The notes under the pieces: model-generated
Database searches by the model: none
The model's input: only the letters and a program-made list of their open reading frames with translations
What the model was told of the DNA's origin: nothing
Position numbers and translations under genes: made by a program
Shown here: positions 1 to 64,000 of the stretch, piece after piece
How positions within the stretch are numbered: position 1 is the first letter of the stretch
How the letters are laid out: each line of letters opens with the position of its first letter
Origin: Anaeramoeba ignava BMAN
Lineage: Eukaryota > Protista > Anaeramoebae
Direction: 5' to 3'
NCBI GenBank assembly: GCA_028826165.1
Contig: JAPDFW010000138.1
Span: 58,218-122,217, forward strand
DNA length: 64,000 bases

Positions 1-2463
1 AAAACAAAAGACAAAAATGAACCCCAAAAGAATCAAGAAGAATCAATTCAATTATTAAACCAAAACGATGATGATTTCTTTAGAAATATGGACTTAGTTG
101 ATGAAAGTATTTTCCAAGATCGAAAAAGAAAAAATACAAAATCAACTAAAAAACAAAAAGAAAAACAGAAAGAAAACCAAAAAGGAGAAAATAAAGAGAA
201 AGAAAAAAGAGAAATTAAAGAAATGGAAATTGATGAAATTGTGGATGATTCACTTGATGCAATTTTTCAATCAGAAATACTCAATTTTCAAGTGAACAAA
301 GAAAACGTCAATTTAAAACAAACAAGAATCAAAGTGTTGAAAAAAAACAAAGAATTGCCTCAAATTTTACTTGTTAAACAAGGAATCTGCGCAATTTATG
401 TGAATGATTTTGATTTTGCAAAAGAATTATTTATTGAGTCTCAAATATTTGATTTGCCATTAAATCCAATTGTGATTTCTTTATTAACCAATATATCAAG
501 AGCTTATGTTGAAACTGGTGAATTTGAAAAAGCTTTACCAATTCTTGATTTACTCAAAGAAAACTCAAATCAAAATAAACCTTTTCCTTCTAAAGAAATG
601 GAAAAAAAATTCATGAATAGAGATTTAATGATTGAATCACAATTTGATCCTCAAATAAATGAATTGGAAGTGCTTTTTTTGAATGGAATTTGTTTTAAAC
701 AAATGCATAATTTTGATTCTGCTATTGAAAAATTAGAACAAGTTGTTAGTTTATCCAAAAATATTAAAAATACTTTGGAAAAATACATTCCAACTCCAAA
801 AAAAAGAAGAAAGAAAAGAGAAATGGAAATTGAAAATGAAAATCAAAATCAAATTGAAATTGAAAATGAAAATCAAAATGAAAATCAAATTGAAAATGAA
901 AATCAAAATCAAAATCAAAATCAAAATCAAAATCAAAATGAAAATAATTTAATTCAACAAATTTTAGAAACAAATCTTGAAAATGATGAAAATCATAATC
1001 AACGTTTAATAGATCAAAATGAAGATTTTTCAACAACAAAATTAAAATCTTCTTTGAAATTAAATTATGATGCTCTTAATTCTCTTCTTGAAATATCTCA
1101 AGAACTTGAAAAAAATGAAAATATATCATTATTTAATCAAAAAATTGAAGAAATTAAAACAAAATATTCAAATTTTATTGGAATTAAAACAGAAAAAATT
1201 AAGAAAGAAAAAAAAATTGTTACTAATCGTTTTGAAAGACAGAAAGTTGATGAAATTTGGATCGAATTAGAATATTCATTTCAAAATAAAGAAACTGGAG
1301 AAATTGAGGAAAAAAAACAAACTATCAACTCAAAAACTTTTATAAACAAAACAAATGATCATTTCCAAAAGAAAAAAATCAACAAATTACTTTCTTATGG
1401 TTATCCTGTTGTTCTTGATTGTTTAAAAACTGAAGTGAAACTAACAAAAAAGAAAGTATGAAAAAAAAAACAAAGAAACAAAAAAATAAATTGATTTATA
1501 AATTTTGTTTCTCATTTTGAATTAATAAATCTGCTTTTTTTGTTTTAATAGCAAAAAAATAGTCCATCTTTACCAAAAATTCAAGAATCATTTTATCAAA
1601 TTGAAAAATATCCCAAAATCAAATATTTCGAAGTTGGAAATTATCAAAATGAATTAAATAGTTTATATGATTCATTAAACGATTTAGAATTTTATGAAAT
1701 TGTAGCAATGATTGTCAGAAGTCTGCTTTATATTAATGAACCAGAAAAGGCAGCAACATTAACAAATCTATTTGAAATTTGTTTGGGAAAATTTACTTAT
1801 GAAGTGAAATATCAAGTCGCATTTTTAACATCACAAGTTGCATTTGCAAATCAAAAATATCATCTTGTTTTGAATCTTCTCAGACGATTGATTACTAATC
1901 ATTGGAATACAAATCACTTGTGGAATTTATTCTCTCAAAGCGGACATTTTGTTTCTGATGAAATTGAATACAAAAAAATCAAAAATTTAATTTCCAAAAA
2001 TTTGGATAATTTCCCATTGATTATTTTATCAGGTCATAATGCATTGAGAACAGGATCATTTGCTTTGGCAATTAAACAGTATTATATTGCACTAATGAAG
2101 GAACCAAATGATCCTTTACTTTTGCTTTGTTTGGGTACTTCATATTTGCAGTTAATGATGTCAAAACAATGTCCTTCAAGACATCAAACTTGTTTAAAAG
2201 GATTTGCGTTTCTTTCCAAATATTATCACCAAAGAAAACAAAGAAATCATCAAGAAGCTTGTTTTAATCTTGCAAGAGCTTTCCATCGTTTGAAAATTTA
2301 TGACCATGCTGTTTTTTGGTATAAAAAAGCTTTGAATTTCCCAAGAAAAAATGATGGTCTTGATTTGCATTATGGGATTGCTTGGAATTTATCATTGATT
2401 TATTTGGATTCTGGAAATAAAACACTTGCTTCTTATATGATTAGAACTTATTGTTATATTTAA
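1..2463 (+). CDS. GTF3C3: TFIIIC TPR subunit (GTF3C3/Tfc4), 5'-truncated by the window edge; phase-0 intron 1456-1551
   Basis: Frame is open from base 1. The GTATGA..TAG intron joins ORF 88-1461 in frame to ORF 1708-2463. The C-terminus (ALAIKQYYIAL..PNDPLLLLCLG..QEACFNLARAFHRL..IAWNLSLIYLDSGN..IRTYCYI*) is the typical Tfc4/GTF3C3 ending. Confidence 0.88.
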
Positions 2464-2515
2464 ATTTTAAAATATTATTTTTTACTTTAATTTCCCAAAT
2501 AAATTCTTTTTTTGT

Positions 2516-5500
2516 TTAAATTTCTTTTCTTATTTTTTCAAAATTTAAATTATCAAAGTTTCCTGTAAATTTTTCCATATTTGTAAATAATTTTTCAACA
2601 CTTTGAAGACAAGGAAAATAACAAGAAATATAATTTGATGGTAATCTTTCTTCTTGAAAATCAAAAGGATCAAAATGAATTTCAGGAATTTTCTCTTTGT
2701 AAATAATATTGTGTTGAATCAAATCTTTTAATAATTTTTTAGTTTGTGTTTGATAGAAAATCACCATTTTGCTTTGTATTTGTTGAAAAGAAATTCCTGG
2801 ATTTTGATTTATAGTCAATGTTAAATGGAAATAAATATAATCAAGTATTTTTTGATTTTGTTCCAAATTTGTTTCATCTGAAGTAAGTACAAATTTCTTA
2901 AAACAATCTGGTAAAATTTTTGATGAATTGTTTGATATCTGAATTTGAATATCTTCAATAAATTTGGTCAAAATGAAAAAATCAAGAAATTTTGTAATAA
3001 TTTTAAATGAAATTAAAAGTGAAATGTAATCTTTGAAATTGAATTCAAAATCCGAAAAGGAAATTTTTGAGTTTCTTGTTAGTAATTTAGTTCTAAAATG
3101 GTTAAAGTTGAATATTAATTGTTTTTTTATAATTCCATCTTTTGCTTTTGATATAATTGAATATAATTTTTGGATTTCAAGAATAAATATATTTAAATTT
3201 TTAATATTATTTCTAATAGAATTGATTAGTTCTTTGAGATCTTTATATTTAATTTCATTTTCAATTTTATTTTCAATTTGATTTTCATTTTTAATTTCAT
3301 TTTCATTTTCAATTTCATTTTCAATTTCATTTTGATTTTGATTTTCATTTTCAATTTTATTTTCAATTTTATTTTCAATTTTATTTTCAATTTGATTTTC
3401 ATTTTCAATTTGATTTTCATTTTCATTTTCATTTTCAATTTGATTTTCAATTTGATTTTCAATTTTATTTTCAATTTTATTTTCAATTTTATTTTCAATT
3501 TTATTTTCATTTTTATTTTCATTTTCAATTTCATTTTCAATTTTATTTTTAATTTGATTTTGATTTTGATTTTCAATTTTAATTTCATTTTCATTTTGAT
3601 TTTGATTTTGATTTTTAATTTTAATTTCATTTTCAATTTTAATTTCATTTTCAATTTGATTTTCATTTTCATTTTGATTTTCAATTTTATTTTCAATTTT
3701 AATTTCATTTTCAATTTTAATTTCATTTTCAATTTTATTTTCAATTTTATTTTCAATTTGATTTTGAATTTGATTTTGAATTTGATTTTGATTTTGATTT
3801 GATATTTTCTTTTTATTAATTCGAGGTCTTTTAATTTCTTGAAGATAATTAATTTCTTCATCATTTTCGTTTGAAAAAACAATTGTTTCAATTAAATCTA
3901 TAGAAGAAATAATCTCCTTAAAATTTTGAGAATGTTTTCCAAAATGATTATTTTCATTTTCATTTTCTTCAATTTTTTCTATTGAATTATCAAATTGGTT
4001 TTTTGAAAAGTTTTCTAATTGAGGAAAAATTAAATCAATATTAGCTAATTCTTGAGAAAATAATCCCAAAATAACAAAAAGGGTTTGAGATGATAAATAT
4101 AATTGAGAAGAATTTGAATTTGTTTTTGAATGATAAATGATTGATTTTTCATTTTGATTTTTGTTTTTGTTTTTCATTTGAAATTTCTTATATTCATCAA
4201 TAATACCAGAAACTAATTTGATTGGAAAAGAATGTAAAGATAATTTTTGAGTAACCCAACTAATTAATTAAATTAAATGAAAAAATTAAATTAAATTAAA
4301 TCAAATTAAATCAAATTAAATTAAATTAAATTAAATTAAATTAAATCAAATTAAATAAAATTAAATTAAATTAAATTAAATTAAATTAAATTAAATTAAA
4401 TCAAATTAAATTAAATGAAATCAAATTAAATTAAATCAAATTAAATCAAATTAAATTAAATCAAATTAAATTAAATTAAATGAAAAAATTAAATTAAATT
4501 AAATTATTCTTACGATCGAAAACGATTTTTCTTTAAAATTGTGTTAATTGGTGAAGTTAGAAATTTTTCTTTTAATAGAAATCTAACACATTTATTAATT
4601 TCTCGATAACCAAATATTGATAATTTTTCAGCAATATAATTTGGATCAAATTCAGAAATTGGAGTTAAAAGAGTCATAATTAATAGTTGAAAAATTACAT
4701 GATAATTCAAATGATTTGCAAAATTGTTTTCTTCACAAAAATCATAAATTAATTTCTCAAGTGATTTTGATGTGTTGATATTGAATTCAAATAAATCTGT
4801 AATAGAAACAATATTTGATTTTGATGAATTAGATAGAAATTCTTCCGAAATTGGACTGAATAATTGAATTTCTGAACCTTCAATTTCTGCAATAATATTC
4901 AAAATATCAATTTTTGTTTTGTTTCTCATTTCAGTTAAAATCATTCCTAGAAAATCAAGGAATTGTCGATCCTTCCTTTTAGCTCGTAAAAATTTCAATA
5001 ATCTTGTTCTTTCAATTGTAGATGGAAATAATATTTCCCAATTAATTTTTGAAATAACATTTGTATTTGGAATAACTCTTGAAAGAAACAAAATTAATCC
5101 ACTCAAAAGTATCTTTTGATTTTGAGTAAAATGTTCATCAGAAAGAATATATTTTGTAATTGGATTTTCTGTTGATTCAATTCTTTTTTGTATTATTTTT
5201 TGGATATTTTCTTTTGGATATGAACTTAGAAGTTGATGGATATGTTTTCTGAAAGAAATTTTTTTTTTTTTTGGAGAAGATTTTTTTGAACTTGATTTTT
5301 TCATCATTTTTTCATTTCTTTTAATTTGTTTTAATTCTTGGTTTTGTTCTTTGCGAATTTTATCGCCATGTTTAATAATTCTTTTCAAGTTTCTTTTCAT
5401 TAATAAATCAGAATTTGCATCAATATCGATAATTGGAAAATAATATCTGAGTAATTTTTTAGGGAAAATTGATAAATTTGAATATAATCCAAGTTTATGA

Positions 5501-8500
5501 TAATCATTGATATCAATTTGATTAAATAAATTATCTTCATTAGTAGGATCTTGTAGAAAATTTGGGAAAAAATCATTAGGATTTAAATTCATAAAATTTG
5601 TATTGAAATTGAAGTTCATATCCAAATCTACATCCATATTCATATCTATGTCTAAATCTAAAAGATTTAGATTTTCAAAGTATTCATCATTTTTAATATT
5701 TATAATTTCATTTTGATTTTGATTTTGATTTTGATTTTGATTTTGATTTTGATTTTGATTTTGATTTTGATTTTGATTTTGATTTTCATTTTCAATTTCA
5801 TTTTCATTTTCAATTTCATTTTCATTTTCATTTTCAATTTCATTTTCATTTTCATTTCGATAAGAACTTCTTCTTGTTCTAGATCTTTGTTTTTTTTTAC
5901 AAATATTCTGAAATAAAAACAATTTTTTTTTATTCTGATCCTGTATTTGCATTAATTTTTCAATATTTGATAAGACTTTCTTCTCAATATATAACTTCAA
6001 ACGATAAAAAGGAAAATGATAACTATAAGCAATTTTCCATATATTTTTCATTGTTTTTTGTGATTTAAATGAATCCAAATCTTTGATATCCTTGTAAATG
6101 GGTTTTGCTCTAATTTTCATTGATGTTGATAATTTTCTTCGATTTCTCCATTCTTTTAATTTTGTAATTGATTTTGGTAATAATGCTTTTTGGAATTGTT
6201 TTTTCAATAAATCTCTTTGTTCCATACAATTTTCAAATAATTCCATCCAAAAAAATTTGGCATTGTTTTTGCTATTTTTGAAATCAAAATCTTGGAAAAC
6301 CCAAGGATAACAATTTTTTTTTAGTTTTGCAAATATTTGGATCTTGTGCTCTTGTGAATTTATCTTTAATAGCCCAAGTCTTGTTAATATTTGTAGGCAT
6401 TCTTGAATTCTAGTAAACGGTTGTTTTAGAAGGAATTCTGTTTTTAAAGGCTCTTCTAAATCACAAATTTTGGTTTCTGAGTGTGTATGATCAAATAAAA
6501 ATGTTAAAGGAAAACCCATTTTTTTGTTGATTCCATTAATTTTCAAGAAAAGGAAAGCTGGAAATTCTTCAATTATTGATATCAAATTAATTGGTTCGCT
6601 TAATTCTTCAATATTTTCATTTGATTTAATGATGAATGTGTCAATTAAATAAAGATGAAATGTTTTTATTCTTTTAAATAATTCCATTATTAATCCATTT
6701 GCTTCTGCAATTTTATTGTGATTTTTTATGGGTGTTTTCTTTTGATGTTTTTTCTCTTGAGAAATGTTTATTATTTGAGAAGCATCGACATCTGGATGAG
6801 CTACATATTTTGTTGGTGCTTTTGAGTTTTCATTTCCCAATAAAATTTTGCATTTCCCAATTGCTTGAAGATGAGAAATAATTTTAAGAAGTGAATTTTT
6901 ATCAATCAATCCATTTTTTTTGCCTTCAAAATTACTGATTGATCTAGCGAGGTTTATGAATGTTATTATTTTTTTTTCTTCAATAATCTCCATAATTTTG
7001 TTAATTCTTCGAATAGTTGTTAAGGTAACTATTGTTGGTCGATTTGTGGTTTTGTGATTTGATATTTGAGAATTTTTTATATTTTGCATTAAAAATGGTT
7101 GAATTGCGGATCTTAAAGTTAAATTTCCATGATCTTTTTTCTTTTTTTGATTTTCATTTTCATTTTGATTTTGATTTTGATTTTCATTTTCATTTTCAAT
7201 TTTATTTTCATTTTCAATATCTTCATTTTGATTTTCGTTATTTTCAATTTCATTTTCATTTTCATTTTCATTTTTTTCAATTTTATTTTCAATTTTATTT
7301 TCATTTTCATTTTCATTTTCATTTTCATTTTCATTTTCATTTTCTTTATCTTCATTAGATTGAAAAATTTTACTTTGTTCAATTTGATTGTCAATATCTT
7401 CTTTAGAAAAATTTATATTAGCAATTGCTTTATAAGATAAAGTTTTATGTTTTAAAACAGGAACTAATTGAATCATATTACGTAAATGAAGATATTTAAG
7501 TATTTTTGAAACACGTTTAACAGAAATTTTATATTTTAATGAAATTTGCTATTAAATATTAAAAATAAAAATAAATGAATTGAAAATTTTTTTTTTAAAT
7601 TTAAATAAAAATACTTCAGATGAAACTCCTTCAGTTCCAGAAGTACAAATTAACCGAAATAATTGAATATTAACAGGAGAATCAAAAATTGGAAACATTT
7701 GGAAAGATTGTAATGATGATTCAAGTTTATCTTTTTTTACATTTACTTAATTAAAATTAAAATTAATTTTTAAAATGAATAAATTTTTAAAATTTGAAAA
7801 AAAAATAATACTATAATTTTTGTTTCGAAATTCAATTGGAATATTTGCTTTTGGATTAAATTTAATGATTTCTTTTGTTGATTTTCCATTTTTAATGAGT
7901 TTATTTGATAAAGTGATGATATTTAAATTTTGTAATTTTTCAATTATTTTTGAAAAAGAATTTCGAATTCCTTTTTTATTTTCAAACTAATAAATATTTT
8001 GTTTTTTCATTTTGAATTTAAATTTGAATTTAAATTTGAATAATAAAAATTGATTAAAAATACAAGTAATTTTTTCAATTTTAAAACAGAAATTGAATAA
8101 TTTTCATCTAATCTTGTTTTCTTTTTTAAAAATTGTATAATTTTCTGACGCAAATAATTCTTTCCAAAAATAAAATACGCACTATAAAAAAAATGATTTA
8201 ATTTTGAGTAAAAAATATTTTTAAATGAAAAAAAATCATTTTATTTTTTACTTTTGAGAAAATTTTGATAATCTTTCATTAATTGTTTTCAAAGTAACTT
8301 TTCCTGTAAATTTTGAATGATAAACTAATCCCATTCCATTTTGATTATATATTTCTTTTGAAGATTTAATTAGAACAATAATTTTCGAACTTGAAAATTT
8401 TTTTTTATTAGAATAAAAATTAATTTTAAATTTTTTCTTTTTTCTTTTTTTCTTTTTTCTTGGGAAAAAAAGTACATTAATCTTAATTTATGTAATTTTT

Positions 8501-11075
8501 TAAGATGATAAGAACAATTTTTTGGTGTAATTTTAAATTGTTTTTGAATTTCATAAACTAAAATTCCAGAATTTCTTGTTGAAGCAATTAATTCTAAAAT
8601 TTGATTTTGTAAAGGATTTATAGAACTGTTTGACTAAATTATAAAATAAAATATTAAATTATTTATAAAATTATTTATAAAATTATTTATAAAATTAAAT
8701 ATAAAATTAATTATAAAATTAATTATAAAATTATTTATAAAATTATTTATTAAATTATTTATAAAATTAATTATAAAATTAATTATAAAATTATTTATAA
8801 AATTATTTATAAAATTATTTATAAAATTATTTATAAAATTATTTATAAAATTATTTATAAAATTATATATTAAATTATTTATAAAATTATTTATAAAATT
8901 AAATATAAAATTAATTATAAAATTAAATATAAAATTATTTATAAAATTATTAATAAAATTATTTATAAAATTATATATAAAATTATATATTAAATTATTT
9001 ATAAAATTATTTATAAAATTATTTATAAAATTATATATAAAATTATATATAAAATTAAATATAAAATTACTTATAAAATTACTTATAAAATTAAATATAA
9101 AATTATTTATAAAATTATTTATAAAATTATTTATAAAATTATTTATAAAATTATTTATAAAAATTAAATATAAAATTAAATATAAAATTATTTATAAAAT
9201 TATTTATAAAATTATTTATAAAATTATTTATAAAATTAATTATAAAATTATTTATTAAATTAATTATAAAATTATAAAATTATTTATAAAATTAATTATA
9301 AAATTATATATTAAATTAATTATAAAATTAATTATAAAATTATATATTAAATTAATTATAAAATTAATTATAAAATTATTTACAAAATTAAATATAAAAT
9401 TATTTATAAAAATTATTTATAAAATTATTTATAAAATTAAATATAAAATTATTTATAAAATTAATTATAAAATTATTTATAAAATTAAATATAAAATTAT
9501 TTATAAAATTATTTATAAAATTATTTATAAAATTATTTATAAAATTATTTATAAAATTAAATATAAAATTAAATATATAATTAATTATAAAATTATTTAT
9601 AAAATTATTTATAAAATTATTTATAAAATTATATATAAAATTATTTATAAAATTATTTATAAAATTAATTATAAAATTATTTATAAAATTATTTATAAAA
9701 TTATTTATAAAATTATTTATAAAATTAAATATAAAATTAAATATAAAATTAAATATAAAATTAATTATAAAATTAATTATAAAATTAAATATAAAATTAT
9801 TTATAAAATTAATTATAAAATTATTTATAAAATTATTTATAAAATTAATTATAAAATTATTTATAAAATTATTTATAAAATTATTTATAAAATTATTTAT
9901 AAAATTATTTATAAAATTATTTATAAAATTAATTATAAAATTATTTATTAAATTTATATATAAAATTATTTATAAAATTAAATATAAAATTATTTATAAA
10001 ATTATTTATAAAATTATTTATAAAATTATTTATAAAATTATTTATAAAATTATTTATAAAATTATTTATAAAATTATTTATAAAATTATTTATAAAATTA
10101 TTTATAAAATTAAATATAAAATTATTTATAAAATTATCTATAAAATTATTTATAAAATTATTTATAAAATTATTTATAAAATTATTTATAAAATTATTTT
10201 ATAAAATTATTTATTAAATTATTTATAAAATTATTTATAAAATTATTTATAAAATTATTTATAAAATTATTTATAAAATTATTTATAAAATTATTTATAA
10301 AATTATTTTATAAAATTATTTATTAAATTATTTATAAAATTAAATATAAAATTAAATATTAAATTATTTATAAAATTAAATATAAAAATTAAATATAAAA
10401 TTAAATATAAAATTAATTATAAAATTATTTATAAAATTATTTATAAAAATATTTATAAAATTATTTATAAAATTATTTATAAAAATATTTATAAAATTAT
10501 TTATAAAATTATTTATAAAATTATTTATAAAATTATTTATAAAATTATTTATAAAATTATTTATAAAATTATTTATAAAATTATTTATAAAATTATTTAT
10601 TAAATTATTTATAAAATTATTTATAAAATTATTTATAAAATTATTTATAAAATTATTTATTAAATTATTTATAAAATTATTTATAAAATTATTTATAAAA
10701 TTATTTATAAAATTGTACTTCTTGTGTGTTTAATAATCTTTTTCTAATTTCTTCAGTTGTCGTTACAGTTATATTCTCAATCTCTTTTGAATATTTCATA
10801 TTTTTCTAAATAAATAAAAGTTGATTTTTTTAAATTAAAAAAATAAGAAATTTTCTTTTTCAAATTTCTTATTCTAATTTGATTTTTTGTTTTACAATTA
10901 ATGATTTTGAATTATTTTTTAATTCAAAATTTTTATTTTTTGAAATTTTTTTATAAATTTGAAATTTAAATAATTTTGAAGAAATTTTAAATGATTGAAA
11001 GATTTTTTGAAAAGAACAACCAGAAGAACCTTCTAAAGAAACAAAATGAATTAATTTCAAAAGTAAATCATCCAT
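2516..11075 (-). CDS. GTF3C1: TFIIIC B-box-binding subunit (GTF3C1/Tfc3), about 9 exons
   Basis: N-terminus MDDLLLKLIHFVSLEGSSGC resembles the GTF3C1 'EVALEGLDG' start. An exon near 8475-8634 encodes QNQILELIASTRNSGILVYEIQKQFKITPKNCSYHLKKL (B-block winged helix). The large exon has TTIRRINKIMEI and DKNSLLKII; the C-terminus has INQNPGIS. All introns seen are GT-AG. Confidence 0.8.
4262..4505. repeat. (AAATT)n/(AAATC)n pentamer satellite filling a GTF3C1 intron
   Basis: Tandem pentamers lie between the GT and AG on the minus strand. Confidence 0.9.
8640..10713. repeat. About 2.07 kb 12-mer satellite (ATAAAATTATTT)n filling GTF3C1 intron 2
   Basis: Period-12 repeat, nearly pure A/T, bounded by GTACAA and TTTAG on the minus strand. 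Confidence 0.95.
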
Positions 11076-11249
11076 AAAAAGAAAAGAAAAAAAGAATAAA
11101 AATGAAAAAATAAAAAGCGAAAAAAAAAATATTTTTAATAATTTTTTCTCCTTTTTTATTTCATTTTTTCTTTTTTTATTTTAAAAATTTATTAATTAAA
11201 TTCGTTATTTTAAAAATTTTTTTTTTTTCTCAATTTAAATAAATATTAA
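11076..11249. promoter_or_regulatory. Compact divergent promoter between GTF3C1 and RasGEF
   Basis: 174 bp between head-to-head ATGs; TCATTTT on both strands plus TCTCCTTTT. Confidence 0.55.
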
Positions 11250-14200
11250 ATGGCAAATAATCCAATTAATGCAACAAAATTTCTTGAAAATATACAAAAG
11301 GGAAGAAAACCAATACTTCAAATTAATAAAATAAAAAAACCTCAAAGAACTCAATCAATGGGAAAATTTCCTCAAATAAAATCACCAAAAAAACCTCAAT
11401 TACAAAGACAATCATTTGGGAATCCACAAAAAACACCATCTCCAAATCAAAATCCAAATCCAAATAAAAATCAAAATCAAAAATTAGAAGAAAAATCAAA
11501 TGAATCAAAAAATTCCAATTATAATCAATTAACGTCAAATCAAAATGAACAAAATTCAAGTCCGCAAAATTCACGTTTTTCCAAACCAAAATCCCCACAA
11601 AGACCAAGAAATAATCCATTAAAGTTTCCGTCGCAAAATTCTCACACTTCAAAACAAAATGAAAATCCAATTCCTGAATCAACACAAAGAACTGTTAGAT
11701 CACGAACAATTTTTTCTTCTCAGCCAAGAATAAATTTTCCAAAAGTTTCTCCTCCAAGAACCAATTTCAATAATTCTCAAGAGATTAGCACAAACACATC
11801 ACAAGAATCAAAATCAATTTCGCCAATTAAATTTCCGACCAAAAAATCACCAATTTCTTTTCCAAAAAAAATCAGTCCACAAAATCCGAAAGAGAAATCT
11901 CCGATAAATGAAACTAAGTCGCCAAATACTAATAATAATGCTCCTAAATTCACAAATACTAAATTCCCTCCAAGAGTAAGAGGTCGATTTCCTATTCAAA
12001 AATCAAATACTGAAAACAGTCTATCACCAACAACACAAAAATTTCCAAAAATTTCTCCATCAAAACAAATTGGAAATGATAATAATGTAGTAAAAGAACA
12101 ACCACAAAAACATCCACCACAAAAATCACAGAGTTATTCACCTTTAACATCTGGAAATTCAAATATTCAAGAAAGAAATATTGGAAATAATCAAGAAACA
12201 ATATCAAGAATGAATAAAAATCCAATTACTCAAAAATCTTCTAATATTTCTATTCAAAATAGAAGAAGTCCAAATTTAAATAAGAATTCAATTAATTCAC
12301 CAAAAGAAACAAGTTCTAATATTGTAATATTTTATAAATTAAAATTAAAATTAAAATTAAAATTCATTTAAAAATTAAAATAAATTTATTAGCAATTTCC
12401 TAAAAAACAAGAAAATATTCCTCAAAATGATCCAAAAATTATAAAAAAATCACCTCCAAAAACAATAGAAATTGATACTCAAAAAAATATTCAAAATTCA
12501 CAAACAAAATCACCATCTCCAAGAGGAAATATACGTAGACCATCTTTAAAACCAAAAGCTCCATTTAGAAAACCAAGAATGCCTCAAAGTCCAAGATCAT
12601 TTTCTCAATCACAATTTGGACTTTCAAAAGAAATATCAAATATAAAAACACCAAATCCATTTGAAAATCAAAACCAAAATCAAAATCAAAATCAAAATCA
12701 AAATCAAAATATTGGAAATGAAGAAATAAAAAAAGAAACAAAAGAAATGGATGAACAAAATCAAAATCAAAATCAAAATTTAAATCAAAATCAAAATATA
12801 AATATAAATATTGAAAATGAAAATAATCAAAATCAATTCCAAGATGATAAACTATTTCAAAAACTTAAAACTTCAATTTCAAAAACAGAAGATACAAATT
12901 TATTATCAAATCAAAATCAAAATCAAAATCAATTAAAATTAGGAAAAGTATCAACTATTAATAAATTTAATCAAGCAAAAGCAAAATTAAATGATATTCA
13001 AAAGAATTTATTGCATGGATATAAACAAAAACAACAAGAAGATAAAATTGAGGAAGAAAATAATAAAATTGAGGAAGAAAATAATAAAATTCAAGAAGAA
13101 AATAAAATTCAAGAAAAAAATAAAATTCAAGAAAATAATAAAATTGAGGAAGAAAATAATAAAATTGAGGAAGAAAATAATAAAATTGAAGAAGAAAATA
13201 ATAAAATTCAAGAAAATAAAATTCAAGAAGAAAATAATAAAATTGAAGAAGAAAATAATAAAATTCAAGAAAATAAAATTCAAGAAAATAAAATTCAAGA
13301 AAATAAAATTCAAGAAGAAGATAAAAATCAAATTGAAACTCATTTAATCAAAGAATATCGAAAATCTTTTCCAAAAAGAAAAAATTTGGAAAAAATTTTT
13401 GGAACTTCAGTTACAACTATTCCTTCATTAAATCCAAATATCCACAAAACAGAACCAAAATATCCACTTCAACAAATTATTGTTTCTGAAGGAACAAATT
13501 TAAAACAAAATATTGAAACAAAAAAACGAAAATCAAGTGATATTTACACTCAAAAAGATTATGAAGATGGAATTGATAAAGAACTAGAAATTCCAGAACA
13601 TGAATGGATTTCATTAATTATGAAAAAAAATCCTGATATTTTAATGTTAAGAGAAAAATTACGTCCATTAACAAAAGATCAAACGTAATTTCTTTTAAAA
13701 TATATTATATTATATTATATTTTATTTAAAAACTAAATATTATTTCCAAAAAAAATTTCGAAAATATTTAAATTATTTTTTTTTCTTAATATTTTTAATT
13801 TAGATTTGGAAAACTTTATGAAATTTCTTATACTGAAGCTAATGAATCACTTTCTCGAGCAAATTTACTTCGATTAATTATGCATTTCTTATCATTTAAA
13901 GGTTTAAAGAAAACTATTGAATCTCTTGAATTCGAAAGTCAAATTCCTTTTGAATTACATTATGAAAAGGAAAATAAATTGAAAACACTGATTTGTTTCG
14001 CTTTAAAATCCGAACAAAATTTATGGAATAAAAAATATATTACTGAATTCAATGAAAATGTTGAAGACAAAGAAATTTTAATTAGTGAAAATACGATGAA
14101 TTTCGAGTAAAATTTTAATTTTAATTTTAATTTTAATATTAATTTTAATTTTAATATTAAATTTTAATTTTAATTTTAATTTAAATTTTAATTTTAATTT

Positions 14201-16203
14201 TAATTTTGAATTTTAATTTTATTTTTAATTTTAATCTTAATTTTAATTTTAAATTTTAATTTTAATTTTAATTTCAAATTTTAATTTTAATTTTAATTTT
14301 AATTTTGATTTTAATTTTAATATTAATTTTAATTTTAATTTTAATTTTAATTTTAATTTAAATTTTAATTTTAATTTTAATTTAAATTTTAATTTTAATT
14401 TTAATTTCAAATTTTAATTTTAATTTTAATTTAAATTTTAATTTTAATTTTAATTTAAATTTTAATTTTAATTTTAATTTTAATTTTAATTTTAATTTTA
14501 ATTTTAATTTATTTAGGGAAGATGAAGAGAATCAAGTTGATATTTCGATATGGGATGAGCCACCAGATTCAGAATCAAATATTTTATTTACAGAAGATAA
14601 AGGTTAATATAGAAAAATATTATTTTAATTCAAATATTTTTAATTTCAATTTTATTTTTAATTTTAATTATTTTTAGGTGAAATTAAAGCCGGAACTTTA
14701 AATAAATTAATTGAAAAATTAACTCAAAAAGAAAGTCATGATTTAAAATTTATGAAAACATTTTTAATGACTTATCAATCATTTACAACACCAAGAAAAT
14801 TACTTGCAAAACTTATTCAAAGGTAAATATATAAAAAAATTATTTATTAAAAAATTATTTATTAAAAAATTATTTATCAAAAAATTAAATATCAAAAAAT
14901 TATTTATTAAAAAATTATTTATAAAAAAATTCTTTATCAAAAAATTAAAGATTTAATATTCCAAAACCACAAGTAATTACAGAAGAATTTGAACAAGAAA
15001 GAACTTGTATTCAATTAAGAGTTATTAATGTTATGAAAACATGGATTGAAAAACATTTTTATGATTTTGATGATACTTTTATACATGAATTTGGAAATTT
15101 TATTAATGAAAAATTAATGAAACAAAATCATATTAATCTTGCAATTAAATTGAGAAATACTTTATCTAAAAAAGTCTCTAGAAAAGAAAAGAAAATTCAA
15201 ATTCAATTTACTGAACCTCCTCCAGAACCAAAAGTTCCTAAAAATATTTTTAGTAGAACATTTACTCTTTTAGATTCTGATGAAGAAGAATTAGCTCGTC
15301 AAATTACTTTGATTGAATTTGAAATTTATTCACAAATTCAAGTAAAATTAAATATTAAAATTATTTATAAAATTATTTATAAAGTTAAATATAAAATTAA
15401 TTATAAAATTATATATAAAATTATTTATAAAATTATTTATAAAATTAAATATAAAATTATTTATAAAATTATTTATAAAATTAAATATAAAATTATTTAT
15501 TAAATTATTTATAAAATTAATTATAAAATTATAAAATATATAGTCATCAGAATTATTAAGTTTAGCATGGAGCAAACCAAAACTTAAACATCGCTCACCA
15601 AACGTATTAAAATTAATATATCATTTCAATTTACTCTCAAACTGGATAACTTCCACAATAATATTTAGTGAAAATCAACGGCAACGAATCAAAGTTGCAT
15701 CTAAATTTATAAAATTAGCAGAAAATTTATCAAATTTAAACAATTTCAACGGATTAATGGCAATTATTTCTGGATTGAATGATTCCTCAATAACAAGATT
15801 AACAAATTTATGGGGAGAAGTGCAAAAAAGATTACTAGATATTTTAACAGAATTAAAAAATAAAATGAGCTCTGATTCTTCTTATAGAAAATATCGAGAT
15901 TTATTAAAACATGTCAATCCACCTTGTATTCCTTTTCTTGGTATTTATTTGACTGATTTAACTTTTATTGAAGAAGGAAATCGTGATTTAACTGGAAATT
16001 TAATTAATTTTTCAAAAAGAAGACTTGTTTGTGAAGTTATTTCAGAATTACAACAATTCCAACAAAAACCTTATAATTTACAACCTGTTTATCAAATTTC
16101 TGTTTTGTTTCAGAATTTAAATTCTGTTCCTCTTAGAGAATGTTATGAAAAATCCCTTCAAATTCAACCTAGAAATTCTTCTAAAGTTTCTAATCAAAAT
16201 TAA
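11250..16203 (+). CDS. RasGEF (disordered Pro/Ser-rich N-terminus, LisH, REM, CDC25 domain), 7 exons
   Basis: LisH-like LIMHFLSFKGLKKTIESLEFES; REM IKAGTLNKLIEKLT..FLMTYQSFTTP; CDC25 EELARQITLIEFEIY..NNFNGLMAIISGL..PPCIPFLGIYLTDLTFIEEGN. Introns at about 12324-12392, 13685-13803, 14107-14516, 14602-14677, 14823-14950 and 15342-15543. Confidence 0.92.
14110..14510. repeat. (TTTTAA)n hexamer satellite in a RasGEF intron
   Basis: Tandem hexamers. Confidence 0.9.
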
Positions 16204-16942
16204 AATCAAATTTAAAATCAAAATCAATTTGAAATCAAATTAAAATCAAATTCAAATTTAAAAATTAAAATCAAAATTAAATTTAAAATTTAAAAATCAA
16301 ATTCAAATTTAAAAATTCAATTCAAAATGATGTTCCAAATTAAATTCAAATTTAAATTAAATTCAAAATTCAAATTTAAAATCAAAAATTAAATTCAAAT
16401 TCAAATTAAAATCAAAAATTCAATTCAAAATGATGTTCCAAATTAAATTCAAATTAAATTCCAAATTAAATTCAAATTCAAAATTTCAATTCAAATTATT
16501 TGTTATTTTTGCATTTTTTTTTGTTTTTGAAAAATTATTTCGAAAATAAAAAAAAAATTTAAACTAAAATTAAAATTGTTTTCAATTTTCCTTTTTTTTT
16601 CAATTTAAAATTATAAAACAAAAGTCCACATTTTTCTTTTTAAAAACAAGAATAACAAAGAAAAAAAAAGAAAAGAAAAAAAAATAAAATTTTTTTTTTG
16701 GGTTATCAAATAAAACTCCCCCTTTTAAAAAAAGTAAAAATATAAAAATTAAAATTTAAATTAAAGTTTATATTAAAAAATAATCTTTTCGAAAATTGAT
16801 CTTATTTATTTTTTTTTGTTGTTTTTTTTTTTATTGATCAAAAAAGAAAAAATTTAAAAAATAAAAAATTCATTTTTCTTTTTCTTTATTTTTTTTTTAT
16901 TATAAAGAGATTTAATTTTTTAAAAACAAAAAAAACAAAACA

Positions 16943-19635
16943 ATGTCTTTAAAATCATATTTAAATTTTACATTCCAAAATCCAACTAAAATTATTTTTG
17001 GAGCAAAAACAATTCCTCAACTTCGTGAATTAATTCCAGGCAAACCAAAAGTAAGAAAACTCTTCAAATTCGATATTTTTTTTTTTAAATTTAAATTTAA
17101 ATTATTTTTTTTTTTTGGGGGAGTTTGAATTTTGTTTTAAATAATAATTAAAAAAATTTTTATTTTTTTCTTGACTAATCAATTTTCAAAATTAGATTTT
17201 ATTAACTTATGGAGGAGGAAGTATTAAAAAGAATGGAGTTTATGATCAAGTTAAAGAAGCTTTAAAAGATTTTAAAGTTTTGGTAAGTTTTTCCATTTAA
17301 ATAATTTGATTTAATTTGATTTAATTTGATTTAATTTGATTTAATTTGATTTAATTTGATTTAAATATTTTGATTTAATTTGATTTAAATATATTGATTT
17401 AAATTGATTTAAATATATTGATTTAAATTGATTTAAATATATTGATTTAAATTGATTTAAATATTTGATTTAAATTGATTTAAATATATTGATTTAAATT
17501 GATTTAAATATATTGATTTAATTTGATTTAATTAAATTTATATTTGATTTAAATTTGATTTTAAAATTGATTTAAATATATATTTGATTTAAATATATTT
17601 GATTTAAAAATATTTGATTTAAAAATATTGATTTAAGAATATTGATTTAAATATATTTTGATTTAATTTGATTTAATTTGATTTAAATATATTTGATTTA
17701 AATATATTTGATTTAAATATATTGATTTAATTTGATTTAAATATATTGATTTAAATATATTGATTTAAATATATTATATTTGATTTAAATATTTGATTTA
17801 ATTTGATTTAAATATATTTGATTTAAATATATTGATTTAAATATATTGATTTAATTTGATTTAATTTGATTTAATTATATTGATTTAAATATATTTAATT
17901 TAATTATATTGATTTATAAAATAGGAATTTAGTGGAATTCCTGCAAATCCAGTTTATGAACATGCAATGGAAGGAGTTAAAATTTGTAAAAAAGATAATA
18001 TTGATTTTCTTCTTGCTGTTGGAGGTGGATCTGTTATTGATGCAACAAAATTTATTTCTATTGCAGCTAAATACAAATATGAAGATCCTTGGGATATGGT
18101 TGCAAAGAAATTTGTAATTAAAACAAATCAATTTATTTTTATATTTATTTTTATTTTTATATTTATTTTTATTTTTTGAATAGAATCCTGATCCAAAATA
18201 TCATCCAAAAGAATCAATTCCTCTTGGAACTGTAAATAATTCAAAAAAAAATAAAGTGGAATTCCACTTTTTTAATTTTATTTATTTAAATTTGATTTAA
18301 TTTAATTTTTATTCATTTTTAAAAATAGGTTTTAACTCTTCCTGCAGCTGCAAGTGAAATGGTTTGTTTTCTTTTTTCAAATATTATTTTGATTTTAATT
18401 TATTAATTTATTAATTTATTAAAAAAAAACACAGAATTGGAGCATAACTTTGTCAAGAGATTCAACAAAACAAAAATATTTCTTAATTGATCCAATACTT
18501 TTCCCAAAATTTTCCATTTTAGGTTTATAAAAAATTTAATAAAAAATTTAATTAAAAATTTAATATCAAATTTAATAAAATTTAATAAAAAATTTAATTG
18601 AAAATTTAATAAAATTTAATAAAATTAGATCCTGAAGCAACTTACAGTCTTCCAAAAAATCAAACAATAAATGGAGCAGTTGATTCATTTGTTCACAGTA
18701 AATAAAATTGAATTAAAATTGAATTAAAATTGAATTAAAATTGAATTAAAATTGAATTAAAATTGAATTAAAATCAAAATTATTTTTTAGCTCTTGAACA
18801 TTATGCAACAACAAATCGTAATGCAAGAATTCCTGATAGAATTGCTGAAGGAATATTAGATACAATTATTTCTGAAACACCAAAAGCTCTTGCAAATCCA
18901 AGAGATTATGCAGCTAGAGCTAATTTAATGTGGTCTTCTACTATGGCTTTAAATGGATTAATTGCAAAAGGTGTTGAAGAAGATTGGTATTTATTTATAT
19001 TTACATTTACATTTATATTTAAATTTAAATAATTCAAAAATTAATTAAAAAATAATTTAATTGAAAAATAAATTTAGGTCAACTCATGCAATCGGTAAAT
19101 TAAAGGAAATTTTTTTGCTTTTTTTTTTTTTGAACTAACCAAAAATTTATTCCACTTTTTCTTATTTATTAATTTCAAAAAAAAAAAGGATTTGAAATTA
19201 CAGCAATGACAGGTAAAATAAAATTAAAATTAAAATTAAAAATAAATTAAAAATAAATTAAAAATAAATCAAATTAAAAAATAAAAAGGAGCTGATCATG
19301 CAAAAACAATAGCAGCTATTTTACCAGGATTGTGGAGATTCAAAAAAGAACAAAAGAAAGAAAAACTTGCAATGATGGCAGAAAGAGTTTATGGGAAAAA
19401 ATATGGAACTGATGATGAAAAAGCTTATTATACAATCCAAAAAACAATTGAATTCTTTAATAGTATTGGAATGAGAACAACTTTATCTTCTGTTGGAATT
19501 AGAAGAGAACATTTTGATGAAATTGCAAGAAGAGTTGATTATTGGCATAAATTCTGTGATGTTCCACCTCTTGGAGAACATCAAGATATTTACGCAGAAG
19601 ATATTATTAAAATTCTTGAATTATGTGATCCTTAA
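16943..19635 (+). CDS. Iron-containing alcohol dehydrogenase, YqhD/BdhA-like, copy 1; 11 exons; apparent extra T at 17278-17282
   Basis: Spliced product NFTFQNPTKIIFG..TYGGGSIKKNGVYDQV..LAVGGGSVIDATK..GTVLTLPAAASE..DSFVHTLEHY..DWSTHAIGFEITAMTGADHAKT. Exons: 16943-17050, 17196-17283, 17925-18113, 18184-18231, 18329-18361, 18435-18522, 18629-18697, 18791-18986, 19078-19094, 19189-19212, 19289-19635. Confidence 0.9.
17300..17920. repeat. (TTGATTTAAA[TATA])n satellite in ADH copy 1 intron 2
   Basis: 10-14 bp units built around TTGATTTAA. Confidence 0.9.
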
Positions 19636-19797
19636 AAAAGGAAAAAAAGAATTTCCATTCAAAATTTAATCCAAAATTTAATTTTTCAATTTAATCCAAA
19701 ATTTCCATTTCTAAAAAAAGTTTTTTTTTGATTTTGTTTTTGGATTTAATAAAAAAATTTCCGTTTCTAAAAAAAGTTTTTTCTTTTTAACTTTCTA

Positions 19798-21483
19798 TTA
19801 ATTGTTTTTATTTGAAGGAGGATTTGTAAAAACAATACTTGTATTTTGATTTAATTCTTGAGAATTTTGATCCATTTTTGAATTTTCTTGATCATCTAAA
19901 GGATCTTCATAAAAATTACCAATTTTTTGAGAAATATCAGCTTGTAATTGAAAAAGAGAATCAGGTCTTTCCAAAACATTATATTCTAAACCTTTATCAT
20001 TATTTCTAAAACGTTGATTTTGATTTTGATTTTGATTTTGATTTTGATTGAATTTAGGGTTTCTTTTTTTTGTTCTTTTTCTTCTGTTTCTTTTTTTGTT
20101 TTGTTTTTTTTTTCTTGCTTTTTTCTCTTCTTCATCATCAGAAAATTCTTGTTCCGAATCATTAATTTCTTCATCAAATTCATTAGAAGCATCACAACCT
20201 TTTTTTGAGTCGATATCTCTTTCTTTATTCAAGTATTTTGAAAACTCTTGGAAATAATAAATAACATTTCCAACTTGAAAAAGATTGAAATCAATATTTG
20301 ATTCCGAATTAAATCTGACAATATAATAAGGATTATTAACAGGTCCAAATATTTCATCAATTCTTCCAAGAATAACGTGTTCTTTTGAACAAAGTAGGCT
20401 TCCTTCTTTCAATATTTTTTTGTTTGGAATTGATCTTATGATTATTCTTTGTGAAACAAATGAATTGATTTTTCCTATTGGATAAATTTCTTTTTCTTTT
20501 ATATTTTCTGGTATAATAATTGGTTGAATTTTTGGAAGTTCTTTCATCTCGTTTTTGCTTCGTATTTCTTTAATTGATTTTTCATTTTCACTTTCGGTTT
20601 CTGATGAATCTATACTGTCTCCATTTTCAATTGGATCTGAATCTGAATCTGAATCTGTATCTGAATCTGAATCTTAAAAAATGAATTTTAATTTTATAAA
20701 TGAATTTTAATTTTAATTTTAATTTTAATATTAATTTTAATTTTAATTTTTAATTTTAATTTTAATTTTAATTTTATAAATGAATTTTAATTTTAATTTT
20801 AATTTTAATTTTAATTTTAATTTTAATTTTAATTTTAATTTTAATTTTAATTTATATTTTAATTTTAATTTTAATTTTAATTTTAATTTTAATTTTGATT
20901 TTAATTTTAATTTTGATTTTAATTTTAATTTTCATTTTAATTTTAATTTTAATTTTAATTTTAATTTTAATTTTAATTTTTAATTTTTAATTTTTAATTT
21001 TAATTTTTATTTTAATTTTGATTTTAATTTTTAATTTTAATTTTTAATTTTGATTTTGATTTTTATTTTAATATTAATTTTATAAATGAATTTTAATTTT
21101 AATTTTAATTTTGATTTTAATTTTAATTTTCATATTTAAATTATACCTTCATCTTTTTCATTTAAATTTATTTGGTTATTTTTTGTAATTTCTGTTAAAA
21201 TATTTTCTAAATTTTCTGGTTTTTCAATTTGAATATTTATTTCTGAATTTGTATTGTTTTGATCTTCTTGTTGTATTTTTAATAATTCATTTGATTCAAC
21301 ATTCATTTCTAAATTTAAATTTAAATTTTCTTGTTCTTTTTCTGATAAATTTTCTTTTATTAATTGATTTTGAATTAAATCTTCTAAATTTTTAAAAATA
21401 TTATTATTTTCATTATTATTATTTTCATTATTATTATTTTCTTCTTGATTTTCATTATTATTATTTTCTTCTTGATTTTCCAT
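19798..21483 (-). CDS. NAF1: H/ACA RNP assembly factor NAF1; intron 20673-21146
   Basis: Gar1/Naf1 domain LKEGSLLC..LGRIDEIFGPVNNPYYIVRFN followed by the Naf1-specific KGCDASNEFDEE..EQEFSDDEEEK; acidic SD-rich linker. Confidence 0.92.
20685..21130. repeat. (TTTTAA)n satellite in the NAF1 intron
   Basis: Tandem hexamers. Confidence 0.9.
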
Positions 21484-21631
21484 TTAAATTTATTTATAAA
21501 AAAATAAAAGAAAAAAAGAAAAAAAATGAAATTTAAATTTTTCTCCTTTTTTTTTTAAACAATAAAAAAATTTTTTTTTAATTTTTTTTCCAAATCATTT
21601 TTTTTCATTTTTTTCCTTTCAAAAAAAAATA

Positions 21632-24350
21632 ATGGAACAAGTTAAATCTTATAATAACTTTACTTTTTATAATCCAACTAAAATTATTTTCGGAGCAAAA
21701 ACAATTCTTCAACTTCGTAATTTAATTCCAAAAGAATCAAAAGTAAAAAAAAAATTATTTTATTAAAAAAAAACTGAATAACTGAAAATAAAATAAAATA
21801 AAATAATAATAATATAAAATAATAATAAAAAGATTTTAATGACTTATGGAGGAGGAAGTATTAAAAAGAATGGAGTTTATGATCAAGTCAAAGAAGCTTT
21901 AAAAGAACATACAGTTTTAGTAAGAAATTTTTTCTTTTTGGAAAATTTTTTTGACATTTTTTTTGACATTTTTTAATTTAAATTTTTAATTTAAATTTTT
22001 AATTTATATTTTTAATAAAATAGGAATTTAGTGGAATTTCTCCAAATCCAAAGTATGAACATTCAATGAAAGCTGTTGAAATTTGTAAAAAAGAAAATAT
22101 TGATTTTCTTCTTGCTGTTGGAGGTGGTTCAGTTATTGATGCAACAAAATTTATTTCTATTGCAGCTAAATATGAATATGAAGATCCTTGGGATTTAATT
22201 ATAAAGAAATTTGTAATTAAATTATTTCAATTTAATTGAATTTCAATTTAAATTCATTTTCAATTTAAATTCATTTTCAATTAAATTATTTTCAATTTAA
22301 ATTTATTTTCAATTTAATTAAATAGAGTGGTGATTCTAAATATGAACCTAAAGCAGCAATTCCTATTGGAACTGTAAAAATAATTCAAAATAAATAAAGT
22401 GGAATTCCACTTTTTTAATTTTATTTATTTTTTATTCATTTTTAAAAATAGGTTATAACTCTCCCTGCAACTGCAAGTGAAATGGTTTGTTTTCTTTTTC
22501 AAATATTATTTTTATTTATTTTTATTTTTATTTTTATTTTTATTTTTATTTTTATTTTTATTTTTATTTTTATTTTTATTAGAATGCTGGATTTGTTTTA
22601 TCAAGAGAATCAACAAAACAAAAATATGATAAATTTCATACACTTCTTTTCCCAAAATTTTCCATTTTAGGTTTATTAAAATTAAAATTAAATTTAAAAT
22701 TAAATTAAAATTAAAATTTAAAATTAAAATTAAAATTAAAATTAAAAATTAAAATTAAAAAATAGATCCTGAAACAACTTATACTCTTCCAAAAAATCAA
22801 ACAATAAATGGAGCAGTTGATACATTTATTCATAGTAAATAAATTAAATTTTACTTAAAAATAAATTAAATTTTTTTTTCCGATTTTTAAAAATTTTTTT
22901 CCGATTTTTAAAAATTAAAATTTAAATTAAAAAGTTATTGAACAATATGTTACAACAAATCGTAATACAAGAATTCCTGATAGAATTTCTGAAGGATTAT
23001 TAGATACAATTATTTCTGAAACTCCAAAAGTTCTTGAAAATCCAAAAGATTATTCAGCTAGAGCTAATTTAATGTGGTCTTCTACTCTTGGTTTAAACTA
23101 TTTAATTTCAACTGGTGTTGACCAAGATTGGTATTTATTTATATTTATATTTAAATAATTTAAAAATTTAATTAATTAATTTATAATTTCTAAATTTTTT
23201 AGGGCAATTCATCAAATTGGTAAAAATAAATTTTAATTTAAAATTGAAAATGAAAAATTATTCTCTTATTTCCTAATTTCCTTTTTAATTTTTAATTTTC
23301 TAAAAAAATTTTAAAACTCAGGACATGAAATTACTGCAATGACAGGTAAATTGAAATATCAAAATTAAATATAAATATAAATTAAATATAAATCAAATTT
23401 AAATCAAATATAAATCAAATTTAAATCAAATATAAATCAAATATAAATCAAATATTTAAATCAAATATAAATCAAATATAAATCAAATATAAATTAAATA
23501 TAAATCAAATATAAATCAAATATAAATTAAATATAAATTAAATATAAATTAAAATTTAAATCAAATTTAAATTAAATATAAATCAAATATAAATCAAATA
23601 TAAATCAAATAAAAATTAAATATAAATCAAAACTAAATTAAATATAAATCAAATATAAATCAAATATAAATTAAATATAAATTAAATATAAATCAAATTT
23701 AAATCAAATATAAATTAAATATAAATTAAATATAAATCAAATTTAAATCAAATATAAATTAAATATAAATCAAATATAAATCAAATATAAATCAAATATA
23801 AATCAAATATAAATCAAATATAAATCAAATATAAATCAAATATAAATTAAATATAAATTAAATATAAATCAAATATAAATCAAATATAAATCAAATATAA
23901 ATCAAATATAAATTAAATATAAATCAAATATAAATCAAATATAAATCAAATATAAATCAAATATAAATCAAATATTTAAATCAATTTTTTAAAAAATAAA
24001 AAGGAGCTGATCATGCAAAAACATTAGCAGCTATTTTACCAGGAATGTGGAAATACAAAAAAGAACAAAAGAAAGAAAAACTTGCAATGATGGCAGAAAG
24101 AGTTTATGGGAAAAAAGAAGGAACTGATGATGAAAAAGCAGATTTTACAATTCAAAAAACAATTGAATTCTTTAATAGTATTGGAATGAAAACAACTTTA
24201 TCTTCTGCTGGAATTGGAAAAGAAAACTTTAATGAACTTATTAAGAGAATTGAAGATCGAGAGAATGATTTAAAAGCACCTCCTCTTGGAGAAAATGCAG
24301 ATATTTATGCTAAAGATATTATTAAAATTCTTGAATTATGCGATCTTTAA
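21632..24350 (+). CDS. Iron-containing alcohol dehydrogenase, YqhD/BdhA-like, copy 2; 11 exons
   Basis: Same intron positions as copy 1; GGGS motifs, DTFIH, DWAIHQIGHEITAMTGADHAKT. Confidence 0.92.
23365..23985. repeat. (AAATCAAATAT)n 11-mer satellite in the last intron of ADH copy 2
   Basis: Period-11 repeat. Confidence 0.92.
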
Positions 24351-24676
24351 AAAAAAAAAACAATTTAAATTTCAATTTCAATTTCAATTTCAATTTCAAT
24401 TTCCTTTTCAATTTCAATTTCAATTTCAATTTCAATTTCAATTTAAATTTCAATTTCAATTTCAATTTCAAATTCAAATTCAATTTCATTTTCATTTTCA
24501 AATTCAATTTCAATTTCAGTTCTTTTTTTCAATTTCAAATTCATTTTCATTTTCAAATTCAATTTCAATTTCAGTTCTTTTTTTCAATTTCAAATTCAAA
24601 GAGAATAAAACAACGAAATCAAAAAACAAAAAACAAAAATGATTTTTTTTCATTTTTTTCCTTTCAAAAAAAAATA

Positions 24677-27600
24677 ATGGAACAAGTTAAATCCTATTTA
24701 AATTTTACTTTTTATAATCCAACTAAAATTATTTTTGGAGCAAAAACAATTCCTCAACTTCGTAATTTAATTCCAAAAGAATCAAAAGTAAAACAAAAAT
24801 TTTTTTATTTAAAAATTATTTTATTAAAAAAAAACTGAATAACTGAAAATAAAATAAAATAAAATAATAATAATATAAAATAATAATAAAAAGATTTTAA
24901 TGACTTATGGAGGAGGAAGTATTAAAAAGAATGGAGTTTATGATCAAGTCAAAGAAGCTTTAAAAAAGCATCAATTTTTAGTAAGAAATTTTTAATTTAA
25001 ATTTTAATTTATATTTTTAATTTATATTTTGATTTATAAAATAGGAATTTAGTGGAATTTCTCCAAATCCAAAGTATGAACATTCAATGAAAGCTGTTGA
25101 AATTTGTAAAAAAGAAAATATTGATTTTCTTCTTGCTGTTGGAGGTGGTTCAGTTATTGATGCAACAAAATTTATTTCTATTGCAGCTAAATATGAATAT
25201 GAAGATCCTTGGGATATGGTTTCAAAGAGTTTTGTAATTAAATTATTTCAATTTAAATTTATTTTCAATTAAATTCATTTTCAATTTAAATTTATTTTCA
25301 ATTAAATTCAATTTTAATTTATTTTCAATTAAATTTATTTTCAATTTAATTAAATAGTTTGGTGATTCTAAATATGAACCTAAAGCAGCAATTCCTATTG
25401 GAACTGTAAAAATAATTCAAAATAAAAAAATAAAGTGGAATTCCACTTTTTTAATTTTATTTAATTTTTATTCATTTTTAAAAATAGGTTATAACTCTTC
25501 CTGCAACTGCAAGTGAAATGGTTTGTTTTCTTTTTTCAAATATTATTTTTATTCTAATATTTTTATTTTTATTTTTATTTTTATTTTTATTTTTATTTTT
25601 ATTTTTATTAGAATGCTGGATTTGTTTTATCAAGAGAATCAACAAAACAAAAATATGATAAAACCCATACACTTCTTTATCCAAAATTTTCCATTTTAGG
25701 TTTATTAAATTAAAATTAAAAATTAAATTAAAATTAAAATTTAAAATTAAAATTAAAAATAAAATAAAAATTAAATTAAAATTAAAATTAAAAATTAAAA
25801 TTAAAAATTAAATTAAAATTTAAATTAAAATTAAAAATAAAAATAAAATTAAAATTAAAATTAAAATTAAAACTAAATTAAAATCAAAATCAAAATTTAA
25901 AATTAAAATTAAAACTAAATTTAAATTTAAATTTAAAATTAAAAAATAGATCCTGAAACAACTTATACTCTTCCAAAAAATCAAACAATAAATGGAGCAG
26001 TTGATACATTTATTCATAGTAAATAAATTAAATTTTACTTAAAAATAAATTAAATTTTTTTTTCCGATTTTTAAAAATTTTTTTCCGATTTTTTAAAATT
26101 AAAATTTAAAATAAAAAGTTATTGAACAATATGCTACAACAAATCGTAATACAAGAATTCCTGATAGAATTGCTGAAGGATTACTAGATATAATTATTTC
26201 TGAAACTCCAAAAGCTCTTGAAAATCCAAAAGATTATTCAGCTAGAGCTAATTTAATGTGGTCTTCTACTATGGCTTTAAATGATTTAATTGCAAGGGGT
26301 GTTGAAGAAGATTGGTATTTATTTATATTTATATTTAAATAATCTAAAAATTGATTAATTAATTTATAATTTCTAAATTTTTTAGGGCAATTCATGCAAT
26401 TGGTAAAAATAAATTTTAATTTAAAATTGAAAATGAAAAATTATTCTCTTATTTCCTAATTTCCTTTTTAATTTTAATTTTCTAAAAAAATTTTAAAACT
26501 CAGGACATGAAATTACTGCAATGACAGGTAAATTGAAATATCAAAATTAAATATAAATATAAATCAAATATAAATCAAATATAAATTAAAATTAAATCAA
26601 ATATAAATTAAATATAAATCAAATATAAATCAAATATAAATCAAATATAAATCAAATATAAATCAAATATAAATCAAATATAAATCAAATATAAATCAAA
26701 TATAAATCAAATATAAATTAAAATTAAATCAAATATAAATTCAAATATAAATCAAATATAAATCAAATATAAATCAAATATAAATTAAATCAAATTTAAA
26801 TCAAATATAAATTAAATATAAATCAAAAATATAAATCAAATATAAATCAAATTTAAATTGAAATATAAATCAAATATAAAATCAAATATAAATCAAATAT
26901 AAATCAAATATAAATCAAATATTTAAATCAAATATAAATCAAATATAAATTAAATATAAATCAAATTTAAATCAAATATAAATTAAATATAAATCAAATA
27001 TAAATCAAATATAAATTAAATATAAATCAAATATAAATTAAATATAAATCAAATATAAATCAAATATAAATCAAATATAAATCAAATATAAATTAAATAT
27101 AAATCAAATTTAAACTCAAACATAAATCAAATATAAACTCAAATATAAATCAAATATAAATCAAATATAAATCAAATATAAATCAAAATATAAATCAAAA
27201 TATAAATTAAATATAAATCAAATATAAATCAAATATAAATCAAATATAAATCAAAATATAAATCAAAATATAAATCAAATATAAATCAAATATTTAAATC
27301 AAAATTAAATCAAAATTAAATCAAATATAAATTAAATATTAAATATAAATCAAATATAAATTAAATTTAAATCAAATATAAATTAAATATAAATTAAATA
27401 TAAATCAAATATAAATCAAATATAAATTAAATATAAATTAAATATAAATTAAATATAAATCAAATATAAATCAAATATAAATCAAATATAAATCAAATAT
27501 AAATCAAATATAAATCAAATATAAATCAAATATAAATTAAATATAAATCAAATATAAATCAAATTTAAATCAAATATAAATCAAATATAAATCAAATATA

Positions 27601-28125
27601 AATCAAATATAAATCAAATATAAATCAAATATATAAATTAAATATAAATTAAATTTAAATCAAATATAAATCAAATATAAATCAAATATAAATCAAATAT
27701 AAATCAAATATAAATTAAATATAAATCAAATTTAAATCAAATATAAATTAAATATAAATCAAATTAAAAAATAAAAAGGAGCTGATCATGCAAAAACATT
27801 AGCAGCTATTTTACCAGGATTGTGGAAATACAAAAAAGAACAAAAGAAAGAAAAACTTGCAATGATGGCAGAAAGAGTTTATGGGAAAAAAGAAGGAACT
27901 GATGATGAAAAAGCAGATTTTACAATTCAAAAAACAATTGAATTCTTTAATAGTATTGGAATGAAAACAACTTTATCTTCTGTTGGAATTGGAAAAGAAA
28001 ACTTTAATGAAATTTCTAAAAGAATTAATAATAGATTTACAATTTTAAAAGCACCTCCTCTTGGAGAAAATGCAGATATTTATGCTAAAGATATTATTAA
28101 AATTCTTGAATTATGCAATCTTTAA
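24677..28125 (+). CDS. Iron-containing alcohol dehydrogenase, YqhD/BdhA-like, copy 3; 11 exons
   Basis: Close paralog of copy 2; DWAIHAIGHEITAMTGADHAKT. Confidence 0.92.
26545..27765. repeat. (AAATCAAATAT)n 11-mer satellite in the last intron of ADH copy 3, about 1.2 kb
   Basis: Same unit as in copy 2, about twice as long. Confidence 0.92.
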
Positions 28126-28403
28126 AAAAAAAAACCAATTTAAAATTTTCTTTTTTTTTGATTTTTTATTTGAAAAAAGAAAAAGAAAAAGAAAAAGAAA
28201 ATTCAAACTAAAAAAAAAATAAATTCCAAAACTTTGAAATAGTTTTTTTTTGTGTTTGAATTTTTGAACTTTTGAATTTTTGAGAATTTGAGTTTTCAGT
28301 TAGAAAGAAAATACTAATTGAATGAATAAACTATGCGTTTTTGTCAATCAGAAAAAAAAAAATTTGTTTCAAAAAAAAAAGTAAATCAATTAAGAAAAAA
28401 GAA

Positions 28404-30254
<1,851 letters not shown>

Positions 30255-30525
30255 TTCAAAACAAAACAAAACAAAATAAAACAAAACAAATTAAAAGAAA
30301 AAAAAAAATTATAAAAAAAAAAACTAAGTAAATGAAAAAAAAATGAAAAATAAAAAGAAAAATTATTTTTAATTAAAAAAAATTTTTTGATCTTATTAAA
30401 GGGGGCTTAATTAAAAATAATTAATAAAAAAAAAAAGGAGAAAAAAAAAATAAATTTATTCTCCTTTTTATTTTTCATTTTTTTTTCATTTTTTTTTCAT
30501 TTTTTATTTTGTTGTTAAATTAAAA

Positions 30526-33277
<2,752 letters not shown>

Positions 33278-33680
33278 TTTCAAATTTATTTTATTTTCTC
33301 TTCTTTTTTTTTTGAATTCCTGTTTTCAATTTACTAAATAATTTTGGTATTTTTTAAATTAAAATACATTCAAAAAATAAATTAAAAAAAAAAATTAAAA
33401 AAAAAGCAAAATTTTTTTGGATTGTTTTTAATTAAAAAAAAAATAAATAAAAGAAGAAAGTTTTTTCTTAATTCTTCTTTTATTGTTTATTGTTTTAAAT
33501 AATTTTATTTATTTAATTCTTCTTTTGTTGTTTTTAATTTTGAAAATTTTTTTTTAAAATAAAAAAGCAAAAATTTTATTTTCATTTTTTTCTTTTTCAT
33601 TTTTTATTTTTTTTACTTATTTCTATTTCTATTTCTATTTCTATTTTAAATTACTTTTTATTTACACTTTTTATTTTTAA

Positions 33681-36372
33681 ATGGAGAATTCAATTTCTAG
33701 AGAAACAATCCTTAATTCTTTAGAAGGAGAAAATTTTCAAACGATGAAGTAAGTTAAAATATTTTGAAAAGCGTTTCAACTTTTTTATTTTTCAATTATA
33801 AAAAATAATATAAAAAAGCAATCCCCCTTTTTAAGTTTTATTTAAGTTTTAATAAGTTTTTTTATTTATTTTTTATTTTTTAATTTAAGTTTTAATAAGA
33901 TTTTTTTTCCCTAAAATAACAAATTAACCCTTTGAAAAAATTTTTTTATAATTAAATTTATTTAATTATTTTTTTTCAAATAGTGAATAATTTTCCTATT
34001 AAATTTGACAACTTGTTTAATTTCCAATTTTAAATCTATTTTAATTAATTAAATTTTAAATCAATTTTAAATCAATTTTCCTAATCAATTTTCCTAATCA
34101 ATTTACCAACTTTTTTTTTTTTGATCAATTTTATTTGATCAATTAAATCAATTTTATATCAATTTTATATCAATTTTATATCAATTCTATATTAATTTTA
34201 TATCAATTTTATATTAATTTTAAATCAATTTTATATCAATTTTATATTAATTCTATATTAATTTTATATTAATTTTATATCAATTTTATATTAATTTTAT
34301 ATCAATTTTATATCAATTTTATATCAATTTTATATCAATTAAATCAATTTTAAATTAATTTTAAATCAATTTTAAATCAATTTTAAATTAATTTTTATAT
34401 TAATTTTATATCAATTTTATATCAATTTTTAAATCAATTTTATATCAATTTTATATCAATTTTTAAATCAATTTTATATCAATTTTATATCAATTTTATA
34501 TTAATTTTATATCAATTTTAAATCAATTTTATATCAATTTTAAATCAATTTTATATCAATTTTATATCAATTTTAAATCAATTTTAAATCAATTTTTATA
34601 TCAATTTTATATCAATTTTAAATCAATTTTATATCAATTTTATATCAATTTTATATCAATTTTATATTAATTTTTATATCAATTTTATATCAATTTTATA
34701 TCAATTTTATATCAATTTTATATCAATTTTAAATCAATTTTATATTAATTTTATATCAATTTTATATCAATTTTATATCAATTTTATATCAATTTTATAT
34801 CAATTTTATATCAATTTTTATATTAATTTTATATCAATTTTTAAATCAATTTTATATCAATTTTATATCAATTTTATATTAATTTTATATCAATTTTATA
34901 TCAATTTTAAATCAATTTTATATCAATTTTAAATCAATTTTATATCAATTTTATATCAATTTTAAATCAATTTTATATCAATTTTATATCAATTTTATAT
35001 CAATTTTATATCAATTTTATATCAATTTTATATCAATTTTATATCAATTTTATATCAATTTTATATCAATTTTATATCAATTTTATATTAATTTTATATT
35101 AATTTTAAATCAATTTTATATCAATTTTATATCAATTTTATATCAATTTTATATCAATTTTATATCAATTTTAAATCAATTTTAAATCAATTTTATATCA
35201 ATTTTATATCAATTTTAAATCAATTTTAAATCAATTTAATATTTAATTTGAATAGGCAACTTTTCCAAAATTTTGGACCAGATGGATGGAATAGTATGAC
35301 TTATCAAGATATTAATATTGAACAATGTACAGATGGAATAACAAATAGAATATACAAATTTGAGGCACGAGGAAAAGACACAGAACCACCACATCTTCTA
35401 ATGCGAGTTAACGGAAAAAACACAGAAACAATAATCGATCGAGAGCATGAAACAAATATGATTAATTTTCTTGCAAGTTTTGGATTTGGTCCAAAAATTT
35501 ATGGAATATTTCAAAACGGTTTTATTTATGAATATGTTGAAGGAAGAACTGTTAAAATTGAAGAAATGAGAGATCCACATATTCAAGAATTAATAGCAAG
35601 GAGAATGGCAAGATTGCATTTACTTCCACATGAAGAATTAAATGAGAATATAAATTTAAATGAAAATTCAAATGAAAATTCAAATGAAAAATTAAATGAA
35701 AATTCAAATGAAAATTCAAATGAAAAATCAAATGAAAAATCAAATCAAAATTTAAATGAACACAGATATATTTTCCTAACAATTCATTCATGGTTTAATT
35801 CAATTCCTAAAGATCTTCCAGATCCAGAAAAAAATAAACTTTTCCATGAAGTTGATATTGATCAAGTTCGAAATTGGGTTGAATTACTTAAGCAAACAAT
35901 ATATGAAAAACTTGGAAAAGAACCAAATATTGCAATTTGTCATAATGATCTTCTCAATGGAAATATTATTTATCATGAAGAATCAGATTCAATTAGATTC
36001 ATTGATTTTGAATATGCAAAAAAAAATTATTGTGGATTTGATATTGCAAATCATTTGAATGAATATCCAGGTTTTGAAATGGATTTAAAAAACATGCCTG
36101 ATTCTGATACTATTAAGACTTTTGTCAAACATTATCTCTCTGAATTCAATTCGATTCCTATTGATCAAATTGAACAAAAAGATTTGGATTCAAAATATTT
36201 GGAAGTTAGATTGTTTCAATTGGTTTCTTTGATTTATTGGGGTGTTTGGAGTTTGGTTCAATCAGGTATTTCAGATATTGATTTTGATTACGTTTCTTAT
36301 GCTAAGAGAAGGTTTTTTGCTTTTCAAGTTGAGAAAGAAAAAGTGAATAAGGAATTTGGTTTTGAAATTTGA
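33681..36372 (+). CDS. Ethanolamine/choline kinase; intron 33749-35255
   Basis: DGITNRIYK, LMRVNGKNTETIIDREHE, GFIYEYVEGR, Brenner motif CHNDLLNGNII, FIDFEYA..GFDIANHLNEY, SDIDFDY. Exon 1 joins in phase 2. Confidence 0.93.
34120..35235. repeat. (ATCAATTTTAT)n 11-mer satellite in the kinase intron
   Basis: Period-11 repeat. Confidence 0.93.
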
Positions 36373-36743
36373 TTTTAAATTGATTTCATTTAAAATTCAT
36401 TTAAAATTGATTTTAATTGATTTGAAATTGATTTCATTTCATTTAATTGATTTAATTGATTTTAAATTGATTTCATTTAAAATTCATTTAAAATTGATTT
36501 TAATTGATTTAATTGATTTAAAATTGATTTGATTGATTTAAAATTGATTTCATTTCATTTTAAATTGATTTAATTGATTTCGTTTCATTTAATTGATTTA
36601 AAATTGATTTCATTTCAATTCTTTGAATTTTCATCAAAATCCAAAAAAAAAAATAAATCAAAACATTTTTTTTCATTTTTCATTTTTCATTTTTCATTTT
36701 TCATTTTTCATTTTTCATTTTTTTTTTTAATTTCAATTTGAAT

Positions 36744-37250
36744 ATGAATTTTCTTGGAACAAAAACAAAAAAAATAAAAAGACTTGTTGTTACTTTTCCA
36801 AAAAAAATCACAGAAACAGAATTTTTAGAAACAATTCAACAATTTATAACAAACATAAAATCATCAAAATTTAGTGAAGGAAAAAAAAGAGGAAAATCAA
36901 CAGCATTTATTCAATTTTATAATTCAATGAATTTAAAAGAATTTGTAGAAAAATATCCTCAAAATAAAAAATTTCAAGAATTTACTCAAAATTGTATTTT
37001 TAGTTATTCTCTTATTCAAAAATCTTATCCTGTTGGAATTCATAATCCAAAAGAAAATACTTTTGAAGAAAATAAAGAATTTCAAATTATTTTGGATAAA
37101 ATTGAAAAAATTAATCAAAAAAGAGATACTTCTGAACCTGATAAAATGATTAAAAAAATTTATGAACATAACGAAAAAGTTAAAGAAAAATTCAAAAAAC
37201 CTACTCCACTTTTGAAAGATTTACAAAATAATACGACGCGTGCTAATTAA
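36744..37250 (+). CDS. UPF3: Short UPF3-like NMD factor (Smg4/UPF3 RRM-like domain)
   Basis: KRLVVTFPKKITETEF..STAFIQF..FSYSLIQK..KENTFEENKEFQIIL..KPTPLLKDL follows the UPF3 pattern KVVIRRLPP..RAYINF..EFAPFQK..GTI..DPEY..TPLL; divergent. Confidence 0.65.
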   Translation: MNFLGTKTKKIKRLVVTFPKKITETEFLETIQQFITNIKSSKFSEGKKRGKSTAFIQFYNSMNLKEFVEKYPQNKKFQEFTQNCIFSYSLIQKSYPVGIHNPKENTFEENKEFQIILDKIEKINQKRDTSEPDKMIKKIYEHNEKVKEKFKKPTPLLKDLQNNTTRAN

Positions 37251-37440
37251 AATTAAAATTAAAATTAAAAATTAAAACTAAAATCAAAATTAAAATTAAA
37301 ATTAAAATTAAAATTAAAATTAAAATTAAAATTTAAAATTAAATTTAAAATTAAAATTAAAATCAAAATTAAAATTAAAATTAAAATCAAAAATAAAAAT
37401 TTTTTCATTTTTTCATTTTTTCATTTTTTTCTTTTCAAAA

Positions 37441-39237
37441 ATGAATGATTGCTTATTTTTTGGTAAAAATACAAGACCAATTCTTATAAAAAATGAACCA
37501 GATAAAATAACAAGACCAATTCAATTTAAATTTGAAAATGAAAATGAAAATGAAAATGAAAAACAAATTAAACAAATTTTAATAGGAATATTTTCAACAA
37601 TTTTCCTTTTTAAAAATGGAAAAGCAATAGAATATTTAAATAAAAATGATTCAAATCAAAATCCTGAAAAAATCCAAATTGAAGAAAATATTGAAAAAGT
37701 AACTGCTGGTTATTGGAATGAAGCTATTTTAACAAAAGAAAGAAATGTATTTGCCAAAGGAAAATATATCAATACAGATAATCCAAACCAATTTATCAAT
37801 ATTTCATCATTAATTGAAGATACAAATGATAGAATAATTCAAGATATTGTTTCTGCTTGGAGTTCAATTTACTTACTAACTTCAAATCAAAATGCTTATG
37901 GAATTGGTTCAAATGAAAAATGTCAACTTGGTTTTGATTCTGAAACACTTAATGAAACACAAAAACCAATTTTAATGATGAAAAATGTTTCTAAAATATT
38001 TTCAGGAAATTCTTCAAATCATGCTTTTCTTTTAAATTCAAATCAAGAATTATTTGGATGCGGTTGGAATCATTACAGTCAACTTGGATTAGGAGAATCA
38101 AGAAAAGAAGAAGAAATTCAAAAATTAACTCAAATCCAAAATATTCCAAAAGGTAAAATAATTGATATTAAATGTGGATATGCTCATTCAATAATGTTGA
38201 TTGAACAAGAAGATGAAAATGAAAATCCAAAAAGAAAACTTTATTCATGTGGATTTTATCGATATAATGAAATTGGTCAAGAATATGAAGAAGATAGTTA
38301 TAAATTTACTGAAATCAAATCATCTTTATTTGAAAATGAAAATATTAATATTCTTGAAATTTCTGTTGGAAGAGATCATAATTTGATTTTAACTTCCAAT
38401 TCAAAATTAATTTCATTTGGAAATAATTGGTATGGTCAATTAGGAACTGGAGATACAAAATCTCAATTAAGTCCAATTCAAATTGAACTTCCTAAATTAA
38501 GATTTAATGAAAATATTTCTAATTATCATATTTCTTGTGGAGTTGATAGTTCGTTTCTTTATTATTCTCCTTTTCTTTCTTCTTTTTCCAATCTTGAAGA
38601 AGATTTGATAAAACTATTTAGAAGAAAAGAATTTTGTAATATTTCATTTAAAACCAAAAATGGAGAAATAATTGAAGCTCATAAATTAATATTGAAATAT
38701 AGATTAAATCAAGATCAAAATCAAATTGAAAAACTTCAAGAAATTATTTCAAATAAATCAATTAAAGAATCAAATCAAATATTTGAAATGATTTATTCAA
38801 ACAGAATAATAAATCCAAAATTATATTTTGAAATTAAAGAAATTATAAATTCAAATGAAAAAATTGAAGAAACAATTAAAAGAATTTATTTAAATGAAAA
38901 TGAAAATGAAAATGAAAAAGATTTTATAATTGAAAGAAAAGAAAAACAATATAAATTTCCTAAATTAATATTAATAATGAGAAGTGAATTATATCGAGGA
39001 ATGTTTTTATCTGTAACAAATGATACTTCTAATAAAGTTACAGATTATAGTGAATTAAGTAATAAATCATTTCAAATATTTGAATATTGGATTTATTCAA
39101 ATCAAATTAAAGATGAAATTGAAATTACACAAGAAATTATTGATGAAATTAAAATTGGAATTGATTATTTTCAATTAAATCAAACAAATCCAAATTTATT
39201 TGATTTATTAATTAACAAATTTAATAATCAAAATTAA
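37441..39237 (+). CDS. RCC1-repeat + BTB protein, copy 1 (intact)
   Basis: RCC1 repeats (GxNxxxQLG, IxCGxxHS) and C-terminal BTB-like segments (FCNISF..EAHKLIL; DFII..FPKLILIMRSELYRGMF); intronless. Confidence 0.88.
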   Translation: MNDCLFFGKNTRPILIKNEPDKITRPIQFKFENENENENEKQIKQILIGIFSTIFLFKNGKAIEYLNKNDSNQNPEKIQIEENIEKVTAGYWNEAILTKERNVFAKGKYINTDNPNQFINISSLIEDTNDRIIQDIVSAWSSIYLLTSNQNAYGIGSNEKCQLGFDSETLNETQKPILMMKNVSKIFSGNSSNHAFLLNSNQELFGCGWNHYSQLGLGESRKEEEIQKLTQIQNIPKGKIIDIKCGYAHSIMLIEQEDENENPKRKLYSCGFYRYNEIGQEYEEDSYKFTEIKSSLFENENINILEISVGRDHNLILTSNSKLISFGNNWYGQLGTGDTKSQLSPIQIELPKLRFNENISNYHISCGVDSSFLYYSPFLSSFSNLEEDLIKLFRRKEFCNISFKTKNGEIIEAHKLILKYRLNQDQNQIEKLQEIISNKSIKESNQIFEMIYSNRIINPKLYFEIKEIINSNEKIEETIKRIYLNENENENEKDFIIERKEKQYKFPKLILIMRSELYRGMFLSVTNDTSNKVTDYSELSNKSFQIFEYWIYSNQIKDEIEITQEIIDEIKIGIDYFQLNQTNPNLFDLLINKFNNQN

Positions 39238-39468
39238 AATCAAAATCAAAATTAAAATAATTTAAAATTAAAATTAAAATTAAAATTAAAATTAAAATTA
39301 AAATTAAAATTAAAATTAAAATTAAAATTAAAATTAAAATTAAAATTAAAATTAAAATTAAAATTAAAATTAAAAATTAAAATTAAAATTAAAATTAAAA
39401 TTAAAATTAAAAATCAAAAATTAAAATTTTTTCATTTTTTCATTTTTTCATTTTTTTCTTTTTCAAAA

Positions 39469-41380
39469 ATGAATGATTGTTTATTTTTTGGTAAAAATAA
39501 ATTTCCAAAATTCTTTCGAGATAAAGAAGATAAAATAAGAAAACCAATTCAATTTAAATTTGAAAATGAAAATGAAAATGAAAATGAAAATGAAAATGAA
39601 AATGAAAATGAAAATGAAAATGAAAATGAAAATGAAAATGAAAATGAAAATGAAAATGAAAAACAAATTAAACAAATTTCAACAAGTTATTTTTCAACAA
39701 TTTTCCTTTTTGAAAATGGAAAAGCAATAGAATATTCAAAAAATTTAAATAAAAAACCTCAAAAAATCCAAATTGAAAATATTCAAAAAGTATCTGTTGG
39801 CGATAATATCGAAGCTATTTTAACAATAGAAGGAAATGTATTTGCCAAAGGAAACGATATTAATCCAAAAAACCCAAAAGAATTTATTAATATTTCATCA
39901 TTAATTGAAGATACAAATGATAGAATAATTCAAGATATTGTTTGCGGAGATGATTCAATTTACTTATTAACTTCAAATCAAAATGCTTATGTAATTGGTG
40001 ACAATGAATATTCTCAAATTCATTTTGATTCTGAAATACTTAAAGAAACACAAAAACCAATTTTAATGATGAAAAATGTTTCTAAAATATTTTCAGGAAT
40101 TTATTCAACCTCTGTTTTTCTTTTAAATTCAAATCAAGAATTATTTTGTGTGGGTTTGAATTATTATGGTAGACTTGGTGTAAGCTTTTCAAATATGGAA
40201 GAAATCGATAAATTAACCAAAATACAAAAAATTCCAAAAGGCAAAATAATTGATATTCAATGTGGGAATTTTCATTCAATAATGTTAATTGAAAATGAAA
40301 ATGAAGATGAAAATCAAAATCCAAAAAGAAAACTTTATTCATGTGGATATCATCAAATCAATGGACTTGAAGAGTATGTTTACGAATTTACTGAAATCAA
40401 ATTATCTTTATTTGAAAATGATGATAATATTCTTGATTTTTCTGTTGGAAGATTCCATACTTTGATTTTAACATCCAAAGGGAAAATGATTGGTTTTGGA
40501 TATAATTATTATGGTCAATTAGGAAACGGAACAACAAAAGATGAATCAATTCCTATTCAAATTAAACTTCCTAAATTAAGATTTAATGAAGAAATTTACA
40601 ATTATCATATTTCTTGTGGAGAAAACAATTCATTTATTTATTATTCCCAACCTTTTATTTCCAATCTTGAAGAAGATTTGATAAAATTATTTAGAAGAAA
40701 AGAATTTTGTGATATTTCATTTAAAACTCAAAATCAAAATCAAAATCAAAATCAAAATCAAAATCAAAATCAAAATCAAAATCAAAATCAAAATCAAAAT
40801 CAAAATCAAAATCAAAATCAAAATATTGAAGCTCATAAATTAATATTGAAATATAGATTAAAAGATGAAAATCAAATTGAAAAACTTAAAGAAATTATTT
40901 CAAAAAAATCAATTAAAGAATCAAATCAAATATTTGAAATGATTTATTCAAATAATTCCAAAATAAATCCAAAATTATATTCTGAAATTAAAGAAATTAT
41001 AAATTCAAATGAAAAAATTGAAGAAACAATGAAAAGAATTTATTTAAATGAAAATGAAAATGAAAAAGATTTTATAATTGAAAGAAAAGAAAAACAATAT
41101 AAATTTCCCAAATTAATATTAATAATGAGAAGTGAATTATATCGAGGAATGTTTTTATCTGTAACAGAAGATAAATCTAATAAAGTTAGAGATTATAGTG
41201 AATTAAGTAATAAATCATTTCAAATATTTGAATATTGGATTTATTCAAATCAAATTAAAGATGAAATTCAAATTACACAAGAAATTATTAATGAAATTAG
41301 AAATTGGAATTGATTATTTTCAATTAAATCAAACAAATCCAAATTTATTTGATTTATTAATTAACAAATTTAATAATTAA
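39469..41380 (+). CDS. RCC1-BTB copy 2; extra A near 41299 alters the C-terminus
   Basis: Paralog of copy 1; gaaattAgaaattgga versus gaaattgaaattgga in copies 3 and 5. Confidence 0.82.
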
Positions 41381-41705
41381 AATTAAAATTAAAATTAAAA
41401 TTAAATTTAATAATTAAAATTAAAATTAAAATTAAAATTAAAATTAAAATTAAAATTAAAATTAAAATTAAAATTAAAATCAAAATTAAAATTAAAATTA
41501 AAATCAAAATTAAAATTAAAATTAAAATTAAAATTAAAATTAAAATTAAAATTAAAATTAAAATTAAAAATTAAAATTAAAATTAAAATTAAAATCAAAA
41601 TTAAAATTTAAAATTAAAATTAAAATCAAAATTAAAATTAAAATAAAAAAGTTCCAAAAATATTTTTTTCATTTTTTCATTTTTTCATTTTTTTACTTTT
41701 CAAAA

Positions 41706-43499
41706 ATGAATGATTGTTTATTTTTTGGTAAAAATACAAGACCAATTCTTATAAAAAATGAACCAGATAAAATAACAAGACCAATTCAATTTAAATTTGA
41801 AAATGAAAATGAAAATGAAAAACAAATTAAACAAATTTTAATAGGAATATTTTCAACAATTTTCCTTTTTAAAAATGGAAAAGCAATAGAATATTTAAAT
41901 AAAAATGATTCAAATCAAAATCCTGAAAAAATCCAAATTGAAAATATTCAAAAAGTAACTGTTGGTGTTCGAAATGAAGCTATTTTAACAAAAGAAGGAA
42001 ATGTATTTGCCAAAGGAAAATATATCAATACAGATAATCCAAACCAATTTATCAATATTTCATCATTAATTGAAGATCCAAATGATAGAATAATTCAAGA
42101 TATTGTTTCTGCTTGGAGTTCAATTTACTTACTAACTTCAAATCAAAATGCTTATGGAATTGGTTCAAATGAAAAATGTCAACTTGGTTTTGATTCTGAA
42201 ACACTTGAAAAAACAGAAAAACCAATTTTAATAATGAAAAATGTTTCTAAAATATTTTCAGGAAATTCTTCAAATCATGCTTTTCTTTTAAATTCAAATC
42301 AAGAATTATTTGGATGCGGTTGGAATCATTACAGTCAACTTGGATTAGGAGAATCAAGAAAAGAAGAAGAAATTCAAAAATTAACTAAAATCCAAAATAT
42401 TCCAAAAGGTAAAATAATTGATATTAAATGTGGATATGCTCATTCAATAATGTTGATTGAAAATGAAAATGAAAATCCAAAAAGAAAACTTTATTCATGT
42501 GGATTTTATCGATATAATGAAATTGGTCAAGAATATGAAGAAGATAGTTATAAATTTACTGAAATCAAATCATCTTTATTTGAAAATGATGATAATATTC
42601 TTGAAATTTCTGTTGGAAGAGATCATAATTTGATTTTAACTTCCAATTCAAAATTAATTTCATTTGGAAATAATTGGTATGGTCAATTAGGAACTGGAGA
42701 TACAAAATCTCAATTAAGTCCAATTCAAATTGAACTTCCTAAATTAAGATTTAATGAAAATATTTCTAATTATCATATTTCTTGTGGAGTTGATAGTTCG
42801 TTTCTTTATTATTCTCCTTTTCTTTCTCCTTTTTCCAATCTTGAAGAAGATTTGATAAAATTATTTAGAAGAAAAGAATTTTGTAATATTTCATTTAAAA
42901 CCAAAAATGGAGAAATAATTGAAGCTCATAAATTAATATTGAAATATAGATTAAATCAAAATGAAAATCAAATTGAAAAACTTCAAGAAATTATTTCAAA
43001 AAAATCAATTAAAGAATCAAATCAAATATTTGAAATGATTTATTCAAATAATTCCAAAATAAATCCAAAATTATATTCTGAAATTAAAGAAATTATAAAT
43101 TCAAATGAAAAAATTGAAGAAACAATTAAAAGAATTTATTTAAATGAAAATGAAAATGAAAAAGATTTTATAATTGAAAGAAAAGAAAAACAATATAAAT
43201 TTCCTAAATTAATATTAATAATGAGAAGTGAATTATATCGAGGAATGTTTTTATCTGTTACAAATGATACTTCTAATAAAGTTACAGATTATAGTGAATT
43301 AAGTAATAAATCATTTCAAATATTTGAATATTGGATTTATTCAAATCAAATTAAAAATGAAATTGAAATTACACAAGAAATTATTAATGAAATTGAAATT
43401 GGAATTGATTATTTTCAATTAAATCAAACAAATCCAAATTTATTTGATTTATTAATTAATAAATTTAATAATCAAAATCAAAATAAAAATAAAAATTAA
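41706..43499 (+). CDS. RCC1-BTB copy 3 (intact, near-identical to copy 1)
   Basis: Direct comparison with copy 1. Confidence 0.88.
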   Translation: MNDCLFFGKNTRPILIKNEPDKITRPIQFKFENENENEKQIKQILIGIFSTIFLFKNGKAIEYLNKNDSNQNPEKIQIENIQKVTVGVRNEAILTKEGNVFAKGKYINTDNPNQFINISSLIEDPNDRIIQDIVSAWSSIYLLTSNQNAYGIGSNEKCQLGFDSETLEKTEKPILIMKNVSKIFSGNSSNHAFLLNSNQELFGCGWNHYSQLGLGESRKEEEIQKLTKIQNIPKGKIIDIKCGYAHSIMLIENENENPKRKLYSCGFYRYNEIGQEYEEDSYKFTEIKSSLFENDDNILEISVGRDHNLILTSNSKLISFGNNWYGQLGTGDTKSQLSPIQIELPKLRFNENISNYHISCGVDSSFLYYSPFLSPFSNLEEDLIKLFRRKEFCNISFKTKNGEIIEAHKLILKYRLNQNENQIEKLQEIISKKSIKESNQIFEMIYSNNSKINPKLYSEIKEIINSNEKIEETIKRIYLNENENEKDFIIERKEKQYKFPKLILIMRSELYRGMFLSVTNDTSNKVTDYSELSNKSFQIFEYWIYSNQIKNEIEITQEIINEIEIGIDYFQLNQTNPNLFDLLINKFNNQNQNKNKN

Positions 43500-43712
43500 A
43501 TTTAAAATTAAAATTAAAATTAAAATAAAAATTAAAATTAAAATTAAAATCAAAATTAAAATTAAAATTAAAATTAAAATCAAAATTAAAATTAAAATTA
43601 AAATTAAAATTAAAATTAAAATTAAAATTAAAATGAAAAATCAAAATTAAAATCAAAATTAAAATCAAAATTTTTTCATTTTTTCATTTTTTCATTTTTT
43701 TTCTTTTCAAAA

Positions 43713-45489
43713 ATGAATGATTGTTTATTTTTTGGTGAAAATAAAGACCAATTCTTATAAAAATGAACCAGATGAAATAACAAAACCAATTCAATTTAAA
43801 TTTGAAAATGAAAATGAAAATGAAAATGAAAAACAAATTAAACAAATTTCAACAGGAAATTATTCAATAATTTTCCTTTTTGAAAATGGAAAAGCAATAG
43901 AATATTTAAGATATCCAAATCCAAATCAAAATCCTTCAAAAATCCAAATTAAAGAAAATATTCAAAAAGTATCTGTTGGTTATGAAAATGAAGCTATTTT
44001 AACAATAGAAGGAAATGTATTTGCAAAAGGATATGATATTAATCCAAAAAATACAAATGAATTTATCAATATTTCATCATTAATTGAAGATACAAATGAT
44101 AGAATAATTCAAGATATTGTTTCTGGATACAATTCAATTTACTTATTAACTTCAAATCAAAATGTTTATGGAATTGGTTTAAATCAATATGGTCAACTTG
44201 GTTTTGATCCTAAAAAACTTCCAAAAACACGAAAACCAATTTTAATAATGAAAAATGTTTCTAAAATATTTTCAGGAAATTCTTCAAGACACGTTTTTCT
44301 TTTAAATTCAAATCAAGAATTATTTGGATGCGGAAATAATTATTCTGGTCAACTTGGATTAGGAGAATCAAGAAAAGAAGAAGAAATTCAAAAATTAACC
44401 AAAATCCAAAATATTCCAAAAGGTAAAATAATTGATATTCAATGTGGATATTTTCATTCAATAATGTTAATTGAAAATGAAAATCAAAATCCAAAAAGAA
44501 AACTTTATTCAACTGGAAGACATGGTTATAATGGACTTGGCAAAAATGAATATACTTATGAATTTACTGAAATGAAATCATCTTTATTTGAAAATGATGA
44601 TAATATTCTTGATTTTTCTTGTGGAAATGTTCATAATTTGATTTTAACTTCCAATTCAAAATTGATAGTATTTGGAAGAAATTATTTTGGTGAATTAGGA
44701 ACTGGAGATACAAATGAGCAATTGATTCCAATTCAAATTGAACTTCCTAAATTAAGATTTAATGAAAATATTTCTAATTATCATATTTCTTGTGGATATA
44801 ATAAATCATTTCTTTATTATTCTCCTTCTCTTTACTCTTTTTCCAATCTTGAAGAAGATTTGATAAAATTATTTGAAAGAAAAGAATTTTGCAATATTTC
44901 ATTTAAAACCAAAAATGGAGAAATAATTTCAGCTCATAAATTAATATTAAAATATAGATTAAATCAAAATGAAAATCAAATTGAAAAACTTCAAGAAATT
45001 ATTTCAAAAAAATCAATTAAAGAATCAAATCAAATATTTGAAATGATTTATTCAAACAATTCCAAAATAAATCCAAAATTATATTCTGAAATTAAAGAAA
45101 TTATAAATTCCAATGAAAAAATTGAAGAAACAATTAAAAGAATTTATTTAAATGAAAATGAAAATGAAAAAGATTTTATAATTGAAAGAAAAGAAAAACA
45201 ATATAAATTTCCAAAATTAATATTAATAATGAGAAGTGAATTATATCGAGGAATGTTTTTATCTGTAACTGAAGATAAATCTAATAAAGTTACAGATTAT
45301 AGTGAATTAAGTAATAAATCATTTCAAATATTTGAATATTGGATTTATTCAAATCAAATTAAAGAAGGAATTCAAATTACACAAGAAATAATTAATGAAA
45401 TAGAAATTGGAATTGATTATTTTCAATTAAATCAAACAAATCCAAATTTATTTGATTTATTAATTAACAAATTTAATAATCAAAATTAA
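43713..45489 (+). CDS. RCC1-BTB copy 4; homologous ATG at 43713, with 1-nt indel damage in the first ~20 codons
   Basis: ATGAATGATTGTTTATTTTTTGGT start as in paralogs; aataaagacc versus aatacaagacc puts this ATG out of frame with the body of the gene. Confidence 0.8.
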
Positions 45490-45729
45490 AATTAAAATTA
45501 AAATTTAAATTAAAATTAAAATTAAAATTAAAATTAAAATTAAAATTAAAATTAAAATTAAAATTAAAATCAAAAATTAAAATTAAAATTAAAATTAAAA
45601 TTAAAAATCAAAAATCAAAATTAAAATTAAAATTAAAATTAAAATTAAAATTTAAAATCAAAATTAAAATTAAAAATTCCAAAAAATATTTTTTCATTTT
45701 TTTATTTTTCATTTTTTTTCATTTCGAAA

Positions 45730-47609
45730 ATGAATGAAATTTTATTTTTTGGTTTAAATCAAAACCCAATTCTTATCAAAAATGAACCAAATTCAATAAC
45801 AAAACCAATTCAATTTAAATTTGAAAATGAAAATGAAAATGAAAATGAAAATGAAAATGAAAATGAAAATGAAAATGAAAATGAAAATGAAAATGAAAAT
45901 GAAAATGAAAATGAAAATGAAAATGAAAATGAAAATGAAAATGAAAAACAAATTAAACAAATTTCAACAGGAAATTATTCAATAATTTTCCTTTTTGAAA
46001 ATGGAAAAGCAATAGAATACTTAAGATATCCAAATCCAAATCCAAATCAAAATCCTTCAAAAATCCAAATTGAAGAAAATATTCAAAAAGTATCTGTTGG
46101 TTATGAAAATGAAGCTATTTTAACAAAAGAAAGAAATGTATTTGCCAAAGGATATGATATTAATCCAAAAAATACAAATGAATTTATCAATATTTCATCA
46201 TTAATTGAAGATACAAATGATAGAATAATTCAAGATATTGTTTCTGGATACAATTCAATTTACTTATTAACTTCAAATCAAAATGTTTATGGAATTGGTT
46301 TAAATCATTATGGTCAACTTGGTTTTGATTCTAAAAAACTTCCAAAAACACGAAAACCAATTTTAATGATGAAAAATGTTTCTAAAATATTTTCAGGAAA
46401 TTCTTCAAGACACGTTTTTCTTTTAAATTCAAATCAAGAATTATTTGGATGCGGATGGAATAAGCAGGGACAACTTGGATTAAGAAAATCAAGAAAACAA
46501 TATTGGAAAATCAAAAAATTAACCAAAATCCAAAATATTCCAAAAGGTAAAATAATTGATATTCAATGTGGATATTTTCATTCAATAATGTTAATTGAAA
46601 ATGAAAATCAAAATCCAAAAAGAAAACTTTATTCAACTGGAAGACATGGTTATAATGGACTTGGCAAAAATGAATATACTTATGAATTTACTGAAATGAA
46701 ATCATCTTTATTTGAAAATGATGATAATATTTTTGATTTTTCTGTTGGAAATGTTCATAATTTGATTTTAACTTCCAATTCAAAATTGATAGTATTTGGA
46801 AGAAATTATTTTGGTGAATTAGGAACTGGAGATACAAATGAGCAATTGATTCCAATTCAAATTGAACTTCCTAAATTAAGATTTAATGAAGATATTTCTA
46901 ATTATCATGTTCTTTGTGGAGATAATAAATCATTTCTTTATTATTCTCCTTTTCTTTACTCTTTTTCCAATCTTGAAGAAGATTTGATAAAATTATTTGA
47001 AAGAAAAGAATTCTGCAATATTTCATTTAAAACCAAAAATGGAGAAATAATTGAAGCTCATAAATTAATATTGAAATATAGATTAAAAGATGAAAATGAA
47101 ATTGAAAAACTTCAAGAAATTATTTCAAATAAATCAATTAAAGAATCAAATCAAATATTTGAAATGATTTATTCAAATAATTCCAAAATAAATCCAAAAT
47201 TATATTCTGAAATTAAAGAAATTATAAATTCAAATGAAAAAATTGAAGAAACAATTAAAAGAATTTATTTAAATGAAAATGAAAATGAAAATGAAAAAGA
47301 TTTTATAATTGAAAGAAAAGAAAAACAATATAAATTTCCCAAATTAATATTAATAATGAGAAGTGAATTATATCGAGGAATGTTTTTATCTGTAACCAAG
47401 ATAACTCTAATAAAGTTACAGATTATAGTGAATTAAGTAATAAATCATTTCAAATATTTGAATATTGGATTTATTCAAATCAAATTAAAGATGAAATTCA
47501 AATTACACAAGAAATTATTAAAGAAATTGAAATTGGAATTGATTATTTTCAATTAAATCAAACAAATCCAAATTTATTTGATTTATTAATTAATAAATTT
47601 AATAATTAA
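45730..47609 (+). CDS. RCC1-BTB copy 5; frameshift near 47395-47410
   Basis: Near-identical to copy 4 over most of the propeller; the conserved C-terminus continues in another frame to TAA at 47609. Confidence 0.8.
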
Positions 47610-48168
47610 AATTAAAATCAAAATTAAAATCAAAATCAAAATTAAAATTAAAATCAAAATTAAAATTATTAATTAACAAATTTAATAATTAAAATTAAAA
47701 TCAAAACCAAAATCAAAAATTAAAATTAAAAATTAAAATTAAAATTAAAATTAAAATCAAAATTTAAATTAAAATTAAAATTAAAATTAAAATTAAAATT
47801 AAAAATTAAATTTAAAATTAAAATCAAAATTAAAATCAAAATTAAAATTAAAATTAAAATCAAAATTAAAATTTAAATTAAAATATAAAAAAATAATTGA
47901 TTGAAAAATTGGGGAATTTAGTTAAAAAAAAATCCCCAATTAAAATAAAATAATTAAAATAAAATTAAAATTATAATAAATAAGTTTTTTTTATTGATTT
48001 TGCTTTTTTTGAATTTTTTTTTAAATAAACAAGAAAAAAAAAATTTTAATTTAAATTTTTAATTGATCTTTTTTATTTTTCATTTTTTTCCTTTTCCTTT
48101 TTTCTTTATAAACCCTTAATTAATTAATTAATTAATTAATAAATTAATAAAAGAAATTCTAATTTAAA

Positions 48169-50720
48169 ATGGGTGAACGTTGTGCAGTTTGTGGTAAAGC
48201 AATTTATATCGTTGATAGACTTGTCGTTGAAAAAATGGTTCTTCATAAAGGTTGTTTAAGGTAATTAATTAATACAAAAAAAAATAATATCCCTTTTTTT
48301 TTCCCAATCTTCTTTTTCTTTCCCAATTTAATATTTTCCCAATTTTAATATTTTATTTCAATTTAATATTTTATTTTAATTTAATATTTTATTTCAATTT
48401 AATATTTTATTTCAATTTAATATTTTATTTTAATTTAATATTTTATTTCAATTTAATATTTTATTTCAATTTAATATTTTATTTCAATTTAATATTTAAT
48501 TTCAATTTAATATTTTATTTTAATTTAATATTTTATTTCAATTTAATATTTTAATTTCAATTTAATATATTTTATTTTAATTTAATATTTTATTTCAATT
48601 TAATATTTTTATTTTAATTTAATATTTTTATTTTAATTTAATATTTTATTTCAATTTAATATTTTATTTTAATAATTTATTTATTTTATTTTTTCATTTT
48701 TAATATTTTTATTTCAATTTTTAATATTTTTATTTTTAATTTTTTATTTTCAATTTCAATTTTATATTTTATTTTAATTTAATATTTTATTTTAATTTAA
48801 TATTTTATTTCAATTTAATATTTTATTTTTCAATTTAATATTTTATTTTTAATTTTATTTTATTTTTAATTTAATATTTTATTTCAATTTAATATTTTTA
48901 TTTTTAATTTAATATTTATTTTTAATTTTATTTTAATTTAATATTTTATTTCAATTTAATATTTTATTTCAATTTAATATTTTATTTCAATTTAATATTT
49001 TATTTTAAATTTAATATTTTATTTTAATTTAATATTTTTATTTCAATTTAATATTTTTATTTTAATTTTAATATTTTAATATTTTAATTTAATATTTTTA
49101 TTTTCAATTTAATATTTTAATATTTAATTTTAATATTTTTATTTTAATTTAATATTTTAATTTCAATTTAATATTTTATTTCAATTTAATATTTTATTTT
49201 AAATTAATATTTTATTTTTAATTTTTAATAATATTTTATTTCAATTTAATATTTTATTTTTAATTTAATATTTTATTTTAATTTAATATTTTATTTCAAT
49301 TTAATATTTTATTTTTAATTTAATATTTTATTTTAATTTAATATTTTATTTTAATTTAATATTTTATTTCAATTTAATATTTTATTTTTTTATTTTAATT
49401 TAATATTTAATTTTAATTTAATATTTTATATTAATTTAATATTTTATTTCAAATTAATATTTTATTTTAATTTAATATTTTATTTTAATTTAATATTTTA
49501 ATTTCAATTTAATATTTAATTTTAATTTTATATTTTATTTTAATTTAATATTTTATTTCAATTTAATATTTTAATTTATTTTAGATGCCAAGTTTGTAAT
49601 ACAAGACTTAATTCTGGAAATTATAGATCCATTGATCAACAAATTTTTTGCCAAGCACATTACAAACAAACTTTCCTTGCTAAAGGTAATTTGAAATTAA
49701 AAATTAAAATTAAAATTAAAATTAATAATTAAAATTAAAATTAAATTTGAAATTAAAATTAATAATTAAAATTAAAATTAAAATTAAAATCAAAATTATA
49801 ATTAAAATTAAAATCAAAATTAAAATTAAATATTTTTCATATATTTATTATTAGGAAGTTTTTCTGCTTTCCGAGATACAAAATCAACACCAACTGTTAC
49901 TTATACGAAAAACGAATCAACTCTTGTTGGAAGAACAACCTCCACATCAAAATCACCAACACGAACATTTTCTACGTCTCAAAAAAAAACCAATTTATCA
50001 GATCGTATGAAGTTTTTTGAAGGTTTATCCGAAACAAAGGATGAACCAACTTTTGAAAAAAAACCAATAAAAAAACGAATTAAAAAACCAATTGAAAAAC
50101 CAATTGAAAAACCAGTTGAAAAACCAGTTGAAAAACCAATTGAAAAACCAATTCAAAAACCAATTCAAAAAACCGTTCAAAAACCAATTCCAAAACAAAA
50201 TCAAGTTGATACATCCAAATTAGAAGAAAAAGAAAAAGAAATTAACACACTTAAATCCAAGGAGAAAAGTTATTTGAAACAAATTGAAGATTTAAAGAAG
50301 AAATGCAATAATTTTGAAAAGGAAATTGAAGATTATAAAGAAGAAAATAACAATTTAAAAAAAGATGTTGAAGAACTTGAAAAGGAAGTAGAACAACTTC
50401 GAATGACACAAAACGTTAGAAGTCAAAGTCGAAGTAGAAGTCCAAGTCCAATTAGAAGTAGAAGTCAAAGTCCAGTTAGAAGTCAAAGTCGAAGTAGAAG
50501 CCAAAGTCCAATTAGAAGTAGAAGTCAAAGCCGAAGTCGAAGTCAAAGTCCAGTTAGAAGTCAAAGTCCAGTTAGAAGCCAAAGTCAAAGTAGAAGCAGA
50601 AGTTATAGTAGAAGTCCAGTTAGAAGTCAAAGTCCAGTTAGAAGTGGAAGTAGAAGCAGAAGTTATAGTAGAAGTAGAAGTCAAAGTCCAGACAATATTT
50701 CACATTCAAATAGTGATTAA
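48169..50720 (+). CDS. LIM-domain protein with KPIE repeats, coiled coil and RS/SP-repeat tail; exons 48169-48260, 49585-49685, 49855-50720
   Basis: Spliced LIM domain [55 protein letters not shown]; intron phases are consistent through to ORF 50007-50720. Confidence 0.88.
48340..49575. repeat. (AATTTAATATTTTATTTY)n about 18-mer satellite in LIM intron 1
   Basis: Degenerate period-18 repeat. Confidence 0.9.
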
Positions 50721-51003
50721 TTTCATTTCATTTCATTTCATTTTTAATTTCTTTTTTAATTCACTTCATTTACATTCAATTTGTTCCACTTTTTTTCTTT
50801 TCAAAATAATTTGGAACAACAACAAAAAAAAAGCAAAAAAAAGTTTTTTCTTCTTTTCAAAATAATTTGGAACAACAAAGAAAAATAAAAAAAAAAGGAA
50901 AGTTTTTTAATTTTAATTTTAATTTTAATTTAAATTTTAATTTTAATTTTAATTTTTAATTTTTTAATAACAAGCATGATTTGAAATTCTTCTTTGTTTT
51001 TAT

Positions 51004-52033
51004 TTAAAAATCAGTTAATAATTTTTGATCCAAAAAATCTCTCAAATCACAAATAATTTCTTGTTCAAAACCAAAATCCCAAATTTCATCGTAAGTAAGA
51101 GTATTTTCATATTGACCACCAAAAAGAAAGAAATGAGAACGAGAATAAGCACAACCAACACTTCCGAAACGAGCAGAAGGAAAAAGAGAAGGATTTTGAG
51201 GGAAATCATATAAAAACCATTCTTTTTTTTTCAAGTCAAAATAACGCAATTTATTAGAATATCTGTCTCGCCAAGAAAAACCGCCAAAACAAACAACATA
51301 TTGATTTTCATAGATGACAGAAACATGACCCCCAAATGCCGGCAAATCAAAAATAGGGTGAATTTTGCTCCATTCAAAAAGTGTTTAAGTTGAATAAATA
51401 AATTTCACAATTTTCAATTTTGGATTCATCAAGACCCCCAACTATCATTAGATTATCTTCGTAAATATGGCAAGTGTGAGAAGATCTTGCTTTTGGAATT
51501 TCGCCAATTGATGGGATTTCTTCCCATTTTTTTTGCAGAGTGTTGAATCTCCAGAGATCGTTTTTGCGCGATCCTTCATTAGAAAATCCTCCAAAAAGAT
51601 AAATAAATCCATTGTGATAAATTGCGGAATGCGAATATCTTCCGCTTGGTTTCTTTTCATGACCCGCAAATTCAATTTTAGTCCATTGATTTAAATTTGT
51701 ATCAAATTCCCACAAATCATCATAATATTCATTTTCCATATTTCCTCCAAAAATCCATATTTTATTCTTGAACCCTGTCATTGAGTGTGCAGAACGAATA
51801 CTGGGTTGTTTATTTTGATCCGGTTTGATTTGTTCCCATTTGTTATTTTGGAGATCAAATGAGAACAACTGGTTTGATTCTTGTGTTGGATTTAATTTAT
51901 TTCCTCCAAAAATATAAATTTTATGTTGATCTGAATCGAAAAATATTCCCGATTTTGCAACTTCCATTGGTTTTTCTTCTGTAATTGGAATTAACTGTTT
52001 CCATCCAATAAATTTTTTATTTGATTTTTTCAT
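51004..52033 (-). pseudogene. Kelch-repeat protein with a frameshift near 51376 and a truncated BTB start (pseudogene or sequencing error)
   Basis: Kelch repeats (IFGG..NDLW, PSGRYSHSA). TTT TGA ATG GAG reads TTT GAA TGG AGC after removing one T. Ends CDLRDFLDQKLLTDF*, the usual lead-in to a BTB domain. Confidence 0.65.
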
Positions 52034-52140
52034 TTAAAAATAAAAAAAAAGAAAAAAATAAAAAATAATTTTTTTTTCCTTTTTATTTTTCATTTTTTCA
52101 TTTTAAACAAAAACAAAAACAAAAAAAACAAAAAGGAAAA

Positions 52141-54231
52141 ATGGACAATAATAATAATAAAAATCAAAATCAAAATCAAAATCAAAATCAAAATCAAAAT
52201 CAAAATCAAAATCAAATTCAAAAAAATTTTATTGAAAAATACCAAAAAGCTATAAAATTCCATTCTTCTTTCCAATATCAATCTTCCCTTTTATTATTTC
52301 AAGAAATTCTTCAAGAAAATATTTTAGAAAATGAATTACTATTTGAAATTATGATCAAATTATTAGAATCAAATCTGAAACTCAATAATTTAGGAAATTC
52401 AAGAAATTTAATTAAACAAATTCAAGAAAAATTTCCAGAATCAAAAATTCAAGAGTTTTATCAAATACACTTTGAAAAAAAAGAGAATTTTGAAAAAATT
52501 AAAATCATTTTAAATTCATTAGAAGTTAAATTTGCAATTTTATGCTGTCAATTTTATCTCCAAATTTCCGATTTTACACAATTTGAAAATCATATGAAAA
52601 TTTTACAAAGAAATGAAAATGAAAATCAAAATAATGAAAATCAAAATAATGAAAATCAAAATCAAAATCAAAATTTGAATGAAAATCAAAATGAAAATTT
52701 GGATGAAAAACAATTTTCAATTAAATTAACAAAAGAACAACAAATTCAAGTTCAACTTCTCCAAATTAAGTTTGAAATTTATCAAGAAAACTTTGAAAAT
52801 GCAATCAAGATTCTAACAGACATTTTGGAAACAAACAAAAAATCAAAGACAACAAACCAATATCTTTCAGTTATTTGTGAAAATAATCTTGGATTAATTT
52901 ATTTACAACTTAAAAAACCAGCAAATTCACTTGTTCATTTGAAGCGAGCCTTTTTGGAAAATCAAACAATGATTAAGAAAATCAAATCACAGACTCAATC
53001 ACATTCAAAAAAGAACGAAAAGGTTGTGAAATTGAGTCTCCAACAACAAGTGAATTTGGAGAAATACCAAGAAATTAACTACGAAATATCTTATAATATC
53101 GGACTTGCTTTATTGATCCAAAACTCGCCCACTAAAGCCTTTGAGGCTTTCCATCTCTCGTTGAAACACTTCTATAACAACCCGAGAATTTGGATTCGTT
53201 TGACAGAATCTATTGTTTATGTTCTATTGGGTTTGAAAAGCAAAGATCGAATCAACTCATCAAACAGCAACATTGAGAAAATTATTGGAAAAGGAAGAAA
53301 CAGAAGAATCATCATGAAAACAAAGGATTCTTTGCTCAATCAGAACAGATATAATGCCAAACTCCTCAAAAATTCAATTGTTCCAGATTCTCAAAAGAAG
53401 AAGAAAAGAAAATCAAAAAAATCAGCGGAACAAAATCAAGACGAATCTTTAAAGCAAATTTCTCTTTTTTCCGCAAATCAATTCTGCAAAAATGCATTGA
53501 TATTAATCTCAAAAAATCTTGAGAAATGGAACCAATTATTCCTTCAATTTCCTCCACAAACAAATCCAAAAACAAACAGTCTTGATCAAGAAAACAACCC
53601 AAAAGAAAACGAATCAAAAGAAGACGAAAACTTCCTCATTTTCATTAAAAAAACCATGTATTCATTTTTAACCGAAAGAACATCAACAAATTTGCTTCTC
53701 AGTTTTATCTGCCTTTGTCAAGAAGATACAATTATTTCTTTGCAAATTTGCGATGATCTTTTAAAAAGAGAAAGCGAACTTTCTTCAATTCAATATTTCC
53801 TTGCATATCTTTATTACACAGAATCATTTTGTCTGCTTGGATTTCCTGATGAAGCTGAATGCAAGTGGTCAAGTGAAATTTATGAAAAATTCCAAACCAA
53901 AATCAAAGAAAATCTTGATAAAGTTCATCTTGAAATGGATTATCCTGAATTCATTGAAAATATCCCAAACAATAACAACACTCTTAAAACAGTTCAATTC
54001 ATTTTTCTTCTTAATTTATCAACCATTTTGTTAATGAAGGGAAATGTTCGTGAAGCTGAAAATTCTATTAAACAATGTCTTGAAATTTCTCCCAAAGATT
54101 CAAAAGTTTTCCTTACTCTTGCTTACATTCAAATCAAAAAGAAAAATTTCAAATTTGCTTCTCATATTTTAATTACAAACTCTTTACATCCTGATCAAAT
54201 TGAAAATCCTGAAACAGAAAAAGAAATTTAA
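52141..54231 (+). CDS. CNOT10: CCR4-NOT subunit 10
   Basis: TPR-like protein with ENNLGLIYLQLKK..HLKRA, YEISYNIGLALL..PTKAFEAF..YNNPRIWIRLTES, IIGKGRNRRII and LAYLYYTESF. Confidence 0.85.
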   Translation: MDNNNNKNQNQNQNQNQNQNQNQNQIQKNFIEKYQKAIKFHSSFQYQSSLLLFQEILQENILENELLFEIMIKLLESNLKLNNLGNSRNLIKQIQEKFPESKIQEFYQIHFEKKENFEKIKIILNSLEVKFAILCCQFYLQISDFTQFENHMKILQRNENENQNNENQNNENQNQNQNLNENQNENLDEKQFSIKLTKEQQIQVQLLQIKFEIYQENFENAIKILTDILETNKKSKTTNQYLSVICENNLGLIYLQLKKPANSLVHLKRAFLENQTMIKKIKSQTQSHSKKNEKVVKLSLQQQVNLEKYQEINYEISYNIGLALLIQNSPTKAFEAFHLSLKHFYNNPRIWIRLTESIVYVLLGLKSKDRINSSNSNIEKIIGKGRNRRIIMKTKDSLLNQNRYNAKLLKNSIVPDSQKKKKRKSKKSAEQNQDESLKQISLFSANQFCKNALILISKNLEKWNQLFLQFPPQTNPKTNSLDQENNPKENESKEDENFLIFIKKTMYSFLTERTSTNLLLSFICLCQEDTIISLQICDDLLKRESELSSIQYFLAYLYYTESFCLLGFPDEAECKWSSEIYEKFQTKIKENLDKVHLEMDYPEFIENIPNNNNTLKTVQFIFLLNLSTILLMKGNVREAENSIKQCLEISPKDSKVFLTLAYIQIKKKNFKFASHILITNSLHPDQIENPETEKEI

Positions 54232-54334
54232 CTGAAAGAGAAAATTAATTGGAAGAAGAAGAAAAAGAAAAAAACGAAAATTTATTTAATTTGATTAATT
54301 TTCTTTTCTTTTCCAAATAAAAAGCAAAAAAGAA

Positions 54335-54367
<33 letters not shown>

Positions 54368-54371
54368 TTTC

Positions 54372-56915
54372 CTATTTTTCAATTGATTTTTTAATCCATT
54401 CAAATCCTTCTTTTATTCCTTCTCCTTTAATTGCGCTACAAGGTTTGACAATCCAATGATGAGATGTTAATGTTCTTAAAGATAGTTTCTCAACAATTTC
54501 TTTTGGTTTACAAGCTGTTGGAAGTTCTTGTTTATTAGCAAAAATTAAAACTGGAAGATTTTTAGATTCTTCATGCGAAAGCAATCCTAATAATTTTGTT
54601 TTAACTTCATCAAATCTAAATTGGTCTGTGGAATCAATAACAAAAATAATAGCATCAGCTCCAGGTAAATAATGATTCCATATATAATAAATCATTGAAC
54701 CTTTTTAAACAATCAAGAAAGAAAGGAAAAAAAAAATTTTTTTTTTTTGATTAATTTGAATTGATTAAAAAAAAAAGCAAAAAATTGATTTGCCTGCATT
54801 AATTCAAATTTATTCAAATTATTTTATTTAATTTTATTTAATTTAAATTATTTAATTCAAATTATTTTATTTAATTCAAAATTATTCAAATTATTTTATT
54901 TAATTCAAATTAAATTACCTCCTCCAATATCCCAAATTTCAAATTTTTGATTGGAAATTGTAACTGTTTCAACATTAAATCCAACTGTTGGAATTGTTGT
55001 TAAAACTGAATCAGGTAAAGCTAATCGATAAAGAATTGATGTTTTTCCACTTGCATCTAATCCAAAAATAATTGTTTTAATTAATTTTTTCTTTTTCATC
55101 TTCTTTTTATTCTTCTTTTTCTTCAGTTTTGGATCAACATTATCATTCTCATTAAATTGAACAGGAAATCCTTCTAAAAACCCATTTTCTTCAAAATACT
55201 TTTTCTATAAACCTTTTCCAGCCATTTTGATTTGATTTTACACTTTGAATAATTTTCATTTCCTTTAAACTTGGTTTTCTAAGATGATCTTGCTCATAAA
55301 TTGGAGCCCAAACCCAATCATGACTTGCCATATAATTCATCTCCTTTGAACTACAAGCAACTTTGCAAAGATCTTTTTTTGATAAAAACGAAAAAATAAT
55401 CGCCATAACTTCAAAAGGAATTTCTGAGAAATTTCCTGATGATTGGTCGAAATCCATTTCTTCACTTTTCAGTTTCTGGATATCATCACCAAAATTAAAA
55501 TTGAGACTTCCTTTTTTCCTTGTTAAAATACAAGAATGTAACCTAGAATTAAAATTTGAATTAAAATTTGAATTAAAATTTGAATTAAAATTAAAATTAG
55601 AAAAAAAAAATGGAATAACACGTGTAAAAGGTGAAAAAAAAAATTTTTTTTTCTTTTTCTTTCTTTTTCTTCTAATTTACCATCCACAAGAAATTCCAAT
55701 AGCAAATTCATCTTCAGATAAGTGAACCCTTGCGGGAACAAGTTGGACTTCTTTGTTTGTATTTATGCCAAGTTGTCCATATTTGTTCCCTCCAGCAGAA
55801 AAAACCTCACCTTGCGAAGTGCTCATCATAATAAAACTTTGGCCGTAACCACCACCAGCAGCAATATTGACAAAATCCAGATCTGGAGGAAGACAACACT
55901 CAACAAAAACTAATTGGTCGTCGGTTGATGTGACTCCAACAGCACTTCCTTTTCCACAAACATATATTTTTTGGTATTCCGAGATGATGATTGTGTGTTC
56001 ATCACCGCATGAAATCTCTCTAATTTTGCCAATAAATGGCGGGAAATAGGGTTGGGTCAGCTCTTTTCTGTGGATTTTATCATTGAGACCAAGTTGTCCA
56101 TGCGTGTTCTTTCCACAACAATATATTTCGTTGTTTTTTGTAATTATAAATAAATGGTGTCCACCAGCTGAAATGGTTTCAATATTTTCAATTTTTGTGT
56201 GAACCAATTCAGGTTTTTCTCTGTCATTTAAATCACCATGAGCTAATTGACCATATGAGTTATTTCCCCATGTCACTAAATGATTTCTTTGAATAAATTT
56301 TTTTTTTTCCAATTAAAATTCCAAAATTCCAAAATTTAAAAATTAAAAATTAAACTACTCTTCATCAATAGCAACAAAAAAATTAGAACCACAACATATT
56401 TTACTAATTTTCCATTTGGTTGCTGAACTGAAATCAATTTTTTGAGTTTGAATCTTCTTTTTAATCCAAACAGGAAGTGATAAATCAACCAAAAAAACCT
56501 CTCCATTGATTAAAATTATAAACGAAAAAGCTCCACTTGAAATTTGGGAAATTATTCTTCCTGAAAAATCTGAAATGACAACAAAAAGTTTTCTTCTTTC
56601 CTTCAAAATTTTCTGTTGCTGTTTTTTTGGCAACGAATCTATTTTTCCGTTTTGATTCGTTTGATTCTTTTTTTCCTTCTCAATTATAAAGGATTTTTGA
56701 GTTTGAGTTGAAATTCCCCATAAAATTATTTTTCCTGTTGATGTTGATAAAACTGTATGAGTTGATCCACTTGATATGAATTGGATTTGTTCTTCTCTAA
56801 TAAATGGCATCAATGTTTCTTTTAAAGAAATTGGATCTCTTACAATTAAACTTGGATTTTCTTTAATTGCTAATTGATATGTTTGATTACTTCCTGAAAC
56901 AAAAAGGTTTGTCAT
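54372..56915 (-). CDS. RCC1-repeat + F-box + Arf-family GTPase fusion; introns 56287-56358, 55543-55680, 54701-54918; one extra base near 55193-55205
   Basis: Splicing gives IDEE/NHLVTWG and ISCGW/LHSCILT, then in frame the F-box [29 protein letters not shown], then Arf motifs [37 protein letters not shown]. Confidence 0.82.
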
Positions 56916-56994
56916 TTAAAAAAAAATGAAATGAAAAAAATGAAAAAAATGAAAAAAAATGAATTCATTTTTTTCTTTTTAAATTTTTAATAAA
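56916..56994. promoter_or_regulatory. 79-bp divergent promoter with back-to-back TCATTTT elements
   Basis: Repeated AAAATGA then AAAATGAATTCATTTT between head-to-head ATGs. Confidence 0.6.
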
Positions 56995-58380
56995 ATGGAA
57001 AATTATTTAAATTTAGAAAAACTTTCAAATGATTTAAAAAATTTATTTCAAAATCAAAATCAAAATGAAAATCAAAAAGAAAGCTATTTTGATTTTGAAA
57101 TAATTTGTGAACAAAATAAAACTTCATTTAAAACTCATAAATCAATTCTTTCTTCAAGAAGTCAATATTTTAAATCTCTTTTCAAATCTAAAATGAAAGA
57201 ATATCAAGAAAATAAATTAATTCTAAAAGATGTTTCAAGTTCAATTCTATTTTCAATTTTGAATTATTTTTATTCAGGAAAAATTGAAATTAATTTAGAA
57301 AATGCAATCGAAATTTTAATTTTTTCATCAAAATATTTAATTGATGAATTAATTGAAATTTCTTCAAATTTTATCAAAAACAATTTCCAATTTGAAACTA
57401 TTGTTGATGTTCTTAAATTATCTGAATCAATGAATTTCAATCAATTATTAGATTCTTGTTATAAATTTATTTCTAAAAATTTTGATAAATTTATCAAAAC
57501 TTCATTTTTTCTTGAACTTGAAGAAAATCATTTAAATTCAATATTAATAAATGATGGAATTGAAATAAATGAATTTGAACTTTTCCAATCAATAATAAAA
57601 TGGGGAAAATACAAATCAAATATTAATCAAATTTCAAATGTTATTGAAAAAATAAGATTTATTGATTTTCCAAATGAAAAACTTGGAGATATTTTGAAAG
57701 AAGATTTAATTCCAAATCAAATTTCACAAAAATTAATCCAATTCCAAAAACTTCAAAATCAAAATGACGGAAATGAACTAGATCAATTTATTAAAAAAGA
57801 AAATCAAAATTCATTAATTTTCAAAACAAGAATTAAATTGTCAGAAATTATTCAAGAAAATAAAGATATTAATAAATTAAAAGAATGGATAAATGATAAT
57901 GAATTCTTTTCCAAAATGAAAAAAGGATTTTCAGCAAAAAGAGATGGATTTGATTCCCAAAAATGGCACAAAAGTTGTGATGATAAAGGAAAAACGTTGG
58001 TTATTATCAAAACAAAAGATAATTTTATTTTTGGAGGATTTACTCAAGTTGGATTTAAACCTTCAAAAAGAGGAATATGGATTCAAGATGAAAATGCATT
58101 TATTTTTTCATTCAGAAATGATAAGAATGATAGAAAACCTGAAAAATTTCCAATCATAGAAGAAAAGAAAGAAGATGCAATTTATTCTCGTGAAAATTTA
58201 GGTCCACTTTTCTCAAATGCAATTTATTTAAATTCAGATTTACAACCTGGCTATTCAAATTTTGGATACACTTATAATCTTCCTGATGGAATTGAATATA
58301 GAACAGATGAAGCCCGAAATTATTTAGCTGGTTCTTATAGTGAATGGGTTGTTGATGAACTTGAGACTTTTTTCATTTAA
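56995..58380 (+). CDS. BTB-BACK-TLDc protein
   Basis: BTB FDFEII..FKTHKSILSSRSQYFKSLF; BACK FLELEENHL..ELFQSIIKW; TLDc AKRDGFDSQKWHKSCDDKGKTLVIIKT..FGGFT..ELETF. Confidence 0.92.
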   Translation: MENYLNLEKLSNDLKNLFQNQNQNENQKESYFDFEIICEQNKTSFKTHKSILSSRSQYFKSLFKSKMKEYQENKLILKDVSSSILFSILNYFYSGKIEINLENAIEILIFSSKYLIDELIEISSNFIKNNFQFETIVDVLKLSESMNFNQLLDSCYKFISKNFDKFIKTSFFLELEENHLNSILINDGIEINEFELFQSIIKWGKYKSNINQISNVIEKIRFIDFPNEKLGDILKEDLIPNQISQKLIQFQKLQNQNDGNELDQFIKKENQNSLIFKTRIKLSEIIQENKDINKLKEWINDNEFFSKMKKGFSAKRDGFDSQKWHKSCDDKGKTLVIIKTKDNFIFGGFTQVGFKPSKRGIWIQDENAFIFSFRNDKNDRKPEKFPIIEEKKEDAIYSRENLGPLFSNAIYLNSDLQPGYSNFGYTYNLPDGIEYRTDEARNYLAGSYSEWVVDELETFFI

Positions 58381-58461
58381 AAATCAAAATCAAAAAAATA
58401 CTTTTTGTTTAAAAAATCTATCTTGTTTTATTGTTTTAAAAAAAAAAAGAATTTATTTGGA

Positions 58462-61400
58462 TTATAAAAAAGATGAAGAAATCATTTCCATCCATTGTCG
58501 AAGAGCATCTGCAAGAATTTCAGGAATAGATTTAATCTCTCTCAAAATAATATAATAAGGAAAGGGAAAATTATCGAGATAAGGAGAACAAGTTAATTTC
58601 CCGTTTGGATAAGAAATAGTTTGCAATTGTAAAATAGAATTAGAATTTTTGGGATGGTCGATAATAAGAAAAACAAATAATTGCTGTTGAGAATAAGCTT
58701 CAATAATAAATTTTCGGATTTCTTCTCTATTACTAAATCTTCCATCTGAAATAACAAAAACAATCTGGAGATTCTCAGAAAAATTGATTGATTGATTTCG
58801 TGAATGCGATAGCATTTGAACAACAAAAGAAACCATTCCTGAAACATCAGTTTGCTTGTCTTTAAATGCTAATTGGGATAAAATTGAGCCTCCAATATTG
58901 TCAGAAAAGGGCTTATCTAAAGGATGAAGCAATTCTGTTTTTTCTCCAAAACTAACAACTGAAATTTCTCCAACTTCAAGAAGTGACAATGCTTTTGTGA
59001 TTAAACATAATGCTTCGCATGCCAATTCGCCTGAATTGTTATCGATCATACTTTCAGAATTATCAATTGCAAAAACAACTTGATATTGTCTTTTACTTGG
59101 TTTTGTTCTTCTCATCCAAATTTTATCCTTTTTGAAATTACTTGCAATGTATGGAATCACTTTTTTCATGTTGATTCGCTTTCCTGTTCTATAATCTCCT
59201 TTAAGACGTGTTTGCCAAACTGGGTTCCAAAATCAATCTTAATTGCTCGCTTAATTCCTGAGAGAATTCATGTGTTTTGGCTTCTAATTTTTGCCATTTT
59301 TGTTCATATTCATTTATCATTGCTTGATTCTCACTTATTTTTCTATAATTCATCTCTTGGTTTTCTCGAATGTTTATTAAATCTTCTTCTGTCATTTCTT
59401 TCTGTTCTTCTTTTTCTTCTTTTATTTGTTGTTCCTCCTTCATTTTATTTCCTGAATTAAACCATTTTCTTTCTGTAACAACTAAGTTTTCTTTTTCTTT
59501 TTCTTTTTCTTCATTATTATCTTTATTATCATCTTCATTGTTTTCTTTTTCTTGATCTTTTTCTTGATCTTTTTGATCTTCTCTATTTCTCTCGTTATTT
59601 TGATCAAATCTAAGTTTTTGTATTTTTTTTTGAAATTCAATTATTTTTTCATCTTCATTATTTAATTCGTTTTCATTTTCGTTTTCATTTTCATTTTGAT
59701 TTTCATTTTCATTTTCATTTTCATTTTCATTTTCATTTTGATTTTGATTTTCATTTTCATTTTCATTTGTAGGTTTTGGAATAGTTTCCATTTGATTTTC
59801 TAATGCATTTCCTAATGTTTGTGCATCTTCATCTTCGTTTTCATCTTGAATATATTGAAATTCTTCTGATTGATTTTTTTGTTCATTTTCATTTTCATTT
59901 TCATTTTCTTGTTCATTTTCATTTTCTTTTTGGAAATCATGAACATTTAATCTTTCATACCAATGTTTAAGTACATCTCCAATATCTCGATAAGGATTTG
60001 GATTTGATTTTTCCCAATCATTTTGATTTTCAAATTCATTTTCTAATTGGTTTTCATTTTCCATTTTCATCATTTGATCTTTTTCATTTATTGATTGTTG
60101 CATTTTTTCATTTTTATCAAATTGATCTTGATTAATTGATTCTTCATTTTGTTTTTGCATTTCTTTCTCTTTTTCTTCATCCTTTTCAATTGATCCATCT
60201 TGGAAATCTCCCTTTCCATCTTTTGTTCCAAATGGTTTTTCTTCTTTATTTTCTTTTGTTCCTTCATTTTCCTCTCTTGCTTTATAATTTTCATCTAAAT
60301 CAGCAACAAGTGGATCTTCTTGTTGTTTTCTTTCATCTTCATCTTCATTTTCATCCTCTTTTTCATCATTTTCCAAATCGGATATTTTTTCGATTTTTTC
60401 ATCATTTTCATCAAAAGATTCAGGATAATCATCACTTAATGATTCATCTGATTGATGTTGATCAAGTGGATCATCTTCTAATTTGTTTTCTTCTTCTATT
60501 GAATTTTCATCTTCTGCATTTTGACCTTTTTCGTCTTTGTCAAGTTCCATATCTTCAGGAAGTTCGATATCTGAAATTTCTGGTTCTGCTTCAATTCCAT
60601 AATTTGGATCGTATTGTTCTCTATTAATATTTTCTTCATTTTCCATTTCATTTTCATTTTCATCTTCATTTTCATTTGCATTTTCATTTTCATCTTCTTT
60701 TTCATTTGCATTTTCATTTTCATTTTCATTTTCATTGTTTTTGTTTTTGTTTTTATCTTTTGGTTCTTGTTCTTCTTCTTTTTTTGCTGCAATTTCAATA
60801 TCTTCATTTGGAGGATTTTGAATTCCTGAATTATCTTCAATATTTTCTTGTTTTTCTTCATCTTCTTTTTCTTTTTCATCATCAGAATCCCAATATTTTT
60901 CATCAATAACATCATCAGGATTTGTTTCTCCCATTTGTTCATCCATTTCTTTTTCATTGTCTTCATCTTCATCTTCATCATCTTCATCATTTTCATTTTC
61001 ATTTTTCTTTTGATCATCTTTAAGATCATCAATTTCTCCTTGGAAATCATTTTCCATTTCATAAGGTTTTGCTTGATCATCTTCTTGATTTTCTTCTTCT
61101 TTGGTTTTTTCTTCTTGTTTTTGTTCTTCTTGATATTTTTCAAGTTGATCATCATTCTCAATTTTTTCTGATCCATCATGAACACCTTGACCATCACTCA
61201 TTCCAAATCCATTATTATTATCAAACGTAGTTTCTTCGGATTCGTTTCCAATTCCATCTCCTGCTTCTTTGCTTTTTTCTTCACAAAATCCTCTTTCGTA
61301 TAAAGAGTTGAAAAGATTTGATAATATATTTTCAAGTTTGGATACTTTATGATGAAATGAAATGTACTGTTCCAAAATTTGTTTGTATGTTTGCTTGAAT

Positions 61401-64000
61401 ATTCTTAAAATGGATTCAAATTCTGTTATTAAATAAAATATAATTTTTTCCATTTGTTGTTTCAAGTTGTTTTCTTGTGATTCAATATATGAAATTTCTG
61501 CAAATTCTTGAATAAATTGGAAGAATTTTTTAGTTGAGTAAATGACTTGATCAACAAGAAAGCTTTTGATTAATTTGGAAAATAAATTTTGAGATTTTGT
61601 AATTTTAAAGTTTGGGTTCAAATATTCTTCAATTTCAATTTCACTTTCATTCAAATTTTCATTCTCTTCTTTTTTAAATTCGTCTATTAAACCAAAAACA
61701 TTTTGAATTGAAACCATCATTTTTAACTACTGAAATTTCATAAAATTGAACTAATTTATTTCCAATTTCAAATAAATCTTCTGTTGATTTCTTTGGTTCA
61801 TTTTCATTTTCAATTGTTTCAATAACAGCCTTATTTTCTGTGTATTTATCTATAAAAGAGAGAAGAGGAATCTTAAATAGAAACCAAGTTGTTTCTTTTT
61901 GAGAAAGAATATCAACAATTTTCTTTTGAATTTCATCTAAAATAGCCCAATTTTGTTTTGCAAATTCAAAATGCTCATTGAGAAATAAACCATCAATATT
62001 AATTTCCTTTTCTTTTCAGTTGATTTTCATTTTGTTCTAAAAGTAAATCAACAAATTCAGTTGTTTTATCAAGCGAATTTCCTCTTTCAATCTGTTTGAC
62101 TTTTGATGAGAATATTTTCATTTCAAAAAGTATTCGATGCAATTCATTAAACAATTTGTTTTGGGTTAAAAGTGATTCTTTTGTAATTTTCTGGGATGGG
62201 AATAAATGAATATGGGAATTGATCTTTTGAATTTTGAGAAGAAATAATTGACGAAGAAAATTGCAATAAATCATTCATTTCAGATTGTTTGTCTAATGCC
62301 TTCCCAATCTCTTTTCTTTGTGAAGTCATTATATGGAGTAAATGCTCAATGAATCCTCGAGATTTGATAATTTCTGCATTGCTTAAATCTCTACTTTTTC
62401 TTGATTCTGATTTAACCCTTGATATTATAACTTTCAAAACACACTTGAAAAATATTGATTTAATTTTTCTGGGAATATTTCTCCTGAAGAAACAGGTTTT
62501 TCAATGAAAAAATAATTGGATGATTCTTGAAATGCAAAAATTTTGGGGTTTGTTTTCAAATCAATTTGTTGGAGATATTTCATCAAATCAGAAAATGCTC
62601 TTCTTTTGACTTGTTTGATCTCGCTTCTATTTCTTAATTCTGTTGTTGTATCAATAATTGTTGTTGAAAGTGTATCCAATGTTGTAATTGCAATTTCAAT
62701 CATTTTATGTACATCTTTGAGGATTTCTTTGCAATGAGATTTCATTTTTTGATCAATTTTAGAAAGACGTGAGTTTATTGAACGTGGTTCTGAAAGTTTA
62801 AATATATCCATAATTTTTTGTTCAATTCCTTCTTTTTTAGCAATATCTTCTCGAAGAATAACTACAATTGGTTTAATTTCTTTTTCAATTTCAATTTCTT
62901 TTTCTTTTTCTTTTTCTTTTTCTTTTGGTTTTTCTTCACTTTCAGGATAAACAATTTTAGCTTCAATTTGTTTCAAAATATTAAGAACAGGCGATTTCAA
63001 AATATTTTCAAATTGAATTGACAAAACGATTCAATTTTTATGTATTTGAAGTACTTTATGATGTAATTGAATATATCTTGTTTCTTCCATTTTAACTTGT
63101 ACCTAAATCGTTAAGTTGCTTTTGTATGGGTTGTTTGATTTTTCTATATATTCTTCAACGTCTGGTAAGAATTGTAAATAATACCAATATAAATTGAGAA
63201 GTAAATTTGCTGTTTTCTGTCTTGTTTTTTGGATATAATTTGTTGGATTGTAATCCAATTTGCATTCTGTTTGTATTTGGTTATGTATTGATAAGATGAT
63301 TTCCAATCTTGTTTTGAATTCACCAACATTTGAAGTTTGGATGAATTTTTCTAATTCAAGGAAAACATTTTGTAAAAATTGTTCATCATCTTGAAATTCA
63401 TCATTTTCATCATTTTCATCATTTTTATCATTTTCATCATTTTTATCATTTTTATCATTTTCATCATTTTTATCATTTTCATCATTTTTATCATTTTTAT
63501 CATTTTTATCATTTTTATCATTTTTATCATTTTTATCATTTTTATCATTTTTATCATTTTTATCATTTTTATCATTTTTATTTTCATTTTCAATCCGTTT
63601 TGGATTCATTAACCTGAAAAGTGTCAAAAACCATTTCTGTGCTGAAAACTCAAATTCTTTCCTTTTCTTCCAAAAAACAGATGACCATGTTTCTAACTCT
63701 AATTTTCTCCATCTTGAAATTAATCTGATAATATCAGAAATATGTTCTGAAAGAGAAACATCATTTGATGAATATAATTCCCATTCTTCAACAGATTTCA
63801 TTAATACCTCAAGACCTGTCAAAAATCTCATTAAAGGACTTGAAATGGGAAAATCCAAAATCTTTTCACAAATTTCTTTCATACGAAGTAAAGTTGAATG
63901 ACCTGACCATTTCTCTAATAATTCTTGGATTTTACTCTTGAATTTCTCAAGTGGTTCTTGTATTAAAGTGTTTCTAATATCTTGGCTCTGTGTAAATATC
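58462..64000 (-). CDS. MDN1: Midasin (MDN1/Rea1) C-terminal part: linker, D/E-rich region and MIDAS domain; at least 6 apparent frameshifts
   Basis: SSPLMRFLTGLE..WRKLELETW; GFC..GMSDGQG; ELSEQLRLILEP..(LKGDYRTGKRIN)MKKVIPYIAS..DKIWMRRTKPSKRQYQV..DNSESM..YLDNFPFPYY..LADALRQW. Confidence 0.95.

What the first reader, a model, noticed from the sequence alone, without database searches (positions are those of the whole stretch)
54372..56915. Hidden single gene fusing RCC1 repeats, an F-box and an Arf GTPase
Seen: five separate ORFs join through three GT-AG introns whose phases complete conserved motifs (GA|A AAT CAT; TG|G TTA CAT giving CGWLHS; G|GT TCA). One extra base in an A or T run separates the F-box from an open Lys-rich linker leading into Arf. 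Established: F-boxes bind Skp1 in SCF ligases, RCC1-like domains often bind small GTPases, and TRIM23/ARD1 is a precedent for an E3-Arf fusion. Inference: an SCF adaptor with a built-in GTPase switch, and with the propeller N-terminal to the F-box, the reverse of the usual order. I do not recognise this three-domain architecture.
Basis: partly seen in the sequence, partly recalled or inferred. Interest (0 to 1): 0.8.

Follow-up and report, generated by a model that had tools for sequence, protein, structure and literature searches.

The report
RCC1–F-box–Arf fusion gene, already annotated
This is a real, spliced gene of the anaerobic amoeba Anaeramoeba ignava joining an RCC1-type propeller, an F-box and an Arf-type GTPase that lacks its catalytic glutamine; it belongs to a multi-copy family that is already annotated and catalogued but never studied, and the frame break in this copy is probably a sequencing error.

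Summary
On the minus strand, five ORFs join through three GT-AG introns (56358-56287, 55680-55543, 54918-54701). They encode an RCC1-like propeller, an F-box and an Arf domain (Pfam).

The fusion is real. Four paralogous loci in the same genome carry propeller, F-box and Arf P-loop in one uninterrupted 400-425 aa frame.

The frame break is not "one extra base". The window lacks two A's, in A-runs 55214-55217 and 55200-55204, relative to a 98% identical copy on contig C59, which reads straight through. A transcriptome ORF matches the intact frame 100% across this site. Neighbouring genes show reciprocal 1-nt homopolymer differences between the copies, and the assembly is Nanopore-based. An assembly error is therefore likelier than a true break.

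The gene is not hidden. GenBank holds it as KAJ5066665.1 (681 aa, with an artificial intron over the break) and KAJ5077364.1 (705 aa, C59).

Relatives with the same architecture occur in Pelomyxa, Papus, Flectonema and Arcella. A 2021 ARF survey lists "Kelch repeats, RCC, F-box" for Thecamonas.

No member keeps the switch-II glutamine.

The SCF-adaptor reading is plausible but untested. This scan had already noted paralogues on other pieces of this genome. Interest is moderate.

The parts
56359..56915 (-). Exon 1. ATG at 56915. Encodes the N-terminal, more divergent blades of the RCC1-like propeller, with a low-complexity insert.
   Evidence: ORF. Pfam RLD/RCC1 hits. Identical to residues 1-185 of the public models P0010/P0121.
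56287..56358 (-). Intron 1 (72 nt, GT...AG, phase 2).
   Evidence: Sequence. The junction gives ...IDE-E-NHLVTWG, as in P0121. Paralogues align without a gap here.
55681..56286 (-). Exon 2. Encodes the C-terminal blades of the RCC1-like propeller.
   Evidence: Pfam RCC1 2e-31 and RLD 2.4e-36. The model's propeller matches HERC2 RLD2 and HERC1 RLD3 at TM about 0.8.
55543..55680 (-). Intron 2 (138 nt, GT...AG, phase 2).
   Evidence: The junction restores CGW|LHS. Paralogues L024, L026, L027 and L028 have no intron here and read CGWIHSCF or CGWTHSCF in one frame.
54919..55542 (-). Exon 3. It is a single exon in the intact copy. It encodes the F-box, a helical linker, a Lys-rich linker and the first half of the Arf domain. 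In the window two missing A's split it into two frames.
   Evidence: The C59 copy has one 253-aa open frame over this stretch. Alignment.
55296..55430 (-). F-box motif.
   Evidence: Pfam F-box-like PF12937 (E 5e-9, 36 bits against a cut-off of 24.3) and F-box PF00646 (27 bits against 20.5). Confirmed on the full-length protein.
55214..55217 (-). First frame-break site. The A-run is A4 here and A5 in the C59 copy.
   Evidence: It lies directly after the family-invariant W-K motif.
55200..55204 (-). Second frame-break site. The A-run is A5 here and A6 in the C59 copy.
55191..55193 (-). TGA that ends the shifted F-box frame in the window. It is out of frame in the intact copy.
   Evidence: The transcript ORF P0122 reads through this place in the other frame.
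55174..55243 (-). The 70-nt 'intron' used by public model KAJ5066665.1 to step over the break. It is most likely an annotation workaround, not a real intron.
   Evidence: P0010 reads ...KEMKIIQ|KGFPVQ.... The same stretch is coding in P0121 and in transcript ORF P0122. It holds the conserved W-K motif.
55085..55129 (-). Lys-rich, predicted disordered linker directly before the G domain.
   Evidence: Translation. pLDDT is below 50 for residues 517-538 of P0121.
55040..55063 (-). Arf P-loop, GLDASGKT.
   Evidence: Translation. Aligned to ARF6.
54701..54918 (-). Intron 3 (218 nt, GT...AG, phase 1). It interrupts the codon at the switch-II glutamine position, which reads Gly here.
   Evidence: The Pfam Arf profile runs 7-67 before it and 73-173 after it. 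The junction [13 protein letters not shown] aligns without a gap to ARF6 WDVGGQDKIRPLW.
54372..54700 (-). Exon 4, the last exon. It encodes the second half of the Arf domain, with NKQE at 54525-54536, the CSA motif, and stop TAG at 54372-54374.
   Evidence: ORF. Pfam Arf 3.9e-31. PDB ARF6 E 2e-48 over the whole domain.

Best explanation
Gene structure (shown). This is one protein-coding gene of Anaeramoeba ignava on the minus strand, spanning 56915-54372, with four true exons and three introns. It encodes a protein of about 705 aa.

Domains (shown):
- Residues about 1-397 form a seven-bladed RCC1-like propeller.
- Residues about 426-470 are an F-box, followed by helices.
- Residues about 517-538 are a disordered Lys-rich linker.
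- Residues about 542-704 are an Arf-type G domain. It has no N-terminal myristoylated helix. Gly stands in place of the switch-II catalytic Gln, and NKQE in place of NKQD.

Family (shown). It is one of about nine loci of an RLD-F-box-Arf family in this genome. The family is also found in distant protists.

Frame break (inferred, about 0.7-0.75). The break in the window, two A-run undercalls, is most likely a residual Nanopore homopolymer error. If not, this duplicate is truly broken.

Mechanism (inferred, about 0.5-0.6):
- The F-box docks on Skp1-Cul1, so the protein acts as an SCF substrate receptor.
- The propeller is the substrate- or partner-binding face.
- The Arf domain binds GTP but cannot hydrolyse it in the usual way. 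It would act as a nucleotide-dependent targeting or regulatory module, comparable to the ARF domain of TRIM23.
- The polybasic linker may help membrane contact.
For: - Domains: Pfam on each exon and on the full-length public protein (RLD 201 bits, Arf 187 bits, F-box-like 33 bits, all above their cut-offs).
- Fold: AlphaFold model with mean pLDDT 78. The propeller matches HERC2 and HERC1 RLDs at TM about 0.8. The Arf part matches ARF6 at TM 0.90.
- Fusion: uninterrupted 400-425 aa frames span propeller, F-box and Arf P-loop at L024, L026, L027 and L028. All seven other loci, the C59 copy included, keep the same exon order.
- Intact copy: the C59 copy has a continuous 253-aa frame, and the public 705-aa model KAJ5077364.1 covers it.
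- Transcript: ORF P0122 is 100% identical to P0121 residues 417-541, across the break.
- Selection: all 4 exon substitutions between the two copies are synonymous, across 692 codons.
- Error context: reciprocal 1-nt homopolymer differences break other genes in one copy or the other. The assembly used Nanopore R9.4 reads, Racon, Nanopolish and Pilon (PMC11550330).
- Relatives: homologues with the same architecture in Pelomyxa, Papus, Flectonema, Arcella and environmental contigs cover 92-98% of the F-box+Arf region.
- Switch II: no family member has Gln there.
- SCF machinery: Skp1 and several cullins are encoded in the genome.
Against: - Error versus true frameshift is therefore unresolved for this copy.
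- The transcript ORF stops matching at the poly-Lys stretch, where its tail looks chimeric. Continuity of the mRNA into the G domain is thus not shown directly for this gene.
- A search for short transcript ORFs of the Arf half found none.
- Skp1 binding, substrate binding, nucleotide binding and localisation are all untested.
- pTM 0.55 gives no confident inter-domain arrangement.
- NKQE and the divergent switch II ([10 protein letters not shown]) could mean weakened nucleotide binding in this particular paralogue.
Confidence: 0.8

Rival explanations
1. The frameshift is real in the DNA of this copy. C139 would then carry a broken duplicate or allele. It would yield a truncated RCC1-F-box protein of about 504 aa ending at TGA 55193-55191, with the Arf part untranslated or decaying. 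The C59 copy would be the functional one.
For: - The window sequence as given has the stop.
- The two copies are truly distinct DNA, with about 1% substitutions and structural differences such as a 1.4-kb gene present only in C139.
- The assembly was Illumina-polished.
Against: - Both differences are single-base undercalls in A-runs.
- The same kind of difference breaks other genes reciprocally in either copy.
- Downstream Arf exons show no other damage, and all 4 exon substitutions between copies are synonymous.
- Short-read polishing is weak where two copies are 98% alike.
Confidence: 0.2
2. The public model KAJ5066665.1 is right. A fourth intron of 70 nt (55243-55174) is spliced out and the protein is 681 aa.
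For: The stretch has GT...AG ends and restores the frame.
Against: - The stretch is coding in the C59 model and in the transcriptome ORF.
- It contains the W-K motif that is invariant across the family.
- No paralogue has an intron there.
Confidence: 0.04
3. These are two independent genes by design: an RCC1-F-box gene, and a small helix-less Arf starting at ATG 55099 with its own promoter in the 91-nt gap.
For: An in-frame ATG at 55099 precedes the G domain.
Against: - The 91 nt have coding-like composition and are open in the Arf frame.
- The transcript ORF reads from the F-box through this gap.
- Every paralogue and every foreign homologue is a fusion.
Confidence: 0.03
4. A functional alternative, not exclusive of the main reading. 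The propeller is not a substrate receptor. It acts in cis on the Arf domain as an exchange or release factor or a nucleotide-state sensor, so the F-box recruits a self-regulated GTPase module to SCF.
For: - RCC1 is the exchange factor for Ran.
- The HERC1 RLDs are reported to bind ARF1 and to release its GDP (review PMC6692442).
- The best structural matches of the propeller are HERC RLDs.
- Propeller and Arf are kept together across distant taxa.
Against: - pTM 0.55 gives no confident contact between the domains.
- The flexible linkers are long.
- No biochemical data exist.
Confidence: 0.2

Closest known systems
Lineage-specific multidomain ARF-family proteins with ubiquitin-ligase adaptor domains (Vargova et al. 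2021, PMC8358228; e.g. Thecamonas TtrArlX1, listed as 'Kelch repeats, RCC, F-box')
   Same: - An Arf-type G domain at the C terminus of a protein that also has RCC1 repeats and an F-box.
- The environmental homologue P0141 has Kelch, RCC1, F-box and Arf. It aligns over 93% of the F-box-Arf region.
   Different: - The survey only tabulates the architecture and leaves the protein 'unannotated'.
- It describes no family, no shared loss of the catalytic Gln and no function.
- Anaeramoeba was not in that data set.
- I did not compare directly with the Thecamonas sequence.
TRIM23 / ARD1 (E3 ligase with a C-terminal ARF domain)
   Same: - An E3-ligase module is joined to a C-terminal Arf-type domain that lacks a myristoylated N terminus.
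- TRIM23 proteins are among the sequence hits of the Arf part.
   Different: - TRIM23 has RING, B-boxes and a coiled coil, and is itself the ligase. This protein has an F-box, an adaptor for a cullin ligase, and no RING or B-box.
- TRIM23 keeps the switch-II Gln. This family does not.
FBXO24 and RCBTB proteins (RCC1 repeats combined with a cullin-adaptor domain)
   Same: An RCC1-like propeller is paired with an F-box (FBXO24, PMC10932545) or a BTB domain. The BTB pairing also occurs in the array in this same window.
   Different: - By my own knowledge, not checked here, FBXO24 has the F-box N-terminal to the RCC1 repeats. Here the order is reversed.
- Neither FBXO24 nor the RCBTB proteins have a GTPase domain.
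HERC1 / HERC2 (HECT ligases with RCC1-like domains)
   Same: - The propeller is structurally closest to HERC RLDs, at TM about 0.8.
- The HERC1 RLDs are reported to bind ARF1 and release its nucleotide. This links an RLD, ARF and ubiquitin ligation.
   Different: - HERCs are giant HECT enzymes that act on ARF in trans.
- Here the Arf domain is in the same chain, and the ligase link is an F-box.
ARF6 / ARF1 (canonical Arfs)
   Same: - The G domain matches ARF6 at E 2e-48 with about 45-48% identity.
- The P-loop, TTIPT switch I, WDxGG and the CSA motif are present.
   Different: - There is no Gly2 or amphipathic helix.
- Gln is replaced by Gly at switch II, and NKQD by NKQE.
- The rest of switch II is divergent in this paralogue.

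Membership tests
F-box proteins (SCF substrate receptors) | F-box motif of about 40-50 residues scoring above the Pfam gathering thresholds | tested here: met
   PF12937 scores 36.2 bits (cut-off 24.3) and PF00646 27.4 bits (cut-off 20.5) on exon 3. On full-length P0121 they score 33 and 24 bits.
F-box proteins (SCF substrate receptors) | Physical binding to Skp1 | not testable with these tools
   Only the partners' presence was checked: one Skp1 locus and several cullin loci in the genome.
F-box proteins (SCF substrate receptors) | Usual layout: F-box N-terminal, substrate-binding repeat domain C-terminal | tested here: not met
   The propeller (residues 1-397) precedes the F-box (426-470). 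This layout is common but not a strict requirement of the family.
ARF family GTPases | Arf profile match plus the G1 P-loop GxxxxGK[ST] and the switch-I Thr | tested here: met
   PF00025 scores 186.7 bits (cut-off 22.3). GLDASGKT and TTIPTVG align to ARF6.
ARF family GTPases | G3 motif DxxGQ with the catalytic glutamine | tested here: not met
   The motif reads WDIGGG. All 12 family members have G, S, A, E or P at this position, never Q.
ARF family GTPases | G4 motif NKxD (guanine specificity) | tested here: not met
   It reads NKQE in this gene. Several foreign members keep NKQD.
ARF family GTPases | N-terminal amphipathic helix with a myristoylated Gly2 | tested here: not met
   The G domain is internal and is preceded by a Lys-rich disordered linker.
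RCC1-like domain (RLD) proteins | Seven-bladed RCC1-type propeller | tested here: met
   PF25390 scores 201 bits (cut-off 150). Foldseek gives TM 0.80-0.82 to HERC2 RLD2 and HERC1 RLD3 and 0.74-0.78 to RCC1.
RCC1-like domain (RLD) proteins | Guanine-nucleotide exchange activity on a small GTPase | not testable with these tools
   This needs biochemistry. Many RLDs have no such activity.
TRIM23 / ARD1 | RING finger, B-boxes and a coiled coil N-terminal to the ARF domain | tested here: not met
   No RING or B-box family appears among the Pfam hits of P0121. The protein is an analogue, not a member.
RLD-F-box-Arf group (as tabulated for Thecamonas in PMC8358228) | RCC1 repeats, F-box and Arf domain in one chain, alignable across the F-box-to-Arf region | tested here: met
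   Members from Pelomyxa, Papus, Flectonema, Arcella and two environmental contigs align over 92-98% of residues 405-705. Direct comparison with the Thecamonas protein was not done.
RLD-F-box-Arf group (as tabulated for Thecamonas in PMC8358228) | Single evolutionary origin of the group | tested here: inconclusive
   The Arf-domain tree does not recover one clade (5 changes). Strongly supported branches do not exclude one origin.

The most novel reading that the evidence does not exclude
The RLD-F-box-Arf proteins would form one ancient, still unnamed lineage of the ARF family. It would have arisen once, before Metamonada, Discoba, Amoebozoa and apusomonads diverged, or spread among them by gene transfer. 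Its defining traits would be the loss of the catalytic glutamine and a fixed propeller-F-box-Arf order. It would work as a GTP-state-gated receptor of SCF ubiquitin ligases, expanded to about nine loci in Anaeramoeba along with its enlarged membrane-trafficking machinery.
Probability: 0.3. Interest if true: 0.6.

Novelty: new member of a known kind. Interest (0 to 1): 0.35.

Why it matters
- If the SCF-receptor reading holds, this family adds a second kind of link between an Arf-type GTPase and ubiquitin ligation, besides TRIM23. It does so through a cullin adaptor, and with a G domain that cannot hydrolyse GTP in the usual way.
- Keeping an RCC1-like propeller and an Arf domain in one chain, across very distant protists, suggests a functional RLD-ARF connection. 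So far that connection is known only from HERC1.
- For genome annotation, KAJ5066665.1 contains an artificial intron that hides a probable homopolymer error. That intron removes 24 codons, including a conserved motif.
- Beyond that, the gene is an ordinary, already deposited member of an expanded family.

Tried and rejected
**Reads and transcripts**
No read-level check of the A-runs or introns was therefore possible.
Scripts split the window around them.
- Loci that the genome search fetched by itself over that stretch (L013, L031, L032) were never used as queries.
- The C59 locus used as a local alignment subject includes C59's own upstream flank.
- The look-up of sequencing runs gave one run of unknown kind and no RNA run.

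**Exact-product look-ups (all blank)**
- The neighbouring 461-aa gene.
- The window's 88-aa shifted ORF.
- The intact 184-aa ORF of C59.
- These blanks say nothing about which form exists in independent assemblies.

**Other searches and analyses**
- The third word search, for short transcript ORFs of the Arf C-terminal exon, found nothing.
- The Arf-domain tree was too poorly resolved to show or exclude one origin.
- The full-length AlphaFold model had pTM 0.55, so no inference on propeller-Arf docking was drawn.
- The large representative-protein search was not used, because no claim here rests on an absence of relatives.
Searches went exon by exon by reference. Full-length work used the public proteins P0121 and P0010 that the tools returned.

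**Readings rejected**
- Programmed ribosomal frameshifting was considered and rejected. The sister copy and the transcript are simply in frame.
Full report
**What is in the window**

The region is very AT-rich (about 23-27% GC). The gene lies on the minus strand.

Reading the minus strand gives three GT...AG introns:
- intron 1, 56358-56287 (72 nt), junction GA|A AAT CAT;
- intron 2, 55680-55543 (138 nt), junction TG|G TTA CAT;
- intron 3, 54918-54701 (218 nt), junction G|GT TCA.

Searched exon by exon by reference, Pfam gives the following:
- RCC1/RLD in the first two pieces;
- F-box-like (E 5e-9) and F-box in the third;
- Arf profile positions 7-67 in the fourth and 73-173 in the fifth.

The Arf profile therefore runs on across intron 3. 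Full-length analyses used the public proteins that the tools returned.

**The fusion is real**

The window is contig C139:58218-122217 of a 42.8-Mb assembly. Searching this genome with the F-box and Arf exons found both parts side by side at further loci.

After fetching seven of these loci, the five exon translations hit all of them in the same order and on the same strand. At L024, L026, L027 and L028 a single uninterrupted open frame of 400-425 aa runs from RCC1 repeats through CGWIHSCF (CGWTHSCF in L028) and an F-box into GLDASGKT (GLDNSGRT in L028) and TTIPTVG/TTIPTIG. This is direct sequence proof of the three-domain chain. It also confirms the intron-2 junction.

Counting C115, there are about nine such loci.

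**The frame break**

Contig C59 carries a copy 98.3% identical over 2.7 kb. It differs from the window by a few substitutions, by intron microsatellite indels and by two extra A's:
- GGAAAAGG in the window against GGAAAAAGG in C59 (window run 55214-55217);
- GAAAAAG in the window against GAAAAAAG in C59 (window run 55200-55204).

With them C59 has one 253-aa frame from the F-box into the Arf domain, reading ...[17 protein letters not shown].... The paralogues read GWKKAYF at this place, and W and K are invariant in the wider family. The C59 frame is therefore the conserved one.

Two bases are missing. The last seven residues before the TGA are already out of frame.

**Error or true break?**

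Evidence for a sequencing error:
- Window 47.9-64 kb is collinear with C59:97.5-113.5 kb at 97-98% identity.
- In the neighbouring genes, single-base homopolymer differences break the frame in one copy or the other. At 51376 the window is broken. At the places matching 52462 and 60266, C59 carries the extra base, and its frames there are split.
- All four exon substitutions in the target gene are synonymous.
- The published assembly used Nanopore R9.4 reads, ABruijn, Racon, Nanopolish and two rounds of Pilon (PMC11550330). Short-read polishing is weak where two copies are 98% alike.
- A transcriptome ORF of A. ignava in EukProt (P0122) is 100% identical to residues 417-541 of the intact protein, right across both A-runs and the TGA.

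Limits of that evidence:
- The tail of P0122 after the poly-Lys stretch matches dispersed repeats elsewhere, so the contig is probably chimeric. It does not prove continuity into the G domain.
No RNA run was found.

I rate an assembly error at about 0.7-0.75 and a truly broken duplicate at about 0.2.

**It is already annotated**

The word search named the organism as Anaeramoeba ignava. It returned the window's own product as P0010, which is KAJ5066665.1, 681 aa, named 'adp-ribosylation factor f-related'. The C59 product is P0121, which is KAJ5077364.1, 705 aa. Both carry RCC1, F-box-like and Arf Pfam domains.

P0010 reads ...KEMKIIQ|KGFPVQ.... The predictor stepped over the break with a 70-nt GT...AG 'intron' at 55243-55174. 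That stretch is coding in P0121 and in the transcript ORF, so the intron is an artefact.

**Relatives and literature**

Proteins with the same order and 92-98% coverage of the F-box-to-Arf region occur in:
- Pelomyxa schiedti (two proteins);
- Papus ankaliazontas;
- Flectonema neradi;
- Arcella intermedia;
- two environmental contigs, one with added Kelch repeats.

The Papus, Flectonema and Arcella entries are complete ORFs from transcriptome assemblies, so fusion mRNAs exist in those species.

Vargova et al. 2021 (PMC8358228) state that some ARF-family proteins carry BTB or F-box domains, 'similar to TRIM23'. Their Supplementary Table 1 lists the Thecamonas protein TtrArlX1 as 'Kelch repeats, RCC, F-box' and leaves it unannotated.

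The Anaeramoeba genome paper does not discuss this family.

An Arf-domain tree neither shows nor excludes a single origin.

Other agents of this scan have reported paralogues on other pieces of this genome, with the same conclusions. I reached mine before reading theirs.

**The protein**

The model of P0121 has mean pLDDT 78 and pTM 0.55. It shows:
- a complete propeller at residues 1-397, with best matches HERC2 RLD2 and HERC1 RLD3 (TM about 0.8), followed by UVR8 and RCC1;
- F-box helices at residues 431-507;
- a disordered Lys-rich linker at residues 517-538;
- an Arf fold, TM 0.90 to ARF6.

By sequence the G domain is closest to ARF6 (E 2e-48). It keeps the P-loop, TTIPT, WDxGG and CSA. 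It has Gly where ARF6 has the catalytic Gln, NKQE where ARF6 has NKQD, and no N-terminal helix.

No member of the family has Gln at that place. They have G, S, A, E or P instead.

**How it most likely works**

Shown: the domain set, the presence of one Skp1 locus and several cullins, and the family-wide loss of the hydrolytic residue.

Inferred:
- The F-box recruits the protein to Skp1-Cul1.
- The propeller presents a substrate or partner.
- The Arf domain is a GTP-binding, hydrolysis-poor module that tunes localisation or activity, by analogy with TRIM23.
- Alternatively, the propeller acts on the Arf domain in cis. This fits the reported HERC1 RLD-ARF1 link (PMC6692442). The model gives no support for a fixed contact.

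**Verdict**

It is not hidden and not a new architecture. The function is untested. I class it as a new member of a known kind, of moderate interest.

Noticed in passing
window 56995-58380 (+): A single-exon BTB-BACK-TLDc gene (461 aa) starts only 79 bp from the ATG of the fusion gene, in divergent orientation. It belongs to a family with well over 60 full-length copies at 68-79% identity across the genome. It is absent from the matching place of the C59 copy.
   Followed up: partly
window 47864-64000 versus G000:C59:97466-113465: The end of contig C139 and an internal part of C59 are collinear copies at 97-98% identity. Single-base homopolymer differences break different genes in each copy: the window is broken at 51376, and C59 at the sites matching 52462 and 60266. 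This looks like residual long-read error in a duplicated or heterozygous region.
   Followed up: partly
window 37245-47980; G000:C59:80570-97582: A tandem array of RCC1-BTB genes, already noted by the scan as s1-689421. Its units match seven or more units on C59 at 80-94% identity. Their propellers are only about 30% identical to the propeller of the fusion gene.
   Followed up: partly
window 55174-55243 (-): Public model KAJ5066665.1 removes this coding stretch as an intron, which hides the frame break. 24 codons are lost, including the conserved W-K motif.
   Followed up: yes
P0122 residues about 104-144; e.g. G000:C126:613937-614041, C2:262313-262435, C67:284708-284809: The tail of the transcriptome ORF after the poly-Lys stretch matches at least eight dispersed loci at 58-83% identity. 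The transcript contig is probably chimeric at an A-rich stretch, or it ends in a repeated element.
   Followed up: no
window 52141-54231 (+): A convergent neighbour encodes a 696-aa TPR-repeat protein with an N-terminal Asn/Gln repeat. Its stop lies 140 bp from the stop of the fusion gene. The C59 copy of it is split into two frames.
   Followed up: partly
window 54335-54372: A (CTTT)n microsatellite lies directly after the stop codon. C59 has one more unit.
   Followed up: no
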